Source: Actinomycetota bacterium (GTDB lineage: Bacteria > Actinomycetota > UBA4738 > HRBIN12). From it: 64,000 nt of DNA. The notes beneath the pieces were generated by a model. That model did not search any database, was not told where the DNA came from, and was given only the letters and a program-made list of their open reading frames with translations. This document shows positions 1 to 64,000 of this stretch, piece after piece. Positions within the stretch are counted from its first letter, which is position 1. Every line of letters begins with the position of its first letter. The stretch spans positions 18,657-82,656 of the forward strand of contig DATIWE010000056.1 in the NCBI GenBank assembly GCA_035519495.1. The letters run 5' to 3'. Both the position numbers and the translations under genes were made by a program.

Positions 1-1
1 G

Positions 2-277
2 GACGTCGATCGATCATGGATGGGTGTGATGAAGATGCCGATCGGGCCATTCGGGATCCTCGACGGCGTCGGACTCGACACGGCGCTGCACATCACGCAG
101 TTCTGGGCGAACGCCCTCAACGATCCGCAGCTGCGGGCGAACGCCGAGCTCCTGCGGACCTACGTGGACCGCGGCGATCTCGGCGTGAAGACCGGCCGGG
201 GCTTCTACGAGTATCCCGACCCCGCGTTCGCCGCTCCGGGCTTCGTCGAGGGCGCGCCCCGATCGGGTTGCGCGTAG
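2..277 (+). CDS. 3-hydroxyacyl-CoA dehydrogenase, C-terminal domain (5' truncated at window edge)
   Basis: The frame is open from base 2. The C-terminal dimerisation-domain motif MGPFGILDGVGLDT and the ending YEYPDPAF are typical of HADH/FadB C-termini. Confidence 0.6.
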   Translation, partial: DVDRSWMGVMKMPIGPFGILDGVGLDTALHITQFWANALNDPQLRANAELLRTYVDRGDLGVKTGRGFYEYPDPAFAAPGFVEGAPRSGCA

Positions 278-287
278 AGTCCGGCGG

Positions 288-1490
288 GTGGGCGAGCACG
301 AGCCACTCCAGGTCGAGGAGCTCGTTCGAGACAACGAGAACCTGCGCGAGCAGCGGCGGGCGATCGGCGAGGTCCTGCGGGCGGTCGCGCGTTCCGAGGG
401 ACTGCAGCCCGTTCTCAACGAGATCGTCGCGGCCGCGAAGCGACTCTGCCACGGCGAGCACGCCCAGCTCTATCTGGCGGACGGCGATCTCTTCGTGGTG
501 TTCTCGCAGAGTGACGACTCCCCCGCCGGCTACGAGTACGCCGAGGACCATCCGCACGCGCGCGACCGCACGACGGTCGTCGGCCGGGTAGCGCTCGCCG
601 GCGAGGCGGTGCAGATCCCCGACGTCCTGGCCGATGCGGAGTACTCGTTCGGAGGACAGCCGATCGCCGGCTATCGCGCGTTGCTGGGCGTCCCGATCGT
701 CCTTGACGGCGAGCTGATCGGTGCGATCGCGGTCGGCCGGAACGTTCCGGGGCCGTTCGCCGACGAACACGTCGAGATCGTCACGACGTTCGCCGATCAG
801 GCCGCGATCGCGATCGCGAACGCACGGCTGATCGACGCCGTCGAGCGACAGCGGACGGAGCTGTCGCGCTTCGTCTCGCCGGCGGTCGCCACCCTCATCT
901 CCTCGTCGGAAGGTGAGCGGTTGCTCGCCGGCCACCGCGGGTACATCTCTTGCTTCTTCTGCGACCTGCGCGGCTTCACGGCGTTCGCGGAGACCGCGGC
1001 GCCGGAAGAGCTGATCGAGGTCCTCCGCAGGTATCACGAGATGCTCGGCGAGCTGATCCCCGACTTCGGCGGGACGCTCGAGCACTTCGCCGGGGACGGC
1101 GTGATGGTGTTCTTCAACGACCCGATCGCCGTCGAGGACCATGAACTCCAGGCGATCCGGCTCGCGATCGCCGAGCAGGAACGGTTCGAGGAGTTGGCGC
1201 AGGGGTGGCGCAAGCGCGGCACGGAACTCGGGCTCGGGATCGGGATCGAGGCGGGGTACGCGACGATCGGGAGGATCGGCTTCGAGGGCCGCTACGACTA
1301 CGGAGCGCTTGGGCCGGTGACGAACCTCGCCGCTCGGCTCAGCACCCTCGCCGCGGCCGGTCAGATCCTGATCGGCCCACACGTGTTCGGGGTCGTCGAG
1401 GAGACGGTGCAGACGGCTCCCGTGGGCGACCTCGAGGTGAAGGGGTTCGGCCGGCCCATCCCGACGTACGAGGTGCTGGGGCTCCGCTAG
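288..1490 (+). CDS. GAF domain-containing class III adenylate/guanylate cyclase
   Basis: 400 aa. The N-terminal half is GAF-like (LYLADGDLFVV...GAIAVGRN). The C-terminal cyclase core is FCDLRGFTAFAE ... HFAGDGVMVFFNDP ... GYATIGRIG. Confidence 0.8.
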   Translation: MGEHEPLQVEELVRDNENLREQRRAIGEVLRAVARSEGLQPVLNEIVAAAKRLCHGEHAQLYLADGDLFVVFSQSDDSPAGYEYAEDHPHARDRTTVVGRVALAGEAVQIPDVLADAEYSFGGQPIAGYRALLGVPIVLDGELIGAIAVGRNVPGPFADEHVEIVTTFADQAAIAIANARLIDAVERQRTELSRFVSPAVATLISSSEGERLLAGHRGYISCFFCDLRGFTAFAETAAPEELIEVLRRYHEMLGELIPDFGGTLEHFAGDGVMVFFNDPIAVEDHELQAIRLAIAEQERFEELAQGWRKRGTELGLGIGIEAGYATIGRIGFEGRYDYGALGPVTNLAARLSTLAAAGQILIGPHVFGVVEETVQTAPVGDLEVKGFGRPIPTYEVLGLR

Positions 1491-2455
1491 GGATCGAGGG
1501 TGATCACGACGTTGCCGACCTTCTGCCCCGTCTCGACGTACCGGTAGGCCTCGATGATCCGGTCCAGGGGATACCGCCGGTCGATGACCGGCTTGAACGC
1601 CTCGGACGCGATCATCCGCTGGAAGAACCGCACCTCTTCTTGGAGGTACTTCCGCGGGATGGGGAACATCACCCGCTTGCCGCCGAGGAGCGGCGTGACG
1701 AGTCCCAGGATCGGATTCAGCGAGAGCGGACCGAGGTCCGACGAGAGGTAGATCCCGCGCGGCTTCAACAGTGGCTTGCACCTGCCGAACGAGCTCTTGC
1801 CGACCGCGTCCATGACCGCGTCGTAGCGCTGCGCGTCCTTCGTGAAGTCCTCGGTCGTGTAGTCGATGGCCCGGTCGGCACCGAGGCCGCGCACCAGCTC
1901 CAGGTGCTTCGTGTCACAGACCGCGGTCACGGTGACGCCGAAGCTCTTCAGGAGCTGGACCGCCGCCGAGCCGATCGCCCCGGTCGCGCCGTAGACCATC
2001 ACGTCCTGCCCGCGCCCGATCTTCGCCTTCCTGATCATCGACATGGCGTAATGCGACCCCTCGGTGCTGGGAGCGGCCTGTTCGTACGTCACGTTGGCCG
2101 GCATCGTCGCCAGCGAGCCGTCGTCGGGCATCGACAGGTACTCGGCGTGCGCGCCGAAGCGCCATTCGCTGAACCCGAACACGTCGTCGCCGACCTCGAA
2201 GGACGTGACGCGGCCGCCCACTTCCTCCACGACCCCGGCGAACTCGCTCCCCAGGATCGTCCGGCGTGGCCTGCGGAGCCCCGTCAGGAGTCGAACGAAG
2301 AACGGCTCGGCCGCCCGGAACCCGCAGTCCGTCCGATTCACCGTCGTCACGTGCACCTTGACGAGCACGTCGTGCTCCCCGACCGGCGGCCTCTCGACGT
2401 CGGCGATCCGAACGACCTCGGGTGGCCCGTAGCGGGTGTGGACGGCTGCCCTCAC
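1487..2455 (-). CDS. NADPH:quinone oxidoreductase / zinc-binding alcohol dehydrogenase (MDR) family protein
   Basis: MDR fold with a Rossmann motif VYGATGAIGSAAVQL and the N-terminus MRAAVHTRYGPPEVV. I chose the internal GTG at 2455. The ORF could extend to the GTG at 2512. There is a 4-nt overlap with the upstream cyclase stop. Confidence 0.7.
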   Translation of the reverse strand: MRAAVHTRYGPPEVVRIADVERPPVGEHDVLVKVHVTTVNRTDCGFRAAEPFFVRLLTGLRRPRRTILGSEFAGVVEEVGGRVTSFEVGDDVFGFSEWRFGAHAEYLSMPDDGSLATMPANVTYEQAAPSTEGSHYAMSMIRKAKIGRGQDVMVYGATGAIGSAAVQLLKSFGVTVTAVCDTKHLELVRGLGADRAIDYTTEDFTKDAQRYDAVMDAVGKSSFGRCKPLLKPRGIYLSSDLGPLSLNPILGLVTPLLGGKRVMFPIPRKYLQEEVRFFQRMIASEAFKPVIDRRYPLDRIIEAYRYVETGQKVGNVVITLDP

Positions 2456-2574
2456 GAGCGCACCGTACCGACTGCCCGTCGCACCGGCTATCGGAGAAGG
2501 TCCTTCCGACACCGAGCCGATAGGCCCAGGCGTTCGCTCATCGGCCCACCACCATGGGGTGGGGAGGTGAGGTC

Positions 2575-3063
2575 ATGCAGGCCCCAACCAAGCAGACGCA
2601 GGTGGCTGCGACCCGCTCGACCCAGCCCCGGCGAACGGCCCGACCCGAAGGGCGGTACCTCTTCGCCGGTGTCAGCGTCGCGAGCATCTGGGTGGCGGTC
2701 GCGCTGGCGAGCATCTGGTCTCCGGACATGACCACCGGCACGCAGCACGACCACTTGGCGATCGCGTCGTTCGCGGACTGGCTGTACGCGGCCCTCGCGA
2801 CCGGACTGGTGCTGATGGCGTTCGGCAGGCGTACGCCGGGCGCCAGCCGCTCGTTGTGGCTCGGCTTCACGGTCGCCGTCGCTTGCATCTGGCTCGCCGT
2901 GGCGGTCGCGAGCATCTTCGCGCCGACCCTGGTGACGGGGACCGACCCGACGACGATCCCGATCGCGGCGTTCGCCGCGCCGATCGGAGGCATCCTCGCG
3001 ACCGCGTTCGCGAGCGTGTTCGCCGCCGGCAGCCAAGGCCGGGATGTCACCGACGAGCGGTAG
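2575..3063 (+). CDS. membrane protein with internal tandem duplication (hypothetical)
   Basis: A strong SD (GGGGAGGTGAGG) precedes the ATG at 2575. It has four predicted TM helices in two homologous halves (VASIWVAVALASIWSPDMTTGT / VACIWLAVAVASIFAPTLVTGT). Confidence 0.55.
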   Translation: MQAPTKQTQVAATRSTQPRRTARPEGRYLFAGVSVASIWVAVALASIWSPDMTTGTQHDHLAIASFADWLYAALATGLVLMAFGRRTPGASRSLWLGFTVAVACIWLAVAVASIFAPTLVTGTDPTTIPIAAFAAPIGGILATAFASVFAAGSQGRDVTDER

Positions 3064-3123
3064 CGCATCCGGACGAACGGAAGGAGGGGCTCGGGCGCCG
3101 CGTTCGCGTCGCGCCGTGCCGGA

Positions 3124-3396
3124 TCAGCCGGTCGCGTGGCCCTGGTTGCTCGCCACCCACCGACGCAGGTTCTCGACGTTCGCGATGGCCTCGGTGGCGT
3201 GCTCGCACGTCATCGGGTCGTCGCACATCGGGTTCCCCTCCATCGTGAAGAAGTTGAACATGCAGTTCGGACACTGCACCTTCAGCTCCTCGGGCAGATA
3301 GGGGCAATCGCCGTACGCGCACGAGCGCTGCCCCTCGCCGGTGGCGATGTCGAAGCCGCAGCCGGGGCACTGCCGGAAACCTTCCCATCTGGCCAT
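3124..3396 (-). CDS. small cysteine-rich protein (8 Cys; putative metal-binding/zinc-ribbon)
   Basis: 90 aa. AGGAGG sits 6 nt upstream of the ATG. The Cys pattern is CPGC ... C-x4-C ... CPNC ... C-x5-C. Confidence 0.6.
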   Translation of the reverse strand: MARWEGFRQCPGCGFDIATGEGQRSCAYGDCPYLPEELKVQCPNCMFNFFTMEGNPMCDDPMTCEHATEAIANVENLRRWVASNQGHATG

Positions 3397-3488
3397 CGTT
3401 CGCCTCCTGGCGAACGATGCGCACGCGTGGGGCCGGTCGCCCAGGTCTCAATGGCCCGGGACGGCTGGGTCGTTCGGCGGCGGGGGGA

Positions 3489-3836
3489 TCAGCTGAAGCT
3501 GAACGTCCCTTCCCAATGCCACAGTTCGTCCGCGTCGGCGGAGACGTCGGCGTTGGCCTCGAACCCCACGAGCGTTCCGGTCCCGCCGAAGAACGTCACC
3601 ACGCCCTTGTCGGCAGCCAGGTCCAGCACGACATGGCCGGTCGCGGTGTTGCCGGATCCCGCGTCCAGGACGATGTCGGTGTCGAGCGTGCCGTCGCCGG
3701 CCGCCTCCGCGTAGATGACCTTCGAGCCGACCCCGATCTCTTCGATGTTCGACGACGTGATCGTGCAGAAGTCACCTGCGGCGCCCTTGTACTCCGAGCA
3801 CTCCTTGGTCATGTGGAGATCTCCACTTCGAGCCAT
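3489..3836 (-). CDS. hypothetical Gly/Thr/Asp-rich 115-aa protein
   Basis: GGAAGGAGG SD upstream of the ATG at 3836. It is co-directional between the CDGSH protein and the Cys-rich protein. Two Cys near the N-terminus lie in CSEYKGAAGDFC. Confidence 0.5.
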   Translation of the reverse strand: MARSGDLHMTKECSEYKGAAGDFCTITSSNIEEIGVGSKVIYAEAAGDGTLDTDIVLDAGSGNTATGHVVLDLAADKGVVTFFGGTGTLVGFEANADVSADADELWHWEGTFSFS

Positions 3837-3932
3837 GCGCCCCTCCTTCCGGCCGGCGGTCCCTCCGGGGATACGAAGGTTGTCGTCACCCTACGCGCTT
3901 ACCACCAGGGCCGCTCGCCGGGGTCCGTCGCG

Positions 3933-4598
3933 CTAGCCGTCGCGGAACCCGATCTCCTGATGCGTGCCGTCGCAGAACGGCTTGTTCTGCGATCCGCCGC
4001 ACCGGCAGAGCGTGACGCGGTGACGGATCTCGTAGGGCTCGCCATCGTCGCCGACCACGGCCACCCCGCCGCGGACCCAGAGCGGCCCGTTGCGGATCGC
4101 CGAGACCGCCGGCGGGTGGTCGAGTTCGTCGGGCTCGGTCGCGCCGTCGGCGAGGAACTCGAGCCGACCCGAAGGACAGAGCATCACCATCGATCGGATC
4201 CGTGCGCGGATCGCGTCGTCGTCGCTTTCGCCGAGCATCGCCCACACCGTCGTGGAACGGTCGCCGCAGTAGCCGGCCCGCGAGCAGAGCGTCAGGTCAT
4301 CGGACATCTCGAAGCCGCTCCCCGGATACGGATACGCCCGTGCCCGGCGGGGTCCTCGATCAGCCACCTCGGTCCCGTCGAACCCCTCCGCACACCCGCG
4401 TCGATCGCACAGTGGCTGCGTGGCCGTCCGCCCACATCGGCAGACCTCGATCGGGTCCGCGTCGGTCGGGACCGGTGTCTCCGGCGCCCAGTCGACCGGC
4501 TCACCGAACTCCGTCTCGATCTGTGCCGTTCGCGACAACGAGACGCCGTGCACCCGGTAGGGGCCGTCGGCTTCGATCTCGATCCGCTGCGGGTCCAT
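3933..4598 (-). CDS. CDGSH iron-sulfur domain protein with divergent 4Fe-4S mono-cluster domain
   Basis: Two CDGSH-type motifs are present (CRCGRTATQPLCD and CRCGGSQNKPFCDGTH). A central Cys cluster LCSRAGYCGDRS ... MLCPSG follows. I chose the start at MDPQ (ATG 4598). The larger track ORF carries upstream Arg-rich junk. Confidence 0.75.
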   Translation of the reverse strand: MDPQRIEIEADGPYRVHGVSLSRTAQIETEFGEPVDWAPETPVPTDADPIEVCRCGRTATQPLCDRRGCAEGFDGTEVADRGPRRARAYPYPGSGFEMSDDLTLCSRAGYCGDRSTTVWAMLGESDDDAIRARIRSMVMLCPSGRLEFLADGATEPDELDHPPAVSAIRNGPLWVRGGVAVVGDDGEPYEIRHRVTLCRCGGSQNKPFCDGTHQEIGFRDG

Positions 4599-4625
4599 CG
4601 CCGGAACCCTAGTACGTGACCCCAC

Positions 4626-5516
4626 GTGTCCGAGACCCACGCTGGGCGCCTCGCTCCTGCCCGACCCGTGGCGCCTGCCCGACCGACCTGCAAGGCTCCC
4701 ACCGTGGACCGACCATCGCCGCGGGATCATGTGGACGTGATCGCGCACTTCGTCGACCTCTGTTCCGCCGACCGGCGGATCGTCGCCGCCTTCCTCTCGG
4801 GATCCAACGCGCGAGACGAGGCCGACGCATATTCGGACCTCGATCTGTGCCTGATCGCCACCGACGCGGCGTACGACGACGTCGTGGCCGACCGGGCGGC
4901 CATCATCGGGAGGCTCGGCGAGCCGCTCTTCTTGGAGAACTTCGGCCGCGGCGACAACGCGTTCTTCATCCTGGCCGACGGCACCGAGGGCGAGCTGTTC
5001 TTCGCACGCGAGGGCGGGCTCGATGCGATCGACGCGGGGCCGTACCGCCCGCTTGTGGACAAGACGGGCATCCTGGCCGGCGCGGTGTTCCCGTTCACCG
5101 AGCCGGACCGTGCGGAGCAGGTCGAGGAGCTCCGCCGCGTCCTTCAGTGGTTCTGGCACGACCTGTCCCACTTCATCGCCGCGCTCGGACGCGGCCAGCT
5201 CTGGTGGGGGGCCGGCCAACTCGAAGCGCTCCGCGCGTACTGCGTGAACCTCGCGCGCATCGAGCAGCACGTCGAAGCGCAGGACGAGCCCTACGAGAAG
5301 CTGGATCACGTGCTGTCGACGACCGAGCTCGAGGTGCTGCGCTCGACCTTCTGTCCCATGGAACGGCGCGCGATGCTCGAAGCCGCGAGTGACATCCTCG
5401 CCTTCTATCGGGAACGGGCACCCATCGTGGCCAAGGCGTACGGGTTGCCCTATCCCGCCGAGCTCGCGGAGCTGATGTGCACCCGCTTCGACGAGCTCGA
5501 GCCTGCCTCGGGCTGA
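4626..5516 (+). CDS. nucleotidyltransferase, ANT(6)/AadK-like aminoglycoside adenylyltransferase family
   Basis: The NTase motif is RIVAAFLSGSNARDEADAYSDLDLCLIA and the length is about 280 aa, as in ANT(6). The true start is probably the internal VDVIAH near 4734. The 3' end overlaps the convergent membrane-protein gene by about 67 nt. Confidence 0.55.
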   Translation: MSETHAGRLAPARPVAPARPTCKAPTVDRPSPRDHVDVIAHFVDLCSADRRIVAAFLSGSNARDEADAYSDLDLCLIATDAAYDDVVADRAAIIGRLGEPLFLENFGRGDNAFFILADGTEGELFFAREGGLDAIDAGPYRPLVDKTGILAGAVFPFTEPDRAEQVEELRRVLQWFWHDLSHFIAALGRGQLWWGAGQLEALRAYCVNLARIEQHVEAQDEPYEKLDHVLSTTELEVLRSTFCPMERRAMLEAASDILAFYRERAPIVAKAYGLPYPAELAELMCTRFDELEPASG

Positions 5517-6169
5517 GAGCCTGGGTCCGTAGCCATCCTCGAGGCGCGGATCGCGTCCACGCCGAGACCGATGAAGCCTGCGCCGAGCAGGATGGCCGAG
5601 ACGGTCAGCGCCGGGTGGAGGTACGTGATCCCGAAGAACGCTTGCACGGCCATGCCGGCCGCGATGGCGACCGCCGTCCAGCGCGGGATCCCACGAGAGC
5701 GGTAGAGCCCGACCGCGAGCGCGAACACGCCGATGTTCAGCAGGATCCCCGGGCCGAACGCGACCTGGAGCGGGGCGCTCTTCGTCAAGTCGTCGAACAC
5801 CGTGCGCACGGTCGCGGGATCGAGGCCGGGCTTCGCGAGGACCCAGAACACGAACGCGTCAACGGTGACGAACGCGATGACCGAGACCAGCCCGACGAAC
5901 GCCACGACGCCCCATCCGAGCGCCAGGCGCGGAGCGGTCGACGAGAGCCGGTGCATCAGCAGCAGGATCGAAGGGATCAGGAACCCGAGTCCCACGAAGA
6001 TGAGCAGGTGGGCCATGTACCAGCGGTTCGGATCGCTCGCGACGCTCGCCACCTGAGCGGCGGCATCCGTCGACTCCGCGGGGTGGATCAGGAAGCCCAG
6101 TCCGATCAACGCTCCCGCCACGACCGCTCCGTACCCCATCGCACGCACGTTCCGTTCGGCGGGGGCCAT
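5450..6169 (-). CDS. integral membrane protein (hypothetical, 6-7 TM)
   Basis: The start is MAPAERN. Its ATG overlaps the cupin stop (ATGA coupling at 6167-6171). The protein has multiple hydrophobic helices. Confidence 0.55.
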   Translation of the reverse strand: MAPAERNVRAMGYGAVVAGALIGLGFLIHPAESTDAAAQVASVASDPNRWYMAHLLIFVGLGFLIPSILLLMHRLSSTAPRLALGWGVVAFVGLVSVIAFVTVDAFVFWVLAKPGLDPATVRTVFDDLTKSAPLQVAFGPGILLNIGVFALAVGLYRSRGIPRWTAVAIAAGMAVQAFFGITYLHPALTVSAILLGAGFIGLGVDAIRASRMATDPGSQPEAGSSSSKRVHISSASSAG

Positions 6170-6564
6170 CACGCACCACTCCCCGACCCGCTCGTCGCCG
6201 CGTCGACGACGTCCTGCGTCGCCTGATCGCCTGCCGGCGCCCAGTCGATCGTCCGCACCGGTTCGTCGCCGACGACCCAAGCGTCGTGGCCCGGCGGGAT
6301 CGCGTACGCGTCGCCCGGGCCGAGGTCGACGCCGGTGCCGTCATCCATCTCCACGTGCCAGCGCCCCGAGAGCACGAACCCGGTGTGCGGGAGGCGGCAA
6401 CTGGTCGTGCCCATGATCGGTTGCCAGTCGTTGGACCAGCGCCACCCGGGCTCCAGTACGCCTCGCACGACGAGCTGATCCCCGAGCCGAACGAGCTCCG
6501 CGTGTCCCTTCGGGAGCTCCGGCCGCTCGTCGGGACGGTCCAGGCTCTTCACGATCGGTTCCAT
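6169..6564 (-). CDS. cupin domain protein
   Basis: 131 aa. A cupin-like beta-barrel segment is GFVLSGRWHVEMDDGTGVDLGPGDAYAIPPGHDAWV. It is translationally coupled to the downstream membrane protein. Confidence 0.6.
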   Translation of the reverse strand: MEPIVKSLDRPDERPELPKGHAELVRLGDQLVVRGVLEPGWRWSNDWQPIMGTTSCRLPHTGFVLSGRWHVEMDDGTGVDLGPGDAYAIPPGHDAWVVGDEPVRTIDWAPAGDQATQDVVDAATSGSGSGA

Positions 6565-6629
6565 GACTCCTCCTTCCGGTCCCGGCCGACGCTAGCCGTC
6601 GGTCCCGACCGGCACATGAGGAGTTCTCC

Positions 6630-8198
6630 TTACCGGTCCTCCGCGCCCACCAGCCGGTGCTGCATCGCGAACATCGCCGCCTCGGCTCGGCTCGAGATCC
6701 CGATCTTCGCGTAGATGTGCTCGATGTGGTTGCCGGCGGTCTTCGGCGTGATCCCGAGCGCACGCGCGATCTGGCGGGTCGTCGACCCGCGCGCCGCGAG
6801 CACGAGCACTTCGATCTCGCGCGGGGTCAGCCCGGCCGGCCCGCTCGGCGTGCGACGCCTCGGATGCCCCTCGCCCGCCAGGACCGCGTCCGCGATCAGC
6901 GGATCGAGCTCGCCCTCGCGTCCCATCCGGTGCAGCTCGTCGACGGCCGCCTTCTCGTCGAGCGCGGGGCGATGCGGGCGATCCTCGCGCATCGCCTGGA
7001 AACGATCCGCGGCGGCCACGATCCGGCCGAGCAGTGGGATCGTCTCCCCGGCGATCCCGCGGGGGTAGCCGCCTCCGTCGACCCGCTCGTGCGCGGACGC
7101 GGCGATGGGCGCGAGCGTCGCGAGACCCATCCCGCGCCGCACGATGCGATCGGTGAAGTACGCATGCAGCCGCACCCGCTCCCATTCGTCCTCGTTCAGC
7201 GGGCTTGGCTTATCCCAGATCGAGTTCGGGACGCTCGCCCGCCCGAGGTCGTGCAGCAGCGCAGCCCTGCGAGCGGTCTCCACGTCGGTCTCCGGGACGC
7301 CGAGCTCCCGCGCCGCCGCCTCCGTCCGATCCGCGACGGCGCGCGAGTGCCCGGTGAACCAGGGCGACTTGAGGTCCGCGTAGTCGGCGATCAGCTCGAG
7401 TGCGGTGTCCACCTCCGAGGTCGAAAGTGTCCGGTTCGGCGGAGCCGTCCGGACCAGATCCCACGCAGCATCGCCGTCGGCCGCCTCGAGGATCCCCGGA
7501 GCCATCTCACACCAGGCATCGACCAGCTCGGGATCGAGCGAGATGCCCCTCCACGTGGTGGCGATGTCGATCGCTCCGTCGACGCCGCGCTCGCGGAACG
7601 ACGCCTCCACGAGATCGGCCAGCGTGCTGATGCGGACCGGCAGGGGGATGTCGCCACCGCGGACCCCAGCCGGGATCCCCTTCCCGTTCCATTGGGCGAA
7701 GGAATCCTGCAGCGCGTCGCGGACGTCGCCGCTCAGCCCGAGACGTTCCGCGAGTCGCGCGTTGACCGAGCAGTGGGCGAGGATCGAGTCGATGAACGGC
7801 CGCAGCCGCGTGCCGAGGAGCCGCAGGCGCACGCGGGTCTTCTCCGGCAACGGACGTCCCCCACCCGCGTGGCCGAACACGAACCGCGCCTGCTCGATCG
7901 TGGACGGGCCGAGGTCGTAGCCGGCGCCCCGCACCGCGATCTCGTCGCCGAAGAGTTGCGACAGCTCGAAGGAGACGGCGGAGCAACCCGAGATCATCAG
8001 CAAGGAGACCCAGTAGGTCGCCACCCGATCCTCAGAGGAGATCCCAAGGTGATCCGCGAACAGCCATGCGATCGCGCACGAGCGCACGATGTGGTCGAGC
8101 GGTTGCCCGGTCGCGAGGTCGGCCGCGCGAGCGATCGTTGCCGCCGCCTCGGCGAGGCTGACGTCGGCGCGTGTCGCCACCTGCTCAGGCTGCATCAC
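6630..8198 (-). CDS. HD-GYP domain / LuxR-family HTH transcriptional regulator
   Basis: Central HD(-GYP) motifs are HAYFTDRI ... HHERVDGGGYPRG. The C-terminal LuxR HTH is LTPREIEVLVLAARGSTTRQIARALGITPKTAGNHIEHIYAKIG. Confidence 0.8.
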   Translation of the reverse strand: MMQPEQVATRADVSLAEAAATIARAADLATGQPLDHIVRSCAIAWLFADHLGISSEDRVATYWVSLLMISGCSAVSFELSQLFGDEIAVRGAGYDLGPSTIEQARFVFGHAGGGRPLPEKTRVRLRLLGTRLRPFIDSILAHCSVNARLAERLGLSGDVRDALQDSFAQWNGKGIPAGVRGGDIPLPVRISTLADLVEASFRERGVDGAIDIATTWRGISLDPELVDAWCEMAPGILEAADGDAAWDLVRTAPPNRTLSTSEVDTALELIADYADLKSPWFTGHSRAVADRTEAAARELGVPETDVETARRAALLHDLGRASVPNSIWDKPSPLNEDEWERVRLHAYFTDRIVRRGMGLATLAPIAASAHERVDGGGYPRGIAGETIPLLGRIVAAADRFQAMREDRPHRPALDEKAAVDELHRMGREGELDPLIADAVLAGEGHPRRRTPSGPAGLTPREIEVLVLAARGSTTRQIARALGITPKTAGNHIEHIYAKIGISSRAEAAMFAMQHRLVGAEDR

Positions 8199-8222
8199 GG
8201 CGATCCGCCGCTCCCCCTGGCG

Positions 8223-9023
8223 CTACAGCGAGTGCTTCTTCAACCAGGCGAGCACGTGGTCGGCGACCTCGGGCCACCGGCTGTCGATCGCGAGCGAGTG
8301 CCCGCGGTCGGAGAACTCCTTGAAGTCGGTCACCGCGCTCGAATGCCGGTACTGCTTGAGGGTCGAGCGGGTGATCGCCGCCGGCACCGTGTGGTCCTTC
8401 CCGCCCGCCGTCAGCAGCAACGGTCCTCGCGTGGAGTTCCCCGTGTTCACCTTCGCGGGTGAGTGCGACGCGAAGTTGGCAGATGCGGCCTCGAACAGCG
8501 GCTGGCCGGGCGACGGGATCGTCCAGCGGTCGAACAGTTCGTTGGACTCGGCCTCGGACAGCGCGTTGCCGAAGCCGTACCGGAACTGCGCCTGCGTCAG
8601 CGAGACCGCGCGATCCTTGTTCGCCGGGTTCCGGAGCGCGATCGACGCGACCCGAAGGGCCGAGGGCGGCAGGTACAACACACCCTTGATCGGCGCCGCG
8701 TCGATCGCGACACCCGCGGCGGCGAGGTCGTCCCCGAGCAGTCGCTCCACGATCAGGCCGCCGAAGGAGTGGCCGATCACGATCGGCTTCGCGCCGAGGT
8801 CGGCGATCGCCTTCGCGTAGTGATCGACCACGTCGTCGATGCCGTGGCCCGCGATCGCGTCGGGGTCCGCGCGGGTCTCCTCTACGGTCGCGGCGTCGCC
8901 GGGCCATCCCGGCGCGGACGGCTCGTAGCCGGCCTCACGGAAGCGGTCGACCCACGGGCCCCACGAATCGGCGTGCAGCCACAGGCCGTGCACGAACACC
9001 ACGGGCGTGCGTTTCTGGGCCAT
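8223..9023 (-). CDS. alpha/beta hydrolase (paralog of 14683-15537)
   Basis: The start is MAQKRTPVVFVHGLW. The nucleophile elbow is GHSFGG. It is about 55% identical by eye to the second hydrolase. The 590-aa track ORF N-terminal extension is Arg-rich artefact. Confidence 0.75.
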   Translation of the reverse strand: MAQKRTPVVFVHGLWLHADSWGPWVDRFREAGYEPSAPGWPGDAATVEETRADPDAIAGHGIDDVVDHYAKAIADLGAKPIVIGHSFGGLIVERLLGDDLAAAGVAIDAAPIKGVLYLPPSALRVASIALRNPANKDRAVSLTQAQFRYGFGNALSEAESNELFDRWTIPSPGQPLFEAASANFASHSPAKVNTGNSTRGPLLLTAGGKDHTVPAAITRSTLKQYRHSSAVTDFKEFSDRGHSLAIDSRWPEVADHVLAWLKKHSL

Positions 9024-9049
9024 GATCGTCCCCCAGGCTCGACCGGAAG

Positions 9050-9904
9050 CTACGAGTATAGGAGCGCGGGCCGCGAGTAGGCCCGGCGAGCCGAAGACGC
9101 GTAGCGAGCCGGCGTCGTTCCGACGTATCGCCGGAAGTGGCGAGTGAGGTGCGCCTGGTCGTGGAAGCCGACCTCCACCGCCACGCGCGCAGCGGGCTCG
9201 CCGTCGAGCAGCCTCCTGCGCGCCGCGTCGATCCTGCGCCCGATCAGGTACCGGTGCGGCGCGATGCCGAACGTCTTGGAGAAGCTCCGCACGAGATGCG
9301 CGGGCGACACGTGGAAGATCCGTGCCGCCTCGGCGAGCGTCGTCGAACCGAACCGGTCGTCGTCGAGGAGGTCTCGGAGATCGGCCGCGACATCGTTGCG
9401 GGGTCGCTCTGATCGCTCCTCGACGCTTTCGCCCAGATGCTCCCGGAGCTGCGCGCCCACGACGGCGAGTCGGGACTCGGCCTCGAACGTCTCGTCCGGA
9501 TCCTGCAGCGCCGCGTCGAGCGCACGGAACCCACGGACGATCGAGGTGTCCTCGACGTCCGGCGCATCGACGGCCGGGCCGGTCAACGCCGTGCCGAGCA
9601 CCTCGGTGTCCACGTAGAGGACACGCTTGCGATAGCCGTCGCTGCTCGCGGCGCGACCGTCGTGCACCACGTGCGGCGGCAGGACGGTCACGCGCGCCCC
9701 GGCCGCGCCACGATGCCTCGACTCGAGGTCGTAACGGACCGCGCCCTCCTCGACGATGAAGACCGTCCACGCGTCGTGGGTGTGGGGCGGATACGCGTGC
9801 TCGACGAACCGCGCGTGGAAGACCTCGGAGATACCGGGAACCGCCGGCCTCCATACGCGGATCCACTCGTCGCGCCGAACGTCCGACACGTCGCGATCGT
9901 ACAA
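9050..9904 (-). CDS. AraC family transcriptional regulator (cupin N-domain + AraC HTH)
   Basis: The C-terminal AraC HTH is LAEAARIFHVSPAHLVRSFSKTFGIAPHRYLIGRRIDAARRRL ... FHDQAHLTRHFRRYVGTTP. Confidence 0.8.
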   Translation of the reverse strand: MYDRDVSDVRRDEWIRVWRPAVPGISEVFHARFVEHAYPPHTHDAWTVFIVEEGAVRYDLESRHRGAAGARVTVLPPHVVHDGRAASSDGYRKRVLYVDTEVLGTALTGPAVDAPDVEDTSIVRGFRALDAALQDPDETFEAESRLAVVGAQLREHLGESVEERSERPRNDVAADLRDLLDDDRFGSTTLAEAARIFHVSPAHLVRSFSKTFGIAPHRYLIGRRIDAARRRLLDGEPAARVAVEVGFHDQAHLTRHFRRYVGTTPARYASSARRAYSRPALLYS

Positions 9905-9943
9905 GACCTCCTGGCTGCCCTGGCGTTGGATGGCCGTCGTCGC

Positions 9944-10531
9944 ATGGAACGACTCGTCGCGTTGGTGGTCTTCGCGTTCGTCGGCACCGTCTCACCGGGG
10001 CCGAACAACACGGTGCTGTGGGCCTCCGGCATGCGGTTCGGCTTCGGGCGGACCGTCCCGCACGTTCTCGGAACGGCCCTGGGCATGGGGACGTTGGTCA
10101 TGGGCGTCGCCGCCGGGATCGGGGTCGTGCTCCGGGCGGTGCCGCCATTCGAGCTCGTCCTGAAGGTCGTGGGTTCCCTGTACCTGCTGTACGTGGCCTT
10201 CCTCGTCCTGGGGAACCACGCCGTCGGGCGCGCGAGCGTCTCCCGCCCGCTGAGCCTCCCCCAGGCGGTGGGGTTCCAGTTCGTGAACCCGAAGGCGTGG
10301 ATCTTCACGATCGCGGCGGTCGGCGCGTTCGTTCCGCCGGCGCTGCACCGCGTCGCAGGGACCGGCGTGGTCGTCTGCATCGTGATGCTCATCGCCGTGG
10401 CCTCGTCGTCGATCTGGGCGGCGGGCGGCGCCGCCCTCAGCGGGATCGTCGACGACGAACGCACACGGCGCGCGGTGAGCATCGCCCTCGCCGTCCTGCT
10501 CGTGGCGTCGGTCGCCCTACTGTGGATCTGA
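9944..10531 (+). CDS. LysE/RhtB family amino-acid exporter
   Basis: The start is MERLVALVVFAFVGTVSPGPNN, the LysE signature. It is divergent from the AraC regulator, a classic pairing. Confidence 0.75.
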   Translation: MERLVALVVFAFVGTVSPGPNNTVLWASGMRFGFGRTVPHVLGTALGMGTLVMGVAAGIGVVLRAVPPFELVLKVVGSLYLLYVAFLVLGNHAVGRASVSRPLSLPQAVGFQFVNPKAWIFTIAAVGAFVPPALHRVAGTGVVVCIVMLIAVASSSIWAAGGAALSGIVDDERTRRAVSIALAVLLVASVALLWI

Positions 10532-10559
10532 CGGACCGCGCCATGCGTACGATGCGCCG

Positions 10560-11348
10560 ATGGGAACGAACGACCTCCCGGTGTGCGAGGCTTGGTTCGA
10601 GGCCGAACCCGTCGACGACCTCTTGGTCCGTATCTTCGAGCCGCACGTCGGCCCCCTCATCCAGGCGAACAGCTGGCTGCTCGGCGGAGCGACGTCGGAC
10701 CTCCTGGTGGACTCGGGCAACGGGCTCGCACCGCTCCGGCCGTTCCTTCAGCGATTCCGGCCAGACCCGGACAAGCCACTGATCGCGGTCGCAACGCACG
10801 CGCACATGGATCACGTGTGCGGCCTGCACGAGTTCGAGGAGCGGGTGCTGCATCCCGCCGACGTGCGGACCGCCGAGGTCCCCGACCGCCTCCTGTTCTC
10901 CGAGGAGGTCTGGCCTGGCGCTCGCGCGCAGATGGCCAGGGCCGGCTATCCGCTCGCACCGCTCGGGATCCAGGCTGCCCCCTTCGAGGGATTCGACCCG
11001 CGCACGTTCGAACCACCCGGGGTGACCCCGACGCGCCTGGTCGAGGAGGGCGACCAGATCGACCTGGGCGACCGGGTGTTCGAGGTCCTGCACCTCCCGG
11101 GACACACGGACGGCTCGATCGGGTTGTGGGACGCCGCGAACGGCACGCTCTTCTCGGGCGACGCGGTCTACGCGCTCGATCCGGTGATCGACACGGCCCC
11201 CACGTCGGACATCGCGCGGTACGTCGAAACGATGCGCCGTCTCCGGGAGCTTCCGGTCGACGTGGTGCACGCCGGCCACGACTTGAGCTTCGGGCGGGAC
11301 GTGCTGGTCGAGCGGTGCGAGGACTACCTCCGGCGCCGAGCGACCTGA
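10560..11348 (+). CDS. MBL-fold metallo-hydrolase
   Basis: The metallo-beta-lactamase motif is ATHAHMDHVCGLHEF, with HLPGHTDGS and HAGHD downstream. Confidence 0.75.
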   Translation: MGTNDLPVCEAWFEAEPVDDLLVRIFEPHVGPLIQANSWLLGGATSDLLVDSGNGLAPLRPFLQRFRPDPDKPLIAVATHAHMDHVCGLHEFEERVLHPADVRTAEVPDRLLFSEEVWPGARAQMARAGYPLAPLGIQAAPFEGFDPRTFEPPGVTPTRLVEEGDQIDLGDRVFEVLHLPGHTDGSIGLWDAANGTLFSGDAVYALDPVIDTAPTSDIARYVETMRRLRELPVDVVHAGHDLSFGRDVLVERCEDYLRRRAT

Positions 11349-11438
11349 ACCTCGGCCGAGCGGCCCACCGGCAGCGGGACGAACGACCGTGAGGGCCATC
11401 TTGCTCCGTGCCCACACTGAGGCTTGAGAGGAGGCGAG

Positions 11439-12089
11439 GTGCGCCACGGAACGTGGGGACTGGCGGCGGCCGCGGCCTACGCCGGGTTGTGTCACCTCGG
11501 CCGCACCTGGGGCAGCACGACGGAGGAACGGCGCCGTTCGCTCCCCGGCGACGAGCTGATCCCCGGTCCGATGGTTGTCACGAACCACGCGATCACGATC
11601 CGCGGACGTCGTGAGGACGTCTGGCCGTGGCTGACCCAGATGGGTTGGCACCGCGGCGGGTGGTACACGTACCGGTGGATCGATCGGGTGCTCTTCCCGG
11701 CGAACGCCCCGAGCGCGGACGTGATCCTGCCCGAGTACCGGGGCCTCGCGGCCGGCGATCGGATCCCCGACGGGCCTCCGGAGAGTGGCTGCGACTTCGT
11801 CGAACAGGTGGAGGCGCCGTCGCTGCTCGTGCTTCGTTCCCGCTCCCACCTGCCGCCTTGGCCGAAGGATCGGTGGCTGGATTGGGTGTGGACGTATTCG
11901 CTCACGCAGGACACCGACCGTCAGGTCCGGCTCCAGCTGCGGACCACGGCATCGCTCGGCCCCCCGTGGCTGGCGCTCGTGTACCGAGCCCTCGTGTGGA
12001 CCGACTTCGTGATGAGCAGGAGCCACCTCCGCGGCATCGAGGCTCGGGTGGCGGGCAACGTCGTGATGGAGGGACGTGAGGTGGGATGA
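11439..12089 (+). CDS. SRPBCC (START/Bet v1-like) family protein
   Basis: An SD (AGAGGAGG) precedes the GTG at 11439. About 215 aa with a polyketide-cyclase/SRPBCC-like composition. Its stop overlaps the next start (ATGA). Confidence 0.5.
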   Translation: MRHGTWGLAAAAAYAGLCHLGRTWGSTTEERRRSLPGDELIPGPMVVTNHAITIRGRREDVWPWLTQMGWHRGGWYTYRWIDRVLFPANAPSADVILPEYRGLAAGDRIPDGPPESGCDFVEQVEAPSLLVLRSRSHLPPWPKDRWLDWVWTYSLTQDTDRQVRLQLRTTASLGPPWLALVYRALVWTDFVMSRSHLRGIEARVAGNVVMEGREVG

Positions 12090-12622
12090 AGGCGCTGGTC
12101 GTGTACGAGTCGATGTACGGCAACACCGCGGCGATCGCCGAGGCGATCGCGCGTTCGCTGACGATCGCCGGCATGGAGGTCGAACTGACCCCGATCTCAG
12201 GTTGCGCGCCTGAACGCGCGGCCGAGGTCGACCTGTTGGTCGCCGGCGGGCCCACGCACGCGCACGGGATGAGCTGGCCCGCCACGAGGAAGGCGGCCAC
12301 CCAGGACGCGAAGAACCGGTTCTCCGAGCCGACCGTCGAGCCGGGCCTCCGCCGGTGGATGAACGACCTTCCCCCCGGCATCGGGAGGCGGGCCGCGGCG
12401 TTCGATACGAGGTTCGATCGATCCGTCGCGATCACCGGCTCGGCGGCCAAGGGCCTCGCGCGCCGGCTCGAGGGGCACGGGTACGAGGTCTGCACCGCGC
12501 CGACGAGCTTCTTCGTGACGCAGGACAACACGCTCGCCGACGGCGAGGCCGCGCGGGCCGCGGCCTGGGGCGCCGCGCTGGCGGAGCGGTGCGCCGCCCG
12601 GCCGGACCGTTCCAACGTTTGA
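12086..12622 (+). CDS. flavodoxin-like fold protein
   Basis: MKALVVYESMYGNTAAIAEAIA is the flavodoxin N-terminus. It is coupled to the upstream SRPBCC gene. Confidence 0.7.
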   Translation: MKALVVYESMYGNTAAIAEAIARSLTIAGMEVELTPISGCAPERAAEVDLLVAGGPTHAHGMSWPATRKAATQDAKNRFSEPTVEPGLRRWMNDLPPGIGRRAAAFDTRFDRSVAITGSAAKGLARRLEGHGYEVCTAPTSFFVTQDNTLADGEAARAAAWGAALAERCAARPDRSNV

Positions 12623-12757
12623 CGGCTCGAACGCCCGCCGGGCCCGGCGCCGCGCGTCCCCCGAAGTGATGAGCGCCGGAATCACCCGATGGGCGTATGC
12701 CGCTGCCCGCCATAGGCGGTTAGACCGGGACCGATCCGTCCGACGATGGGAGGCACC

Positions 12758-14320
12758 GTGGAACGGCATGGCTCCGAGACGTACTACGTGATCGGCGAAG
12801 GGCTCCTCGGCGAGAGCGTCGGGGGCCGTGTGCACACGATGGCCGCCGCCTCCGCCGAAGCCGAGCTGGTGCCGCCGTTCCGCTTCTCCCGGATGGGGCC
12901 GAGCGGCGTCAACCGCCAGCTCGGCGACCCGCTCCGCAAGAAGCTCGCGAACCTGATGACCTCGGGCCCCGAGGCGTTCTCGCAGATCCCCTCCGGTTAC
13001 ACGTACCTCGGGCAGTTCGCCGACCACGACCTGACCTTCGACAAGACGAACGTGATGTTCGGCCAGAACGTGCCGCCGGCGCAGCTGCTCGAGGCTCGCT
13101 CCCCCAGCCTCGACCTCGACTCGCTCTACGGCGCCGGCCCGACCGATCCCGGATCGGCGGCCTTCTACGAGGCGGACGGGGTCCACCTCAAGAGCGGCAC
13201 GACCGCCGCGGCCGATGGGATCCCCGCGAAAGCTGGCTTCGACCTGCTCCGCGGGGCGGGCGCGACCGCGAAGGCGAAGCGGACCGCGATCATCCCCGAC
13301 CCGAGGAACGACGAGAACCTCGCGGTCGCGCAGACGCACCTCGCGTTCATCCGCTTCCACAACCGGGTCGTCGACACCCTCCCGAGCTCGACGCCCGTCG
13401 GCCAGCGCTTCGCGAAGGCGCGCAAGATCGTCACGAACCACTACCAATGGATGCTCCGCACGGACTTCCTGCCGCGCATCTGCCAGCCGAGCGTCGTGAA
13501 CGATGTGTTCGCCCACGGGAGGAAGGTCTTCGAGGTGGGCGCGTCGCCGACCGACATCCCCACGATGCCGATCGAGTTCTCCGTGGCCGCCTACCGACTG
13601 GGGCACTCGATGGTCCGCGAGGCGTACAGCTGGAACAAGATCTTCGACGACGGCAGCGGCACGCTCGAACTGCTGTTCACGTTCACGGGGCTGAGCGGCG
13701 ACCTCGGCGGTGGGCTGCGGCTCCCCAGCACGTGGATCGCCGACTTCCGGCGCCTCTACGACTTCAGCGAGGCCGGCCGTGCCGATCTCGTCGTGCCTGC
13801 CGCCCGGTTCAATCGGGCGATGCGCATCGACACGAAGCTCTCGAACCCGCTCAAGCGCGTGCCGGGGTTCCCCGCCGGCGAGAACAACCTGGCGTTCCGC
13901 AACCTGACGCGGGCCCGGATGGTGAAGCTCGCGACCGGCCAGCAGATGGCCACCTTCCTGAAGTCGAAGGGCGTGACGCTCACGCCGCTGACGAAGGCGC
14001 AGATCCGCGACGGCGGCACGAACGGGGTCACGCTCGACGGGCTGACGACCGTGCAGCGGAACAGCCTGCTGAAGGACACGCCGCTGTGGTTCTACATCCT
14101 GCGCGAAGCGGAGCTCGGTCAGGGCAAGCTGCGCGGCGTGGGCGCCCGCATCGTGGCCGAGACGTTCCATCGGGCGATCGAGGGCAGCTCGACCACGTCG
14201 ATCGTGCGCGATCCCACATGGCACCCGACGCTCGGCCCGAACAACACGACGTTCCGCATGGTCGACCTGCTGCTGTTCGCGTTCCAGGGGAAGAAGAGCC
14301 TGCTGGCGCCGCTCGGCTGA
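12758..14320 (+). CDS. haem peroxidase of the peroxidase-cyclooxygenase (animal haem peroxidase) superfamily
   Basis: About 520 aa. Family motifs include GQFADHDLTFD (distal His region), RNDENLAVAQTHLAFIRFHN and the proximal region AYRLGHSMV. A GGGAGG SD precedes the GTG at 12758. An alternative ATG is at 12746. Confidence 0.75.
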   Translation: MERHGSETYYVIGEGLLGESVGGRVHTMAAASAEAELVPPFRFSRMGPSGVNRQLGDPLRKKLANLMTSGPEAFSQIPSGYTYLGQFADHDLTFDKTNVMFGQNVPPAQLLEARSPSLDLDSLYGAGPTDPGSAAFYEADGVHLKSGTTAAADGIPAKAGFDLLRGAGATAKAKRTAIIPDPRNDENLAVAQTHLAFIRFHNRVVDTLPSSTPVGQRFAKARKIVTNHYQWMLRTDFLPRICQPSVVNDVFAHGRKVFEVGASPTDIPTMPIEFSVAAYRLGHSMVREAYSWNKIFDDGSGTLELLFTFTGLSGDLGGGLRLPSTWIADFRRLYDFSEAGRADLVVPAARFNRAMRIDTKLSNPLKRVPGFPAGENNLAFRNLTRARMVKLATGQQMATFLKSKGVTLTPLTKAQIRDGGTNGVTLDGLTTVQRNSLLKDTPLWFYILREAELGQGKLRGVGARIVAETFHRAIEGSSTTSIVRDPTWHPTLGPNNTTFRMVDLLLFAFQGKKSLLAPLG

Positions 14321-14326
14321 ACCCGC

Positions 14327-14674
14327 TCAGCCCTCGCTCGGGTGCGGGTCGTCGCGGTCGGTGGCTCCGGGCGCGCGGTCCCGCACCGTGAGCGCTGCCT
14401 CCTCCGGCGCTGAGAAGTCGTCCTCCTCGAGCACGGCCTCGCCGACGAGCTCGTCCTCGCCGTCGGCCAGGCCCTGGTCGAGCACCGAGAGCGTCTCCTC
14501 CGTCCCCGGACCGTCGGGACGTTCCTCGGCGAGGCGCTCGTCGAGGGACTCCCCCTCGAGCGCCTCCTCGGCGGTGGTTCCGAACGACTCAGCGGCGAAC
14601 GCGTGGTCCGCACGCATGATCGCGGCCTCCTGCTCGTCGCCGTCGTCGGCGTCGATCGGCTCGATATCCTCCAC
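14327..14674 (-). CDS. highly acidic hypothetical protein (DUF5709-like)
   Basis: 115 aa, more than 30% Asp/Glu, low complexity. It sits between the peroxidase and an alpha/beta hydrolase. Confidence 0.4.
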   Translation of the reverse strand: MEDIEPIDADDGDEQEAAIMRADHAFAAESFGTTAEEALEGESLDERLAEERPDGPGTEETLSVLDQGLADGEDELVGEAVLEEDDFSAPEEAALTVRDRAPGATDRDDPHPSEG

Positions 14675-14682
14675 GGCTCAGC

Positions 14683-15537
14683 TCACGTGAACTTCTGCAC
14701 GAACTCGAGCGCGGTGTCGGCGACCTCGCGCCAACCGCTGTCGATCACCAGCGCGTGGCCTCGGTTCCGCATCTCGACGATCTCCGTGATGCCCTCGTTG
14801 CGACGCTGCCGCTTGTACGAAGCGTTCGCGATCGACCACGGGGCGGTGTTGTCCTTCTCGCCCGAGATGATCAGCAACGGGCCGCGCTTGGGGTTCTTCG
14901 TCTTCACCTTCGCCTCGGTCCAGGGGTTCAGGTTGGCCGACGCGGCCTGGAAGAGCGGTTCGCCGGACGCCGGGACCGCGAACCTCGCGTAGAGGTCCTT
15001 GGCCTCCTCCTCGCTCACCGCGTTCGCGAACCCGAAGCGGAACTGCTCGAACGTGAGCGGGATCGCCCGGTGGTGGTTCGCCGGGTCGTGCAGCACCGGC
15101 GAGGCCGACCTCAGCGCGGAGATCGGCAGCGGCAGCACGCCACGGAAGGGCGCCGGATCGATCGCGACCGACACGTCCGCCAGGCCGCGCCCCGCGAGGA
15201 TCTGGGTCAGCAGCCCCCCGAAGGAGTGGCCGATCACGACCGGCTTCTTCGACAGGCCCTCGATGACCTCTTCGAAGTGATCCGCGACATCGCCCACCGA
15301 CGTGCCGGCGAAGACGTCGGGGTTCGCGTTGGCCTCCTGCACCGTCTCGGGGTCGTTCGGCCAACCGGGCGTCAGCGCGACGTAGCCGTTGTCCTCGAAC
15401 AGCCTCGCCCACCGATCCCAGCTGCTCGGCAGCAACCACAATCCGTGGACGAACACGACCGGCCTGACGCCCTTACGGTTCGCGCGCTCGACCTGTTCGG
15501 CCTCGTGCTCGGTGACCGTGGTGGTCGCCTTCGACAT
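14683..15537 (-). CDS. alpha/beta hydrolase (paralog of 8223-9023)
   Basis: VVFVHGLWLLPSSWDRW ... GHSFGG ... It has the same architecture and many identical blocks as the first hydrolase. Confidence 0.75.
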   Translation of the reverse strand: MSKATTTVTEHEAEQVERANRKGVRPVVFVHGLWLLPSSWDRWARLFEDNGYVALTPGWPNDPETVQEANANPDVFAGTSVGDVADHFEEVIEGLSKKPVVIGHSFGGLLTQILAGRGLADVSVAIDPAPFRGVLPLPISALRSASPVLHDPANHHRAIPLTFEQFRFGFANAVSEEEAKDLYARFAVPASGEPLFQAASANLNPWTEAKVKTKNPKRGPLLIISGEKDNTAPWSIANASYKRQRRNEGITEIVEMRNRGHALVIDSGWREVADTALEFVQKFT

Positions 15538-15649
15538 GTATGCGTCCCCTCGCTTCCTCGATGGTGCGTGTCGTCAGCGTACGACCATCGGTCGGGCGTG
15601 CCTCCGCGCACGCGTCGACAGCGATGCACACGGGTGGAACGATGCGTGC

Positions 15650-16396
15650 ATGGGTTCCGACGGTACGCCCTACTACCGAGCCGATCTGGCGCACATCCAC
15701 CACCTCGGGTTCGGCTTCCACGCCGAGAGGTGCGCGCCGGGGATCCTGGCGCTGCTCGAGCCGGTCCGGGAACGCGACGGCCTCGTCGTCGAGCTCGGCT
15801 GCGGCAGCGGCCTGCTGACGAAGCACCTCGTCGACGCCGGCCATCGCGTGATCGCGACCGACGCGTCACCGGCGATGCTCGACCTGGCACGCGAGCACGC
15901 GGCCGGCGCGCAGGAGATCCGCCGCCTGACGCTCCCCGACGATCCGATCCCGGACGCCGACGCGATCGTGTCGGTCGGACATGTGTTGAGCTACCTCCCG
16001 AGCGCCGACGCGATCGACCGAGCGCTCGTTGCGATCGCGGATGCGCTGCGGCCCGACGGGCTGCTCGCGATCGACCTCTGCGACCGGACCTATGCGGAAG
16101 CGGCGTCCGCACCGAACACCGTGGGCTGGGTCGAGGACGATTGGGCCATCATCACCGCGCGTTCCACGCCGTCGCCGGATCGGTTCGTCCGGCAGATGGC
16201 GATGTTCACGCGGAACGCGGACGGCACCTGGCGGCGCGACGACGAACGGCATGACAACGTCCTGATCGACACGGCGAAGGTGCCGGCGCTGCTCGCCGAG
16301 CACGAGGTCGACGCACATCTCGGTCGATCCTTCGGAACCGAAGAGCTCCCGCAAGGACTCCACACCGTGATCGGACATCGACGCATGGATCGCTGA
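15650..16396 (+). CDS. class I SAM-dependent methyltransferase
   Basis: Motif I is VVELGCGSGLLTKHL, with the acidic residue in VIATDASPAM. I chose the start at MGSDGT (15650). The upstream part of the track ORF is antisense junk. Confidence 0.7.
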   Translation: MGSDGTPYYRADLAHIHHLGFGFHAERCAPGILALLEPVRERDGLVVELGCGSGLLTKHLVDAGHRVIATDASPAMLDLAREHAAGAQEIRRLTLPDDPIPDADAIVSVGHVLSYLPSADAIDRALVAIADALRPDGLLAIDLCDRTYAEAASAPNTVGWVEDDWAIITARSTPSPDRFVRQMAMFTRNADGTWRRDDERHDNVLIDTAKVPALLAEHEVDAHLGRSFGTEELPQGLHTVIGHRRMDR

Positions 16397-16460
16397 TCCA
16401 TCCGCGGAGACATGGCGCCGGTTCGCCCTGCGATCGGCCCTCTTCCGTCGTTCGGGTTCA

Positions 16461-17138
16461 TCAGGGTCCCGCGCGGACGCCGACCTCGTCCAGGTGGCGC
16501 AGCAGATCGGCCGGCTCCTCGTAGACCCGGTACGCGCCGGCGCGCTCCAGCTCGACCTGCCCGTACCCGCCCGACAGCAGCCCGAGGCCGAGCGCCCGGG
16601 CGCGCCGGGCCGCCAGCAGGTCCCAGACGCTGTCGCCGACGACGATCGACTCAAGGATGTCGACCCCGAGCCGGCCCGCGGCGGCCAGGAAGAGGTCCGG
16701 ATCCGGCTTCGCGTGGGCCACCTGGTCCCGCGTGATCACCGGCACGCCCTGCGGCACCCCGAGGGCCTCGATCGTCGGGCCGGCGCTCTCGATGTACCCG
16801 CTCGTCGCGATCGCCCACGGGACCGCGATGTCCGTCAGGTACGCGAGGAGCTCCACCGCGCCCGGGAGCGGGCGGACGCCCTCGGCCCTGGCGGCGTAGG
16901 CCTCGCCGTGATAGCGCCGGAGCCGGTCGGCCTCCTCGGTCGTCACCGCCCTGCCCGTCTCGCGCAGCAGGGCGTTCGCGAAGAGGCCGCCGCTCATGCC
17001 GATCTTCCGGTGGATCCGCCACACGGCCAGCTCGATCCCCATCCGGTCGAGGGCGTCCTGCCACGCCAGCACGTGCTGGTAGACGCTGTCGACGAGGGTG
17101 CCGTCCAGGTCGAACAGGAACGCCGGGCCGGATGCCAT
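16461..17138 (-). CDS. HAD family hydrolase
   Basis: HAD motif I is FLFDLDGTLVDS. A later motif is VVGDSVWDLLAA. Confidence 0.8.
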   Translation of the reverse strand: MASGPAFLFDLDGTLVDSVYQHVLAWQDALDRMGIELAVWRIHRKIGMSGGLFANALLRETGRAVTTEEADRLRRYHGEAYAARAEGVRPLPGAVELLAYLTDIAVPWAIATSGYIESAGPTIEALGVPQGVPVITRDQVAHAKPDPDLFLAAAGRLGVDILESIVVGDSVWDLLAARRARALGLGLLSGGYGQVELERAGAYRVYEEPADLLRHLDEVGVRAGP

Positions 17139-17144
17139 GACGAC

Positions 17145-17438
17145 TCAGGGTAGCGGGACCAGGCCGACGTCCCCCTCGAGCACGATCGACCGCTCCCCTT
17201 CCTCGGCGTCGATCTCCCACTCCTCGAAGAACGCGTTCGCTCCCTCGCGCGAGTCCCACTCTGCGAGCGCATAGAACGCGGACCCGTCGGCGGCGAACCA
17301 CGCCCGATGGAAGCGGCACCCATGCTTGCGGGCGCTCGCCTGCATCTCCTCGGTGATCCAGTCGATGCGCTTGTCGTACAGATCGCGAGCCGTCGCGCCG
17401 CTGGGGGTCGGGCACGGAACCTCGAACATGATCCACAT
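17145..17438 (-). CDS. small hypothetical protein (about 97 aa, alpha+beta)
   Basis: A GGAGGTG SD precedes the ATG at 17438 (MWIMFEV...). No recognisable family. Confidence 0.4.
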   Translation of the reverse strand: MWIMFEVPCPTPSGATARDLYDKRIDWITEEMQASARKHGCRFHRAWFAADGSAFYALAEWDSREGANAFFEEWEIDAEEGERSIVLEGDVGLVPLP

Positions 17439-17483
17439 CTCGCACCTCCGACGTCTCGGGACCACCCTATGCGCCCCGCAGGC

Positions 17484-18257
17484 CTATCGCAGGCGCACGA
17501 CGTTCGCGGTGATGAGCGCGGCCGCGTCCGAGACGAGGAAGGCGATCACCTCCGCCACCTCGTCCGGCGTCGCGATATGGAACAGCTCGGCGCTGTCCTC
17601 CACGGCACGACGAACCTCCGGCGTGATCCATCCCGTGTCGGTCACTGGCGGGTGGACCACGTTGGCCGTGACGCCGTACGGAGCCAGCTCGAGCGCGGCC
17701 GACATCGTGAAGTTCTCGAGCGCGGCCTTGGCGGCGCCGTAGGAGACCTCCTCCGGGAAGCCGAGCGGCCCTCCCGACGTGAGACCGACGATCCGGCCCC
17801 ACGTGCCGCCGCGTGCGAGGTGGCGCCGCGCGAACTCCGCGATCAGGAGCGCGCCGGCGCGAGCGTCGACGGCGAACACGCGATCGATCGTCTCCGGCGA
17901 AACCCACGCCTGCTCGCGACCGAACCGGTCGGACGGCCGCCGCGCGAACGAGTCGCCCACCCAGGCGCTCGCGTCGTTGATGAGGATGTCGACCGGGCCG
18001 AAGGCGGCCTCGGCCTCGTCGAAGAGGTGGGCTGGCGCGTCCTCGTCCGTAAGATCGATCTCGATCGTCGCGGCCCGCCCGCCCGCGCTCCGGATCCGCG
18101 CCTCGGCGTCACCGGCGCTCGGCTGCGCATCGGACCGGAGCCACGACAGCAGGACCCCGGCGCCTCGAACACCGAGGGCCTGCGCCGTCGCGGCGCCGAT
18201 CCCGTGGTTCGCCCCCGTCACCAGGGCGACGTGGCCCCGCAGCTCGTCGCGTTCCAT
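17484..18257 (-). CDS. SDR family oxidoreductase
   Basis: The Rossmann motif is VALVTGANHGIGAATA. The catalytic YGAAKAA is present. Confidence 0.8.
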   Translation of the reverse strand: MERDELRGHVALVTGANHGIGAATAQALGVRGAGVLLSWLRSDAQPSAGDAEARIRSAGGRAATIEIDLTDEDAPAHLFDEAEAAFGPVDILINDASAWVGDSFARRPSDRFGREQAWVSPETIDRVFAVDARAGALLIAEFARRHLARGGTWGRIVGLTSGGPLGFPEEVSYGAAKAALENFTMSAALELAPYGVTANVVHPPVTDTGWITPEVRRAVEDSAELFHIATPDEVAEVIAFLVSDAAALITANVVRLR

Positions 18258-18293
18258 CGGATCTCCGGCGCCCAGCGTACGGGCGGAGGCAGG

Positions 18294-19232
18294 TCAGGGC
18301 ATCGTGATGACGCGCTTGCCCAGCGTGTGCTGGGCGGTGAAGTCCTCCAGCGCCTCGGCGGCACGCGCGAGCGGGTACGCCTGCTGGATCAGGGCGCGGA
18401 GCTTGCCGTCGGCGACCAGCGCGGCGAGCGGCGCCAGATGGGCTTCGTCGCTCCCGACGTTGGCCACGGTCACGCCGTCGAGCTCGGTCGCCTCGCCGGC
18501 GCCGCCGACCGCGGAGACGGCGCGGCCGCCGGGCCGGGCGAGCGCCGCGAGCGCTCCGAACGCACTCGGGTCGCGGTTCACGAAGTCCAGGACGGCGTCG
18601 ACCCCGTTCGGGTAGCGGCGCCGGATCTCCGCACCCAGGTCCTGCGTGTAGTCGACCACCTCGGCGGCGCCCAGCTCCGTCAGCGATGCCTCGTCACCGG
18701 GCCGGGCCGATGCCAGGACGCGCGCGCCGTCCAACGCCGCCAGCTGGACCGCGAACGTGCCGACGCCGCCGGTCGCGCCGACGACGAGTACCGTCGCCCC
18801 CTGCGTGAGCTCCAGGGCATCGATCGCGCTCTTCGCCGTGGTCCCGGCCACGCCGAGGGATCCGGCCTGCTCGTCGTTCACGTTGCCGGGCGTGATGGCG
18901 AGCGCGGCGGCCTGTGGCGTCGCGCGCTCACCGAACGACCCGTCGTGGATCGCGGGTTTGTTGCCCATCCTGCCGAACACCCGGTCGCCCTCCGCGAGTC
19001 GGTCGACGCCCTCCCCCGCGCGCTCGACGACCCCGGCAACATCCATCCCGATCACCGCGGGGAACCCGTACGGGAGGTAATCCTTCATCATCCCCATGGC
19101 CACGGCGACGTCGTAGGCGTTCACCGAGGCGGCGAGCACGCGGACGAGCACCTCGCCGGGGCCCGGCTCCGGCACCGGGACGTCGATCACCGCCGCCCGT
19201 GTGTCGAACCCCTGGAGCGCCAGCGCCTTCAT
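18294..19232 (-). CDS. NADP-dependent zinc-binding (MDR) oxidoreductase
   Basis: MKALALQGF... with a GroES-like N-domain and the Rossmann motif VLVVGATGGVGTFAVQLA. AGGACGG precedes the ATG at 19232. The track ORF extends to 19331. Confidence 0.75.
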   Translation of the reverse strand: MKALALQGFDTRAAVIDVPVPEPGPGEVLVRVLAASVNAYDVAVAMGMMKDYLPYGFPAVIGMDVAGVVERAGEGVDRLAEGDRVFGRMGNKPAIHDGSFGERATPQAAALAITPGNVNDEQAGSLGVAGTTAKSAIDALELTQGATVLVVGATGGVGTFAVQLAALDGARVLASARPGDEASLTELGAAEVVDYTQDLGAEIRRRYPNGVDAVLDFVNRDPSAFGALAALARPGGRAVSAVGGAGEATELDGVTVANVGSDEAHLAPLAALVADGKLRALIQQAYPLARAAEALEDFTAQHTLGKRVITMP

Positions 19233-19369
19233 CGTTCCGTCCTGCGGCATCCTCGTCCCCTCTCGGTCGGAGAAGGTTCGGACGCGCGACGTCCCGGTTC
19301 TATTCCTCAGTGGCCCAGCATGGAAAGTCAACTTGACACTTCGGCCGATGGAAAGCTACCTTTACCTCC

Positions 19370-19573
19370 GTGCGGAACCGGGTCCGAGAGCTGCGGACGC
19401 AGGTGGGGATGACGCAGGCCAACCTGGGCGATGCGCTCGGCGTGTCGCGGCAGACGATCAACTCGATCGAGGCCGGCCGATACCTGCCCTCGCTGCCGCT
19501 CGCCCTGAAGATAGGGCGACTGTTCGGCTCCCCGGTGCACGAGATCTTCGAGATGGACGAGGAGGACGGGTGA
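19370..19573 (+). CDS. XRE-family HTH transcriptional regulator (Cro/C1-type)
   Basis: 67 aa with a GTG start: (M)RNRVRELRTQVGMTQANLGDALGVSRQTINSIEAGRYLPSLPLALKIGRLF. Confidence 0.8.
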   Translation: MRNRVRELRTQVGMTQANLGDALGVSRQTINSIEAGRYLPSLPLALKIGRLFGSPVHEIFEMDEEDG

Positions 19574-19968
19574 TGCGCGGGACGAAGAACGGCCATCGGG
19601 GCTCGTCGGCGGCGATCCTGCTGGTCGGAGGCGGGGCCGTCGCCGTCGCGGCGTGGGCCGGCGGGCATCCGGGCGTCGCGGCGATCGTCGTCGGCGCGTA
19701 CGTGGTGCTCGCCGCGATCGCGTTCGTGTGGTCGGGCGGCAGCGGCGACGTCGCGGCGATCCTGCGCGGCGGGTCCGATGAGCGGCAGCGCGCGATCGAC
19801 CTGCGGGCGACCGCGGCCGCCGGCTCGGTGACCGCGCTCTTCACGGTGATCGCCGCGATCGTGAACATCGCGCGGACCGGCGGCGATCCCGGCGCGTACG
19901 GCGCTGTGTGCGTCGTGTTCGGGATCAGCTACGGCGTGGCGCTGGCGGTCGTGCGCCGCCGAGCCTGA
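19573..19968 (+). CDS. small membrane protein (3-4 TM) coupled to XRE regulator
   Basis: GGAGGACGG SD. The ATG overlaps the regulator stop (TGATG). The protein is hydrophobic and Ala/Val/Gly-rich. Confidence 0.6.
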   Translation: MRGTKNGHRGSSAAILLVGGGAVAVAAWAGGHPGVAAIVVGAYVVLAAIAFVWSGGSGDVAAILRGGSDERQRAIDLRATAAAGSVTALFTVIAAIVNIARTGGDPGAYGAVCVVFGISYGVALAVVRRRA

Positions 19969-19975
19969 GCGCGCG

Positions 19976-20932
19976 ATGCTGGATCCGCTCGATGCCCCTC
20001 GGATCGCCGATCGCTACGCGCTCGGTCCCGACGGCGTCCTCGAAGGCCCCGAAGCTCGAGGAGAGCTCGGGCAGGTGTGGCGGCTCCGGACCGCACGGGG
20101 GGCGTGGGCCGTCAAGGAACCCTTCGAGGCGTCGGTGGAAGCCGACGCGCGGGAGGACGCCGACTTCGAGCGCGCGGCGCGGGCCGCCGGCGTCCCCACG
20201 CCCGCGGTGATCCGCACCATCGACGGCGCCGTGCTCCTGGATCTGCCGACCGCGCAGGTCCGGGTGTTCGAATGGGTGGATCTGCGCGAGCGCGACGAAG
20301 GACTCGACCCGACGCTCGTCGGCCAGCTAACCGCGGCGATCCACCAGGTGCCCTTCGAGGGCACGAGGCCGGTCGACCCGTGGTACCGCGAGCCGGTCGG
20401 CGCCGATCGATGGGACGAGCTCGTCGAGGACCTGACCGGTCGCGGCGCTTCGTTCGCGCCCGATCTCGCCTCACTGCGCGACGAGCTCGTCGCGCTCGAG
20501 ACCCTGCTGGAGCCCGAACGCGCGCTTCGGACCTGCCACCGGGACCTGTGGGCCGACAACGTCCGGGCCACGACCACCGGCGAGCTGTGCGTCATCGACT
20601 GGGACAACTTCGGCCTCGCCGACCCGAGCCAGGAGCTTGCGCTGGTGCTGTTCGAGTTCGGCGCCGGGAACCCCGCCCGCGCCGCCTCGCTGCACGCCGC
20701 CTACCGGGAGGCGGGCGGTCCGGGCCGGCTCGAGGCGCCGGGGAGCTTCTCGATGGTCATCGCGCAGCTGGGCCACATCGGTGAGCTGGCATGCCGTCGA
20801 TGGCTGGATCCGAACGCCACCGAAGCCGACCGCGCCCGCGCGGTGGGACGTGCCGAGGAGTTCACGACGCGGCCGCTGACGCGCGCGACGATCGACGAAC
20901 TGCTGGACGCCGTCGGCGACCGAGCGACCTAG
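19976..20932 (+). CDS. aminoglycoside/antibiotic phosphotransferase (APH/protein-kinase-like) family protein
   Basis: The Brenner catalytic motif is CHRDLWADNV and the Mg-binding motif is VIDWDNFG. Confidence 0.75.
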   Translation: MLDPLDAPRIADRYALGPDGVLEGPEARGELGQVWRLRTARGAWAVKEPFEASVEADAREDADFERAARAAGVPTPAVIRTIDGAVLLDLPTAQVRVFEWVDLRERDEGLDPTLVGQLTAAIHQVPFEGTRPVDPWYREPVGADRWDELVEDLTGRGASFAPDLASLRDELVALETLLEPERALRTCHRDLWADNVRATTTGELCVIDWDNFGLADPSQELALVLFEFGAGNPARAASLHAAYREAGGPGRLEAPGSFSMVIAQLGHIGELACRRWLDPNATEADRARAVGRAEEFTTRPLTRATIDELLDAVGDRAT

Positions 20933-21468
20933 GTCTCGGCGGGCTCATCGACGACCCGACCGTCCTGCCAGCCGAAGTCCCACACGTCGATCGACGGCGG
21001 CTCGATGCCGAGCGCCGTCAGACCGGTGCAGATCTGGCTGCGATGGTCCGTGCCGTGGTGCAGCACCTGGGCGAGCCGGATGCTGACGGGGGCGCGCGTG
21101 CGCGAACCGTCGGCGTGGACCGCCACGACCTCGTGGTTCGGATCGGGGTCGGCGGCGAGCACCGTGGACCACTCGCCGGCGTTGCGCTCCATCACCGCGC
21201 GGAGCTGCGCCAGATCCATCGTGTCCTCGTCGATGTTCGAGACCCGGCCGTCGGTGAGGCGGAACAGGTAGGAGGCGTCGGCGCCGACCAGATGCCGCAT
21301 CGTGTCGAGGATCGACCCGTAGGTGCCCGGCGCCGGAGCGGCCAGCTGCTCGGGCGTGAGCGCCGAACACACGTCCAGCAGGGTGAGGGTCGCCCAAACG
21401 TGATGCCCGAACGCGTCGTCCAGCGTGGATCGGCTCACGGCGCGCACTCTACCGACGCGGGCGGACAC
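20929..21468 (-). CDS. DinB/mycothiol-dependent maleylpyruvate isomerase N-terminal-like protein
   Basis: About 179 aa with conserved His residues (HHVWATLTL ... MRHLVGAD ... HHGTDH) typical of the DinB_2 four-helix bundle. Confidence 0.55.
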   Translation of the reverse strand: MSARVGRVRAVSRSTLDDAFGHHVWATLTLLDVCSALTPEQLAAPAPGTYGSILDTMRHLVGADASYLFRLTDGRVSNIDEDTMDLAQLRAVMERNAGEWSTVLAADPDPNHEVVAVHADGSRTRAPVSIRLAQVLHHGTDHRSQICTGLTALGIEPPSIDVWDFGWQDGRVVDEPAET

Positions 21469-21490
21469 GCGGACGCGCGCGGCTTATCGC

Positions 21491-22624
21491 TCAGACGGCG
21501 CGGAGCGGCGCGGCTTCCGGCACGTGCTCGACCTGGCCGGGCAGCGTGACCACGAACCGAGCCCCGCCGCCGTCGCGATCTTCGACGTGGGCGTCGCCGC
21601 CGTGCAGGCGGGCGAACCGGTACACGAGCGACAGACCGATGCCGACGCCGCCGCGCGCGCTCTCCCCCTGCCGGAACGGCTCGAAGATCGCGTCCTTCAT
21701 CTCGTTCGGCACGCCCGGGCCTTCGTCTTCGACGACCAGCGTGACCCCGTCAGGCCGCTCGTTGACCAAGACGCGGACGGGCGTCCCCTGCGGGGTGTGC
21801 CGCGCCGCGTTGTTCAGCAGGTTCTCGACGATCCGTTCGACCTTCGCGGGGTCGATGTCGACCATCACCGGGTCGCTCTCGACACGGACCGGGTGCCCCG
21901 CGAGCGGCGCCAGCTCCATGGAGATCCGGTCGGCGAGCGCCCCGACATCGGTGAGGGCGCGTTCGGGCTGGAGTTGGCCACGACGGAGGCGATCGAGGTC
22001 GAGGAGGTCGTCCACGAGCCGCGCGGCCTTGCGCCCCGCCTGCTCGATCACGCCGTACAGGTCCTCCATCTCGACCTCGGTGAGGTTGAGCTTCTCGGCG
22101 CGGCGGATCGTCTGCATCGCCCCGAGGATCCCCGCGAGCGGACCCTTCAGGTCGTGCGAGACCGCGTGGAGCAACGTGTTCTTGATGTCGTTCTGGTTCC
22201 GGAGGTCATCGGAGACCTCCGTCTCCTCTTCGATCTGCATCCGCTGGCGGCGGACGGTGCCGCGGAGCGCCGAGAGGATCCACACGACGAACGCGAGGAC
22301 CGCGAACCATACGACGGCGTTCCACGACGGCACGAGCACGCTACCGTCCTGGGCGTTCGCGTCGGCCAGGCGCGTCGCGACGGCCGAGAGCCCCGCGATC
22401 GTGAGCCCCCACGCGCGGCCAGCGTTCCACGTCACGAGCGCCACCGGCATCAGGTAGAACGGCGCCAGCGAGGCGCCCTGGCCCGTGAGGTGGTCGACCA
22501 CGCCGACCGCGATCACGAAGCAGACCGCGACCACGATGCAGGGGGCTTTCGGGGCGCCGCCGAGGAACGCTTCGAGGGGAAGCGCCCGAGCCGCGCCGGA
22601 GCCACCACGGGTATCCGAACCCAT
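21491..22624 (-). CDS. sensor histidine kinase (membrane-embedded sensor, orphan)
   Basis: It has four or more N-terminal TM helices. The H-box is LLHAVSHDLKGPL. The ATPase N/G boxes are LLNNAARHT ... DEGPGVP ... GGVGIGLSL. No cognate response regulator is adjacent. Confidence 0.8.
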   Translation of the reverse strand: MGSDTRGGSGAARALPLEAFLGGAPKAPCIVVAVCFVIAVGVVDHLTGQGASLAPFYLMPVALVTWNAGRAWGLTIAGLSAVATRLADANAQDGSVLVPSWNAVVWFAVLAFVVWILSALRGTVRRQRMQIEEETEVSDDLRNQNDIKNTLLHAVSHDLKGPLAGILGAMQTIRRAEKLNLTEVEMEDLYGVIEQAGRKAARLVDDLLDLDRLRRGQLQPERALTDVGALADRISMELAPLAGHPVRVESDPVMVDIDPAKVERIVENLLNNAARHTPQGTPVRVLVNERPDGVTLVVEDEGPGVPNEMKDAIFEPFRQGESARGGVGIGLSLVYRFARLHGGDAHVEDRDGGGARFVVTLPGQVEHVPEAAPLRAV

Positions 22625-22681
22625 GGTGGAGTCCTCGGCCCCCGGCCGACCTACCTTGAGTTCGGTAGGCCGGACCGGGAC

Positions 22682-23299
22682 CTAGGTCGGGGTCGGACCC
22701 GCTTCCAGGGCCGCCCGGAGGGCCCGGAACGCCTTGCCCCGGTGACTGATCCGGTCCTTCTCCTCCGGCGTCAGCTCGGCCATCGTCCGGTCCCAGCCGG
22801 CGGGCACGAAGATCGGGTCATAGCCGAACCCGCCGTCGCCCCGAGGGTCCTTCCGGAGGGTCCCTTCGCAGATCGCCTCGGCGTCTGCCTCGGTCCCGTC
22901 CGGGAGCGCGAGCACCGCCGCGCACCGATATCGAGCCGTCCGGCCGCCCGCGGGGATGCCGCGGACCGCACGGATCAGTTCCTGAAGGTTGCGTTGGTCG
23001 GAGGCGCCCTCGCCCGCGTACCGCGCGCTCCGGACGCCCGGCTTGCCGCCCAGGGCGTCCACCTCGATACCGGAGTCGTCCGAGACGGCAGGGAGGCCGA
23101 GCGCGGCGGCCACCGCGCGTGCCTTCAATGCCGCGTTCTCCCGGTACGTGGCCCCGGTCTCCTCGACGTCGGGGAACGCGGCCGGATCGGCGTTCGCGAC
23201 GCTCACCCACGTCACCGGCCAGTCGCCGCAGATCCTGGCCAGCTCGCGGAGCTTGTGGGGGTTCCGGGTCGCGATCGCGATCGTGTCCGGCAGGGTCAT
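22682..23299 (-). CDS. rdgB: non-canonical purine NTP pyrophosphatase RdgB/HAM1
   Basis: MTLPDTIAIATRNPHKLRE ... FGYDPIF. The track ORF N-terminal extension was rejected. Confidence 0.85.
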   Translation of the reverse strand: MTLPDTIAIATRNPHKLRELARICGDWPVTWVSVANADPAAFPDVEETGATYRENAALKARAVAAALGLPAVSDDSGIEVDALGGKPGVRSARYAGEGASDQRNLQELIRAVRGIPAGGRTARYRCAAVLALPDGTEADAEAICEGTLRKDPRGDGGFGYDPIFVPAGWDRTMAELTPEEKDRISHRGKAFRALRAALEAGPTPT

Positions 23300-23306
23300 C
23301 CGGACC

Positions 23307-24026
23307 TCAGCCGGCGAGGGCGTCGCGCTGCACCTTCGTGAGCGCGGCGATGCCGTCGCCGGCCAGATCGAGGATGGCATCGAGTTGGCTGCGCGAGAAG
23401 GGCTCGCCTTCGGCCGTCCCCTGCACCTCGACGAGCGCGCCGGAGCCGGTCATGACGACGTTGAAATCCACCTCGGCCTTCGCGTCCTCCTCGTAGCACA
23501 GATCCAGCAGCGACTCGCCGTCGACGATCCCGACCGACACGGCGGCCACCGAGTCGGTCAGCAGATCGTCCGGCGTGGCGCCGGCGGCGCTCATCTTCCG
23601 AAGTGCGAGCGCGAGCGCGATGTACCCGCCGGTGATCGACGCGGTCCGTGTGCCGGCGTCCGCCTGCAGGACGTCGCAGTCGATCGTGATCATGCGCTCC
23701 CCCAGGCGCGGCAGGTCGGTCACGCTCCGGAGCGCGCGGCCGATCAGCCGCTGGATCTCCTGCGTCCGCCCGCCCGGACGACCGCGGTTCACCTCGCGCT
23801 GGGATCGTTCGCTCGTGGAGGCCGGCAACATCGAGTACTCGCCGGTCACCCATCCCTTGCCGGTCCCGCGGAGCCACCGCGGCGTCTCTTCGGCGATCGA
23901 GGCCGCGCACAGCACGCGCGTTCTGCCCATCGAGAACAGGACCGAGCCGTCGGCCCACTCCTGGAAGCCGAGCTCGAACGACACGGGACGGAGGTCGTCC
24001 GCGGCCCGGCCGTCGGACCGCGTCAC
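23307..24026 (-). CDS. rph: ribonuclease PH
   Basis: GTG start (V)[14 protein letters not shown]. RNase PH blocks [26 protein letters not shown] are present. Confidence 0.85.
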
Positions 24027-24771
24027 GAACGGACCTCGATCGACCCGCCCGGCACCGCGATCTCCACCGTACCGAACACCGCGGCCGCCTCGTCCAGCGA
24101 CACGTCGGGATCGAGGTCGGGCGTGATGTGCGTCAGCATCAGGCGCCCCGCGTCCGCCCTCGCCGCGTGCTGCGCAGCCTGCGCGGCGCTCAGATGGAAG
24201 TACGTCAGGTTCGACGCGTTCTGGTACGTGGCCTCGCAGAGGTAGAGGTCGGCGCCGCGCGCGAGCTCGACGGCCTCCTCGCACGGGCCCGTGTCGCCGC
24301 TGTAGGCGAGCACGACGCCGCCGGCCTCGATCCGGTACCCCAGCGAGTACACGCCGATGTGCGTCATCTCGAACGGCGTCACGAGGAACGGACCCACCTC
24401 GAAGGGCTGCGCGCGCTCGGCCGTGGTGAAGGCGTAGGCCTCGCTCATCACGTTGCGGCCGTTCTCGGAGACCAGGAGCGCGACCTGATCCGTGAACCCC
24501 TCCGGCGAGTACAGCGGCAGGCCGGGATCGCCCTTGCCACCGTAGTGCCGCGCGTAGAACGCCGGGATGATGTCGAGGAAGTGGTCGGCGTGACCGTGGG
24601 TGATCAGCATCGCGTCGACCTGGTCGACCTTGAGGTGCTCCTGGAGGCGCGCGAAGGTCCCGGTTCCGGCGTCGAGCCAGATGTGGTAGCCGTCCTGCGC
24701 GACCAGGTACCCGGAGCACTCGCCGTCGGCGCCCGGCCACGTGCCCTGCGCCCCCAGCACGGTCAGCTTCA
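24023..24771 (-). CDS. MBL-fold metallo-hydrolase (Rv1339-like)
   Basis: [10 protein letters not shown] ... ITHGHADHF. It overlaps the rph start and the murI stop and occupies a conserved position between murI and rph. Confidence 0.8.
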
Positions 24772-25578
24772 TCGGCGCGCCCCCACCTCGATGTGCACCG
24801 GCTCGACGTCGCCGATGCCGCGCCCCAGGAACAGCTCGGCCAGGTCGCGGAAGCGCTCCGCATCGCCGGTCGTGCCGAACGCACACACGGGCGGATAGGG
24901 GTCCTCTCGGAGATGATGGCTCCGCCGGAGCTCGGCCTCCACGTCCTTCGCGGTCTCCTCCGCGGACGATACGAGCACCACGTCGGGCCCCAGCTCCGAG
25001 TGGAGCAGCCCGGACAGCAGCGGGTAGTGCGTGCAGCCGAGGATCAACGTGTCGATGCCCCCTTCTCTCAGCGGAGCAAGATACTCCCGCGCGGCCATCC
25101 GTAGCTCGTCGGAAGTCGTATCGCCCCGCTCCACGTGCTCGACGAACACCGGGCACGCGGCCACGTGCAGCTCCACGGCGGAGCCGATGGCGCGCTGGTA
25201 CGCACCCGTTCCGATCGTCGCGACGGTGCCGATCACCCCGACGACCCCCGAGCGGGTGGCGCGGGCGGCCGCCCGCGCGCCCGGGTTGATCACCCCGATG
25301 ACCGGAACCCCATGCGCCGCGGCGATGTCGCCGATCGCCGAGACCTCGATCGAATTGCAGGCCACGACGAGGAGCTTCACGTCGCGCTCGACCAGGTACG
25401 CGGCGATGTCGAGCGCGTAGCCCCTGATCTCCTCGACCGGTTTGGGACCGTAGGGGAAGTGCGCCGAATCGCCGACGTACAGGAGAGATTCGTTCGGTAG
25501 CCGGTCCAGCACGGCCCGGGCGACCGTCAGCCCGCCGACCCCGGAGTCGAAGATGCCGATCGGGCGGCTATCGGACAC
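24769..25578 (-). CDS. murI: glutamate racemase
   Basis: [13 protein letters not shown] ... VVACNS ... GCTHYPLL are canonical MurI motifs with two catalytic Cys. Confidence 0.9.
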
Positions 25579-25581
25579 CGA

Positions 25582-26514
25582 CTACCACCACAACGACTCC
25601 TCGACGCCGCGCTCCGCCTTCGTGAGGTCCTCGGCCCAGGCCTGGGTCGACAGGTACTTCCATCCGCCGTCGGGCAGCAGGCAGACGATGTCGGCCTGCT
25701 CCACCTCCTGGGCGACGCGCTGGGCGACGTGGATCACGGCGCCGCTGCTGATCCCGGCGAAGATCCCCTCGCGCGCCGTCAGCTCGCGCGTGGCCCGCAG
25801 CGAGTCCGCCGAGTTGACCAGGAATTTCCGGTCGATCTGCGCCGGATCGAAGATCGGCGGGATGAAGCCGTCGTCCAGCGACCGGAGCCCGTACACCAGG
25901 TCGCCCAGCTCGGGCTCCGCGGCGATGATCTTCACGTTCGGGTCGTGCGCGTGCAGTCCTCGGCCGGTGCCGGTCAAGGTGCCGCCGGTGCCCATGCCGG
26001 CGACGAAGTGCGTCACGGTCGGCAGGTCGCGGATGATCTCCTGCGCCGTCCCCCGCTCGTGCGCGCCCGGGTTCGCGGGGTTCCCGTATTGGAACGGCAT
26101 GTAGTAGCGCTCGTCGTTCGCGAGGGCGCGCGCCACTTCGATCGACCCGTTCGTGCCCTTCGCACCGTCGGAGAAGACGATCTCCGCGCCGAAGAGCCGG
26201 AGCAGGACGATGCGCTCCTCGCTGGCGTTGTCGGGGATCACGACCGTGAGCGCGTACCCCTTCCGGCGGCTCACCATCGCGAGCGCGATGCCCGTGTTGC
26301 CCGACGTCGGTTCCAGGATGGTCTTGTCCGCCGTGAGCTCGCCGCTGGCTTCGGCGGCCTCCACCATCGCCAGCGCGATCCGGTCCTTCGTGGAGCCGGT
26401 CGGGTTCTGCCCTTCGAGCTTCGCCCACAGCCGAACGGACGGCGAAGGCGACAGCCGAGGGATGCCGACCAGCGGCGTGTCGCCGATCGCATCGAGGATC
26501 GAGTCGAAGCGCAC
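25582..26514 (-). CDS. cysM: cysteine synthase (PLP-dependent). Synteny suggests the CysO-thiocarboxylate-dependent CysM type
   Basis: The PLP lysine lies in NPTGSTKDRIAL. The glycine-rich loop is GTGGT. Gene order matches M. tuberculosis cysM (Rv1336). Confidence 0.8.
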   Translation of the reverse strand: MRFDSILDAIGDTPLVGIPRLSPSPSVRLWAKLEGQNPTGSTKDRIALAMVEAAEASGELTADKTILEPTSGNTGIALAMVSRRKGYALTVVIPDNASEERIVLLRLFGAEIVFSDGAKGTNGSIEVARALANDERYYMPFQYGNPANPGAHERGTAQEIIRDLPTVTHFVAGMGTGGTLTGTGRGLHAHDPNVKIIAAEPELGDLVYGLRSLDDGFIPPIFDPAQIDRKFLVNSADSLRATRELTAREGIFAGISSGAVIHVAQRVAQEVEQADIVCLLPDGGWKYLSTQAWAEDLTKAERGVEESLWW

Positions 26515-26553
26515 GAGAACGGAGTATCCCAGCGCGAGGGGGCCGGGACCCGC

Positions 26554-26964
26554 TCATCCCATGACCCACCACGGGCCGAGTCCCTGCTCGCCGGGGTTCG
26601 GTGCGTCCTCGAACAGGAGCCTCGTGGCCCGATGCCCGGCGTTCGTGAGCATCCACATCTTCGTCGCGCCGCGCGCCCGCGCACCCGCGACGAACGCGCC
26701 CAACAGCTCCTTGCCCACGCCGTGCTCGCGGACGGCCTCCGCGACCTCGAGACCGCAGAGGAGATCGGACGGCCCGCCCACCGGCTGCGGCAGCTCGAAG
26801 CCCCACGCGAACCCCACGACCGTCTCGCCGTCGAGCGCCACGAACGCGAGCGATCGGGGGTCGGCGAGGAACGCGGGATCGGTCTGCAACTCGAAACCGT
26901 GGAACGCCCGCACCGCCGCATCCATCACGGCGCCGTCGCGCGCGCCGAGTCGACGGATCTCCAT
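26554..26964 (-). CDS. GNAT family N-acetyltransferase
   Basis: The start is MEIRRLGARD. The acetyl-CoA-binding motif is REHGVGKELLGAFVAGARARG. Confidence 0.65.
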   Translation of the reverse strand: MEIRRLGARDGAVMDAAVRAFHGFELQTDPAFLADPRSLAFVALDGETVVGFAWGFELPQPVGGPSDLLCGLEVAEAVREHGVGKELLGAFVAGARARGATKMWMLTNAGHRATRLLFEDAPNPGEQGLGPWWVMG

Positions 26965-27008
26965 CCGCCGAGCTTGACCCACCCGGGCGCCGCCGTCACG
27001 GTTGGCCG

Positions 27009-27401
27009 GTGAGCCAGCTCCCCGGTGAGCCTCGAGAGCAGATGGACGCCCTGATGCGGCTGCTGCTGGCGTACGCGCGCGCCGCGGTGGCGGCCGACGA
27101 CGGCTTCGCGCCGTTCGGCGCGTCGATGGCCCCCGACGGCGAGCTCGAGACCTCCTCGGCCGAGGAGCTGGATGTCCTGCGCGACGAGCTCCGCGGACGC
27201 GCCGATCGCGGCGAGCTCCTGGCGGTGGGCGTGTGCACCGACGTCGTGGTCGACGTTCCGGCGTCGCGGGCGATCCGGGTCGAGCTGGAGCATCGGGACG
27301 CGGAGCCGCTCACCTGCGTGCTCCCTTTCCGCCTGGGCGAGGAACGCCCCGCGTGGGGGGAACTCACGTCGATGCCCGGCGAGCGCCGGACCTGGGACTG
27401 A
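27009..27401 (+). CDS. hypothetical protein (130 aa) upstream of ECF sigma factor
   Basis: ORF with an acidic central region. No recognisable domains. Coding potential is supported by codon bias only. Confidence 0.4.
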   Translation: MSQLPGEPREQMDALMRLLLAYARAAVAADDGFAPFGASMAPDGELETSSAEELDVLRDELRGRADRGELLAVGVCTDVVVDVPASRAIRVELEHRDAEPLTCVLPFRLGEERPAWGELTSMPGERRTWD

Positions 27402-27453
27402 CGCGACCCGGCACCTCTACAGATTCCGGCCGCCCCGGGCGTTGGAAGAGACG

Positions 27454-27990
27454 ATGGAAGAAGTCGCCCATGTGGACGAGTTGATCGCGGAGAGCCGAGC
27501 GTTGTCGGGGCCCGCGCAGCCGTTCGAGGAGTTCTTCATCCGAGAGATGGACCGGCTCCAGCGGGCGCTGGTCCTGATCACGGGGAGCCGCTCCGACGCC
27601 GAGGACATCGCCCAGGAGTCCTTCATGCGGGTCTTCGCGCGCTGGGACGAGGTCGGCACGATGGACCAGCCGGCCGGCTACCTGCATCGGGTCGCGATGA
27701 ACCTGTTCCGCAGCCGGTACCGCCGGGCCGTCCGTGAGCTGAAGCGAACGACCGGGATGGTCGACCGGCACGACGACGGTCTCGGACCGGTCGAGGATCG
27801 GGACGAGGCCGGGCGGATCCTCGCCGAGCTCACGCCGCGGCAACGAGCCGCGCTCGTGCTGACGGAGGCGTTCGGCTATTCGGGCGAGGAAGCCGCAGAG
27901 CTCCTCGGCGTGAAGCCCTCGACCGTGTACGCCCTCACCCACCAGGCCAGGCGCGCCCTGGCCGGGATCGCCGGAGGGATCGATGCCTGA
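27454..27990 (+). CDS. ECF (sigma-70 family) RNA polymerase sigma factor
   Basis: Region 2 is DAEDIAQESFMRVFARWDEV ... YLHRVAMNLFRSRYRR. Region 4 is LTPRQRAALVLTEAFGYSGEEAAELLGVKPSTV. GGAAGAG precedes the ATG at 27454. Confidence 0.85.
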   Translation: MEEVAHVDELIAESRALSGPAQPFEEFFIREMDRLQRALVLITGSRSDAEDIAQESFMRVFARWDEVGTMDQPAGYLHRVAMNLFRSRYRRAVRELKRTTGMVDRHDDGLGPVEDRDEAGRILAELTPRQRAALVLTEAFGYSGEEAAELLGVKPSTVYALTHQARRALAGIAGGIDA

Positions 27991-29113
27991 GGTGCGCGAC
28001 GTCCTCGAGCGGCAGATGGACCGCACCCCGATCGAGCCGATCACGGTCGAGGCCTTCTTCCGTCGCCGCGACTCGTTGCTCCGGCGCCGACGGATCACGG
28101 CGGCCGTGGTCGCGATCGCGGTGGCGGTGGCGGCGACCGGGCTCGCCGTCCACGCGTTCGACCGGGCGCAGGGCGCGGTCCCCGCGCTCCCGCCGCCGCG
28201 CGCGGGGTCGATCGTGTTCGTCGGCCGCGGATCGGCGTGGGCGCCGACGGACAACGGGAGCGTCTACGTCTACGACCCGGCTTCGGGGAACGTCTCGAAG
28301 CTGCTGGATCTCAGCTGCACCCAGGATGCCGCCGGGCACCGATCGTGCCCGGGCGTCCGGGTGAACGGGGTCGCCGCATCGCCCGACGGTACCCGCTTCG
28401 TGTACTCGCTCGCGGAGAGCCACCCCGACACCGTGAGCGATACCACGTGGACGATGACCGATGCGGTTGGGTTGCACGTGCTCGACCTCCGGTCGGGCCG
28501 GAGCACCCGGATCGTGCCGTGCGCGCCGCCTTCCTGCTCCGAGATCGGCTCGGTGGCCTGGTCGCCCAACGGGACCACGATCGCCTACACGATCGACCGT
28601 CTCGACGGAGCGTCGATCCGGCTCGTGGACCCCGACGGCTCGAACGATCGCGCGCTCGACGTCGGGCTGGCCGACGCCCGCGATCCGGCCTGGTCGCCCG
28701 ATTCGTCACGGATCGCGTTCAGCGCGATGCCATCGCACGGTCCGCAGGTCCCGACCCTCTTCGAGACGGCGATCTGCTGCGACACGCGGGAGCTGATCTT
28801 CGGACACACGCAGAGAAGTGGATACGCGCCCGCTTGGTCACCGGCCGGTACGTCGCTCGCGTACGTGCAAGGGGAGGGAGGTCCGACCGGATCGGTATGG
28901 GTGCTCCGGACGGAAAGCGGGATCGCGACCCGGGTCGAAAGCCTCGGGGTCGCGGAGCAAAGCACGCCGGCGTGGAGCCCGGACGGTTCGCGGATCGCCG
29001 TGATCTCCAACGGCCGCCTCCTGCTCGTTGATCCCGACGGAGGAACAACGACCGTGCTCACCAAGGCATGGAGCCGGGTCGGGCCCGTCTTCTACCCAGG
29101 AGGTTCGTGGTGA
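27983..29113 (+). CDS. anti-sigma factor with single TM and extracytoplasmic TolB-like beta-propeller
   Basis: It overlaps the sigma gene by 8 nt. A TM segment (ITAAVVAIAVAVAATGLAV) is followed by repeated AWSPDGS/AWSPNGT/AWSPDSS blades. Confidence 0.7.
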   Translation: MPEVRDVLERQMDRTPIEPITVEAFFRRRDSLLRRRRITAAVVAIAVAVAATGLAVHAFDRAQGAVPALPPPRAGSIVFVGRGSAWAPTDNGSVYVYDPASGNVSKLLDLSCTQDAAGHRSCPGVRVNGVAASPDGTRFVYSLAESHPDTVSDTTWTMTDAVGLHVLDLRSGRSTRIVPCAPPSCSEIGSVAWSPNGTTIAYTIDRLDGASIRLVDPDGSNDRALDVGLADARDPAWSPDSSRIAFSAMPSHGPQVPTLFETAICCDTRELIFGHTQRSGYAPAWSPAGTSLAYVQGEGGPTGSVWVLRTESGIATRVESLGVAEQSTPAWSPDGSRIAVISNGRLLLVDPDGGTTTVLTKAWSRVGPVFYPGGSW

Positions 29114-30105
29114 ACATCACTCGCGGGGTCGGGCTCCTCGGTGCCGTCGCGCTGCTCGGTGCCTGCACCGGTGGCGGGTCGGGTCCCACGCAGGCGCCGA
29201 CGACGTCGATCGCACCGACCCCGGGGGTGATCGTGTTCGGGAACGACCCCCTGAGCGCGGGTGGCCACGCGCAGCTCTACATCGAATCCGACGACGGCTC
29301 GCATGTGCGACGGTTGGTCGTCTCGAGCGAGAAAGACGTGGGTCCGTCCATCTCCCCCGACGGGACGCGGGTCATGTTCACGCGGATCCACGATCCCCGC
29401 CCCGATCGCATCTTCGTCGTGAACGTCGACGGATCCGATCTGCATCAGGTCGTCCCGACGGGGTGCCCGGGCCGCTGCGGAGACGCGGTCGAGAGCGATC
29501 CCTGGTCGCCCGATGGGACCCGGATCGTGTTCACCCGGGCGATCTACGGCCGGGGACCCATCCCGATCCACGTGCAGCTCTGGACGGCGAACGCGGACGG
29601 GACCGGCGCACGGCAGATCACCGACCCGCACCACGCCCAGGACGATCAGGCCAGCTGGTCGCCGGACGGGACGCAGATCGTCTACCTCCACTGGGCGTAC
29701 GGCCACCCGGATCGGTTCACCATCCAGATCGCTGCCGCCGACGGCACCGGGAGCCGGCAGCTGACCCCGGACGGACTCGATGCCGCAGACCCCGCGTGGT
29801 CGCCGGACGGGGCGTTGATCGCCTTCCAGTCGCCCCCGGATCCGGGCGGGGCCATGCAACAGCTGTACACGATCCGTCCGGACGGCTCGGGCCTCCGCTC
29901 GCTCACCCCGGAGCTCGCCGGCACCGCCACGAACCACCCGTCGTGGTCGCCGGACGGATCGCAGCTCGTGTTCGCACACGCTCCCTCCGGTCCCCTCGGC
30001 GGCGACCTCTTCGTGATCGATCGCGACGGGACCGGCGTTCACGTCCTGCGGGTGACGGGGTTGAACGAGAACGGCCCGGACTGGGGACCCGCCGTCGCGC
30101 CCTAG
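29110..30105 (+). CDS. TolB-like beta-propeller lipoprotein
   Basis: AGGAGG sits 6 nt before the GTG at 29110. The signal peptide has a lipobox GLLGAVALLGAC. Repeated WSPDGT blades follow. There is a 4-nt overlap with the anti-sigma gene. Confidence 0.7.
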   Translation: MNITRGVGLLGAVALLGACTGGGSGPTQAPTTSIAPTPGVIVFGNDPLSAGGHAQLYIESDDGSHVRRLVVSSEKDVGPSISPDGTRVMFTRIHDPRPDRIFVVNVDGSDLHQVVPTGCPGRCGDAVESDPWSPDGTRIVFTRAIYGRGPIPIHVQLWTANADGTGARQITDPHHAQDDQASWSPDGTQIVYLHWAYGHPDRFTIQIAAADGTGSRQLTPDGLDAADPAWSPDGALIAFQSPPDPGGAMQQLYTIRPDGSGLRSLTPELAGTATNHPSWSPDGSQLVFAHAPSGPLGGDLFVIDRDGTGVHVLRVTGLNENGPDWGPAVAP

Positions 30106-30124
30106 CTCCGGGACGGAGCTCGGG

Positions 30125-30403
30125 CTAGCTGCCGCCGGCGACGGCCGGCAGGATCGAGACCGTGTCGCCTTCCTTGACCTCGGTCTGGAGCGAGCCGAGG
30201 TAGCGCACGTCCTCGTCGTTCAGGTACACGTTGATGAACCGATGCAGGCCGCCGTCCTCGGACACGACGTTCTTCGTGATGCCCGGGTACTTCGCTTCGA
30301 GGTCCTGCAGGACGTCGGCCAGCGTGGCGCCGTCCGCACCCACGCGGGCCTCGTCGCCCGCGAACTTCCGCAGGATCGTCGGCAGCTTCACGGTCACGGT
30401 CAT
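30125..30403 (-). CDS. cysO: MoaD/ThiS-family sulfur-carrier protein (CysO-like) with C-terminal Gly-Gly-Ser
   Basis: 92 aa with a beta-grasp composition. The C-terminus is ...SILPAVAGGS. The position matches CysO (Rv1335) in the mec-cysO-cysM synteny. Confidence 0.8.
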   Translation of the reverse strand: MTVTVKLPTILRKFAGDEARVGADGATLADVLQDLEAKYPGITKNVVSEDGGLHRFINVYLNDEDVRYLGSLQTEVKEGDTVSILPAVAGGS

Positions 30404-30428
30404 GTCGGCTCTCCTCGGGGGTCTGGGT

Positions 30429-31256
30429 CTACTCGGGCCTGGCGGGGACGCCGCAGAACTGTTCGTAGTCGATCAGCTCGGTGATGGTCGGCTCCTTGCC
30501 ACACACCGGGCAGTCCGCGTCCCAGCGGATCTTCACTTCCTGCACGTCCATCGTGAGGGCGTCGTAGAGGAGCAACCTTCCTTCCAGCGTCACGCCCTCG
30601 CCGGTGAGGATCTTGATCGCCTCGGTCGCCTGGACCGAGCCGATGAAGCCCGGCAGTACGCCGAACACGCCCCCTTCGGCGCACGACGGCACGGTGCCCG
30701 GCGGCGGCGGCGAGGGGAACAGGCAGCGATAGCACGGCGTCTCCTGCCCCGGCATGAACACCGAGGCCTGGCCTTCGAACTGGTAGATCGAGCCGTAGAC
30801 GAGCGGCTTGCCCAGGAACTGCGTGGCGTCGTTCACCAGGTAGCGGACCGGGAAGTTGTCGGTGCCGTCGACGATCACGTCGTAGCCGTTCATCACGTCG
30901 AACACGTTCGTCGAATACAGGAGCGTGTCGTGCCCGACGATCTCGATCGTCGGGTTGATCGCACGGAGGTGCTCGACGGCCGACTCGACCTTCGGACGGC
31001 CCACATCGGCGGTCGTGTGCAGGATCTGACGTTGGAGGTTCGTCACGTCGACGCGGTCGAAGTCCACGATGCCGAGCTTGCCCACGCCCGCGGCGGCCAG
31101 GTACATCGCGACCGGCGAGCCCAGCCCGCCGGCGCCGATCACCAGCACCGAACCGTCCAGGAGCCTGCGTTGGCCCTTCCCGCCGATGTTCGGCAGGATG
31201 ATGTGTCGCGAATACCGCTGGACCTGCTCCTCGGTGAACATCGGCTGCTGGCTCAT
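30429..31256 (-). CDS. ThiF/MoeB-family E1-like adenylyltransferase (MoeZ-like but lacking rhodanese domain)
   Basis: The start MSQQPMFTEEQVQRYSRHIIL overlaps the mec stop (ATGA). The nucleotide-binding motif is VLVIGAGGLGSPVAMYL. Zn Cys pairs are CYRC and CPVC. At 276 aa it has no C-terminal rhodanese domain. Confidence 0.8.
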   Translation of the reverse strand: MSQQPMFTEEQVQRYSRHIILPNIGGKGQRRLLDGSVLVIGAGGLGSPVAMYLAAAGVGKLGIVDFDRVDVTNLQRQILHTTADVGRPKVESAVEHLRAINPTIEIVGHDTLLYSTNVFDVMNGYDVIVDGTDNFPVRYLVNDATQFLGKPLVYGSIYQFEGQASVFMPGQETPCYRCLFPSPPPPGTVPSCAEGGVFGVLPGFIGSVQATEAIKILTGEGVTLEGRLLLYDALTMDVQEVKIRWDADCPVCGKEPTITELIDYEQFCGVPARPE

Positions 31257-31651
31257 GCGACCGTCAGCTCCTCCTCGGTGACCTCGCCCTCGTGGATGAA
31301 GAACGAGCGAAGGACGGGATGCTCGCGGTCGGCCAGCGACAGCAGGATGTAGCGGGCGTCGGGGTAGAAGGCCAGCTTGATGTCGGTCTCGCTCGGGTAC
31401 GCCTCGGAGTGCGTGTGCGAGTGGTAGATCGCCCAGAGATCCCAGCCGTGCTCGTCGAGCTCGTCGAAGACCCGCAGCTGCTCCCTGCCGTCCAGGCGGT
31501 ACGTCGCCGGGCTGGCGTCGGCGTTCTTCATCGGGAACACCTTCACCGGCGCCCCGGCCTCGGCGGCGACCAGGCCGCAGCATTCGTTGGGGAACTCACG
31601 CATCCCCTGTTCGAGGATCTCCTTGTACAGGACGCCGTCCAGCTCGCTCAA
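31253..31651 (-). CDS. mec: Mov34/MPN/JAMM-family metalloprotease (Mec-like)
   Basis: The JAMM motif is HSHTHSEAYPSETD. An upstream Glu/Cys lies in FPNECCGLV. I placed the start at the TTG at 31651, which is preceded by GGAGAC. The ORF could extend to the ATG at 31702. Confidence 0.75.
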   Translation of the reverse strand: MSELDGVLYKEILEQGMREFPNECCGLVAAEAGAPVKVFPMKNADASPATYRLDGREQLRVFDELDEHGWDLWAIYHSHTHSEAYPSETDIKLAFYPDARYILLSLADREHPVLRSFFIHEGEVTEEELTVA

Positions 31652-31738
31652 CGCTCGTCTCCATCGTCGACAGACGCGGAACCCCGCCTGTTGCAGGTGC
31701 AAATGCTATCAGCGGACCGGCTATTCCCGATACGGGCT

Positions 31739-32833
31739 TTAGGCGGGTAATACGACCCTGCCCGAGCCGTCCACGACGACGTCGATGCGTTGCAACGGAG
31801 CACTTGCGGGCCCGGCCACCGGCTCGGCCCCTCGAGAGGGATCGAACTCCGCCCCGTGACACGGGCAGATCAGGAGTTGGGACGCCGGATCGTAGCCGAC
31901 CACGCACCCGGCGTGGGTGCAGATCCGGCTGTACGCGAGCACGCTGTCGTTCGCGAGCCGCAGCAGGACGGCCGGACCGACCCCGGGGGCCGAGAACCCG
32001 ACCGCCTTGCCCACGGGGAGCTGCGAGAGGTTCGCGATCACGGTGCCCGCAGGCGAGGCTGGGGAAGAGGGTTGCGCTGGTGCGCTTGTCCCGCCCGCGG
32101 CGGGCGTGGACGGCGCCGTCGCGGGCGAGTGGCTCGCCGGCGATCGACGGATCGCCGGCGAGATCGCGTCGACGTTCGTCGGGACGCCGCGGAACACCCG
32201 CGCGACCCCGTCCAAGACGAGCGCGCAGAGGCCGACGGTGGCGACCTGCAGGGCGACCCGCCGGTCGACGGGCGGGCCGGCGTTGACGTACGCGACGCGA
32301 CCCCCTGCGCCGGGCACGGGCGTTCGACGCAAGCGCGACCACGTCCCGACCACGAGGGCCAGCCACGCCACGGCGTAGATCGAATCGGATCCGAGGAAGT
32401 ACGGGTGGACGTGCCACGTCGCCGAGAGCAGGAGCGAGAGGTTCACGAGGAACCCGCCGAGCGCCGCGAGCGGCAACGCGATCCCGAACAGGACGGCCAG
32501 GCCGATCGCCGTTTCGAGCAGCGCGGTCGATACGCCCACCAATACCGCGTGGTGCGCGAGGGCGCCGAACACGGCCCCGAGCGGCGTGCCCAGTGCGAAC
32601 CCGCGCAACTGCGTGCCGATGTAGTCGGGACTCCCCCGGCGCAGGAAGTTGGGGTCCAGGAGCTTCTGCATCCCCGCGAACACGAACGTGCCACCGAGGA
32701 ACGCGCGGAGGATCCCCAGGGGCCATCCCGTGGCGCGCCAGTCGGCGACAAGGAGCGCACCGAACGTCGCATGGCGATGCGCGCCGCGGAGGCTCCGGTC
32801 AGGGCGTGGCGGCGCATACGTACGTGGTCGCAT
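31739..32833 (-). CDS. DoxX-family membrane protein fused to C-terminal Rieske [2Fe-2S] domain
   Basis: The N-terminal 4-TM DoxX-like region is ILRAFLGGTFVFAGMQKL. The C-terminal Rieske motifs are CTHAGC ... CPCHGAEFD. Confidence 0.7.
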   Translation of the reverse strand: MRPRTYAPPRPDRSLRGAHRHATFGALLVADWRATGWPLGILRAFLGGTFVFAGMQKLLDPNFLRRGSPDYIGTQLRGFALGTPLGAVFGALAHHAVLVGVSTALLETAIGLAVLFGIALPLAALGGFLVNLSLLLSATWHVHPYFLGSDSIYAVAWLALVVGTWSRLRRTPVPGAGGRVAYVNAGPPVDRRVALQVATVGLCALVLDGVARVFRGVPTNVDAISPAIRRSPASHSPATAPSTPAAGGTSAPAQPSSPASPAGTVIANLSQLPVGKAVGFSAPGVGPAVLLRLANDSVLAYSRICTHAGCVVGYDPASQLLICPCHGAEFDPSRGAEPVAGPASAPLQRIDVVVDGSGRVVLPA

Positions 32834-32868
32834 CTGCCTACTTTCGGCGCCGGTCGGCTAAGAGTGGG

Positions 32869-33927
32869 TTAGGAGAACGTCGAGACTTCGTGGCGTTCCG
32901 CCGGCCGGCCAACGACGCGGATCGCGCCCGGAGCGCCCTCGACGACCGCGCCGACGCGTGTGAACAGCCCGGATGCCTCGAGGGCGCTCGGATCGTGCGT
33001 GGTCACGAGCAGCCCGCCGCTCGTCTGCGCGTCGGCCAGCACCAGCTGCTCGGGCGGAGTCAGTTCGCCCCAATCGGTGACCGGGGCCAACCAGGCGTGG
33101 TTCCGCTTCGAGCCGCCGGGTACGACGTCGCCTCGGGCGAGATCGAGGACCCCCGGGATCAGCGGCACGGCCGCCGCGTCGACGATCGCCGCGCAGCCGC
33201 TCGCCTCCAGCAACCGGCGGAGGTGGCCGAGCAGGCCGAAGCCGGTCACGTCGGTGCCGGCCTCGACGCCGGCGTCCAGCATCGCCGCGGCGGCCGCGGC
33301 GTTACTCGTCGTCATGAGCTCGACGGCCGTGGCCACCAGCTCGGCGGTCACGACGCCCCGCTTCAGCGCCGTCGCGATGATGCCCAGACCGATCGGCTTC
33401 GACAGCCAGAGTTCCGCGCCGGGCGTTGCCGTCGAGTTGCGCACGATCCGGTCCGGATCCACGAGCCCCAGGACGACCATGCCGTACTTCGGCTCCGGGT
33501 CGGTGATCGAGTGCCCGCCGAGCACCGCGACGCCGGCCGCACCGGCGGCGTCGATGCCGCCCTGCAACACCTGCCCGAGGGCTTCGCGCGGCAACTCGTC
33601 GATCGGCCAGCTCACGATGTTGAGCCCGAGGAAGGGCCGGCCGCCCATCGCGTACACGTCCGAGAGCGCGTTCGTGGCGGCGATGCGGCCCCAGTCGTAC
33701 GGGTCGTCGACGATCGGCGTGAAGAAGTCCAGCGTCGCCACGACGGCCTCGCCGGAGGGAAGGCGGTAGACGGCGGCGTCGTCGCCCGTGTCGGCGGCAA
33801 CCAGCACCTCGGCAGGGACCGGCGGCAGGTCGAGGCCGGCGAGCACGGCCAGGAGATCGTCCGGTCCGAGCTTGCAGCCGCAGCCCGCGCCGTGGCTGAA
33901 CGAGGTGAGACGGCGTTCGGTCTGCAT
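32869..33927 (-). CDS. selD: selenide, water dikinase (selenophosphate synthetase), Cys-type
   Basis: The start is MQTERRLTSFSHGAGCGCKLGP. This is the SelD signature with Cys, not Sec. The AIR-synthase-like fold is present. Confidence 0.85.
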   Translation of the reverse strand: MQTERRLTSFSHGAGCGCKLGPDDLLAVLAGLDLPPVPAEVLVAADTGDDAAVYRLPSGEAVVATLDFFTPIVDDPYDWGRIAATNALSDVYAMGGRPFLGLNIVSWPIDELPREALGQVLQGGIDAAGAAGVAVLGGHSITDPEPKYGMVVLGLVDPDRIVRNSTATPGAELWLSKPIGLGIIATALKRGVVTAELVATAVELMTTSNAAAAAAMLDAGVEAGTDVTGFGLLGHLRRLLEASGCAAIVDAAAVPLIPGVLDLARGDVVPGGSKRNHAWLAPVTDWGELTPPEQLVLADAQTSGGLLVTTHDPSALEASGLFTRVGAVVEGAPGAIRVVGRPAERHEVSTFS

Positions 33928-33977
33928 GCCGGCAGGATACGGCCGCACACCCTGCGCCGGAGCGCGATACTCCGGGC

Positions 33978-35819
33978 GTGGACGTAGCGGCGTTCCTCGC
34001 CATGTATCCCCCGTTCTCGGAGCTGGTGCCCGACCGGCTCGCGGCCATCGCCCGGGCGATCGAGATCGCCCACTTCCCCGCCGGCGAGGTGATCCTCGAG
34101 CAGGACGGCACGCCGGCCTCCAACCTGTTCGTCGTCCGCAAGGGCGCCGTTGAGGTGCTGGACGACGGGATCGTGCTGGACCTGTTGGGCGAAGGGGAAG
34201 TGTTCGGACAGTTCTCGCTCCTCGGTCAGGTCAGCCCGGTCGCCACGATCCGCGCGCTCGAGGACACGCTCGCCTACCTGATCCCTCGCCCGGTCGCCGT
34301 AGACGTCCTCTCGTCGCCCGCCGGCAGATCGGTCGTCCTGGCTACGATGCGACGGCGGCTCGAGGTGGCGAACGACGAAGTGAGCGTCGCCCGGTACGAG
34401 GACCCGCGGTTCGCGACGATCGGCTCGTTGATCCGTCGCGAACCCGTGACGATCGAACCCGACGCGCCGATCGCCCAGGCCGCGCTGAGGATGACCGAGC
34501 AGCGGGTTTCGTCCCTCCTGATCCCGACGCCGGAGGGTTGGGGGATCCTCACCGACCGGGATCTGCGTGCGAAGGTCGTCGCGGAGAAGGCCTCGTACGA
34601 CGCCCCGGCGATCACGTCGGCGACCGTGCCGGCACGGACGCTACCGTCCTCCACGCTCTCCGGCGAAGCGTTGCTCGAGATGTTCGCCCAAGGCGTCCAC
34701 CATTTCCCCGTGACCGAGGGCGGGCGCGTGATCGGCATCGTGACCGACACCGACCTCATGGGGATCGGCCGGCACACGCCCTTCGCGATCAAGAGCGCGA
34801 TCGAACGCGCCGACACGCGCGAGGCTGTGGTCGATGCCGGCCGCCAGCTCCCCAACGTGGTGGCGGCGCTCGTTGACTCGACCGCTGACCCGGTGGCGGT
34901 CGGACGGGTGATCGCGCTGGTGATCGACGCCCTCACCGAGCGCCTGGTCCTGCTCGCCGGCCGGTCGATCGGCGAGGCGCCCGCCGCGTTCGCGTGGTTG
35001 TCGCTCGGCAGCGCGGCCCGCCACGAGCAGGCGCTGCACACCGATCAGGACCACGCGCTGGCATACGAGCTCGCGCCGGGATCAACGGACGAGGACGTGG
35101 ACGGCTTCTTCGCCGATCTCGCCGAGTTCGTGACGAGCGGCCTCGAAGCCGTCGGCATCCCCCGGTGCCATGGCGACGCGATGGCGGTCCATCCGGCGAT
35201 GCGCCGCTCGCTCGAACAGTGGGCCGGGCGCTTCCGACGCTGGATGGACGAACCCGACCTCGACGCCAGGATCCTGTCGTCGATCGGGTTCGACTTCCGG
35301 CGCGTCGCCGGTCCGCTGGCCGCCGAGCCGACGCTGGACGCTGCGGTCCGGGAAGCACGCACACACCCGGCGTTCATCGAACTGCTGGCGCGCGGCGCGC
35401 TCACACTGAAGCCGCCCACGGGCTTCTTCCGGGATCTCGTGGTCGAGGCGAAGGGCGAGCACGCCGGCCGGCTCGACGTGAAGCACGGCGGCATCACGAT
35501 CGTCACGAACATCGCGCGCGCCGTCGGCATCGCCGCGGGGACCGCCTCGAAGGGCACGCTCCCGCGGCTCGACGCCGCGGCCGCGGCTGGCACGCTCGAC
35601 CCCACGGTTGCCGGCGAACTGGGCGACGCCTTCCGGTTCCTGTGGCAGGTCCGACTCCGTCATCAGGTGACGCAGATCGAGGCGGGGACCGCGCCGGACG
35701 ACTTCGTCGATCCGACGGCGCTCGGGCCGCTGGACCGGAGCGGCCTCAAGGAAGCCTTCCGGGTGATCCGCGCGGCGCAGACGCTGGTCGCGACGGAGTT
35801 CAACGCCCAGCTCCGCTGA
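33978..35819 (+). CDS. cyclic-nucleotide-binding + CBS pair + DUF294 nucleotidyltransferase domain protein
   Basis: The N-terminal cNMP-binding domain is FPAGEVILEQDGTPASNLFVVRKGAVEV. CBS domains sit in the middle. The C-terminal half is DUF294/DUF294_C-like. Confidence 0.7.
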   Translation: MDVAAFLAMYPPFSELVPDRLAAIARAIEIAHFPAGEVILEQDGTPASNLFVVRKGAVEVLDDGIVLDLLGEGEVFGQFSLLGQVSPVATIRALEDTLAYLIPRPVAVDVLSSPAGRSVVLATMRRRLEVANDEVSVARYEDPRFATIGSLIRREPVTIEPDAPIAQAALRMTEQRVSSLLIPTPEGWGILTDRDLRAKVVAEKASYDAPAITSATVPARTLPSSTLSGEALLEMFAQGVHHFPVTEGGRVIGIVTDTDLMGIGRHTPFAIKSAIERADTREAVVDAGRQLPNVVAALVDSTADPVAVGRVIALVIDALTERLVLLAGRSIGEAPAAFAWLSLGSAARHEQALHTDQDHALAYELAPGSTDEDVDGFFADLAEFVTSGLEAVGIPRCHGDAMAVHPAMRRSLEQWAGRFRRWMDEPDLDARILSSIGFDFRRVAGPLAAEPTLDAAVREARTHPAFIELLARGALTLKPPTGFFRDLVVEAKGEHAGRLDVKHGGITIVTNIARAVGIAAGTASKGTLPRLDAAAAAGTLDPTVAGELGDAFRFLWQVRLRHQVTQIEAGTAPDDFVDPTALGPLDRSGLKEAFRVIRAAQTLVATEFNAQLR

Positions 35820-35822
35820 ACC

Positions 35823-36602
35823 TCAGTCCAGGTCGGTGCCCATCGCGTGGAACCCGCCGTCCACGTGGATCACCTCGCCAGAGATCCCGTCCGAAAGGCC
35901 CGAGAGCAGGAACGCGATCGCGTTGCCGACCGGCGTGGGATCGTCGATGTCCCAGCCGAGCGGGGCACGGCGCTCCCACGTGCCGCCGATCCGCTCGAAC
36001 CCGGGGATCCCTTTGCCGGCCATCGTCTTGATCGGCCCGGCGCTCACGGTGTTCACGCGGATCCCCTTCGGCCCGAGGTCGCGCGCGAGGTAGCGCGTGA
36101 CGGCCTCGAGGCCCGCCTTCGCCACGCCCATCCAGTCGTAGACGGGCCAGGCGACCTGCCCGTCGAAGTCGAGCGAGACGATCGACGGGCGCTCCGCCGC
36201 CTCGAGCAGCGGGAGCATGCCGGCGGCGATCGCCTTCAGGGAGTACGCGCTGGTCTGGATGGCCGTCGCGACGCTCTCCCACGGCGTGTACAGGAAGTTG
36301 CCGCCGAGCGCGTCCTGGGGCGCGAATGCGATCGCGTGCAGGAAGCCGTCGAGGCGGCCCCAGCGTGCCGCGAGCTCCTCGCGCACGGCCGCGATCTGCT
36401 CCTCGTCGTTCGCGTCCATCTCCAGGACGTCGGGGGGATCCGGCAGGCGGCGCGCCACCTTCTGCGTGATGCTCACCGTCCGGCCGAAGTTCGTCAGGAC
36501 GATCTGCCCGCCCTGCTCCTGGACGGTCCGCGCCGCCGCGAACGCGATCGATTGCTGCGTCAGGACCCCGGTGATCAACAGCCTCTTCCCCTCGAGCAGC
36601 AT
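35823..36602 (-). CDS. inhA: enoyl-[acyl-carrier-protein] reductase (NADH), InhA/FabI type
   Basis: MLLEGKRLLITGVLTQQSIAFAAARTVQEQG ... It is near-colinear with M. tuberculosis InhA, including YDWMGVAKAGLE (catalytic Tyr/Lys). Confidence 0.85.
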   Translation of the reverse strand: MLLEGKRLLITGVLTQQSIAFAAARTVQEQGGQIVLTNFGRTVSITQKVARRLPDPPDVLEMDANDEEQIAAVREELAARWGRLDGFLHAIAFAPQDALGGNFLYTPWESVATAIQTSAYSLKAIAAGMLPLLEAAERPSIVSLDFDGQVAWPVYDWMGVAKAGLEAVTRYLARDLGPKGIRVNTVSAGPIKTMAGKGIPGFERIGGTWERRAPLGWDIDDPTPVGNAIAFLLSGLSDGISGEVIHVDGGFHAMGTDLD

Positions 36603-36728
36603 GCCCCGCCCTTCCATCTCCCCGCGAGCCACCGGACGACCGAGCGTAGCGACGGCGCACCGGGAGGGCAACGCGCGGTCCGTCGCGCCGCGGGTACGCT
36701 GGGCTCCCGCAGATCCTCAGGAGGAACC

Positions 36729-38387
36729 GTGACGCCGAACGACCAGGTTCGCCAGCTCGTCGACCGCTTCTGGCAGGGCTTCCTGGAGCGACAGCCGCTG
36801 GCCGGCACCTACGTCGGCGACGAACGCTTCGACGACCGGCTCCCGGACCCGAGCGAGAACGGTCGCGCGGCCGAGGACACCGCGTGCCGAGGGGCTCTCG
36901 CCGAGCTGGCCGCGATCGACCGGACGCAGCTCGACGAGCCCGCGCAGCTCGACGCGGACGTGCTCGAGGCGGTGTGCGCGCGGTCGCTCGCCGCACTGGA
37001 GCACCGGGTCGATCGGTTCGAGGTCGTGAACCACATGCACGGCGCGGGGACGATGATCGCCCAGATCGCGTCCGTGCAACGGGCGGACACGCCGGAGCGG
37101 CTCGACCGCTACGAGGCGCGCCTCCGCGCATTCCCGGCGTTCCTCGACGCATCGGCCGAGGTGGCGCGCGAGGCCGTCGCGACGGGGGTCGTGACCTCGA
37201 CGATCGTCGCCGAGCGCGCGCTCGCACAGCTCGACCGGATCCTCGCGCTGTCGCCGGAGGATTCGCCGGCGATGCTGCCGCTCGGACCGGACGCCGATCC
37301 GGGGACGCGCGAGCGGTTCGTGTCCGTGGTCCGCGACGTCGTGGCGCCCGCCCATACGCGGTTCCGCGACCTGATGCGCGACGAGTACCTCCCGGCGGCG
37401 ACCGAGACGATCGGCATGACCGCGCTGCCCGGCGGCGCCGGCATGTACGCGGCCGAGATCCTGGGATGGACGTCGCTGCCCCTCGATCCCGCCGACGTCC
37501 ATCGGCTGGGCAACGAGCGGTTCGAGGCGATCCAGGCCGAGCGACGGCAGATCGCGACCGACCTCGGCTACGCGAGCCCGCTCGAGGCGATCACCGCCCA
37601 CAACGCCAGCGGGGCGAACACCGCGGCGACGCCCGACCAGCTCGTCGTCATGGCCGAGGACCAGGTCCGACGGAGCTGGGAGACGGCGCCGTCGTTCTTC
37701 GGCACGCTGCCGAAGGCGAACTGCACGGTCCGCCGCGTGGAGGAGTTCCGCGAGGCCGACGAACCGTTCGCGTTCTACAACCCGCCCACCGAGGACGGCT
37801 CTCGGCCCGGCACGTACTACATCAACACCTACGACCTCCCTGACCGGGCGCTGCATCACGTGGCGAGCGTCACGTACCACGAGGCGAACCCCGGCCATCA
37901 TTTCCAGATCGCGCTCGAACAGGAGATGACCGACCGCTCGGATCTCCGGCGCTTCGGCGGCACGCTCGCCGGCGCGGCGCACTGCGAGGGGTGGGGGCTC
38001 TACGCGGAACGCCTCGCCGACGAGATGGGGCTGTACCTCGACGACTGGGAGCGGCTCGGCATGCTGGACAACCAGGCGCACCGGGCCGCGCGGCTGATCA
38101 CCGACACCGGGATCCACGCGCTCGGGTGGACGCGCGAGGCCGCGATCGACACGCTCGAGGAGGCCGGCCAGACGCATACCGACGCCGTCATCGAGGTCGA
38201 CCGGTACATCGGCATGCCGGGGCAGGCGCTCTGCTACATGATCGGCATGATCGAGATCGAGCGCGCTCGGGAGGCCGCCGCCGCGGCCGCGAACGGCGAC
38301 TTCTCGCTGCGTGCCTTCCACGACCGCGTGCTCGCCACGGGCGAGCTGCCGCTCCCCTCCTTCCGGCGGGTCTTCGGCACCGACTAG
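36729..38387 (+). CDS. DUF885 family metallopeptidase-like protein
   Basis: AGGAGG sits 4 nt before the GTG at 36729. The HExxH-like motif is YHEANPGHHFQ. The length of about 550 aa is typical of DUF885. Confidence 0.7.
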   Translation: MTPNDQVRQLVDRFWQGFLERQPLAGTYVGDERFDDRLPDPSENGRAAEDTACRGALAELAAIDRTQLDEPAQLDADVLEAVCARSLAALEHRVDRFEVVNHMHGAGTMIAQIASVQRADTPERLDRYEARLRAFPAFLDASAEVAREAVATGVVTSTIVAERALAQLDRILALSPEDSPAMLPLGPDADPGTRERFVSVVRDVVAPAHTRFRDLMRDEYLPAATETIGMTALPGGAGMYAAEILGWTSLPLDPADVHRLGNERFEAIQAERRQIATDLGYASPLEAITAHNASGANTAATPDQLVVMAEDQVRRSWETAPSFFGTLPKANCTVRRVEEFREADEPFAFYNPPTEDGSRPGTYYINTYDLPDRALHHVASVTYHEANPGHHFQIALEQEMTDRSDLRRFGGTLAGAAHCEGWGLYAERLADEMGLYLDDWERLGMLDNQAHRAARLITDTGIHALGWTREAAIDTLEEAGQTHTDAVIEVDRYIGMPGQALCYMIGMIEIERAREAAAAAANGDFSLRAFHDRVLATGELPLPSFRRVFGTD

Positions 38388-38397
38388 CGCCATCGCC

Positions 38398-39594
38398 GTG
38401 ACCACGTACTCGGCCGAGGAGCTCGCCGCCGCGGCCGGTACGGACGTTGCGTGGGTCCGCCGCATGACCGAGCTCCATGTCCTCGAGGACGAGGGCGGTC
38501 GCTATCGCGATCAGGACATCGCGCGCGTCCGGATCGCCGAGGCGATGGATCGCGCGGGCATCCGCGTCGACCTCCTGCACGACCTGATCGAGGACGGCCG
38601 CTATTCGATGGCGTGGATCGACGCGATCTTCCCCGATCCGGTGCCGATGGCCGGCATCACGCTGCGGGAGGCGGGCGAACAGCTCGGCCTACCCGCCGAG
38701 CACCTCCCGCGGATCTTCACGATGTCGCTGCAGGTGCCGGCGCCCGAGATGGACGCCGAGATCCGCGCCGACGACCTCGAGTTGCTGCGGATCTTCGGGC
38801 TCATGGCCTCGGTCGCCGAACGCGACCCCGATCGGCTGGTCGCGAGCACCCGGTTCATCGGCGAGAACCTGCGCCGGCTCGCCACGTCGCAGATCGCGTT
38901 CTTCCGCGAGCACGTGGAGCAGCCGATGTTCGACGCCGGCGTGCCGATGAAGGAGGTGCTCGACACGGCCGTCCCGATCGCGAGCGCGATGCTCGAGATC
39001 AGCGACCGGCTGATCTCGCTGATCCACCACCGGCACTTCGAGCACGCCGGCACCGAGGAGATCGTCACCAACATCGAGATCGCGATGGACGAGGCGGGCG
39101 TGCGCCGGCGCGACAGCGGTCGCGACCCCGCGATCGCGTTCCTCGACCTCTCCGACTCCACCAGCATCACGGACGAGCGCGGCGACGCGGCGGCGCTGTC
39201 GATCGCGGAAGGACTCGTCGAGCTCTCCGCCGCGGCGGAGGCCCGCGGCGGCCGAACCGTGAAGTTCCTCGGGGACGGCATCATGTTGCACTTCGCCGAC
39301 CCCGCCCCGATGGCCGAGACCGCGCTGGACCTCGTGGAGACGGCGCCGACGCTCGGCCTGCCGCCGGCGCGCGTCGGCGCGAGCGTCGGACCCGTCCTGC
39401 ACCGTGACGGCGACTACTTCGGGCGCACCGTGATCGTCGCGGCGCGGCTGGCGGGGCACGCGATCGCCGACGAGGTCCTGCTGACCGAGGCGGCGGCGGC
39501 CGCATCCGCGGGGGTCGCGTTCGACGACGCCGGCGCGGCCGAGCTCAAAGGGTTGTCGCGGCCGGTCGCCGTGCGTCGCGCCCGGCGCGCGTGA
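38398..39594 (+). CDS. MerR-like HTH domain fused to class III adenylate/guanylate cyclase domain
   Basis: The N-terminal HTH is YSAEELAAAAGTDVAWVRRMTELHVLE. The C-terminal cyclase core is AFLDLSDSTSI ... VKFLGDGIMLHF ... The GTG start at 38398 is just after the DUF885 stop and its placement is uncertain. Confidence 0.65.
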   Translation: MTTYSAEELAAAAGTDVAWVRRMTELHVLEDEGGRYRDQDIARVRIAEAMDRAGIRVDLLHDLIEDGRYSMAWIDAIFPDPVPMAGITLREAGEQLGLPAEHLPRIFTMSLQVPAPEMDAEIRADDLELLRIFGLMASVAERDPDRLVASTRFIGENLRRLATSQIAFFREHVEQPMFDAGVPMKEVLDTAVPIASAMLEISDRLISLIHHRHFEHAGTEEIVTNIEIAMDEAGVRRRDSGRDPAIAFLDLSDSTSITDERGDAAALSIAEGLVELSAAAEARGGRTVKFLGDGIMLHFADPAPMAETALDLVETAPTLGLPPARVGASVGPVLHRDGDYFGRTVIVAARLAGHAIADEVLLTEAAAAASAGVAFDDAGAAELKGLSRPVAVRRARRA

Positions 39595-39597
39595 GCC

Positions 39598-40779
39598 TCA
39601 CGCGGCGGCGCGCCACGCGTCGCGGATCTTCACCCGCCCGCCGGAGCGGAGGATGGCGCCCATGTACAGGCGAGCCGCCGCCGGAACGAGCAGGATCGTG
39701 CTGGCGATGATCAGCGCGAGCGACAGCGCGATCTGCCACGCCGGCGCCGCGCCGAGCACCATCCGGACCGGCATCGCGAGCGGCGCGGAGGTCGGCACCA
39801 GCGAGGCGACGGTCACCAGCGTGCCGTCCGGGTTCTGGAGCGCGCCGATCGAGATGAAGAACGACACCAGGATGATGAGGTTGATCGGCACGATCACGTT
39901 CTGAAGCTCCTCCATGCGCGAGGCGAGCGCCCCGGCGGCCGCGAACAGCGATGCGTAGAACGCGAAGCCGAGGATGAACCATCCGACGACGAGTCCCGCC
40001 GCGCCGATCGCGCTGAGCGGCACCTTGATCGCCCCCGTGACCAGCGCCAGCACGATCGCGAACGTCGCCACCACGATCAGCTGACCGAGCCCCAGGACCC
40101 CGATGCCGACGATCTTCCCCGCGAGGAGCTGCTTCGGTCGGATCGCCGACAGGAGCAGTTCCACGACGCGCGAGGCCTTCTCCTCGATCACGCCACTCGC
40201 GACCCAGATCCCGTAGCCGAAGAGCTGCCCGTAGAGCAGGATGACGGCGACGAACGCGACCTGGGCGTTCTCGGGACGGTGCGCCGGCGGCGGGGGCTCG
40301 AGGGTCTGCACCCCGAGCGGCGCGTTCGCCTCCGAGCGCTCCTCGGCCGTGACGCCGTGCTGATCCAGCAGCGCCGCGAGCCGCACGTTGCGCTCCGACG
40401 CTTGGACGAGGCCGCCCAGCGTGGTATCGATCGAGCTCTTCGCAACGAGCAGGTCGCCGACAACGACCGCGTCGATCGACCCGTCGCGCAGCGCGGCGTC
40501 CGCCGCCTGCTCATCGGTGAGCTGATGCACGCGCACGGTGACGCCGGCCTTCGCGCCCAGCTCGGCCGCGCCCTGCGCCACGGCCGGCCCCCCGACGTAC
40601 CCCAGGTCGAACGACGGGCCCGCGCCGCCGCCGCCGTAGGCACGTGCCAGGACCAGGATCGAGATCACCGCGATGTTCAGCAGCGTCGAGATCAGGAAGC
40701 TGCGCTCGCGCAGGCGCACCCAGAAGTCCCGTCGCGCGATCAGTCGCCAGGCGCCCCGATCGGTCGTGGACTCGGTCAT
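39598..40779 (-). CDS. ABC-2 family transporter permease
   Basis: MTESTTDRGAWRL... with six TM segments in the C-terminal half. There is a 4-nt overlap with the upstream ATPase gene. Confidence 0.75.
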   Translation of the reverse strand: MTESTTDRGAWRLIARRDFWVRLRERSFLISTLLNIAVISILVLARAYGGGGAGPSFDLGYVGGPAVAQGAAELGAKAGVTVRVHQLTDEQAADAALRDGSIDAVVVGDLLVAKSSIDTTLGGLVQASERNVRLAALLDQHGVTAEERSEANAPLGVQTLEPPPPAHRPENAQVAFVAVILLYGQLFGYGIWVASGVIEEKASRVVELLLSAIRPKQLLAGKIVGIGVLGLGQLIVVATFAIVLALVTGAIKVPLSAIGAAGLVVGWFILGFAFYASLFAAAGALASRMEELQNVIVPINLIILVSFFISIGALQNPDGTLVTVASLVPTSAPLAMPVRMVLGAAPAWQIALSLALIIASTILLVPAAARLYMGAILRSGGRVKIRDAWRAAA

Positions 40780-41669
40780 CCGGCCACCACCTCGCGGAAC
40801 AGCTGCGCCAGGCTCGGCTCGATCGGGCCGAACGCACGCACGTCGCCCTCGGCCCGCGCCAGATCGAGCACGCGCTGCGGATCGGCGCCGTCGTCCAGCT
40901 CGAGGATCACGACGCCGTCGTTGCGGTCGTCCAGCCGGACGCCGGGGATCGCGGCCCACCACGCGTCGCCGGCGCCGGCCACCTCGACCCGCCAGAGGTT
41001 CCGCGCGCGCATCGCGCGCAGCTCCGAGATCGTGCCGCTCGCGACGACCCTGCCGCCGTCGATCAGAACCACCGCGTCGCACAGGCGCTCGACGAGCTCG
41101 AGCTGGTGGCTCGAGAACACCACGGCCACGCCGCGCTCCCGCGCCTCGCGCTGCAGGACGCCGGCCAGCACGTCGACGCCGACCGGATCGAGCCCCGAGA
41201 ACGGCTCGTCGAGGACCAGCAGGTCGGGCGCGTGCACGAGCGAGGCCGCCAACTGCACCCGTTGCTGGTTCCCGAGCGAGAGCGACTCCATGCGGGCCTG
41301 CGGGTCGCCGATCACCTCGAGCACCTCGAGGAGTTCGAGCGCGCGCGCCCGCGCGACGTCCTTCGGCGTGCCGCGCAGCCGCGCGAGGTACACGAGCTGT
41401 TCGAGCACGTGCATCTTCGGGTAGAGCCCACGCTCCTCCGGCATGTACCCGAAGCGCCTGCGCGCGTCGGCGTCGACCGGCGCATCGCGCCAGCGCACCT
41501 CGCCATCGTCGGCCTCGAGGACGCCGAGCGTGATCCGCATCGTCGTCGTCTTCCCGGATCCGTTGCGACCCACGAAACCGACGATCCGGCCTTCCGGAAC
41601 GTCGAAGGAAAGGCCGTCGAGCGCGACCACGTCGCCGAACCGGCGGCGGAGTTCGATCAGCTGCAACAC
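40776..41669 (-). CDS. ABC transporter ATP-binding protein
   Basis: Walker A is GRNGSGKTT, the signature is LSLGNQQRV, and Walker B is LLVLDEPFSGLD. The start is a GTG. Confidence 0.85.
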   Translation of the reverse strand: MLQLIELRRRFGDVVALDGLSFDVPEGRIVGFVGRNGSGKTTTMRITLGVLEADDGEVRWRDAPVDADARRRFGYMPEERGLYPKMHVLEQLVYLARLRGTPKDVARARALELLEVLEVIGDPQARMESLSLGNQQRVQLAASLVHAPDLLVLDEPFSGLDPVGVDVLAGVLQREARERGVAVVFSSHQLELVERLCDAVVLIDGGRVVASGTISELRAMRARNLWRVEVAGAGDAWWAAIPGVRLDDRNDGVVILELDDGADPQRVLDLARAEGDVRAFGPIEPSLAQLFREVVAG

Positions 41670-41713
41670 GGGCGCGCCCAGGATAGGTCAGGAACCGCCC
41701 GCGACCGGCGAAG

Positions 41714-44056
41714 CTAGGCGGCGGTCGAACCCGTCGCCACGCCGGCGCGATCCAGCGCGACCTCCAGCGCCTCGCGGACGTCGCCGACCAGATGGAAGGT
41801 CATGTCTCCGCGTACGCGCTCGGGCACGTCGTCCAGATCGCCCTCGTTCCGCTTCGGCAGGATCACCGTCGTCAGCCCAGCTCGGTGCGCGGCGAGCACC
41901 TTCTGCTTGACGCCACCGATCGGGAGCACACGTCCCTGCAGCGTCACCTCGCCGGTCATGCCGACCTCGGGCCGGACCGTCTCGCCGCGGAGCAGCGACA
42001 CGAGCGCGGTCGTCATCGTAACGCCGGCGCTCGGGCCATCCTTCGGCACGGCGCCAGCCGGAACGTGCAGGTGGAACCGACCCTTCAGCTGCGCGGCATC
42101 GATCGAGAGCGCGGCCGCGTGCGATCGCACATACGAAAGGGCGATCTGCGCGGACTCCTTCATCACGTCGCCCAATTGCCCCGTGAGCGTCAGCCCCTCG
42201 CCCTCGTCCTCGCGGGTCGCCTCGATGAACAACACGTCGCCACCGCTGCCCGTCACCGCGAGCCCCGTCGCGACGCCCGGGACGCTGGTGCGCTCCGCCA
42301 TCTCCTCGAGCGAGAACCGCTCGCGGCCGAGGTAGGCGCGCACCTCCTCGCGGCCCACGCTCACGGGCGCCAGCGTCTCGTCGGCCGCCAGCTTCGTGGC
42401 GACCTTCCGCAGCACCTTGCCCAGCTCGCGTTCGAGGTTGCGGACGCCGGCCTCGCGCGTGTACGCGGTCACGATCTCGCGGAGCGCGTCGTCGCTCAGC
42501 TCGACCTCGTCGGGGCGCAAGCCGTTGCGCTCCGTCTGGCGCGGCAGGAGGTGCAGCCGGGCGATCGCGACCTTCTCGTCCTCGGTGTAGCCGTCGAGTC
42601 GGATGACCTCCATCCGGTCAAGCAGCGGCCCCGGGATCGTCTCGGCGACGTTCCCGGTTGCCACGAACAGGACCTCCGACAGGTCGAGATCGACGTCGAG
42701 GTAGTGATCGCGGAACGTGTGGTTCTGCGCGGGATCGAGCACCTCGAGCAGCGCCGCCGAGGGGTCGCCGCGCCAGTCGGCGCCGACCTTGTCGATCTCG
42801 TCCAGCATCATCACCGGGTTCTTCGTGCCGGCGTCCTTCAGCGCGCGCACGATGCGCCCCGGCAGCGCGCCGACGTACGTCCGCCGGTGCCCCCGGATCT
42901 CGGCCTCGTCGTGGACGCCGCCCAGGGACACGCGGACGAACCTCCGTCCGAGCGCGCGGGCGACCGACTCGCCGAGCGAGGTCTTGCCCACGCCGGGAGG
43001 TCCGACGAGCGTCAGGATCACGCCCGAGCCGCGGCCACCGGTTTCCGTCAAGCCGCGGTCGGCGCGCAGCTTGCGCACGGCGAGGTACTCGACGATGCGG
43101 TCCTTCACGTCCTCGAGGCCCTCGTGATCCTCGTCGAGGATCCGGCGCGCCCCAACGATGTCGAGGTTGTCGTCGGTCCGCACGTCCCACGGGAGCTCGG
43201 TTATCCAGTCGAGGTAGGTCCGGATCCATCCGTACTCCGGCGACTGCTCGGACGTGCGCTCGAGGCGACCGAGCTCACGCTCGGCCTGCTCGCGCACGTC
43301 GTCGGGCATGCCGGCGCTCGCGATCTTGTCGCGGAAGGTCTGGATGACGTCCTCGCTGCCGTCCTCCCCGAGCTCCTTGCGGATCGCGCTCATCTGCTCG
43401 CGGAGGATGGCCTCACGCTGCCGCTGCTCGAGGCTGTCGGTCACGTCTCCGCGGATCTTCTCCTTCAGCTCGGTCTCGGCCAGGGTGTCCCTCGCCCAGC
43501 CGAGCACGAGCTCCAGACGCTCCTCGACGTCGAGCGTCTCGAGGATCTCCACCTTCTGCTCGAACGACAGGTCGGGCGAGTAGCCGGCGGTGTCCGCCAT
43601 CTGTCCGGGTTCGTTGATGCCGCGGAGGAACTCGGCGATCGCGGGAACGCCGCGGGCCTCCACGATGCCTTCGATCGTGGCGCGATACTCGCGCGCCAGG
43701 GCGCGCGTCCGCTCGGTCGCCTGCTCGTCCTCGACCGGCTCGACCTGGACCCAGGTCGCCTCACCCGTTCCCGGCACGCCCACGCCGACCTCGGCCCGGC
43801 GGAGCCCGCGGATCACGATCGCCTCGGTGCCGCCGCGGAGGCTGCCGATGTCCTCGATCTTCCCGATCGTGCCGACCCGCGCGTAACGGCCGTCCAGGCG
43901 TGGGACGAGCAGCAGCAGACGCTCCTCCCCAGCCGCGGCGTCGACCGCGGCTCGCGCCTCCGGCGATTCCAACGTCAAGGTGACGACCATCCCCGGCAGC
44001 ACGACGCCGGTGGTCAGCGGCAACAGGGGGAGGACAAGGGTGTCGATCTCGGGCAT
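41714..44056 (-). CDS. lon: ATP-dependent Lon protease (endopeptidase La)
   Basis: 780 aa. The LonN domain starts LPLLPLTTGVVLPGMVV. AAA+ Walker A is GPPGVGKTS. The protease domain Ser is in PKDGPSAGVTM, with the Lys downstream. Confidence 0.9.
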   Translation of the reverse strand: MPEIDTLVLPLLPLTTGVVLPGMVVTLTLESPEARAAVDAAAGEERLLLLVPRLDGRYARVGTIGKIEDIGSLRGGTEAIVIRGLRRAEVGVGVPGTGEATWVQVEPVEDEQATERTRALAREYRATIEGIVEARGVPAIAEFLRGINEPGQMADTAGYSPDLSFEQKVEILETLDVEERLELVLGWARDTLAETELKEKIRGDVTDSLEQRQREAILREQMSAIRKELGEDGSEDVIQTFRDKIASAGMPDDVREQAERELGRLERTSEQSPEYGWIRTYLDWITELPWDVRTDDNLDIVGARRILDEDHEGLEDVKDRIVEYLAVRKLRADRGLTETGGRGSGVILTLVGPPGVGKTSLGESVARALGRRFVRVSLGGVHDEAEIRGHRRTYVGALPGRIVRALKDAGTKNPVMMLDEIDKVGADWRGDPSAALLEVLDPAQNHTFRDHYLDVDLDLSEVLFVATGNVAETIPGPLLDRMEVIRLDGYTEDEKVAIARLHLLPRQTERNGLRPDEVELSDDALREIVTAYTREAGVRNLERELGKVLRKVATKLAADETLAPVSVGREEVRAYLGRERFSLEEMAERTSVPGVATGLAVTGSGGDVLFIEATREDEGEGLTLTGQLGDVMKESAQIALSYVRSHAAALSIDAAQLKGRFHLHVPAGAVPKDGPSAGVTMTTALVSLLRGETVRPEVGMTGEVTLQGRVLPIGGVKQKVLAAHRAGLTTVILPKRNEGDLDDVPERVRGDMTFHLVGDVREALEVALDRAGVATGSTAA

Positions 44057-44127
44057 CTCGTGGCTCCTTCAAGCTGGAACGGTCTGCACCTGCAAGAACG
44101 GCCGGCTCGGCGCCGGCATTCCCGATA

Positions 44128-44143
44128 GGTAATCTTCATTACA
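44128..44143. promoter_or_regulatory. AT-rich inverted repeat GTAAT-CTTC-ATTAC in lon/ABC divergent intergenic region
   Basis: This is the only AT-rich patch in the 180-nt divergent region. It is a perfect 5-nt inverted repeat with a 4-nt spacer, about 75 nt upstream of the lon start. It is a candidate operator or promoter element. Confidence 0.3.
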
Positions 44144-44236
44144 CCATGAGGGCTGGTTGAAGCGTTCCCGCAGGTCAGAGGCTCCTCGAGAGCGCGTGTG
44201 CCACCTGTCGGCGACGCTCGGTAGGCTGGGCGCCCC

Positions 44237-45253
44237 ATGGGGGACGCCATCATCCGCACCGAGGGCCTCGCGAAGTCGTTCGGGGACGTCCATGCGCTCA
44301 AGGGGATCGACCTCGAGGTCGCCCAAGGCACCGTGTTCGGCTTGCTCGGCCCCAACGGCGCCGGCAAGACGACGGCCGTCCGCATCCTGACGACGCTCCT
44401 ACTCCCCGATGCGGGCCGGGCCGAGGTGGCCGGGCTCGACGTGGTACGCGACGCCGAGGCACTCCGCAGCCGGATCGGCCTGGCCGGCCAGTCCGCCGCG
44501 GTCGACGAGAACCTGACCGGTCTGGAGAACCTCGAGATGGTCGGGCGGCTCTACCACCTCCCCGGCCGGGAGGCCCGACGGCGCGCCAATGAGGTCCTGG
44601 AGCGCTTCGGACTGGCCGACGCGGGCCGCCGACTCGCGAAGACCTACTCCGGCGGCATGCGGCGACGCCTCGACGTGGGCGCGAGCCTCGTGGCCCGTCC
44701 CGACATCCTCTTCCTCGACGAGCCGACCACCGGCCTGGACCCACGGAGCCGGATCGACCTGTGGGAGCTGATCCGCGAGCTCGTCCGCGAGGGGAAGACG
44801 ATGCTCCTGACCACCCAGTACCTCGAGGAGGCCGACCAGCTCACCGACCGGATCGCGATGGTCGACCTCGGGACCGTGATCGCCGAAGGCACCGCCGACG
44901 AACTCAAAGCGCAGATCGGCGGGGAGGTCTTGGAGGTCCACGTGGCGGATACGATCCAGGCCGGGGTCGCCGCCGGCACGTTGAAAGGCGTCGGCGCCGG
45001 CGATCCCAGCGTCGATGCGGAGGCCGGGATCGTCCGCGTCCCGGTCGGGCAGGCCGGACCGGAGGCGCTGCTCGACTCGGTCCGACGACTCGACGACGCG
45101 CGGATCGTGGTCGACGACATCGCGCTGCACCGGCCCACCCTCGACGACGCGTTCCTCGCGCTCACGGGCCACGCGGCCGAGGAGGCGGCGACGGAGGAGT
45201 CGGCTCCAAAGCGGGGGCGGCGGCGGCGCTCGAAGGAGGGAGACGAGCGATGA
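44237..45253 (+). CDS. ABC transporter ATP-binding protein (DrrA-like)
   Basis: Walker A is GPNGAGKTT, the signature is YSGGMRRRL, and Walker B is ILFLDEPTTGLD. A C-terminal extension is present, as in DrrA. Confidence 0.85.
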   Translation: MGDAIIRTEGLAKSFGDVHALKGIDLEVAQGTVFGLLGPNGAGKTTAVRILTTLLLPDAGRAEVAGLDVVRDAEALRSRIGLAGQSAAVDENLTGLENLEMVGRLYHLPGREARRRANEVLERFGLADAGRRLAKTYSGGMRRRLDVGASLVARPDILFLDEPTTGLDPRSRIDLWELIRELVREGKTMLLTTQYLEEADQLTDRIAMVDLGTVIAEGTADELKAQIGGEVLEVHVADTIQAGVAAGTLKGVGAGDPSVDAEAGIVRVPVGQAGPEALLDSVRRLDDARIVVDDIALHRPTLDDAFLALTGHAAEEAATEESAPKRGRRRRSKEGDER

Positions 45254-46083
45254 GCATCGCGATCGAACCGTCCACGCGCGTCGAGTCGGGCACGCGCCTG
45301 CGCCACTTCGTCTCGGACAGCACGGTCGCCGTCTGGCGCAACCTGCTGCAGATCTCCCGCGTGCCCACCGTGATGATCTTCGAACTGCTGCAGCCCATCA
45401 TGTTCGTGCTGCTGTTCAGCTGGGTGTTCGCGCGCAACATCGCGAACCTGCCCGGCGACATCACCTACGTGGAGTTCCTGATGCCCGGCATCTTCGTGCA
45501 GAACGCGATCTTCGGGGCCACCACCACCGCGGTCGGGCTGGCGGAGGATCTGAAGAAAGGCATCATCGACCGGTTCCGCTCCCTCCCGATGGCCCGCTCG
45601 GCAGTGCTGGTGGGCCGGACCGTGGCCGACGTCGGGAAGAACTTCGTGCTCGTGCTCCTCGTGATCGTGGTCGGTTACCTCGTGGGGTTCAGGTTCGAGA
45701 ACGGCCTCCCGGGCGCCGTGGGCACGGTGCTCCTCGTGCTCGCGATCGGGTTCGCCTTCTCGTGGATCTCCGCGACGGTCGCCCTCACCCTGAAGGAGGT
45801 CGAGGCGGTGCAGGCCGCGATGTTCACCGGCGTCTTCCCGATCGTCTTCGTGAGCTCGGCGTTCGTCCCGGTGGCGGGCATGGCGAACTGGCTCCAGCCG
45901 ATCGCCGAGCACAACCCGGTCACGATCTGGGCCAACACCGCGCGCGTCCTGTCCATCGGCGATCCCGTGATGCCTGCGGGCGCATCGCTCCCGAGCATGA
46001 TCGCGCAGTCGACGGCCTGGATCGCCGGGCTCCTCCTCGTCTTCGTCCCGCTGGCGATCCGGCAATATCGCAAACTGACCTAA
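45250..46083 (+). CDS. ABC-2 type transporter permease (DrrB-like)
   Basis: Its ATG overlaps the ATPase stop (ATGA). The protein has six TM segments. Confidence 0.8.
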   Translation: MSIAIEPSTRVESGTRLRHFVSDSTVAVWRNLLQISRVPTVMIFELLQPIMFVLLFSWVFARNIANLPGDITYVEFLMPGIFVQNAIFGATTTAVGLAEDLKKGIIDRFRSLPMARSAVLVGRTVADVGKNFVLVLLVIVVGYLVGFRFENGLPGAVGTVLLVLAIGFAFSWISATVALTLKEVEAVQAAMFTGVFPIVFVSSAFVPVAGMANWLQPIAEHNPVTIWANTARVLSIGDPVMPAGASLPSMIAQSTAWIAGLLLVFVPLAIRQYRKLT

Positions 46084-46171
46084 GCTCGGAGGCTCGGGAA
46101 CAGAACGACCCCGCGGGCGGTTGGCCCCAGGAACGCTGCCCCGCGACAGCTCGGATCGGAAGGGAGTCCCG

Positions 46172-47752
46172 GTGCTCGGCTTCGAAGGCGAACACGCGAG
46201 AGAGAAGGTCATCGTCCTGTTGACGATGTGCTTCGCGCTGGCGATGGCGATGCTCGACAACACGGTCGTCAACGTGGCATTGCCGAGCATCCAACTCCAC
46301 CTCGGCGCCGGCTTCTCCGAGCTCCAGTGGGTCGTGGACGGCTACGTGCTGGCGTTCGCCTCCCTGCTCCTGACCGGCGGGATCCTGGGCGACCGGTATG
46401 GCCGCAAGAAGATCTTCCTCATCGGCCTCGTGGTCTTCACGATCTTCTCGTTCATGTGCGGCGTTTCGCAGAACGCGACGCAGCTGATCGTCTTCCGCGC
46501 CCTCCAGGGCGTCGGCGGCGCCCTCATGATCCCGGGCACACTGTCCATCATCACCGTGACGTTCCCGCCGCAGGAGCGCGCCAAGGCGCTGGGCATCTGG
46601 GCGGGCGTGTCGGGGATCGCCCTGGCCCTCGGGCCGACGCTCGGCGGCTACATGGTCGAGCATCTCGGCTGGGCGTCGGTGTTCTTCCTCAACGTGCCGA
46701 TCGGCATCACGGCGTTCTTCGTGGCGATGTCCACCGTCACCGAGTCGGTCTCCGAGGTGGAGCGCAAACTCGATGTCGTGGGTCTCGCGCTCGGCACGTC
46801 CGCGCTGTTCTTCGTGACTTATGGCCTGATCGAAGCGAACCAGCTCGGGTGGAGCAGCCCTCGCATCGTCGGATCGTTCGTCTTGTTCGCGGTGCTGCTC
46901 GCCTCGTTCCTGTACTGGGAGCTGAAGAACGAGCACGCCATGATGCCGCTGCGATTCTTCAAGATCCCGGCCTTCTCGGCCGGCAACACCGTCGCGTTCA
47001 GCGTGTCCCTCGGGATGTTCGCGACGTTCTTCTTCCTGACCCTCTACATGCAGCTGATCCACGGGTACTCGCCGTTCCAGGCCGGCGCGGCGTTCCTGCC
47101 GATGACGCTCGCGATCATCATCACTGCGCCGAACGCGGGCAAGTATGCGTCCGAGCACGGCTCGCGCGCGCCGATGACGTATGGCCTGATCCTCGGCGGC
47201 ACCGGACTCGTTCTCCTGGGCCTGTTGCTGACGCCGACGACCTCGTACTGGGTGCTGTTCCCGATCTTCATCTTGATGGGCCACGGCCTCGGCTCCACGA
47301 TGGCGCCGATGACCGCGGCGGTGATGAACTCGGTCGGTCACGAGCGAGCCGGCCTCGGCTCCGCGATGACGAACACGAGCCGCGAGGTCGGCGGCGTCCT
47401 CGGCATCGCGTTGCTCGGCGCGATCTTGACGACCAAGCTGAACAGCGCGTTCGCCCCGGCGGTCGCGAACCTCGGCCTGAGCCGGACCCAGCTGGCCACG
47501 GTCAGCGACGCGGCCAAGCACGGCACGCTCTCGGTCGACGGTCTCAACCCGACCCAAGCGCAGGGCGTGCTCGTCGCGTTCAAGGACGCGTTCATGCAGG
47601 GCTTCCATCCGGCGCTCGTCTTCGCCGGCTGCATCCTGCTCGTGGCCGCCGTGATCGCGAACCGGTTCATCCCCGGCCGCGAGACGGTCGCGGCGCACCA
47701 CGCCGCCGCCGCGGGTCAGCCTGCCCAGGAGCAGCTCGCCGTCGAGATGTGA
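46172..47752 (+). CDS. MFS transporter, DHA2 (EmrB/QacA) family, 14 TMS
   Basis: Motif A-like sequence is LGDRYGRKKIF and the length is about 525 aa. GGGAG precedes the GTG at 46172. An alternative ATG is at 46121. Confidence 0.8.
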   Translation: MLGFEGEHAREKVIVLLTMCFALAMAMLDNTVVNVALPSIQLHLGAGFSELQWVVDGYVLAFASLLLTGGILGDRYGRKKIFLIGLVVFTIFSFMCGVSQNATQLIVFRALQGVGGALMIPGTLSIITVTFPPQERAKALGIWAGVSGIALALGPTLGGYMVEHLGWASVFFLNVPIGITAFFVAMSTVTESVSEVERKLDVVGLALGTSALFFVTYGLIEANQLGWSSPRIVGSFVLFAVLLASFLYWELKNEHAMMPLRFFKIPAFSAGNTVAFSVSLGMFATFFFLTLYMQLIHGYSPFQAGAAFLPMTLAIIITAPNAGKYASEHGSRAPMTYGLILGGTGLVLLGLLLTPTTSYWVLFPIFILMGHGLGSTMAPMTAAVMNSVGHERAGLGSAMTNTSREVGGVLGIALLGAILTTKLNSAFAPAVANLGLSRTQLATVSDAAKHGTLSVDGLNPTQAQGVLVAFKDAFMQGFHPALVFAGCILLVAAVIANRFIPGRETVAAHHAAAAGQPAQEQLAVEM

Positions 47753-47764
47753 CGCCGGCCGGGC

Positions 47765-50431
47765 TCAGCTGCCCGGCTTGAAGACCATGTCGGTCGGGCG
47801 CCCCTCCACGGGCAGGATCTCGACGTATCCGTCCGTCCCATGCACGCGGATCCGCTGCCCATCCCGGATCAGCCGGGTTGCGTGCTCCACGCCCACGACG
47901 GCCGGCAATCCGTACTCCCGTGCGATCACCGCGCCATGGGTCATCAAGCCCCCGACTTCCGTCACCAGACCTGAGATCGCAACGAACAGCGGCGTCCAGC
48001 TGGGGTCCGTGGAGGTCGTGACCAGGATGTCGCCCGCTTCGAGATCGGCCTGCGCCATGTCGTGGATGACGCGGGCCCGCCCCTCGATGGTCCCGGCCGA
48101 AACCGGGAGGCCTACCAGGGCGCCGGCCGGCACGTCATCGCGCCGGTAGGCCCCGGCGATGGCCTCGCCATCGGACGTGAGCACCCGGGGTGGTGTGAGC
48201 GTTCGATACGACCGGAACGCGTCCTTGCGCTGGTGGACGAGCTGGTCATCCACGTGGTTCGCGCGCACGACGTCGCGGAGCTCCTCGAACGTGAGGTAGA
48301 AGACGTCTTCCTTCTCACGAAGCACGTGGGCATGCACGAGGCGCTCGGCCTCCTCCAGCAACGCCTGCTTGTAGACGAAGTAGCGGCTGACCATGCCGTA
48401 CTTCGGATACTCCCGGTACCCGATGAAGGTCCGGACCCGTTCGATCATCCGCTTGACTTCCTCGGCCTTCCGCTCCCCGTCCGGCAGGGCCCGCACGCGC
48501 TCGAGCAGCTCCTGTTCCTTCGCCCACGCCTCCTGCCGTCCTTGCTCGAAGCGCCGCTCGCCAGCGCCCGGCTCGACGTTCTTGATGTTGCCGAGGATCA
48601 CGGGGACGAGCGCGGTGGGACGTTCGCTCCAACGCGGCCTCGTGATGTCGATCTCGCCGACGCAGCGCATGCCGTACGTGCCGAGGAAGGCCCCGATGGC
48701 GTCTCTCGCCTCCCGCCCGCCATCGAGCTTGGCCATCTCGTCCAGGAAGCCGTCGTCCTGGACGTGTTCGAGGAAGGCCACCACGTCCGGGTGTAGGCGG
48801 ATCACATCCGCGACGTCCAGGAGCGCCAGCCCCATCTCTGACGTCACGTTGTTGGGGACGGACCGCGTGAGCGTGTCGGCCGCGTTCTTCTCTCCCAGCC
48901 ACGCCTCCAGCCGCTCGTTGAGCCACCACGTGGCCTCCATGGCCGACATGAACACCTGATGGCTCCGCGGATCGAAGAGGATCCGCTTCAGCTCCTGGAT
49001 ATCCGCAAGGATGAAGTCGATCAGCGCCGGTCCGGACCTGGTTCGGATATCGCGCCGCAGTGCGGCGATGGACGCCTGCGTGTGCGCGACCAGCCCGGCG
49101 ACGATGGCCGGATCGGTCTCGAGCGGGGCGGGAGCGCTCGGGGTCGGCGCACCGACCTGACCCTCGTCCGGGCTCGGCGGGATGAAGTCGTCGCGTTCCA
49201 GGACGGTCTCCAGCGCGTCCCGCATCAACGGATCGCCCCTCCCCATGACTTCCAGGAGGCTCGCGCGGCCGGCCGGGGACGCCAGGCGCTGGGTGACGTC
49301 GACGAACAGCCTCCCGCCGGCCTCGTACATCCGCGGAAGGGCCGTCAGCTGCCACATGGAGATCCCCAGGGGCTTCATGGCCTCGGTCATCATCTGGCCA
49401 TGTCCGACGGAGACGAAGACGTGGTTCCGTCCGTCGTCCGTCTCTGGGATGGGGAAGAGTGTCGTGATCGGCCGGCTCTGAACGATCTGGAAGTCGTCGT
49501 CGACCAGGCACCATTCGATGTCCTGGGGGTGGCCGAAGTGCGCCTCGATCCGCCGTCCCAGCTGCGCGAGTCGTACGACCTGCCCGTCCGTCAGCGCCGG
49601 CTTCTCCTGCCGCTCCGGGTCGATCGCCTCTTCCCGCGTACCGCCGCCCGGCAGGGCGTGGAGAGCGCGCTGCTTGGTGGCGATCGCCTTGGCGACGACC
49701 TCGCCGTCCCGCACCGTGTAGGCGTCGGCGTTCACCAGACCTGAGGCCAGGGCCTCGCCGAGGCCGTAGCTGGCCTCCACGGAGACGACCTTCCGGTTCG
49801 ACGTGACGGGGTCGGCCGTGAACAGGATGCCGGACGCGTCCGGGAAGACCATCCGCTGCACGACCACCGCGATGGCGACCTTCGCCTGGTCGACGCCGTT
49901 CCGCAGGCGATAGGTCACGGCCCGCTCGGTGAACAGCGATGCCCAGCACCGGCTGATGTGCCGGAGGATCGCCGCCGGCCCCACGACGTTGAGGTAGGTG
50001 TCGTGCTGGCCCGCGAAGGAGGCCGTCGGCAGGTCCTCTGCCGTCGCGCTGGAGCGGACGGCGTACGCGGCGTGCTCGCCGAGGCGGGAGAGCGAGCGAG
50101 AGATCGCCGCCGCCAGATCGTCGGGGACGGCGATGCCTTCGACGGTCCGGCGGATCTCCGCGGTGAGCGTCCGGATCGACCCCAGGTCATCCGGGTTCAG
50201 GCGCGACAGCTGATCGAGCGGTTCGTCGATCGATCGCGCCTCCGCCCTGATCCGCCGGAAGGCGTCGGTCGTCACGCAGAAGCCCGCCGGCACGTGGACG
50301 CCCTCGATCCGCGAAAGCTCCCCGAGGTGCGCGCCCTTGCCGCCGACGAGCGCGACCTGGGTCTGGTCGATCTCCTGGAGGCCCAGCACCTGGCTGGCGG
50401 GGACCTCGTCGATCGGAACCTCGCGGGTCAC
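47765..50431 (-). CDS. PEP-utilising-enzyme family protein with rifampin phosphotransferase (RPH)-like domain order
   Basis: 888 aa. The N-terminal domain is PPDK_N/ATP-grasp-like (QVALVGGKGAHLGEL). The mobile phospho-His swivel domain sits at the extreme C-terminus (GGLMTHGAVIAREYGLPAVVG). That order is characteristic of RPH rather than PpsA. Confidence 0.7.
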   Translation of the reverse strand: MTREVPIDEVPASQVLGLQEIDQTQVALVGGKGAHLGELSRIEGVHVPAGFCVTTDAFRRIRAEARSIDEPLDQLSRLNPDDLGSIRTLTAEIRRTVEGIAVPDDLAAAISRSLSRLGEHAAYAVRSSATAEDLPTASFAGQHDTYLNVVGPAAILRHISRCWASLFTERAVTYRLRNGVDQAKVAIAVVVQRMVFPDASGILFTADPVTSNRKVVSVEASYGLGEALASGLVNADAYTVRDGEVVAKAIATKQRALHALPGGGTREEAIDPERQEKPALTDGQVVRLAQLGRRIEAHFGHPQDIEWCLVDDDFQIVQSRPITTLFPIPETDDGRNHVFVSVGHGQMMTEAMKPLGISMWQLTALPRMYEAGGRLFVDVTQRLASPAGRASLLEVMGRGDPLMRDALETVLERDDFIPPSPDEGQVGAPTPSAPAPLETDPAIVAGLVAHTQASIAALRRDIRTRSGPALIDFILADIQELKRILFDPRSHQVFMSAMEATWWLNERLEAWLGEKNAADTLTRSVPNNVTSEMGLALLDVADVIRLHPDVVAFLEHVQDDGFLDEMAKLDGGREARDAIGAFLGTYGMRCVGEIDITRPRWSERPTALVPVILGNIKNVEPGAGERRFEQGRQEAWAKEQELLERVRALPDGERKAEEVKRMIERVRTFIGYREYPKYGMVSRYFVYKQALLEEAERLVHAHVLREKEDVFYLTFEELRDVVRANHVDDQLVHQRKDAFRSYRTLTPPRVLTSDGEAIAGAYRRDDVPAGALVGLPVSAGTIEGRARVIHDMAQADLEAGDILVTTSTDPSWTPLFVAISGLVTEVGGLMTHGAVIAREYGLPAVVGVEHATRLIRDGQRIRVHGTDGYVEILPVEGRPTDMVFKPGS

Positions 50432-50471
50432 GTCAATCGCTTCGAGGTCGGGCGATCACACGGGTCCATCC

Positions 50472-51308
50472 TCATCGGAGGAGACGGTCCAGCCGCCGAT
50501 CCGACAATCGCTTCCCGCCCGTCTGGCACGTGGGGCAGTACGTCACCTCGTGGCTCTCGTAGGACACGCGCCGCAGATCCGCGCCGCATCGCGGGCAGGG
50601 CTCACCCGCGCGATTGTGCACCGTGAAGTGGTCCCCGATCTTCGTGGGCAGACCACCCGTGCGCTTCCGCTCCGCCACGAGCGCCTCGTCGAGGATCGAG
50701 CGGATCGCGGCGACCAACCGCTCGCGCTGCTCGGCGTCGAGCTTGCCCAGCTGGGACGTCGGCGACAGCTGCGCCTCATGCAGCACGTCGTCGGTGTAGC
50801 CGCGTCCGAGACCCGCGATCGTGCGCTGGTCGCGCAGGATCGTGTGGACGCGTCGGGTGTCGTCCGAGGTGCGCAGGAGCTCGTCGGCCTCGGGTGAGAG
50901 CGCCTCGGGACCGAGCCGCCCCAACGGCCCGTCGTCCCCCGCCGCCAGGACCCACCACCCGGCCTTGCGTTGCGTGCCGAACTCCTTGACCAGGATCGAA
51001 GGCCGCTCGGCGAACCGCAGCCGCACGACCGAGCCGCGGGGCTTCGTCTGCTTCGGCGGCGCCTCGACGTCGATGCGCCCGCCCTGCGACAGGTGCACGA
51101 GCAGTCGCCGATCGTCCTCGAACCCGACGATCGCGTACTTCCCGAGGCTGGTAACGCCGGTGGCGAGGGCGCCGGCCAGCTCGTCGGGGCGTGGCGCGTA
51201 GGTCTTCAGCGACGAGAACTGCAGGACGTCGGCACGCTCGAAGGCGGCGCCGCCCACGACCTCGTCCAGCCGCTCGGACATCGCGCGGATCTCGGGGAGC
51301 TCGGGCAC
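50472..51308 (-). CDS. formamidopyrimidine-DNA glycosylase / endonuclease VIII (Fpg/Nei family)
   Basis: The N-terminus MPELPEI has catalytic Pro2/Glu3. The C-terminal zinc finger is CPRCG ... CPTC. Confidence 0.85.
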
Positions 51309-51315
51309 GGCGGCC

Positions 51316-52734
51316 TCAGCCGGCGATCGCGGCGGCGGCCTCGCGCACGATCGCCGCGCATTCGTCGATCCGGTCCGCGTGCGTGCGGTGCGACACGATG
51401 CACGCGCGGATCCAGTAGTCGTCGCGGATCATCGTGCTGGACAGGAACACGCGCTTCGACGCGTTGATCCGCGTGAGCAGCTGGCGGCTCGCGGCTTCGT
51501 CCCCGCCGCGCATCCGGAACGGGACGACCGTCAGCTGGGGGCGCCAGCCGATCTCGATGTTCGGGTCGTCGGCGAGCGCGGCGTGCAGCCGGTCGGTGAG
51601 GTCGAGCTTCTCGTCCAGCGCCGTCCGGAACGAGTCGACGCCGTGCAGCACCAGCGGGAACCACACGCGGAGGCCGCGCATGTCGCGCGAGAGCTCGGGC
51701 GAGTACTCGTTGTAGTTCGGGAGGTCGCCGGAAGGCGGCATGTCCTGGAGGTACGCGGCGCCCTCGTAGTGGGCGTCGCGCAGCGCCGCGCCGTCGCGGA
51801 CGACGACGCCGCCGGTCCCGTACGGCAGGAACAGCCCCTTGTGCGGATCGAGCGTCACGCTGTCGGCTCGTTCGATGCCGCGGAACCGCTCACGGCCCCG
51901 GTCCGTCAGCTGGAAGAACCCGCCGTAAGCGGCGTCCACGTGGAGCCACAGGCCCTCGTCCCGCGCGACATCGGCAACCGCGTCGAGCGGATCGACGGCG
52001 CCGGTGTTCGTGGTGCCGGCGGCCGGCGAAACGAGGAACGGGCGCAGGCCCGCCGCACGGTCGGCGCGGATCGCGGCGCGCAACGCGTCGGGATCCATCC
52101 GGAGCTCGGCGTCGGTCGGCACGATCCGGAGGTTCCGGCGCGAGAAGCCGGCGATCGTCGCGTTCTTCGTCACGCTCGCGTGCGTCTGGTCGGTGCAGTA
52201 GTACGTGCCGTCGGTGAAGTCCTCCCCCAGCCGCGTGTGCCGGGCCGTGACCATCGCCGCGAGCGTCCCCATCGAGCCGCCCGTCGTCAGCAGCCCCTGC
52301 GACCCCTCCGGGAAGTCGAACAGCGAGCAGAGCCAACGCGTGACGTTCTCCTCCAGCTGCACCATCGCCGGGCTGGGCTGCCACAGGCCGACGTAGCGGT
52401 TGAGGCCCTGCGCCAGGAACTCGGCGAGCGCCGCCGTGTAGAGCCCGCCGCCCGGGATGTACGCCAGGTAGCCGGGCCCGCTGTACTCGTACGTGTGGCT
52501 CGCGGCCTCGATCGCGTCGTCGATCAGACCGCGGACGTCGGGCTCGCCGTGCTCGGGCGGCTCGGCGGCCAGCTTCTGGGCGATCTCCAGCGCCCCCTCG
52601 GTGTTCTCCGCCGGCGCGTCGTCCAACCCCTCGATCCACGTGATCAGGGTCTCCACGACGGCCTGGCCCATCGCACGCATGTCGGCGGCCGAGGGGTCGA
52701 GCGGGTAGCCCGCGCCACCGGGAACGCCGCTCAC
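51316..52734 (-). CDS. pyridoxal-phosphate-dependent group II decarboxylase
   Basis: The PLP-Lys motif is [15 protein letters not shown]. The fold is type I with a length of about 470 aa. Confidence 0.75.
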
Positions 52735-52937
52735 GCCATCTCCTTGGCCACCGAGTCCAGCAGCTCGCTCGAAGCCGCCGCGATCTCCTCGACGGCCCGG
52801 TCGAACGCCTCCCGATGTCGAGCCGACGGTTCGCGGAAGCCGCTGACCTTCCGGACGTACTGGAGGGCGGCCTCGCGGATCTCCTCGGACGGCGCGATCT
52901 GGACCCCTTCACGCAGACGCTTGATGCTCCGGCACAT
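52731..52937 (-). CDS. DUF2277 domain protein
   Basis: MCRSIKRLREG... is the typical DUF2277 N-terminus. It is 68 aa and overlaps the decarboxylase start by 4 nt. Confidence 0.6.
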   Translation of the reverse strand: MCRSIKRLREGVQIAPSEEIREAALQYVRKVSGFREPSARHREAFDRAVEEIAAASSELLDSVAKEMA

Positions 52938-52970
52938 GGCGACCACGCTACCGCGCCGGCGCGCGAGCGG

Positions 52971-55142
52971 TCAGCCTGCCCCGGTCCGCGCGGCCACCCG
53001 TGCTGCAGCCGACACCGCGAGCGCCTCTTCATCGGGGCCCGGACGGGCCCCAGGCTGTGCGAACCGCGCCCGCTCGAACGTCCGCACGACGATCCGGCTC
53101 TCTTCGACGGCCTCCGCGTCGAAGCGCGCGTCCCGTCGCACCGCCTCCAGCACCTCGGCCGGCGTCCGGGCCGGCGAGCGGGCGTGCCCGGCCGCTTCGA
53201 GCACCGTCAGGAGCTCCTCGAACGCGCGGCCGGCGGCGTCGGGCGGCCGCGGCGGGCGGCGGCGGCGCCGACGGCGGAGCAGCTCGACCATCGCGATCCC
53301 GGCGGCCGCCCCCACCGCGAGGACGACCCCGGCGCTCCGGATCGCGTGCGTCGCGGTCACCACGGCGTGCTCGGCCGCGACGGCCGCGCGACGGACCGGC
53401 GCCGGGACGTGCTGGCGCGCCACTCGCTGGATCGCGGCGATCACCTCCTGGCCGACGAAGCTCCCCGCGGTGGTTCCGGCCTCGGGGACCCCGAACGTCG
53501 GGTCGTACGGCAGCCAGCCGGCGTTCGGGTAGTAGACCTCGACCCATGCGTGCGCGTCGGACTGACGCACCTCCCAGTACCCCGTGAGGGGGTTGCGGTC
53601 CCCGGGCCCGTAGCCGGTCACGATGCGCGTGGGGATCCCTTCGGCGCGCAACAGGATCGCCATCGCGCTCGCGATGTGCTCGCAGAAGCCCCGTCGCGTG
53701 TCGAACAGGAAGTGGTCGACGGCGTCCACGCCCGGAGGCTCGCGCGGCACGTTCAGGTCGTAGCGGGTGTTCGCACGGAGCCACGCCTGAACGCGCTCGA
53801 CCGCGTCCTCCTCTCCCGTGGCTCCCGCGGTGATCCGCGCCGCGAGGTCGCGGTCGCGCTGCGGCAGGTCGGCGGGGAGCTCGAGGTACGGCTCGAGGTG
53901 CCGTGTGAGGGGCGGGAGCGGCACGCTGGCGAGCGCCGCCGCCGGGATCCGTGGCACCTGGGAGACCACCGAGTAGACGAGACCCTCGTCCAGGAGGATC
54001 GGCGAACGGATCGACCCGTCGCGATCGTACCGGAGGCCGCCGCTCGGGAAGTACACCGACTCGGCCCGCGCCGCCGCGAACAGCACGTTCGGCTGCGGTT
54101 GCGCGATGTAGAACGTCTGGACGACCTCGTCGGTGAGCGACCTCGCGAGCGGGCCGCCGGGATCGACGTCGGGGATGTCGGCCGCCCCGGTGTCGGGATC
54201 GAGCGACACGTCCTCGAGCCCGGGGGCCGTCGAGGTCCACACCGACCCGTCGAAGCGATCGAAGGCCTCCGCCCGCCACAGCGCCGGCTGGTCGGCGCGG
54301 ACCCGGAACACGACCTGATCCGAGAGACGACCCCGGGCCCGGAGGTCCATCGCCGAGCTGAACCCCGGGTAGCCGAGCGCGCCGAAATCCACGATGCCGT
54401 CGGTGTCGGCTTGCGGCAGGCCGGGGTTCGTCACGTCGCCGTCGGCGGGCGTCGGCGTCCGGTTGCCCAGGGTGAACGGTGGAGTGTGCGTCAGCGTGCT
54501 CGGCAGGCGCGGCATCGCGAGGAACAACAGACCGCCGAGGACGATCGCCGCGAGGCCGGCGCTCCCGGCCGACCGGGCGGCGGCCAGGCGCGGCGGGCGG
54601 CCGGCCGCGATCCGGCGCACCGAGACCGGCGCCGTCATCTCGTCCGGGCGCGGCTGCGCGGACAACCACAGCCATGCGGCGGACAGCGCCGCCCACGCCA
54701 GGAGGATCCCGGCGAAGCCGGTCGTGAGCGACAGCACGGCCGCCGCGGCCACGAGCGTCGTCGAGGACACCATCGAGAACGCGAGGTCGCGCCGTCGCGG
54801 CACATCGAACGCGTGCAACACCTGCACCCACAGGAACAGCGCCGCCAGCGGCATGCGCGCGGCGTCCACCGTCTGGGCGGTGCGCACCGTTCGGACGAAC
54901 AGGTCCATCGCGACGAGCAGCCCGATCACCAGCCCGGCCTTGATCACGAGGTTCGACCGGTACCGGCGGTGGTACGAGAGGAGGTAGCCGGCGGGCGCGA
55001 GGACCAGCGCCGCCGCCGCGGTCGACGGGGCCACGGCGGCGCGGGTCACGACGGCCCAGATGCCGAGCTCCACCGCGAGCGCGACGACGACCCGCATCGC
55101 GATCGAGTCCTCGGGCGGCGGCGCGGGGCGACGGAGGTTCAT
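52971..55142 (-). CDS. transglutaminase-like (TgpA-type) membrane protein
   Basis: The N-terminal polytopic region is DUF3488-like. The transglutaminase core is GFCEHIASAMAILLRAEGIPTRIVTGY ... DAHAWVEVY (Cys-His-Asp). Its ATG overlaps the DUF58 stop (ATGA). Alternative-frame ORFs were rejected. Confidence 0.8.
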   Translation of the reverse strand: MNLRRPAPPPEDSIAMRVVVALAVELGIWAVVTRAAVAPSTAAAALVLAPAGYLLSYHRRYRSNLVIKAGLVIGLLVAMDLFVRTVRTAQTVDAARMPLAALFLWVQVLHAFDVPRRRDLAFSMVSSTTLVAAAAVLSLTTGFAGILLAWAALSAAWLWLSAQPRPDEMTAPVSVRRIAAGRPPRLAAARSAGSAGLAAIVLGGLLFLAMPRLPSTLTHTPPFTLGNRTPTPADGDVTNPGLPQADTDGIVDFGALGYPGFSSAMDLRARGRLSDQVVFRVRADQPALWRAEAFDRFDGSVWTSTAPGLEDVSLDPDTGAADIPDVDPGGPLARSLTDEVVQTFYIAQPQPNVLFAAARAESVYFPSGGLRYDRDGSIRSPILLDEGLVYSVVSQVPRIPAAALASVPLPPLTRHLEPYLELPADLPQRDRDLAARITAGATGEEDAVERVQAWLRANTRYDLNVPREPPGVDAVDHFLFDTRRGFCEHIASAMAILLRAEGIPTRIVTGYGPGDRNPLTGYWEVRQSDAHAWVEVYYPNAGWLPYDPTFGVPEAGTTAGSFVGQEVIAAIQRVARQHVPAPVRRAAVAAEHAVVTATHAIRSAGVVLAVGAAAGIAMVELLRRRRRRRPPRPPDAAGRAFEELLTVLEAAGHARSPARTPAEVLEAVRRDARFDAEAVEESRIVVRTFERARFAQPGARPGPDEEALAVSAAARVAARTGAG

Positions 55143-56317
55143 CGCGCCACCGCCCGCGCCCCGAGGCATGCGGCCAGGTCCTGGTCGACGCGCCAGGGCC
55201 GGATCTCCACGCCCGGGTGCGTCTCCTCGGCGAGGGTGCCCACCACGTCCAGGAGCACCGGCACGAGCACGACGCGCTCCACGACGGCGCTCGCGCGCAC
55301 GGCCGCGTCGAGCACCGGGACCCGGTCGCGGTCCCGCCACGCCGGGAAGGCCACCACGAGGGTCTCGACACCGCGGAACTCCTCGGGCCCGAGCCGGTCG
55401 AGCACGGTGGGGAGCGGCACGCCGCTCGGCCGCAAACGGGCCAGCCACTCCAGCAGCTCCCGCCCGTCGGTCCGCCCCAGGACATCGACGGTCCGGTCCG
55501 GGAGCGCGCCGGCCAGCCGGACGCCGTGCCCGTTCGCGAACGCCGCCTCGACGACGGATGCCGCGACGCAGCAGCACCGATCCAGGGGCGTCCAGGACTC
55601 GCCGAGGTCGCGCTCGGTGTCGATCACGACGGCGAGCCGGCGGGTCCGCTCCTGCTCGAATTCGCGGACCATGACCTCGCCGTGACGGGCCGTCAGGCCC
55701 CAGTGCACGTGGCGCATCGAGTCGCCGGGGCGGTAGCCACGCACGGCCAGGTAGTCCGGCCCCTGCCCGCGCCGGGGCGCCGTATGGATCGCCGGCTCGA
55801 GCGTGCCGACCGGCTCGACGAACGGCAGCCCCGGGAGCGGGAGCACGCGCGGCAATACAAGGGTGCGCGCCTGCACCGGCACGCGCCGGACGCGCTCCGC
55901 GACGCCGAACGGCGCGGCCGACCGCAACGTGATCGAGGCGGTCGCGACCTCGCCGCGACGCGCCGGCGTCCGACGCGTCGTGACGTCGATCCGCTCGTGC
56001 GGTCGCACCGACGGCAGGAACAGTTCGGTCGGCTGGAGGTGTTCGTCGTGCACCCGCACGCCCCAGCGGACGCCGCGACGGCGGTTCTCCAGCTGGAGCT
56101 CGATCGTCGCCTCGCCGCCCTGCGAAGCGTCGGCCGGCGCGTCGAGCGCGGCGTGGAGCCCGCGGAGCGCGGCGAACGGCAACACGAGTCCGGCGGCGAC
56201 CGCGCCGAGCAGCATCGCCGAGATCACGTAGAGCCAGCCCGCCTGCACCATCGTGCCGATCAGGAACAGGACCGCCGCGCCGATCAGGAGGCCGCCGGCG
56301 CGTTTGCGCAACCGCAC
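55139..56317 (-). CDS. DUF58 domain protein (MoxR partner, vWA-like)
   Basis: It has N-terminal TM helices and a DUF58 core, and sits between MoxR and the transglutaminase as in canonical operons. Confidence 0.75.
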   Translation of the reverse strand: MRLRKRAGGLLIGAAVLFLIGTMVQAGWLYVISAMLLGAVAAGLVLPFAALRGLHAALDAPADASQGGEATIELQLENRRRGVRWGVRVHDEHLQPTELFLPSVRPHERIDVTTRRTPARRGEVATASITLRSAAPFGVAERVRRVPVQARTLVLPRVLPLPGLPFVEPVGTLEPAIHTAPRRGQGPDYLAVRGYRPGDSMRHVHWGLTARHGEVMVREFEQERTRRLAVVIDTERDLGESWTPLDRCCCVAASVVEAAFANGHGVRLAGALPDRTVDVLGRTDGRELLEWLARLRPSGVPLPTVLDRLGPEEFRGVETLVVAFPAWRDRDRVPVLDAAVRASAVVERVVLVPVLLDVVGTLAEETHPGVEIRPWRVDQDLAACLGARAVAR

Positions 56318-56321
56318 GGGA

Positions 56322-57293
56322 TCACCCCGTCCGCGCGACCTGCAGCGGCACCGGAGTCTCCTCGAGCAGGCGCCGGATCACGGCGCGGCACGTGTCGCCG
56401 CCCCCGCGAGCCTGCATCGCCAACAACCGATGGGCGATGACGGGCACGGCGAGCGCCTTCACGTCGTCGGGCAGCACGTACTCCCGGCCCTGCGAGAGCG
56501 CTCGCGCCTGGGCGCAGCGCACCAGCCAGACGGACGCACGAGGGGAGGCGCCGAGCGCGATCTCCGGAGCCGCGCGCGTCGCCGTCACCAGGTCGACGGC
56601 GTAGCGGACGACGGCGTCGTCGACGTACACGCTCCGGACGGCGCGCTGCGCTGCGGCGACGTCCGGCGGCGAGAGCACCGCTTCGAGGTCGCGCAGCGGA
56701 TGGCGCTCGAGCTGCCGCCGCACCAGTTCGGTCGAGCCGCGCTGGTCCGGATACCCGACGCGCACCGCGAGGGCGAAACGGTCCAGCTGCCCCTCCGGGA
56801 GCGGATACGTGCCGTGCTGTTCGGTCGGGTTCTCCGTGGCGATCACGAGGTAGGGCTCGGGCAGCGGGTGCGTCACCCCCTCGACCGTGACCTGGCGTTC
56901 CTCCATCGGCTCCAGGAGCGCGGATTGGGTCCGTGGCGTGGTGCGGTTGATCTCGTCGACCAACACGACGTTCGCGAACACCGGCCCGGGGACGAAGCGG
57001 AACTCGCCGTGCGCCTGGTCGTAGACGCTGATGCCGGTGAGGTCCGACGGCAGGAGGTCGGGCGTGGCCTGCACGCGGGAGAACGCGCCGCCGATCGAGA
57101 CCGCGAAGGCGCGGGCCATCGTGGTCTTCCCGACGCCGGGGACCCCTTCCAGCAGCAGGTTCCCGTCCGCGAACAGGCAGATCGCCGCGCATGCGACGGC
57201 GTCGTCGTTGCCGGCGATGACGCGGGCGACGTTGTCGACCAGCCGACGGAACGCCGCGGTCGCCTCGCCGACGGCGGGCGTGGGCTCGATCAC
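56322..57293 (-). CDS. MoxR-family AAA+ ATPase
   Basis: Walker A is GVPGVGKT and Walker B is VVLVDEINR. The length is about 320 aa. Confidence 0.85.
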   Translation of the reverse strand: MIEPTPAVGEATAAFRRLVDNVARVIAGNDDAVACAAICLFADGNLLLEGVPGVGKTTMARAFAVSIGGAFSRVQATPDLLPSDLTGISVYDQAHGEFRFVPGPVFANVVLVDEINRTTPRTQSALLEPMEERQVTVEGVTHPLPEPYLVIATENPTEQHGTYPLPEGQLDRFALAVRVGYPDQRGSTELVRRQLERHPLRDLEAVLSPPDVAAAQRAVRSVYVDDAVVRYAVDLVTATRAAPEIALGASPRASVWLVRCAQARALSQGREYVLPDDVKALAVPVIAHRLLAMQARGGGDTCRAVIRRLLEETPVPLQVARTG

Positions 57294-57336
57294 CCAAGGA
57301 ACTTCGACCCCGGGGCGGGAAGCCTTGAGGCGCCGA

Positions 57337-58173
57337 CTATCCGTCCCGGCGAGCCCGCAGGGAGAACATCAGGGGCAGCGTCCCGCGCTGGCCCTTCGGC
57401 CAGCCGGACCGGCCCTCGCCGAGCGGGGTCAGGAACGGCGCCGGCCAGTCGAGGATCCGCTTCTCGTCCAGGAGCTCGATCCGGAGGCCCTCGCCGGCCA
57501 GGAGCGTCACGATCTCCCCGAGCGAGTGGTTCCAGCCGTGCTCGACCTCCGCGTCCACGTCGGCGTCCGGATCCGCGTAGGACCCCTCGACCGCGAACGA
57601 GAGCGTCTCGCCGCCCCAGTAGTCGTACCCGAGCTCGACCGGGTTCGGCTCGGTGGCGTCGTCGTCGATCGCGTGCAGCACCGGATGCGCCTCATGGATG
57701 TAGAAGATCCCGCCCGGCTTCACGAACCCGGCGACGGCGGCCGCCCAGGGCGCAAGGTCGGGGAGCCACCCGAGCGCGCCGCGCCCCGTGTACACCACGT
57801 CGAACGTCTCGCCCGCCAGAGGCCCCGGCAGGTCGTACACGTCCGAGACCAGGAAACGCGAGCGCTCGGCCAGCCCGACCTCCGCCGCCAGCTCTCGCGC
57901 GAAGGCGATCGCCGGCTCGCTGAAGTCGACGCCGGTGACCTCGCTCGCGCCGAGGCGCGCCCACGACAGGGTGTCCAGGCCGAAATGGCACTGCACGTGG
58001 AGCAGTGTCTTCCCGGTGACGTCGCCGACCTCCTCACGCTCCCACGGCTCGATCCGCACGTCGTCGAGGTCGTCGCGGAAGCGCGCCACGTCGTAGAAGT
58101 CGCCGGCCGTGTGGATCGGGGTCCACGCGTCCCAGAGCCTGCGGTTGTCCGCGATCTCCCGGTCGTGGCTCAT
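57337..58173 (-). CDS. class I SAM-dependent methyltransferase
   Basis: MSHDREIADN... The track ORF extension was rejected. Its stop and start overlap the agmatinase gene by 4 nt. Confidence 0.6.
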   Translation of the reverse strand: MSHDREIADNRRLWDAWTPIHTAGDFYDVARFRDDLDDVRIEPWEREEVGDVTGKTLLHVQCHFGLDTLSWARLGASEVTGVDFSEPAIAFARELAAEVGLAERSRFLVSDVYDLPGPLAGETFDVVYTGRGALGWLPDLAPWAAAVAGFVKPGGIFYIHEAHPVLHAIDDDATEPNPVELGYDYWGGETLSFAVEGSYADPDADVDAEVEHGWNHSLGEIVTLLAGEGLRIELLDEKRILDWPAPFLTPLGEGRSGWPKGQRGTLPLMFSLRARRDG

Positions 58174-59201
58174 GCGCGCTTCGCGGCGAGCGCGCTGATC
58201 GCCTCCATCACCACGCGGTGCGCCAGGAGCGCCGTGATCTCCGCGTGGTCGTACGGCGGTGAGACCTCCACGACGTCCACCCCGACGAGGTCGACGCGCG
58301 TGACGATCTGGCGCACCGCCCGCAGCAGCTCTCGCGAGAGCATCCCGCCGGCTTCGGGCGTGCCCGTCCCCGGCGCCATGCCGGGATCGACGACGTCGAT
58401 GTCCACGGACAGGTAGATGACCTCGGGGCCGTCGAGCGCCTCGTCGATCGCGTCGGCGATCACGGCCTCGCTCCCCCGCTCCTCGATCTCCACCATCGGG
58501 TGCCAGCGCATCCCCTGCTCCCCCATCCAGGCGAGCGTCTCCTGCTCCGGCCAGTACCCGCGCAGGCCGACCTGCACGAAGTTCTTCCCGGCGACCCAGC
58601 CCTCCTCGATCAACCGGCGCATCGGCGTGCCGTGGCCGTAGAGGTTGCCCCACTGATCCTGGCCGGTGTCGGCGTGCGCGTCGAAGTGCACGACGCCGAC
58701 CCGGCGCGGCCACACGGCCCGCGCGACCGCGGCGGCGCTCGGGTACGTGATCGCGTGGTCGCCGCCCAGCACGATCGGGATCGGTCCGGCGCTCGCGACG
58801 CGGAACACCTTCTCGTGGATCACGCGGAGCGCACGCTCGAACCGTGTCGGCACGACCGGCGCGTCGCCCGCGTCGACCACGGTGAGCGCGTCGTACGGCG
58901 CCACGTCCAGCTGGAGGGACCACGCGGTCTCGGGACCCCACACGGTCGGCGCCATCCGGATCGCGCGGGGGCCGAACCGAGCCCCCGGGCGCGCCGACAC
59001 GGCCTCGTCGAACGGCGCCCCGACGATCGCGACGTCGGCGTGCGCGGCCGCCAGCGCGGCGTCGTCGGTCGCCCACGGGAGCCGGTCGAACGACCCGTGC
59101 CAGTCCGCGTAGTAGGGAAGGTCGGCGTTCGAGAACTCCGCGAACTCGTCGTCGGCGCGCAGCTCGCTGTGCTCGAGGCGGAAATCGGGAGCGTCGCTCA
59201 C
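58170..59201 (-). CDS. agmatinase/arginase-family ureohydrolase
   Basis: The Mn-binding motifs are GGDHAITYP, DAHADT and SVDIDVVDP. GARFGPRAIR is typical of agmatinase/guanidino-acid hydrolases. Confidence 0.8.
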   Translation of the reverse strand: MSDAPDFRLEHSELRADDEFAEFSNADLPYYADWHGSFDRLPWATDDAALAAAHADVAIVGAPFDEAVSARPGARFGPRAIRMAPTVWGPETAWSLQLDVAPYDALTVVDAGDAPVVPTRFERALRVIHEKVFRVASAGPIPIVLGGDHAITYPSAAAVARAVWPRRVGVVHFDAHADTGQDQWGNLYGHGTPMRRLIEEGWVAGKNFVQVGLRGYWPEQETLAWMGEQGMRWHPMVEIEERGSEAVIADAIDEALDGPEVIYLSVDIDVVDPGMAPGTGTPEAGGMLSRELLRAVRQIVTRVDLVGVDVVEVSPPYDHAEITALLAHRVVMEAISALAAKRA

Positions 59202-59235
59202 GGCGCGTAGCTTCGCACACGGCCGACCGGCGGGG

Positions 59236-60039
59236 TCACGCCGGCGACGGGAGCCCCTCCACCACGTCGCCGGAGCGGAACGTCTCGCGGCCGTCCGCCG
59301 TGATCACCTCGACCGCGCCGGGACCATAGGCGCGCCAGGTCCCCACGGCGAACACCGCGGCGGTGCGCTCCCCCAGACCGAGCAGGACCGTGTCCTTCTC
59401 CGGCATCGCCCCGATCGCGCCGTCGATCCACGTGCCGCCGAACGCGTCGAGGTGCGGCACGACGGCGATCCGCGGCACCAGGCCGAGAGCCGCGCGGTAC
59501 CGGCGGCGCTCGTCGCCCGGCATGCGGTCGCGGATCAGCGTCCACGCGCCGATGGCCATCGCGCCCGCGGAGGACCCGCCGAGCGCGGCGCCGCCGCGCC
59601 AGGCAGCGACGATCGCCTCCCACACGGGCGTGTCCGCCAGGACGGTCGGCACGATCCCGGGATCGCCGCCCACCAGGTAGAAGAAGTGGCCCTCGCGAGC
59701 CCGCGCGGCGATCTCGGGCGACTTCGCGAGCGACCGCGTCGTGGCCGGGAGCTCTTCGACCTCCAAACCCAGCGCGGCGAACCAGCGCTGCGCGTTGGCG
59801 ACGGCGAGCTCCGGCCGGTGCCGCGCGGCAGCTGTCGCCACGACGTACGCGGGCCCGCCGCCTGCGGCCTCGACCAGCACGCGGTCCTGCGGTTCGTTGC
59901 CGGGGTTCAGCTCGTCGCCGCCGACCAGCGCGAGCGGCCCGGGAGCACTCAGCCTGTGCCGTCCTTCAGGATCTGCCGCGCGGCGTTCGCGCCGGGGCCG
60001 CCGGTGATGCCACCGCCTGGGTGCGCGCCCGAGCCGCAC
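59236..60039 (-). CDS. peptidase S51 (cyanophycinase/dipeptidase E-like). The start is unresolved
   Basis: Family motifs are LALVGGDELNPGNE ... FYLVGGDPG ... LGGSSAGAMA. The only in-frame ATG/GTG starts (60039, 60096) lie inside the upstream CrtI-like gene. The true start may be the CTG at 59952, which overlaps that gene's TGA. Confidence 0.55.
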   Translation of the reverse strand: MRLGRAPRRWHHRRPRRERRAADPEGRHRLSAPGPLALVGGDELNPGNEPQDRVLVEAAGGGPAYVVATAAARHRPELAVANAQRWFAALGLEVEELPATTRSLAKSPEIAARAREGHFFYLVGGDPGIVPTVLADTPVWEAIVAAWRGGAALGGSSAGAMAIGAWTLIRDRMPGDERRRYRAALGLVPRIAVVPHLDAFGGTWIDGAIGAMPEKDTVLLGLGERTAAVFAVGTWRAYGPGAVEVITADGRETFRSGDVVEGLPSPA

Positions 60040-61526
60040 AGGTAGAGCCCGTCGAAGAGGAAGCGGTAGCGCGCCTCCCCCAGCATCGGGCGCCACGCGA
60101 AGAACTGATCGAGCGCCGGCTCCGCGTGCTGGATGTCGCCGCCCGTGAGGGCGAAGCGATCCTCCAGGTCCTCCGGCGTGATCACCTCGCGCGCCTCTAC
60201 GAGCTCACCGAACCCCGGCGCGTACGCCTCGAGCGTCTTGACGGCGATCTCGCCGACGCGGTCGCGCTCGTCCGCCCACGGGCCCTCGCGCAGGTGCCGC
60301 GGCGCCGCCTGGAACACGACGCTCATCACGTGCTTGCCCTCGGGCGCCAGCGATGGATCCGAGAGCGAAGGGATCGTCGCCTCCAGCACCGGCTCTTCGC
60401 TCACGTGCCCGTACTTGACCGCGTCCATCGCGTGCTCGACGGCGTCGATCGACGGCCCGATCACGATCCGGCCGCGGAGCCGCTCCTCATCGCCGCCCGC
60501 GAACGCCGGCAGACCCCCGAGCGCGAAGTTCAGGCGCGCGGTTGCGCCGGGCTGGCGGATGTTCTCGCCGCGCCAGACCGTCGTCGGCCCCACGGCCGCC
60601 GGATCCAGCAGCCGCAGGGTGCGCTTCGGGTCGGCGCCCGACACCACGAGCGGCGCGTCCAGCTCGGTGCCGTCGGCCAGGCCGACGCCGACGGCGCGGT
60701 CGCCGCGCGTGCGGATCGCGACGACCTCGGCCCCGGTTCGGATCGCGACGCCGGCCTGCGTCGCCGACGCCACGAGCGCGTCGGCGAGGGCGTCGGTGCC
60801 GCCCCGGGCGAACACCGCCGTCCCGGCCGCGCCGCCGTCCGTGCCGGCCGAGTCGTTGAGGAACACCTGCGCGGTGCCCGTGGCCCACGCGCCCATCGCC
60901 GTGTACAGCACGCCGCGCGTGGCGAGCGGCCCCCGCACGGCCTCCTCCTCGAACACCTCCTGCACGAGGTCCGCGACCGCCATCGGGAGCGCGCGGATCG
61001 CCTCGCGGCCGGTCCGCGCCCCGAGGTCGCGGAACGCCTTGCCCAACTTGAGCCCCATGATCGCGTCGGCGAGGGACGGCGAGGCGGGGTCGGGGGGGAT
61101 CGCGACCTGCACGTAGGCGAGGAAGCTCGCGATCGCGCGGATCTTCGCGTCGAAGCCGGGGTACGCGTCCGCGTCGTGCGCGCTCCGGGGCCGCAGCTCC
61201 TCGGCCGTGCGGGCGGCGTCGCCCCAGAACGTGACGGAGGAGCCATCGGGCATCGGCGCGTGCAGGCGCACGTCCGGTGCGATCGCCTCGAAGCCGAACC
61301 GGTCGAGCTCCAGGTCCTTCACGACGGATGCGCGCAGGCGTCCGACCGTGTGCACGAGGCCCGGAGCGCGGAACCAGGGCGCCGGCTCGGATCCGCGGAG
61401 GATCCCGCCGCTCCGCTCGGCGCGCTCCAGCACCACGACCTTCTTGCGCGCTTTCGCGAGGTATGCGGCGGCGACGAGGCCGTTGTGGCCGGCGCCGATC
61501 ACGACGGCGTCGATACGCGCCGCCAT
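59949..61526 (-). CDS. phytoene-desaturase (CrtI)-like FAD/NAD(P)-binding oxidoreductase, copy 2
   Basis: MAARIDAVVIGAGHNGLVAAAYLA is the dinucleotide-binding motif. Its ATG overlaps the stop of copy 1 (ATGA). The C-terminus is LCGSGAHPGGG. The 1085-aa track ORF is a frame-fused artefact. Confidence 0.75.
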   Translation of the reverse strand: MAARIDAVVIGAGHNGLVAAAYLAKARKKVVVLERAERSGGILRGSEPAPWFRAPGLVHTVGRLRASVVKDLELDRFGFEAIAPDVRLHAPMPDGSSVTFWGDAARTAEELRPRSAHDADAYPGFDAKIRAIASFLAYVQVAIPPDPASPSLADAIMGLKLGKAFRDLGARTGREAIRALPMAVADLVQEVFEEEAVRGPLATRGVLYTAMGAWATGTAQVFLNDSAGTDGGAAGTAVFARGGTDALADALVASATQAGVAIRTGAEVVAIRTRGDRAVGVGLADGTELDAPLVVSGADPKRTLRLLDPAAVGPTTVWRGENIRQPGATARLNFALGGLPAFAGGDEERLRGRIVIGPSIDAVEHAMDAVKYGHVSEEPVLEATIPSLSDPSLAPEGKHVMSVVFQAAPRHLREGPWADERDRVGEIAVKTLEAYAPGFGELVEAREVITPEDLEDRFALTGGDIQHAEPALDQFFAWRPMLGEARYRFLFDGLYLCGSGAHPGGGITGGPGANAARQILKDGTG

Positions 61527-63127
61527 CAGGCCGCCCGCCGCCCCTTCTTCTTCTCCTTCAGGTACTCGAGCGCCGCGATCCGGCCCGGCGCCCCCATGAT
61601 GCCGCCGCCGGGGTGCGTCGCGGATCCGCACATCCAGAGGTTCGCGACCGGCGTGCGGTAGCGCGACCAGCCCGGAACGGGCCGGTTGAAGAACAGCTGC
61701 TCGAGCGAGAGCTCGCCCTGGAAGATGTTGCCTTCGGTGAGCCCGGTGATGTCCTCGATGTCCTTCGGCGTGATGAACTGCTGGCCGACGATCAGCGAGC
61801 GGATGTTCGGGAACCGTTCCTCGAGCGTGTCGATCACGTTCTGCCCGAACGCCTCGCGCCTCGCGTCGTCCCAGACCGCGCCGTCGGCGAGGTGGTACGG
61901 GGCGTACTGGACGAAGCAGCTCATCACGTGCTTGCCCGGCGGCGCCATCGTCGGATCCACCAGCGTCGGCATGATGATGTCGATGTACGGGCGCGCTGAC
62001 GGACGGCCGTACTTCGCGTCGTCGTACGCGCGCTCGATGTAGTCGATCGACGGGCTGATCGAGATGGCGCCACGGAGCCACTCCCCCGTCCCGGGCTTGC
62101 ACGCCAGCTCCGGCAGGCCGTCGAGCGCGAGGTTCACCTTGCCGGAGGAGCCGCGGTACTTGTACCGGAGCACCTCCTCGCGGAACGACGGCTCGAGCAC
62201 GCCGTCGTCCAGGAGGTGGATGAACGTCTGTCGCGAATCGAGCGAGGACATCACGGCGTCGGCGGCGATCTCCTCGCCCGAGGCGAGGATCACGCCGGTG
62301 GCGCGGGTGCCGTCGGTGCGCACGCGCGCGACGGGGGCCTCGGTGCGGATCGTGACGCCCGCCGCGAGCGCGGCCTCGGCGATCGCGTACGCGATCGCGC
62401 CGGTCCCGCCGCGCGGCACGCCCCACGCGCGGAACGCGCCGTCGATCTCGCCCATGTAGTGGTGGAGCAGGACGTAGGCGGTGCCGGGCGAGCGCGGCCC
62501 CTGGAACGTCCCGATGATCCCGGACGCGCTCATCGTGGCCTTCAGCGGCTCGGTCTCGAACCACTGATCCAGGAAATCGGCCGACGACATCGTCATCAGC
62601 TGGATGAACGTCGTCTGCAGGCGCCGGGGCAGGTCCCGGAACTGCTTCGCGAGCGGCGTGAGCGGCAGCCACTCGAACGGCGAGATCTTGCCCGGATCGG
62701 GCGGCGGGATCGACAGGATCGGCTTGATGAACCTGCCCATCTCGGCCATCAAGGGCCCGTACTCCTCGTAGGCCTCGGCATCGTTCAGGGACCACCGGCG
62801 GAGCTCGCGGACGGTGGTGCCGTGGTCGTTCACGCGCCACAGGTAGTCGTCCTCGAGCGGCGTGATCGTGCCGTCGAGCGGGAGGATCTCCAGCCCGTGC
62901 TTCGGGAGCTCCAGCTCGCGGATGATCTCGGGACGCAGCAACGACACCACGTAGGAGAAGACCGAGAACCGGAACCCCGGCACGATCTCCTCCGTCAGCG
63001 TGGCGCCGCCGAGGATCGGCCGCCGTTCGAGGACGAGGACCGTGAGGCCGGCCTTCGCCAGGTAGGCGGCGTTCACGAGGCCGTTGTGCCCGCCTCCGAC
63101 CACGATCACGTCGTACCGCTCGGCCAT
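61526..63127 (-). CDS. phytoene-desaturase (CrtI)-like FAD/NAD(P)-binding oxidoreductase, copy 1
   Basis: MAERYDVIVVGGGHNGLVNAAYLA is the N-terminus and the C-terminus is MCGSATHPGGG. A GGAGGGAAGG SD precedes the ATG. Confidence 0.8.
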   Translation of the reverse strand: MAERYDVIVVGGGHNGLVNAAYLAKAGLTVLVLERRPILGGATLTEEIVPGFRFSVFSYVVSLLRPEIIRELELPKHGLEILPLDGTITPLEDDYLWRVNDHGTTVRELRRWSLNDAEAYEEYGPLMAEMGRFIKPILSIPPPDPGKISPFEWLPLTPLAKQFRDLPRRLQTTFIQLMTMSSADFLDQWFETEPLKATMSASGIIGTFQGPRSPGTAYVLLHHYMGEIDGAFRAWGVPRGGTGAIAYAIAEAALAAGVTIRTEAPVARVRTDGTRATGVILASGEEIAADAVMSSLDSRQTFIHLLDDGVLEPSFREEVLRYKYRGSSGKVNLALDGLPELACKPGTGEWLRGAISISPSIDYIERAYDDAKYGRPSARPYIDIIMPTLVDPTMAPPGKHVMSCFVQYAPYHLADGAVWDDARREAFGQNVIDTLEERFPNIRSLIVGQQFITPKDIEDITGLTEGNIFQGELSLEQLFFNRPVPGWSRYRTPVANLWMCGSATHPGGGIMGAPGRIAALEYLKEKKKGRRAA

Positions 63128-63273
63128 GCCCGCCTTCCCTCCGCCGGAACCGTTCGGGCATGCTAGCCGTGGCCCCGAGGGCCAGCCAACGTGCCCTTGA
63201 CCTCAAGTCAATCGCCCCGGGACGGCCACCAGCGGCCTGCCGTAGGCTCCGCCGGAACGAAGGAGGAGCTTCC

Positions 63274-64000
63274 GTGTCGATCGGGACCGCGTTCTACCCG
63301 CGCCAGCAGGAGCTGAACCGCAAGCACGTCTGGGGCGAGTGGTCCGGCTACCTCTCCGCGCAGGTCTACGCCGACTTCCACGACATCGAGTACGCCGCGA
63401 TCCGCGAGGCGGCGGCGGTGATCGACACCAGCCCGCTCTACAAGTACCGGGTCCACGGGCCCGACGCTGGCCGGCTCCTCGACCGGATCGCGACCCGCAA
63501 CATCGCCTCCCTGAAGGTCGACCAGGTCCTGTACACGCCCTGGTGCGACGAGGACGGCAAGGTCCTCGACGACGGCACCGTGACGAGGCTCGGCGAGGAC
63601 GAGTACCGGGTCACCGCCGCCGACCCCTGCCACCGCTGGTTCCTGCTGAACGCCACGGGCCTGGACGTCGCGGTCGAGGACATCAGCGAGGCGCTCGGCG
63701 CGCTCGCGCTCCAGGGCAAGCTCAGCCGAGAGGTGCTCGAGGCCGCGACCGGCGAGGACTGGACCGGCGTCGGGTACTTCCGGCATCGCCGGACGGAGAT
63801 CGCCGGCGCCGACGTGAGCGTCACGCGGACGGGCTACACGGGCGACCGCGGCTACGAGCTGTGGATCCCGGCCGATGCGGCCCTGGTCGTGTGGGACGCC
63901 GTCTTCGCCGCCGGCCAGCCCTACGGCATCCACCCGGTGGGGATCCGCGCGATGGACGTCGCCCGGGTCGAGGCCGGCCTGATCCTGATCGAGGCCGAGT
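63274..64000 (+). CDS. glycine-cleavage T-protein (GcvT) family aminomethyltransferase, 3' truncated at window edge
   Basis: AGGAGG sits 7 nt before the GTG at 63274. My own translation reads VSIGTAFYPRQQELNRKHVWGEW ... AVIDTSPLYKYRVHGPDAG ... TRTGYTGDRGYELW, the GcvT folate-binding fold. It is absent from the ORF track because there is no stop inside the window. Confidence 0.7.
   Translation, partial: MSIGTAFYPRQQELNRKHVWGEWSGYLSAQVYADFHDIEYAAIREAAAVIDTSPLYKYRVHGPDAGRLLDRIATRNIASLKVDQVLYTPWCDEDGKVLDDGTVTRLGEDEYRVTAADPCHRWFLLNATGLDVAVEDISEALGALALQGKLSREVLEAATGEDWTGVGYFRHRRTEIAGADVSVTRTGYTGDRGYELWIPADAALVVWDAVFAAGQPYGIHPVGIRAMDVARVEAGLILIEAE

Follow-up and report, generated by a model that had tools for sequence, protein, structure and literature searches.

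Among the CDGSH iron-sulfur proteins, type 7, subtype CDC, is defined by a DUF1271/Fer4_19 domain with a CISD domain on each side (Lin et al. 2011, PLoS One 6:e24790, PMC3174974). A different group, the allene oxide cyclase/dirigent superfamily, includes PodA (5k21), a bacterial pyocyanin demethylase, AbyU (5dyq), a Diels-Alderase, YPO0625 (7tmu), and plant members of about 160-190 aa. Cys4 sites of the zinc-ribbon or rubredoxin-knuckle kind constitute a third point of reference, and a fourth is provided by the Rrf2 regulators NsrR and IscR, the control of nirK by NsrR being established in other bacteria (Rodionov et al. 2005, PMC1274295). The locus described here lies in a 64,000-nucleotide stretch of DNA from an Actinomycetota bacterium (the window) and contains three small minus-strand genes, denoted A, B and C (Table 1), whose products can each be compared with one or more of these systems. 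Very probably, A, B and C are small genes, independent and unrelated to one another, which became same-strand neighbors through a recent local rearrangement, and they do not constitute a conserved operon or functional module.

Table 1. Features of the A, B, C locus, in window coordinates.
Feature	Position	Strand	Basis or remark
Gene A	3933-4598	-	221 aa
N-terminal CDGSH-like motif of A, CRCGRTATQPLCDRRGC	4392-4442	-	homologue alignment
Fer4_19 (DUF1271) ferredoxin-like middle domain of A	4152-4322	-	Pfam, residues 93-149
C-terminal canonical CDGSH domain of A, CRCGGSQNKPFCDGTH	3957-4091	-	Pfam
Stretch without counterpart in closest relative, 447 bp	3482-3928	-	blastn against L083/L084
Shine-Dalgarno of B, GGAAGGAGG	3842-3850	-	read from sequence
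Gene B	3489-3836	-	115 aa
Shine-Dalgarno of C, AGGAGG	3403-3408	-	read from sequence
Perfect 11-bp hairpin, CAUCGUUCGCC-AGGA-GGCGAACGAUG	3394-3419	-	sequesters start codon and Shine-Dalgarno of gene C
Gene C	3124-3396	-	90 aa
C repeat 1, CPGC-x12-C-x4-C, residues 8-33	3298-3375	-	hhalign
C repeat 2, CPNC-x12-C-x5-C, residues 40-66	3199-3279	-	hhalign
169-aa predicted membrane protein gene	2554-3063	+	convergent with C
Zn-dependent dehydrogenase/quinone-oxidoreductase-like gene	1487-2455	-	Pfam ADH_N + ADH_zinc_N_2

The first description of the locus, made from the letters of the DNA only (referred to here as the sequence-only reading), reported three minus-strand genes about 95 nt apart, with strong Shine-Dalgarno sites in front of B and C. 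Both sites are indeed present, and the gaps amount to 96 and 92 nt. High-GC DNA is rich in long shadow reading frames, several of which overlap this region on the plus strand, and it could be argued on this basis that B and C are spurious high-GC frames, a concern that the sequence-only reading had itself linked to a possible lack of homologues. It is practically certain that they are not. Protein searches recovered 790 homologues of B and 143 of C, with identities of 55-100% and invariant residues over the whole length. The GC content at codon positions 1/2/3 is 0.70/0.55/0.86 in A, 0.59/0.48/0.86 in B and 0.56/0.51/0.91 in C, resembling that of the flanking genes, and in B and C the third-position values (0.86-0.91) contrast with those of the second position (0.48-0.51). 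The Shine-Dalgarno sites are conserved, that of B being kept upstream of its homologues in four unrelated contexts, and B has a predicted fold with a pLDDT of 92. As for the surroundings, the true start of the Zn-dependent dehydrogenase gene in the window is probably the GTG at 2455, and an Rfam scan of positions 2300-5200 gave no credible match.

As judged from its sequence, the product of gene A is a CDGSH iron-sulfur protein of type 7, subtype CDC. Pfam zf-CDGSH matches it twice (E 1e-28) and Fer4_19 matches between both CDGSH stretches (29.5 bits, the Pfam cutoff being 24), which yields the order CISD, DUF1271/Fer4_19, CISD that defines the subtype and gives domain names to what the sequence-only reading had perceived as two CDGSH-type motifs plus an additional set of Fe-S cysteines. 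Homologues number more than 7,800, the majority sharing this Pfam pair and named "CDGSH iron-sulfur domain-containing protein". When both copies are set against the CDGSH consensus, C-x-C-x2-(S/T)-x3-P-x-C-D-G-(S/A/T)-H, the C-terminal one fits: its motif is canonical (CxCxxSxxxPxCDGTH), residues 170-214 are the best zf-CDGSH stretch of the protein, covering the full model (1-48/48), and its His is retained in 119 of 120 homologues. The N-terminal copy deviates from the consensus and from the described subtype, since it reads CDRRGC, lacking the usual His and presenting a Cys, C69, one residue past that position. Among the 120 closest homologues, this ligand position holds the His in 82 cases, a Cys in place of the His in 15, a Cys at +1 (the type found in the window) in 14 and neither in nine. 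In the middle domain, the homologue alignment reveals three invariant cysteines, C105, C111 and C141, the last followed by Pro, together with an invariant D113. The two CDGSH domains, presumed by homology to be of the [2Fe-2S] type, would flank the ferredoxin-like DUF1271/Fer4_19 domain, and one further cluster, [3Fe-4S] or [4Fe-4S], is predicted. Most likely, A would transfer electrons or clusters as a small soluble protein whose partners vary among lineages. To our knowledge, neither function nor partner is known for any protein of subtype CDC.

The Gly/Thr/Asp-rich composition attributed to B is borne out, but the label of metal-binding protein, which it had received together with A and C, is not. 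Across its 790 homologues, which are conserved from residue 1, just two Cys and a single His of B are invariant, and B shows no known metal-binding motif. No family match was obtained for B in Pfam or NCBIfam scans, a PDB sequence-profile search gave nothing significant, and in 30 members of the family neither Pfam Dirigent (PF03018), Allene_ox_cyc nor related models matched even at E<=1, where only noise appeared. The AlphaFold2 model, in turn, has eight strands (pLDDT 92.4, pTM 0.81), and its best Foldseek matches in the PDB are dirigent proteins, allene oxide cyclases, the pyocyanin demethylase, AbyU and YPO0625 (probability 0.97-1.0, TMq 0.43-0.67). With high confidence, B is therefore predicted to be an eight-stranded antiparallel β-barrel of the allene oxide cyclase/dirigent type, and of similar size. 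One of its late strands carries GGTGxFxGF, which resembles a motif typical of dirigent-like barrels. B differs from the known members in several respects: no Pfam family can be detected for it at the sequence level, it falls short of the length of the plant proteins, it lacks a signal peptide, and its resemblance to the superfamily is characterized by moderate TM-scores and a sequence identity of about 10%. According to the model, then, B is not a metal protein; it would most likely be a solitary cytosolic protein that has a small organic molecule as its ligand, either bound within or at the barrel or acted upon without a cofactor. A comparison of five contexts revealed nothing conserved in front of B except the Shine-Dalgarno.

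The case of C is different, because the cysteines on which the sequence-only reading had based its description, eight of them in four pairs, are all invariant in the 143 homologues (C10, C13, C26, C31, C42, C45, C58 and C64, in the pattern CPGC-x12-C-x4-C-x10-CPNC-x12-C-x5-C) and are kept by divergent members of the family. When the two halves of the family alignment were compared by hhalign, they matched each other with a probability of 93.6% (E 2e-7), and the sequence thus indicates that C consists of two tandem CxxC-x12-C-x4/5-C modules, derived from a tandem duplication, followed by a C-terminal helix. Given this duplicated Cys4 module with eight invariant Cys, C probably binds two metal ions; it would most likely hold two tetrahedral Cys4 sites, zinc being the most probable metal and iron an alternative. 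Each half is reminiscent of a zinc ribbon or rubredoxin knuckle, in that a CPxC knuckle is followed, after 12 residues, by another pair of Cys; the AlphaFold2 model (pLDDT 74) shows short β-hairpins, and a single JGI record names a homologue of C "RPC12/RpoP". However, the second pair is C-x4/5-C and not CxxC. No match to C was found in Pfam or NCBIfam, zinc-ribbon families included, none by Foldseek of the model against the PDB, and none of significance in a PDB profile search. A PHD-finger match (E 0.019) in the PDB profile searches of both B and C was rejected, its Cys residues not being aligned. The family is small, unannotated and found in uncultured Actinomycetota, roughly 130 genomes carrying C: when its profile was run in an exhaustive HMM search against 1.84 billion proteins, only 90 clusters at 50% identity were delimited, and nothing beyond the family itself. 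Long multi-stretch matches from the same profile, such as P0437 with its CPMHPE...CPKCGM repeats, correspond to unrelated metal-binding repeats.

The sequence-only reading had joined these three genes in one operon that would function in Fe-S/Zn redox chemistry or cluster transfer. On such a view, the role of Fe-S carrier would fall to A, with B and C as accessory metal proteins. Several features are consistent with such a proposal: the genes share one strand, with gaps of 92-96 nt and strong Shine-Dalgarno sites, a promoter/terminator scan predicted no terminator-like hairpin between them on the minus strand, A is a genuine Fe-S protein by family, and C has its eight invariant Cys. The same scan, which is poorly suited to Actinomycetota, detected no sigma-70-like promoter among the three genes. 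In spite of these features, the operon is very unlikely, and the argument comes, apart from the predicted enzyme- or ligand-binding barrel of B, which has no metal motif, from the distribution of the genes elsewhere. Neither A nor B was found near C in any of 80 species-level genomes carrying a C homologue (flanks of up to 10 kb on both sides). Of 80 metagenome contigs with a B homologue, the sole one carrying A and C is the window's own contig (L093, 100% identical); with this left out, A or C was near B in 0/79, the contigs providing at least 800 nt upstream of B at 52/80 loci and at least 500 nt downstream at 54/80. On four long B contigs, representing four different contexts, B is solitary in each and A or C is found in none (0/4). 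Likewise, the trio is repeated at none of nine A-anchored loci, which correspond to six distinct contexts; the genes downstream of A homologues with 90%, 83%, 77%, 59% and 56% identity differ, and include a Zn-dehydrogenase, a GAF histidine kinase, a PNPOx-like gene together with an RlmN-like one, and others. The co-occurrence that a functional trio had been expected to display in other genomes is, in consequence, absent at every locus considered. A Zn-dehydrogenase paralogue is located within about 0.6-1.4 kb of B in 6/79 B contigs; this proximity was not counted as linkage because these contigs form two groups of related sequences with loose spacing. Among the 80 genomes with C, the 169-aa membrane-protein gene is again next to C only in L031 and L035.

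The origin of the arrangement became apparent from the closest relative (L083/L084), with about 90% protein identity to the window. Here the order is A, ADH-cyclase, C-membrane gene, as opposed to A, B, C-membrane gene, ADH-cyclase in the window: the Zn-dehydrogenase gene starts within 10 nt of the A stop, C is found at a distance of 2.3 kb, and the region lacks B, all of which argues against the operon. The blastn homology blocks between window and relative end at 3481 and resume at 3929, and the intervening 447 bp, containing gene B and a 92-nt leader, have no counterpart in the relative and are therefore considered a lineage-specific insertion. Homology to other B loci is restricted to the ORF and 13-60 nt upstream of its start, and does not extend past the stop codon; around the insertion, no repeats were seen that could represent a mobile-element signature. 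The block at 2449-3481, comprising C and the 169-aa membrane gene, is collinear with L083 10871-11899, and a breakpoint lies beside the Zn-dehydrogenase gene, at window position 2460. The statement of the sequence-only reading that no enzymatic partner is encoded thus depends on the lineage, given the dehydrogenase gene next to A in the relative; its single Fe-S/Zn module is contradicted by the altered gene order, as it is by the lack of co-occurrence and by the fold of B. With A, B and C taken as independent neighbors, read-through co-transcription may still occur here, as no terminator-like site is predicted between them, and, although no interaction among the three proteins is predicted, a functional one in this lineage is conceivable, two of them being plausibly metal- or cluster-binding.

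The leader of C presents features of its own. The hairpin that buries its Shine-Dalgarno and AUG (Table 1) is part of a region, 3385-3430, with a folding energy of -23.6 kcal/mol (z = -3.8), which none of 200 shuffles equaled. The hairpin is retained in L083/L084 with one compensatory swap, and it is lineage-specific, being not present at other C loci. A TA-containing, -10-like element is found 8-20 nt upstream of the C Shine-Dalgarno at 38/79 loci, compared with 6/79 control windows, and C would usually be transcribed independently from its own promoter.

A further clue to C came from its neighborhood in other genomes. In 18 of the 80, C is directly preceded by an Rrf2-family gene with the same orientation, about 90 nt away, and the encoded proteins carry a C-x6-C-x5-C triad like that of cluster-binding Rrf2 regulators. 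In 13 of these 18, a NirK-like gene diverges from the Rrf2 gene, its product matching nearly the whole TIGR02376 model (E about 1e-58), and the nirK-rrf2 intergenic region contains a conserved near-palindrome, AACGTAGAGTA-N3-TACTTAACGT, as a candidate operator. These observations, together with the precedent of nirK regulation by NsrR, could be integrated by assuming that C alone, as a small Cys8 metal protein, takes part in a nitrosative or redox stress response, being controlled by an NsrR/IscR-like Rrf2 protein or cooperating with it and with a copper nitrite reductase of the NirK-like kind; the place of C in the window would then reflect a secondary relocation. This seems unlikely on present evidence. 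A wider synteny (LarC, DUF4446, a histidine kinase) is common to all 18 loci, which may for this reason descend from a single clade with one inherited arrangement; the Rrf2 gene and C are separated by a terminator-like, GC-rich hairpin that is conserved; the candidate operator was not found upstream of C; 62/80 loci have no Rrf2 gene beside C; and the 64-kb window contains no Rrf2 or NirK homologue. The NirK-like proteins score 180-200 bits, below the NCBIfam equivalog cutoff of 296, and the Rrf2 proteins match the superfamily model only, below the IscR and NsrR cutoffs. The resemblance to NsrR/IscR systems consists of the nirK-like/rrf2/C arrangement, with its candidate operator, in 13/80 genomes, an arrangement absent from the window and in which C is linked to the regulator by adjacency only. 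The tie to nitrosative or redox stress is a weak lead. Quite improbable is the more elaborate version, that C founds an undescribed tandem-Cys4 family confined to uncultured soil Actinomycetota and located in an Rrf2 (NsrR-like)/NirK nitrosative-stress locus, where it would serve as a thiol- or metal-based sensor of, or protectant against, NO or nitrite, with a secondary relocation in the window.

The reading of A, B and C as recent chance neighbors carries a caution for high-GC Actinomycetota, in which small genes that share a strand and have strong ribosome-binding sites can mimic an operon; in the present case, a relative at about 90% identity sufficed to expose the chance adjacency. Two unannotated families of small proteins, that of B (about 790 homologues) and that of C (about 90 clusters at 50% identity), are now delimited, and the natural His/Cys variation of the fourth N-terminal ligand in type 7 CDGSH proteins may be of interest for studies of CDGSH cluster stability. 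Finally, the nirK-like/rrf2/C arrangement is recurrent and offers a testable role for C in nitrite or NO stress.

Three small minus-strand genes, here called A, B and C (see the table), had been read from sequence alone as an operon encoding an Fe-S/Zn redox or cluster-transfer module. The description of the ORFs themselves was accurate, since their coordinates, sizes, strand and ribosome-binding sites were found exactly as stated, with intergenic gaps of 96 and 92 nt. Their codon-position GC (GC3 0.86-0.91, GC2 0.48-0.55, in a window of 71% GC) is the pattern of real genes, and homologs are numerous: more than 7,800 for A, 790 for B (one of them 100% identical and annotated in an NCBI Actinomycetota MAG) and 143 for C, with E-values down to 1e-57. 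Given this codon pattern and these homologs, B and C are genuine conserved genes and not spurious ORFs.

Coordinates of the features (window positions unless a homologous locus, L, is named; L083 is from the closest relative of the window)
Feature	Position	Strand	Remark
Gene A	3933-4598	minus	221 aa
N-terminal CDGSH motif region of A	4392-4442	minus	CDRRGC
Gene B	3489-3836	minus	115 aa; GGAAGGAGG precedes start
Gene C	3124-3396	minus	90 aa; AGGAGG precedes start
Perfect 11-bp hairpin CAUCGUUCGCC-AGGA-GGCGAACGAUG	3394-3419	minus	encloses Shine-Dalgarno and start codon of C
Dehydrogenase ORF	1487-2512	minus	341 aa
Nucleotidyltransferase	4626-5516	plus	296 aa; divergent from A
A + divergent nucleotidyltransferase	3929-5499		L083 8670-7104
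GAF-cyclase + dehydrogenase	273-2460		L083 10856-8669
169-aa membrane protein + C	2449-3481		L083 11899-10871
B + leader	3482-3928		no L083 counterpart
Single-domain CISD, 69 aa	L085:8856-9065	minus	near type 7 CDC gene
DUF1271-CISD, subtype DC, 159 aa	L086:1265-1744	plus	near type 7 CDC gene
Near-palindrome AACGTAGAGTA-N3-TACTTAACGT	within L013:3474-3568, L006:9319-9410		also in 10 further loci; between divergent NirK-like and Rrf2 genes
Hairpin GGGCCG-(AA/TT)-CGGCCC	within L013:4064-4160		same spacer in ~17 other loci

The operon or module proposal, however, failed the co-occurrence check, whichever gene served as the anchor. With C as the anchor, 80 loci were examined, each from a separate species-level genome and with flanks reaching up to 10 kb on either side; tblastn detected C in every one of them and neither A nor B in any. 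Four long contigs carrying B represented four unrelated neighborhoods, with B solitary in each, and among 80 B-bearing metagenome contigs (the upstream flank of B reached 800 nt or more in 52 and the downstream flank 500 nt or more in 54), A and C were present only in L093, whose 100% identity to the window marks it as coming from the same organism. When A was the anchor, the gene 3' of it varied at each step of divergence, being a Zn-dependent dehydrogenase at 90% identity, a GAF histidine kinase at 83%, a PNPOx-like gene and then an RlmN-like radical-SAM gene at 77%, and yet other contexts at 59% and 56%. A Zn-dehydrogenase-family paralog (33-38% identical to that of the window) lies approximately 0.6-1.4 kb from B in 6 of 79 metagenome contigs (L096, L101, L107, L150, L152 and L159), a proximity that is probably not meaningful because the six fall into two sets of mutually related contigs.

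The comparison with the closest relative (L083/L084, at about 90% identity, with individual proteins 87-96% identical to those of the window) was decisive for the operon question. DNA alignment and tblastn showed that two adjacent blocks, the GAF-cyclase with the Zn-dehydrogenase and the 169-aa membrane protein with C, are swapped: the order is A, dehydrogenase-cyclase, C-membrane protein in the relative, where no more than 10 nt separate the A stop from the dehydrogenase start, and A, B, C-membrane protein, dehydrogenase-cyclase in the window. The breakpoints (263-273, 2449-2460, 3481 and 3929) fall at gene boundaries, and the alignments at both junctions share approximately 12 bp (2449-2460). 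These differing orders and the unmatched stretch show that the trio arose by a block transposition, plus a 447-bp stretch holding B that is absent from the relative and is homologous to other B loci only over the ORF and 13-60 nt upstream. The A-B-C arrangement is young and unique to the lineage of the window, and beyond this recent juxtaposition no evidence links the three genes. A window scan found no terminator-like hairpin between them, so their co-transcription in this genome is possible.

Two observations concern the flanking genes. Homology of the dehydrogenase ORF to the relative begins at GTG 2455 (residue 20), which adjoins breakpoint 2460, and the ORF is probably annotated too long. 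The gene divergent from A is of the Adenyl_transf / lincosamide-aminoglycoside nucleotidyltransferase type (Pfam E 3.7e-11), and this pairing is kept in L084.

Regarding gene A, Pfam confirmed the two CDGSH stretches (zf-CDGSH, E 1e-28) and the divergent 4Fe-4S mono-cluster domain (Fer4_19, or DUF1271; residues 93-149, 29.5 bits, cutoff 24) recognized in the sequence-only reading. A DUF1271 domain between two CDGSH domains characterizes subtype CDC of the type 7 CDGSH iron-sulfur domain (CISD) proteins (Lin et al. 2011, PMC3174974); A shares this defining architecture and is a known kind of protein. Some genomes also have additional CDGSH paralogs, lying no more than a few kb from their type 7 CDC gene. 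In alignments, the C-terminal CDGSH motif of A is canonical (CRCGGSQNKPFCDGTH), and its His is kept in 119 of the 120 nearest homologs (P0241-P0360). The fourth cluster ligand of the N-terminal domain, by contrast, varies naturally among type 7 CDGSH proteins: across these same 120 proteins, 82 have His, 29 have Cys (15 at the His position and 14 at +1, as in the CDRRGC of the window's clade) and 9 have neither. Invariant in the middle domain are three Cys (C-x5-C ... CP) and one Asp, a pattern that, judged by ferredoxins in general, fits a [3Fe-4S] or an Asp-ligated [4Fe-4S] cluster. We infer that A transfers electrons or clusters and that its partners are specific to each lineage.

B and C each represent a small unannotated family whose fold type can be recognized, and neither matches a Pfam or NCBIfam family. 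For B, no sequence family matched even at E<=1. The family is conserved from Met1, its invariant residues include K11, E12, C13, S14, C24, D54, H68, D72 and W108, and a GGTGxFxGF motif is present. The AlphaFold2 model is confident (pLDDT 92.4, pTM 0.81) and all-beta, with eight strands; its top PDB matches (E ~1e-3 to 5e-2, prob 0.97-1.0, TMq 0.43-0.67) are dirigent proteins (8th2, 4rev, 6ooc), allene oxide cyclases (4h6a, 1z8k), the pyocyanin demethylase PodA (5k21), the Diels-Alderase AbyU (5dyq) and YPO0625 (7tmu). B cannot be assigned to the Dirigent or allene oxide cyclase families of Pfam, since it resembles these proteins in predicted fold but lacks a sequence match. From the barrel model and fold matches, B would work as a small barrel that binds a ligand or catalyzes a reaction without a cofactor; neither its sequence nor its predicted fold gives any indication of metal binding.

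In C, eight Cys are invariant across the 143 homologs and are also kept in the most divergent members, which came from an exhaustive HMM search of 1.84 billion representatives that yielded only 90 clusters. The two halves of the protein are homologous (QCPGCGFDIATGEGQRSC versus QCPNCMFNFFTMEGNPMC; hhalign probability 93.6%, E 2e-7), and the model (pLDDT 74) consists of two similar knuckle/hairpin units and a C-terminal helix (residues 65-87). C matched no solved structure and no curated family. C most likely forms two Cys4 metal sites, most probably for zinc and possibly for rubredoxin-like iron.

A TA-containing, -10-like hexamer (TACCAC, TACGAA, TATGAC and similar) lies 8-20 nt upstream of the C Shine-Dalgarno in 38 of 79 loci, versus 6 of 79 control windows (background TA frequency ~1%); the C gene of the window is without it. 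This enrichment suggests that C is usually transcribed from a promoter of its own, with a very short leader. The 11-bp hairpin at the C start (folding of 3385-3430: -23.6 kcal/mol, z = -3.8) is kept in the 96%-identical L083/L084, with one compensatory C-G to G-C swap, one wobble and one mismatch, and is absent from the other C loci compared. It may serve to control translation in this lineage specifically.

Downstream, C has varied neighbors, among them an amidohydrolase (13 loci), a histidine kinase (11) and LarC (7). Directly upstream of C, on the same strand and approximately 90 nt away, an Rrf2-family regulator with a conserved C-x6-C-x5-C triad was found in 15 of 75 called neighbors and, by tblastn, in 18 of 80 loci, which have a wider gene order in common and so may represent a single clade. 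In 13 of the 18, a NirK-like copper nitrite reductase with a C-terminal cupredoxin domain (TIGR02376, E ~1e-58; 180-200 bits, under the 296-bit cutoff) is divergent from the Rrf2 gene, an arrangement resembling the NsrR-nirK pairing known elsewhere (PMC1274295). The spacer between these two genes holds the conserved near-palindrome, a candidate Rrf2 operator that was not seen upstream of C. A GC-rich hairpin, also conserved and followed by TCTC, separates the Rrf2 stop from the start of C; it looks terminator-like, though it lacks a U-tract. Neither Rrf2 nor NirK is encoded in the window. The shared synteny, the hairpin, the lack of the palindrome upstream of C and this absence all call for caution in tying C to the Rrf2-nirK loci. 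One idea that survives, at low probability, is that C would take part in a nitrosative or redox stress response.

Follow-up and report, generated by a model that had tools for sequence, protein, structure and literature searches.

A mec-E1-cysO operon with cysM as a probable protein-thiocarboxylate route to cysteine, next to an apparently separate selD, in an actinobacterial clade

The closest described relative of the locus analysed here is the Mec/CysO/CysM cysteine pathway of Mycobacterium tuberculosis (Rv1334-1336), together with MoeZ (Rv3206c). Both mec-cysO-cysM and moeZ are under direct SigH regulation in that organism, and the chemistry of the pathway is outlined, with reference to Burns 2005, in PMC8280819. 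Operon type 4c of Iyer, Burroughs and Aravind (2006; PMC1779556) likewise combines a ThiS/MoaD protein, an E1, a JAB protein and a cysteine synthase, with an inferred role in sulfur transfer coupled to cysteine synthesis. Precedents for the trimming of extended carriers by JAMM proteases are QbsE/QbsD (thioquinolobactin) and CxnE/CxnF (chuangxinmycin) (PMC5925218).

In the window, by which we mean the whole 64-kb stretch of DNA analysed, selD, a DoxX-Rieske gene, mec, an E1 gene and a cysO-like carrier gene form a minus-strand run with gaps of 35, 87, -4 and 25 nt (Table 1). A sequence-only reading had proposed these five genes as a candidate selenium- or sulfur-transfer system with obligate C-terminal processing. 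Its coordinates and gaps proved exact upon ORF listing and start-codon inspection, and its gene identities were all correct according to Pfam and NCBIfam profile matches and motifs in the sequence. The Mec/CysO core, the selD adjacency and the rhodanese-less E1 also stood, whereas the DoxX-Rieske unit, the obligate processing and the role in selenium transfer found no support. The mec-E1-cysO order with a co-directional selD upstream is found again in 80 species-level genomes, an arrangement far beyond chance, and these 80 related species were our comparison set. We consider it about 75% probable that mec-E1-cysO plus cysM constitutes an actinobacterial protein-thiocarboxylate route to cysteine, and that selD is separate and ordinary.

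Table 1. Features of the locus, in window coordinates
Feature	Position	Strand	Details
selD, selenophosphate synthetase, Cys type	32869..33927	-	352 aa; TIGR00476 370 bits (cut-off 125)
DoxX/DoxD membrane domain with bc1/arsenite-oxidase-type Rieske 2Fe-2S domain	31739..32833	-	364 aa; Pfam DoxD, Rieske
Promoter/operator-like element just upstream of mec	31691..31728	-	conserved in relatives
mec, JAMM/MPN+ zinc metalloprotease	31253..31651	-	132 aa from inferred TTG; Pfam Prok-JAB 74 bits
E1 adenylyltransferase, MoeB/MoeZ/ThiF type	30429..31256	-	275 aa; Pfam ThiF only, residues 15-251
cysO, ThiS/MoaD-type sulfur carrier	30125..30403	-	92 aa; end ...LPAVAGGS; Pfam ThiS 69 bits
Terminator-like hairpin, T-rich tail	30073..30089	-	36 nt downstream of cysO stop; consensus scan
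cysM, O-phosphoserine sulfhydrylase orthologue	25582..26514	-	best PDB matches M. tuberculosis CysM 3DWG_A, 3DKI_A, 339 bits

Over its full length up to the Gly-Gly, the carrier shares about 60% of its residues with M. tuberculosis CysO (3DWG_C, 97 bits) and with 4N6E_B (101 bits). CysM of the window scored about 238 bits with CysK-type enzymes, against 339 bits with its M. tuberculosis counterpart, and it keeps the PLP lysine motif and an arginine aligned with M. tuberculosis Arg220. Mec holds a complete JAMM motif, E...HSHx7SxxD (read as NECCG...HSHTHSEAYPSETD), and matched PDB 2KKS with 83 bits. Its presumed TTG start is preceded by GGAGA; a longer version starting from a TTG at 31702 is possible, but this codon lies inside the conserved promoter motif. 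Downstream, the order in the window is cysM-murI-MBL-rph-rdgB, genes which we take to correspond one by one to Rv1336-1341. The same order is found in the M. tuberculosis Rv1331-1341 operon (PMC8280819), and together with the carrier, CysM and JAMM matches it confirms the earlier statement that the mec-cysO core is the known M. tuberculosis system. Among relatives, cysM lies downstream of cysO in 47/53, and directly after it (<100 nt) in 14/60; in the source genome a 3.6-kb insertion parts the two genes. Such insertions, present in most species of the window's clade, set the locus apart from that of M. tuberculosis. Here, moreover, the E1 is encoded within the operon, its rhodanese domain lost or never present, the genes upstream are selD and others instead of clpS-aosR-Rv1333, and the carrier of the source species has one extra residue. 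The type 4c operon has the same four components and an E1 fused to rhodanese in the catalogue, whereas the E1 is ThiF-only in all 80 species. On these comparisons, mec-E1-cysO with cysM is predicted to be an M. tuberculosis-type Mec/CysO/CysM cysteine pathway with its E1 encoded in the operon.

The same proteins could be read as serving mainly SAMP/TtuB-type ubiquitin-like conjugation to target lysines, with Mec as the deconjugase and cysteine synthesis secondary or absent. The carrier exceeds the NCBIfam cut-offs for SAMP1 (66.6 vs 60) and MoaD_arch, the E1 is rhodanese-less as are UbaA and TtuC, and one motif of the mec promoter is also found in that of the Lon protease. However, the E1 score on the SAMP-activating UbaA model (351 bits) and the Mec score on the desampylase model (62 bits) stay below the respective cut-offs of 450 and 130, and the carrier reaches only about 29 bits with SAMP1 structures, far less than with CysO of M. 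tuberculosis. No E2 was found, PADLOC yielded only generic E1 domain similarity, and a CysM orthologue stands in conserved synteny, directly after cysO in 14 species. We thus regard conjugation as a very improbable main function.

The E1 start codon overlaps the mec stop codon (ATGA) and is preceded by GAGGAGGAG, so that translation of the E1 is probably coupled to that of mec. The sequence-only reading had noted a rhodanese-less E1, and this was borne out: residues 252-275 are too short to hold a rhodanese domain, and of the 392 positions of the MoeZ model the protein covers 15-275. It fits the E1 portion of the MoeZ and MoeB models, but lacking the rhodanese portion it scores below their cut-offs. 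The motifs GAGGLG, two CxxC and the cysteine of SCAEGG are present, and among solved structures Uba4, MoeB and ThiF come closest. The absence of a rhodanese domain extends to all relatives, in which the E1-to-cysO gap is 17-86 nt (74/76 loci); of the 120 closest homologues, all but three Mec-E1 fusions are ThiF-only proteins of 270-278 aa. That a non-rhodanese sulfur donor would be undescribed, as had been supposed, does not hold, since E1s without rhodanese to which sulfur is supplied in trans (MoeB, ThiF, TtuC, UbaA) are well known. With E. coli MoeB/ThiF, Thermus TtuC and archaeal UbaA our E1 shares a length of about 250-275 aa, a ThiF domain only, two CxxC zinc motifs and the active-site cysteine. 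In contrast to these enzymes, its sequence and C-terminal ...IDYEQFCG linker put it nearest to the rhodanese-fused MoeZ/MoeB models, which suggests that the domain was lost.

No rhodanese or cysteine desulfurase that might supply sulfur was found in the 64 kb, nor was a second E1 seen there. The latter observation fits a further possibility, namely that the E1 and the carrier are a general-purpose sulfur-activation pair for several acceptors (cysteine, molybdopterin, thiamin, tRNA thiolation), with selD placed nearby because 2-selenouridine in tRNA is made from 2-thiouridine. A single E1 for several carriers is known from Thermus (the rhodanese-less TtuC) and from Amycolatopsis (MoeZ), and the MoeB, MoeZ and ThiF models all give our E1 a good score. 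We nevertheless hold this to be unlikely: the carrier resembles CysO specifically, it is Mec and CysM that are conserved as partners, and tRNA thiolase, MoaE, ThiG and selU are absent from the window and from the relatives' 20-kb flanks. In the cysteine route that we prefer, the E1 would adenylate the C-terminal Gly-Gly of CysO. Sulfur would be delivered in trans, either as sulfide or as the persulfide of a desulfurase or rhodanese whose gene lies elsewhere, to form CysO-COSH. CysM would join CysO-COSH to O-phosphoserine, an S-to-N acyl shift would yield CysO-Gly-Gly-Cys, and Mec would release cysteine and regenerate CysO.

The carrier of the source species appears to be a pro-form with one extra Ser after AVAGG. 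As had been proposed, this end should need trimming before adenylation, and Mec, which normally cleaves CysO-GG|Cys, is the obvious enzyme. The idea of a design for obligate processing, on the other hand, was not sustained, for the extra residue occurs sporadically and is of recent origin: the carrier ends in GG in 46 species, 26 show at least 13 different extensions, and GGS is restricted to the source species and its closest relative, a 98%-identical neighbour. Depending on the species, the Gly-Gly is followed by nothing, C, S, R, RR, AA or other residues. In six relatives the carrier gene itself would already spell out the natural substrate of Mec, CysO-GGC. QbsE/QbsD and CxnE/CxnF are alike in that residues extend past the Gly-Gly and a neighbouring gene encodes a JAMM protease, expected to expose it; there, however, the extension is fixed and belongs to a secondary-metabolite cluster, whereas here it is one residue, variable between species, at a primary-metabolism locus. 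Since the same Mec activity would remove the encoded Ser (CysO-GG|S) once after translation, we favour, as part of the cysteine-route reading, a tolerated, drifting trait and no design feature.

Directly upstream of mec we found GGGAATA (31728-31722), N17 and an ATT overlapping TGaTAGCAT, in which the -10-like TAGCAT (31708-31703) is followed by the palindrome TTGCACCTGCAA (31702-31691). Whatever gene precedes mec in relatives, GGAATA (70/75), TGnTAG(C/G)AT (62/75) and the exact palindrome (62/75) recur before it. The element occurs once in the window, and 73/79 palindrome matches in 1.24 Mb of related loci lie upstream of mec. Its -35 box and spacing fit the M. tuberculosis SigH consensus GGAAYR-N17-18-GTT (PMC4803200), a likeness to the M. 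tuberculosis pathway; the -10 trimer is ATT instead of GTT, so that assignment to SigH is uncertain. A promoter between the preceding gene and mec, which the sequence-only reading had itself counted as refuting its hypothesis, is thus suggested by the highly conserved element in about 70/75 relatives. Most simply, mec-E1-cysO would be its own transcription unit with a conserved stress-type (SigH/SigR-like) promoter and an operator-like palindrome. The hairpin downstream of cysO is its probable end, although the consensus scan is weak evidence (2 sites found vs 1.1 expected). For selD no terminator was recognisable, and its stop codon falls inside the GGAATA box in 19 species, which makes read-through into mec plausible.

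Conservation of selD next to mec, which had been put forward as a check, was confirmed in 48/48 loci with at least 9 kb of upstream DNA. In all of these selD is the nearest upstream same-strand neighbour of mec (within 10 kb); in 48/69 it lies right against the mec promoter, and overall it lies upstream of mec in 69/72 informative loci. This adjacency is kept more tightly than the direct one of cysO and cysM, and since the latter is looser even though CysM is a certain partner of CysO, synteny alone cannot dismiss a link between selD and mec. Such a link would be functional if SelD, CysO, Mec and the E1 without rhodanese, perhaps joined by DoxX-Rieske, formed a selenium-transfer module with the carrier as acyl-selenocarboxylate. 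In one variant selenophosphate or selenide would attack CysO-AMP, after which free selenocysteine might be produced by CysM and Mec; alternatively, the carrier might pass selenium to another acceptor. Besides the adjacency, the missing rhodanese relay in all relatives and the lack of a sulfur donor gene in the 64-kb window speak for it, and the searchable literature, which yielded no description of such a selenium-carrier system, leaves room for a new one. Yet other, unrelated neighbours are similarly syntenic (SDR 41/48, murI 44/53, rph 43/53), the selD-mec interval contains unrelated inserted genes in 21 species, some on the opposite strand, and mec has its own conserved promoter-like element. 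CysO and CysM are, moreover, close orthologues of sulfur-pathway proteins. To our knowledge M. tuberculosis has no selD, and we know of no chemical precedent for a selenium-loaded carrier. In M. tuberculosis the cysteine pathway operates from a described locus without selD (PMC8280819).

A selenocysteine trait in relatives fully accounts for SelD itself. It scored 288 bits with E. coli SelD (3U0O), conserving the aspartates and the N-terminal SHGAGCGCK of the Cys type. In eight relatives an in-frame UGA occupies the catalytic Cys codon of selD and is followed by a hairpin (7 bp, 100% paired, 2 compensatory pairs); these genes presumably encode a selenoprotein SelD with a SECIS-like hairpin. 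Their sub-branch would therefore decode selenocysteine, which gives SelD a conventional job. These features are those of canonical bacterial SelD, including Sec-containing forms (TIGR00476 match, GAG(C/U)xCK); unlike in canonical contexts, selD is not beside selA, selB or selU and is fixed at the mec operon in one actinobacterial clade. No selA, selB, selC or selU was seen for the source species, and the Sec-type genes belong to a different sub-branch from the window's selD, so that we infer its selenium trait from its relatives. In the senABC selenoneine cluster, where a SelD paralogue stands with a selenosugar synthase and an EgtB-like enzyme, a selD-type gene likewise lies among genes for neither Sec nor SeU; here, in contrast, the neighbouring genes have an established sulfur function, and no SenA-like or SenB-like gene occurs in the window or flanks. 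The selenium-loaded carrier is unsupported, and we rate the selenium module as extremely improbable. Within the cysteine-route reading, we judge that selD would be functionally separate from the mec operon, an ordinary selenophosphate synthetase gene for the lineage's selenocysteine (possibly selenouridine) trait, kept beside mec through inherited gene order across the clade.

The DoxX-Rieske protein has Pfam matches to DoxD (28 bits) and Rieske (37 bits), with DoxX just below the cut-off (23.3 bits), Rieske boxes CTHAGC...CPCHG, and partial NCBIfam matches to QcrA and the arsenite oxidase small subunit. It had been counted as a member of the module, but only 10/48 loci contain it; it lies on the upstream side of selD in 9 species, and only in two loci (L005, L006) does it stand between selD and mec. 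It is a lineage-variable neighbour outside the conserved unit.

We found that the core of this gene run, mec-E1-cysO, most probably represents a variant of the CysO-dependent cysteine pathway, a reading to which we give a probability of about three in four. What is new in this variant is an in-operon E1 without a rhodanese domain, together with a stress-type promoter that is conserved and a carrier whose C-terminus drifts. In agreement with the sequence-only reading, the open reading frames and start codons gave five co-directional genes on the minus strand, separated by 35, 87, -4 and 25 nt, and each of the proposed gene identities was borne out by Pfam and NCBIfam. Mec matched Prok-JAB with 74 bits, and its JAMM motif E...HSHx7SxxD is complete in the translation (NECCG...HSHTHSEAYPSETD). 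Following the description of the pathway in PMC8280819, Mec would cut CysO after Gly-Gly. Three metagenomic homologues of 407-413 aa (P0111, P0112 and P0120) carry both Prok-JAB and ThiF domains; these apparent Mec-E1 fusions, corresponding to genes that overlap by 4 nt (ATGA) in the window, could be real or frameshift artefacts.

Features of the locus, its CysM gene and the selD genes of related species
Feature	Position	Strand	Basis
SelD	32869-33927	minus	six-frame ORF list and start-codon inspection
DoxX/DoxD-Rieske fusion	31739-32833	minus	ORF list; Pfam/NCBIfam DoxD and Rieske domains, CTHAGC...CPCHG boxes
Mec, JAMM protease	31253-31651	minus	ORF list; TTG start inferred from GGAGA ahead
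E1	30429-31256	minus	ATG overlaps mec stop as ATGA, after GAGGAGGAG ribosome-binding site
CysO-like carrier, 92 aa, AVAGGS end	30125-30403	minus	ORF list; ThiS/MoaD family
CysM orthologue (PALP enzyme)	25582-26514	operon's strand	bits against M. tuberculosis CysM
TGA in selD of related loci	L007:8906, L010:8203, L024:8901, L061:968, L070:283, L074:8933, L077:1655, L080:8923

The carrier has a beta-grasp ThiS/MoaD domain (69 bits for Pfam ThiS, cut-off 22.5), and it aligns at about 60% identity, over the full length up to Gly-Gly, with both M. tuberculosis CysO (3DWG_C, 97 bits) and a second actinobacterial CysO-type protein (4N6E_B). Past an insertion, the operon's strand continues with a GNAT acetyltransferase, a PALP enzyme, MurI, an MBL hydrolase, RNase PH and RdgB, according to the gene calls precomputed for a metagenome contig of identical sequence. 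The PALP enzyme scored 339 bits to M. tuberculosis CysM versus about 238 bits to CysK-type enzymes; its PLP lysine is conserved, and its NPTGSTKDR and ...GLRSLDDGF motifs align with the M. tuberculosis protein. It also keeps an arginine at the position of Arg220 in that protein. The enzyme is orthologous to CysM of M. tuberculosis, which is an O-phosphoserine sulfhydrylase that takes CysO thiocarboxylate as its substrate. The downstream genes also match the M. tuberculosis operon Rv1331-1341 gene by gene. The order mec-cysO-cysM-...-murI-MBL-rph-rdgB is that of this operon (PMC8280819), and because the gene order, the carrier and CysM all match those of M. tuberculosis, we assign the locus to the Mec/CysO/CysM cysteine pathway. 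Operons combining ThiS/MoaD, E1, JAB and cysteine synthase were catalogued in 2006 as type 4c, where the E1 is fused to a rhodanese (PMC1779556), whereas the E1 described here has none.

The Mec protein was queried against one genome per GTDB species, and the window proteins were searched by tblastn against the closest 80 loci, all of them from uncultured Actinomycetota MAGs with a Mec identity of 59-98% and numbered here as L005, L010 and so on. The trio mec-E1-cysO was present in 53/53 loci and CysM lay downstream of cysO in 47/53, directly (<100 nt) in only 14/60. The cysO-cysM junction ranges from 36 nt to 8.2 kb in relatives and accumulates insertions, which makes it a hot spot for insertion within a working pathway. 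In the window, the insert between cysO and cysM (27172-30105, plus strand, convergent) holds genes for an ECF sigma factor and two TolB/PD40 beta-propeller proteins. The carrier also scored above the NCBIfam cut-off for SAMP1, as would suit a SAMP/TtuB-like conjugation role for the trio, with the E1 match to UbaA and the Mec match to desampylase both below cut-off; against this role weigh the far greater similarity of the carrier to CysO, the synteny with CysM and the absence of an E2 from the locus. An anti-phage E1/JAB system was considered and rejected: PADLOC gave only partial, generic E1-domain similarity (at most 70 bits) and no match for Mec or CysO, and the locus contains no E2 or Cap2-type E1-E2 fusion.

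The Gly-Gly of the window carrier is not C-terminal, as the protein ends in GG-S, and obligate C-terminal processing had been proposed from this. The carrier ends with ...AVAGG in 46 relatives and has 1-4 extra residues in 26 others, of at least 13 kinds, including C (six species), R (five), RR (four), AA, AD, QR and others. The GGS end was found only in the window species and L005 (98% identical), while L006, the next relative, has a 96% identical CysO ending in GG. The GGC encoded in six species is exactly the CysO-Cys adduct, the substrate that Mec hydrolyses in the pathway (PMC8280819), and QbsE/QbsD and CxnE/CxnF are precedents for a co-encoded JAMM protease that trims extended carriers (PMC5925218). 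The simplest reading is that genome-encoded extensions are also removed by the normal activity of Mec, and we infer that the window carrier is matured in this way. As a consequence, mutations in the stop-codon region would be tolerated, and on the cysteine-pathway reading the carrier end is free to drift, since the hydrolase of the pathway itself repairs it. Processing is thus probably obligatory for the carrier of this species, yet as a design feature it is not conserved, given the 46 relatives that end in GG.

The E1 matched the ThiF domain with 278 bits and no other domain, and its translation contains a Gly-rich loop, two CxxC motifs and the active-site Cys. No rhodanese domain was found by Pfam or NCBIfam in its 275 aa, as the sequence-only reading had stated. 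On the model of MoeZ, the E1-rhodanese of M. tuberculosis, it covers positions 15-275 of 392 with 379 bits, under the cut-off of 647, and its remaining 24 residues are too few for a rhodanese. Since the gap from E1 to cysO is 17-86 nt in 74/76 loci, the absence of the domain is a clade-wide trait. The best 120 matches in a homologue search all came from the same clade (85-100% identity); the protein further resembles Uba4, MoeB and ThiF structures and has high scores on the UbaA and MoeB models. A Pfam survey of 20 further window proteins detected no rhodanese or cysteine desulfurase among them. The idea of an undescribed non-rhodanese sulfur donor loses its force here, because rhodanese-less E1s supplied in trans are ordinary. 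That this E1 activates sulfur for multiple acceptors seems to us unlikely. If the cysteine-pathway reading is right, the Mec/CysO/CysM route to cysteine under oxidative stress operates in a large and abundant clade of uncultured soil Actinomycetota, served by a dedicated E1 that lacks rhodanese and is encoded within the operon. This raises the question of the sulfur donor; that of M. tuberculosis MoeZ is also still unidentified (PMC8280819).

The expected conservation of selD beside mec held: wherever at least 9 kb of upstream DNA was available (48/48 loci), selD lies upstream of mec and co-directional with it. It was present in 69 of 72 informative loci, in 48 directly adjacent (gap 24-244 nt, median about 86) and in 21 at 0.8-4.8 kb, where an amidohydrolase, an RNB exoribonuclease, an opposite-strand PfkB kinase or an alpha/beta hydrolase intervenes. 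Further genes in this interval, or ahead of selD, encode a DUF4352-like protein, ABC transporters and others, and no sulfur- or selenium-related gene was found at either place in relatives. We did not retain the argument that insertions between selD and mec prove independence, because cysO and cysM, which are certain partners, are split even more often. Neighbours unrelated to selD and mec are syntenic as well (SDR 41/48, DUF885 27/48, MurI 44/53, RNase PH 43/53), and the adjacency of selD is conserved within a region where gene order is generally inherited. Several relatives encode, immediately ahead of selD and co-directional with it, a conserved protein of about 430-450 aa without a Pfam match (cluster c44; L045:2724-4064, with homologues in L008 and L037). 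Divergent from selD in the window, at 33978-35819 (plus), is a gene for a putative cNMP-binding/CBS/DUF294 nucleotidyltransferase, and the same is seen in 23/48 relatives.

The DoxX-Rieske gene, counted as a module member in the sequence-only reading, did not keep that place, as no more than 10/48 loci have it. Its position between selD and mec is confined to the window species, L005 and L006, and it stands upstream of selD in L019, L020, L021, L027, L029, L032, L039, L046 and L048. Where present, it always adjoins selD on one side or the other, often after a divergent histidine kinase/response regulator pair. The gene is a variable neighbour with a possible link to selD or to that two-component system.

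Alignment of the 130 nt upstream of mec from 77 loci revealed a conserved block, cGGGAATAnCCGACCCCnCTGnTAGCATTTGCA(CC/GG)TGCAAC, which is present whether selD, DoxX-Rieske, PfkB or the hydrolase precedes mec. GGAATA was found in 70/75 loci with a 17-18 nt spacer to an ATT trimer, and TGnTAG(C/G)AT, an extended -10 of the actinobacterial TAGRRT type, and the exact palindrome TTGCAnnTGCAA were each found in 62/75. The window copy (31728-31691) is unique in the window. Of the 79 matches to the palindrome across 1.24 Mb of related loci, 73 precede mec, and four of the others are coincidences inside selD codons for GCGCK. In M. tuberculosis, mec-cysO-cysM and moeZ are directly regulated by SigH, with a promoter immediately upstream of mec (PMC4803200, PMC8280819), and the -35 hexamer and spacing of our element agree with the SigH consensus GGAAYR-N17-18-GTT (PMC4803200). 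The sigma factor is uncertain, because the -10 trimer is ATT within TAGCATT or TAGGATT, not GTT, and reads equally well as an extended -10 TGnTAGSAT. Whichever sigma factor is used, mec-E1-cysO appears to have its own strongly conserved transcription signals. A promoter between the DoxX-Rieske gene and mec had been named as evidence against the proposed module, and such a promoter-like element is conserved before mec in about 70/75 loci.

A consensus promoter and terminator scan of 29.9-34.2 kb gave no sigma-70 promoter, the motif having come from the comparative alignment, and it placed a weakly supported terminator-like hairpin after cysO (30089-30073). In 19 loci, e.g. L008, L009, L013, L014, L016, L017 and L020, the selD stop (TAA/TAG) forms the last bases of the GGAATA(A/G) -35 box, so that selD ends physically within the mec promoter. 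Because of this overlap, and because selD has no recognisable terminator, transcription could read through from selD into mec. Rfam, applied to the whole window and two targeted regions, gave no riboswitch, SECIS family or other RNA over threshold, and thus the element is not a known RNA. Between the palindrome and the mec start, most loci also have a GC-rich hairpin (window about 31690-31665) followed by a ribosome-binding site; its sequence varies with the pairing kept (e.g. GGGCGCG-TCC-GCGCCC in L007), and it would lie at the 5' end of the mec mRNA. The most distant relatives lack the hairpin, and in them the motif sits directly against the mec start codon.

A perfect SigH/SigR-type promoter, GGAATG-N17-GTT, was also seen upstream of the Lon protease gene (41717-44056), at 44084-44123 of the window (minus). 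One base past it stands TTGCAGGTGCAG, nearly the same palindrome as after the mec promoter, and L075 has a further copy at about position 800 (GGGAAT-N18-GTT-c-TTGCAGGTGCGAA). These motifs suggest a regulator or regulon common to lon and mec-E1-cysO; on the cysteine-pathway reading, a stress regulon that could be mapped is indicated by the promoter and palindrome conserved before mec and shared with lon.

The window SelD contains AIRS and AIRS_C domains and the motif SHGAGCGCK, scored 370 bits on TIGR00476 (cut-off 125) and 288 bits against E. coli SelD (3U0O), and has an intact Cys/Lys loop and metal-binding aspartates. It is a canonical selenophosphate synthetase, and its place beside mec is clade-wide synteny. 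In eight related loci, the catalytic Cys codon of selD is replaced by an in-frame TGA (SHGAG-U-ACK). About 27 nt downstream of it lies a 7-bp hairpin with a GUC loop, in which 100% of cells are paired, with compensatory changes at two positions; the pairing collapses if the 3' arm is slid by one column or more. Such a hairpin after UGA has the look of a bacterial SECIS element, and Rfam gave no match for it. Judged by codon and hairpin, SelD is a predicted selenoprotein in these eight uncultured Actinomycetota. Selenocysteine-containing SelD requires SelA, SelB and tRNA-Sec, so the clade should decode selenocysteine and SelD should have a conventional client there; the window species would share this trait. 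ARAGORN detected no tRNA-Sec in the window or the 80 loci, selA, selB and selU were not found in the window or the flanks of relatives, and Pfam found no selA, selB, selU, yedE, yedF, senA or senB among 20 further window proteins. In a neighbour-joining tree, Sec and Cys forms of SelD are interleaved in one sub-branch, implying repeated Sec/Cys exchanges, and the window SelD falls in a separate sub-branch in which no Sec form was seen.

The placement of selD at the mec promoter could instead reflect a real coupling of selenium handling to the carrier pathway, with CysO loaded as CysO-COSeH and then making free selenocysteine with CysM and Mec, or buffering or delivering selenium to or from SelD. 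The invariant adjacency of selD and the rhodanese missing from E1 across the clade would fit such a coupling; we found nothing beyond these two features in its favour, and an E1 of this kind is commonly fed in trans. We therefore regard a selenium-loaded carrier, as the sequence-only reading had put forward, as unsupported and highly improbable. In the literature searched, selD was nowhere tied to mec, moeB or cysO, and a protein selenocarboxylate was nowhere described. A functional selD link would mean a new kind of selenium biochemistry, and selenium coupling the first protein selenocarboxylate, though nothing found requires such a link.

Elsewhere in the window, positions 12746-14320 encode a bacterial protein of 524 aa with an animal-haem-peroxidase domain, and positions 3936-5309 a 458-aa protein with two CDGSH iron-sulfur domains and a divergent 4Fe-4S domain.

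Follow-up and report, generated by a model that had tools for sequence, protein, structure and literature searches.

The CysO-like protein encoded in the stretch of DNA analyzed here (64,000 nucleotides; hereafter, the window) is probably synthesized as a pro-form with one residue after its Gly-Gly motif (CysO-Gly-Gly-Ser), which would be trimmed by the Mec-type JAMM peptidase of its own operon in a protein-thiocarboxylate route to cysteine; this reading is based on the sequence of the locus and its comparison with relatives. The gene, cysO, is located on the minus strand at 30125..30403. The translation of this open reading frame is MTVTVKLPTILRKFAGDEARVGADGATLADVLQDLEAKYPGITKNVVSEDGGLHRFINVYLNDEDVRYLGSLQTEVKEGDTVSILPAVAGGS, a protein of 92 residues whose C-terminus reads ...SILPAVAGGS. 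The closing codons are GGC (30134-30136), GGC (30131-30133), AGC (30128-30130), and the stop codon TAG (30125-30127); i.e., Gly90-Gly91 is encoded at 30131-30136, and the additional residue, Ser92, is encoded by AGC. With this one Ser codon before the stop, the primary translation product has no free Gly-Gly C-terminus, and the Gly-Gly-Ser ending that the initial annotation had read for a CysO-like carrier is confirmed by both the translation and the last codons.

The carrier matches the Pfam ThiS family (PF02597) at 69.4 bits (cut-off, 22.5), and its best matches in the PDB are the CysO proteins of Amycolatopsis orientalis (4n6e_B, E = 1.9e-28) and Mycobacterium tuberculosis (3dwg_C, E = 5e-27). 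Both proteins align from end to end with the window carrier, and both terminate at the Gly-Gly pair that corresponds to its residues 90-91. The stretch of residues 84-91, ILPAVAGG, is a motif common to the 120 nearest homologs (i.e., the 120 nearest 90%-identity clusters, which are 81-98% identical to the query), a few of which have V/L or S substitutions. Genomic linkage is seen both to a mec-type JAMM gene, which precedes cysO by two genes in the same operon, and to cysM, 3.6 kb downstream on the same strand. On the basis of its sequence, the structure matches, and the synteny of cysO...cysM-murI-MBL-rph-rdgB, the carrier is assigned as a true CysO ortholog, and its predicted role is to form a thiocarboxylate and to transfer the sulfur to the aminoacrylate bound to CysM. 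The Ser codon before the stop does not disqualify the protein from the CysO subgroup because most of its nearest homologs (69%; see below) and the accepted members QbsE and CxnE are also tailed.

The position of the stop codon is well supported. Gene calls on six contigs, which come from different samples (ENA, JGI, and Logan), gave the identical 92-residue protein; the DNA of these contigs is 99.7-99.95% identical to that of the window (one to six mismatches each over up to 2.2 kb), and all of them read GGCGGCAGCTAG. A related genome (L001), which is 90.7% identical to the window in this region, has the same ending. The initial annotation had named a sequencing error at the stop codon as a way in which its claim could fail, and this error is excluded by the agreement of six independent assemblies and L001. 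A sequencing or assembly artefact, by which the true protein would end at Gly-Gly, was rejected on the same grounds; many relatives carry other tails, no point in favor of such an artefact was found, and its probability is practically nil, short of a systematic error common to all public assemblies.

The cassette has the order JAMM peptidase, MoeB-type E1 without rhodanese, and cysO, which is the last gene of a tightly packed minus-strand block. The JAMM gene (31253..31651, minus strand) starts with the TTG codon at 31649-31651, with GGAG ahead of it, and encodes a Mec-like JAMM/MPN+ metallopeptidase of 132 residues, a length also given by the gene caller in the identical contigs. The protein matches Prok-JAB (PF14464) at 73.3 bits, and its best match in the PDB is 2kks_A (2.3e-22). 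The catalytic motif HSHTHSEAYPSETD (HxH-x7-S-x2-D), which the initial annotation had quoted, is present and intact at 31382..31423 on the minus strand, within this Prok-JAB gene two genes upstream of cysO. Glu23, His77, His79, Ser87, and Asp90 are invariant when the gene is aligned with its mec counterparts in canonical mec-cysO-cysM operons (Amycolatopsis, Streptomyces, and other lineages), and the zinc site, E-x(n)-H-x-H-x7-S-x2-D, is complete. [quoted passage not shown] By orthology with this enzyme, the JAMM of the window is expected to hydrolyze after the Gly-Gly of its carrier, whether in CysO-Cys or in pro-CysO.

The E1 adenylyltransferase of the MoeB/ThiF type (30429..31256, minus strand; 275 residues) lies between the two genes; its start overlaps the stop of the JAMM gene by 4 nt (ATGA), and the 25 nt between its own stop and the ATG of cysO hold a ribosome-binding site, GAGGAG (30411..30416, minus strand), which was read from the sequence 7 nt upstream of the ATG. 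The enzyme matches PF00899 at 277.6 bits over residues 15-251 of 275 and the MoeB subfamily PRK05690 at 303.8 bits (cut-off, 266), and its best PDB matches are Uba4, MoeB (1jw9), and ThiF. The translation contains the nucleotide loop GAGGLGS, the CxxC pairs CYRC and CPVC, and the loop cysteine in PSCAEGG. Two CxxC zinc motifs are the mark that separates MoeB-type from MoeZ-type enzymes (PMC3227635). Neither a rhodanese domain nor any Pfam domain other than ThiF was found in the 275 residues. The MoeZ model matches the enzyme over positions 15-275 of 392 only, with 379 bits (cut-off, 647), which places it outside the MoeZR/MOCS3/Uba4 type. A promoter and terminator scan of 29900-34200 gave no signal above the shuffled expectation.

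The CysM ortholog, a CysO-dependent O-phosphoserine sulfhydrylase, is encoded at 25582..26514 on the minus strand. It matches the CysM of M. tuberculosis (3dwg_A/3dki_A) at 339 bits, compared with 238 bits for the next cysteine synthase, and the alignment reaches the C-terminal ...LW. Downstream, cysM is followed by murI, an MBL-fold gene, rph, and Ham1/rdgB, which is the gene order of Rv1336-Rv1341 of M. tuberculosis. Because of the CysM match and the shared downstream gene order, the locus is regarded as the ortholog of the mycobacterial mec-cysO-cysM locus and, more broadly, of the conserved actinobacterial mec-cysO-cysM-murI-rph region. In the species of the window, cysO and cysM are separated by a block of approximately 3.6 kb (26554-30105), whereas cysM is directly adjacent in many relatives. 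The block contains two PD40/Tricorn-like β-propellers, an ECF sigma factor, and a small unknown open reading frame on the opposite (plus) strand and a GNAT acetyltransferase on the same strand as cysO.

The locus thus resembles the Mec+/CysO/CysM system of M. tuberculosis (Rv1334-Rv1336, activated by MoeZR) in the family and fold of the carrier, in the catalytic motif of the JAMM, in CysM, and in the neighborhood of cysM, and it differs from that system in four respects. The mycobacterial CysO ends at Gly-Gly, whereas that of the window ends at Gly-Gly-Ser; a dedicated MoeB-type E1 without rhodanese is located between mec and cysO in the window, whereas the MoeZR of M. tuberculosis is distant; cysM is displaced by the 3.6-kb insertion; and selD is present upstream.

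The initial annotation implied that the extension is a rarity, which is wrong; in this clade, a tail is the commoner state. Among the 120 closest homologs, 83 are tailed and 37 stop at Gly-Gly. Their tails are 1-32 residues long and have 45 distinct sequences (RR in 18, S in 8, AAS in 4, R in 4, C in 3, and others), the first residue being S, R, Q, A, T, E, C, or H. In a second set, of 80 species-representative genomes and their loci, 33 carriers (41%) are tailed and 47 have no tail. In a third set, of 150 proteins that each represent a 50%-identity cluster, a recognizable motif was present in 137, and only 37 of these end at Gly-Gly. A tail can be gained or lost between genomes that are 85-91% identical, and the closest tail-less relative (P0002), whose carrier ends in GGT TGA, is 96% identical and has an otherwise identical operon. 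In 89% of the 80 loci, no more than three codons separate Gly-Gly from the in-frame stop. When the two alternative frames of this DNA are read as a control, the value is 5%, with a median distance of 52 codons; the stop is thus constrained in position but not tied to Gly-Gly itself. Gly-Gly-Cys is genetically encoded in some relatives (P0016, P0049, P0110, and L016), and one diverse relative (P0177) has a CF tail like that of QbsE.

The Ser codon of Gly-Gly-Ser is AGC in the window (30125-30133) and in L001, and TCC in another relative (L005, 6268-6276). The AGC and TCC families of Ser codons are not interconvertible by a one-substitution route that stays within Ser, and the split therefore suggests either an independent origin or selection for serine. 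Natural fusions were also observed among the 50%-identity representatives (P0220, P0223, P0236, P0179, P0123, and P0133), in which a CysO-like domain is joined to an E1 (...YSRHLIMPEVG...), to CysM (...GGTPLVGLPRLSP...), or to a second carrier domain. Such fused forms would need cleavage after Gly-Gly, and some of them may be read-throughs of gene calling.

Upstream sequence of at least 1.5 kb is available for 76 loci, and in every one of them a JAMM gene adjoins the carrier gene, for tailed and tail-less carriers alike. A correlation between tail and JAMM presence was considered as evidence and set aside as uninformative, since the adjacency is the same in every evaluable locus; the co-occurrence therefore shows that the peptidase is available, not that it is used. 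Tails are expected to be rarer in carriers without a JAMM, such as classical ThiS or MoaD.

Sequence and comparison show which genes these are, how the operon is built, that the active site is intact, that the stop codon is real, and how tails and JAMM adjacency are distributed in the family; cleavage, the succession of steps, and the source of the sulfur are inferred as follows. The Mec-type JAMM zinc peptidase would hydrolyze the Gly91-Ser92 bond and thereby expose the Gly-Gly carboxylate, the MoeB-type E1 of the operon would adenylate the exposed carboxylate of Gly91, and a sulfur donor would turn the acyl-adenylate into CysO-COSH. This donor is placed elsewhere in the genome because the E1 has no rhodanese domain and no gene for a rhodanese or a cysteine desulfurase was found in the 64-kb window. 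CysM would then add the aminoacrylate derived from O-phosphoserine, and an S-to-N acyl shift would give CysO-Gly-Gly-Cys, from which the same JAMM would free cysteine and regenerate CysO.

The CysO-cysteine adduct, CysO-Gly-Gly-Cys, is linked by an ordinary peptide bond, and CysO-Gly-Gly-Ser is its oxygen analogue, with O in place of S in the side chain. The trimming of Ser92 would chemically be the same reaction as the last step of the route, on a near-identical substrate. The recycling peptidase Mec would cut Gly-Gly-Cys once per turnover, and an encoded -Ser, -Cys, or -Ala would therefore be matured at no extra cost. Such free maturation would explain a stop codon that shifts by a few codons across the family, alongside a Gly-Gly motif and a JAMM gene that never vary. 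Short tails would thus be nearly neutral, in keeping with their rapid turnover, their unconserved sequence, and the universal presence of the peptidase. For annotation, this means that carriers of the CysO type need not end at Gly-Gly and that a few extra residues are a sign of neither an error nor a pseudogene.

The initial annotation had proposed that the extension marks a pro-protein matured by the adjacent JAMM, and the comparative evidence, i.e., the CysO orthology, the intact motif, the adjacency in 76 of 76 loci, and the tails that include Gly-Gly-Cys, argues for this proposal. Against it, the adjacency is equal for tailed and tail-less CysO and does not discriminate between them, and another peptidase, e.g., a carboxypeptidase, could take off a single Ser. 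It is distinctly unlikely, in our estimate, that a general carboxypeptidase or an aminoacyl-releasing enzyme takes off Ser92, or that the 92-residue form is used or ignored as it is, with the JAMM uninvolved in maturation. A single C-terminal residue is indeed an easy target for unspecific exopeptidases; however, an unspecific exopeptidase would not halt at Gly-Gly, and only an endopeptidase with a precise cut after this motif could process the longer tails and domain fusions of the relatives. The E1s of the MoeB/ThiF type act on a terminal glycine, which argues against the adenylation of a terminal Ser (PMC3227635; PMC4326299). A different explanation, rather unlikely as a whole, accepts the trimming by the JAMM and regards the tail as a selected regulatory cap. 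Capped by Ser92, CysO would stay inert until an active JAMM, e.g., one that is zinc-loaded or in a certain redox state, removes the residue; if so, the activation of the carrier would be coupled to the enzyme that later recycles it. The tails are far shorter than in the out-of-frame control, the majority of close homologs are tailed, and the use of Ser from two unrelated codon families could reflect selection for the residue, all of which would suit a cap. On the other hand, neither the sequence nor the length of the tail is conserved, given 45 distinct tails among 120 homologs that are at least 81% identical, and a required checkpoint would not be lost as freely as it is in the 96%-identical relative and in 47 of 80 species with the same operon.

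The cassette also resembles ubiquitin-like conjugation systems, and the 3.6 kb of mainly opposite-strand genes that keep cysM from being contiguous with cysO likewise count against trimming by the JAMM within a cysteine route. In a conjugation system of the SAMP/TtuB type, the E1 would activate the carrier for attachment to lysines, and the JAMM would both mature the pro-form and remove the conjugates. The carrier does pass the NCBIfam SAMP1 equivalog cut-off (66.6 bits versus 60), and its close homologs are named "ubiquitin-like small modifier protein 1" by NCBI; the E1 is without rhodanese, like the E1s of the JAB-linked operons described by Iyer et al. (PMC1779556), and Thermus provides a documented case of TtuB conjugation with a JAMM isopeptidase (PMC3980101). 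However, SAMP1 is the only one of the three equivalog thresholds for SAMP, UbaA, and desampylase that is reached, since the E1 remains under the UbaA cut-off (351 bits versus 450) and the JAMM far under that of desampylase (61.7 versus 130). The nearest structures of the carrier are CysO proteins rather than SAMPs (101 bits versus 29-35), the operon has no E2-like gene, and the locus is the conserved mec-cysO-cysM region with its CysM ortholog. Conjugation as the main function of the cassette is therefore unlikely, and the Thermus precedent suggests that the cassette may have a dual use, in conjugation as well as in the cysteine route.

Maturation of the carrier by the JAMM, as preferred here, is not new as an idea. 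In the thioquinolobactin system of Pseudomonas fluorescens, QbsE carries CF after its Gly-Gly, and in the chuangxinmycin system, CxnE carries a decapeptide; the cluster-encoded JAMM peptidases QbsD and CxnF have been proposed to trim them (PMC5925218). Like the window carrier, QbsE and CxnE are of the ThiS/MoaD type, with encoded tails and a JAMM; however, they serve secondary metabolites and have an E1 with rhodanese, whereas the window system would serve primary cysteine synthesis and has a tail of a single Ser. The closest precedent for a one-residue cap is the HcyS/HcyD pair, in which the extra residue is Ala instead of Ser. As Krishnamoorthy and Begley reportedly described in 2011, HcyS-Ala of Wolinella succinogenes, an epsilonproteobacterium, is trimmed by the JAMM-type HcyD of its operon before it is adenylated by the operon E1, HcyF, and this system feeds homocysteine and methionine synthesis via O-acetylhomoserine sulfhydrylase. 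In other systems, the appendage is a whole protein or a longer propeptide, whereas in the window it is a single residue: JAMM enzymes cleave MoaD-MoaE fusions (DRJAMM, MoaX), and Rpn11 processes an archaeal ubiquitin precursor, the C-terminus of the β-grasp protein being freed by a cut exactly after its Gly-Gly (PMC8832034; PMC4326299; PMC6043591). The release of carrier C-termini by JAB peptidases was already predicted in 2006 by Iyer et al., who also listed operons of ThiS/MoaD, JAB, and cysteine synthase (PMC1779556). JAMM-trimmed pro-forms of sulfur carriers are thus an already established principle, of which the window offers an ordinary case that is common in its family.

The co-directional block begins with selD (32869..33948, minus strand), which encodes selenide, water dikinase (TIGR00476 at 370 bits; cut-off, 125). 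Between selD and the JAMM gene lies a gene for a DoxX/DoxD membrane domain fused to a C-terminal Rieske [2Fe-2S] domain (31739..32833, minus strand; 364 residues); this fusion is found at or near the same position only in some close relatives (L001, L005, L023, L025, L026, L031, and L034). Of the 80 species-level loci, 43 contain the E1, and 37 of these have a same-strand selD ahead of the cassette, often with a gap of less than 150 nt to the JAMM gene; among the 37 loci without the E1, 7 have such a selD. The latter seven belong to other actinobacterial lineages, with a CysO identity of 49-59% and a plain selD-mec-cysO-cysM-murI order, and their synteny further upstream is not retained.

The linkage of selD is the most intriguing side observation and, if functional, the part that is worth an experiment. 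The carrier might also, or instead, handle selenium, such that selenophosphate made by SelD would attack the CysO acyl-adenylate and yield a protein selenocarboxylate, from which CysM would make free selenocysteine or another selenometabolite. We consider this role very improbable. In many genomes, selD is separated from the JAMM gene by insertions of genes with unrelated functions (i.e., hydrolases, a subtilase, RNase II, an ABC ATPase, and an ammonium transporter), which weakens the case for a strict selD-mec operon, and the region keeps the functionally unrelated genes murI and rph in synteny across the phylum; the selD link may be functional, or it may be merely inherited synteny. No selA, selB, selU, or tRNA-Sec was found in the 64-kb window, and no paper that links SelD to protein thio- or selenocarboxylates was found in the literature searched.

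Two further genes were observed. In a distant locus that contains the E1 (L049), a gene at 3911-4822, inserted between those for SelD and the JAMM, encodes a second PLP-dependent (PALP) enzyme; the other is the product of cysM, which lies downstream of cysO. At 12746-14320 on the plus strand of the window, an open reading frame of 524 residues matches the animal heme peroxidase family (PF03098, E = 1.8e-17), which is uncommon in Actinomycetota.
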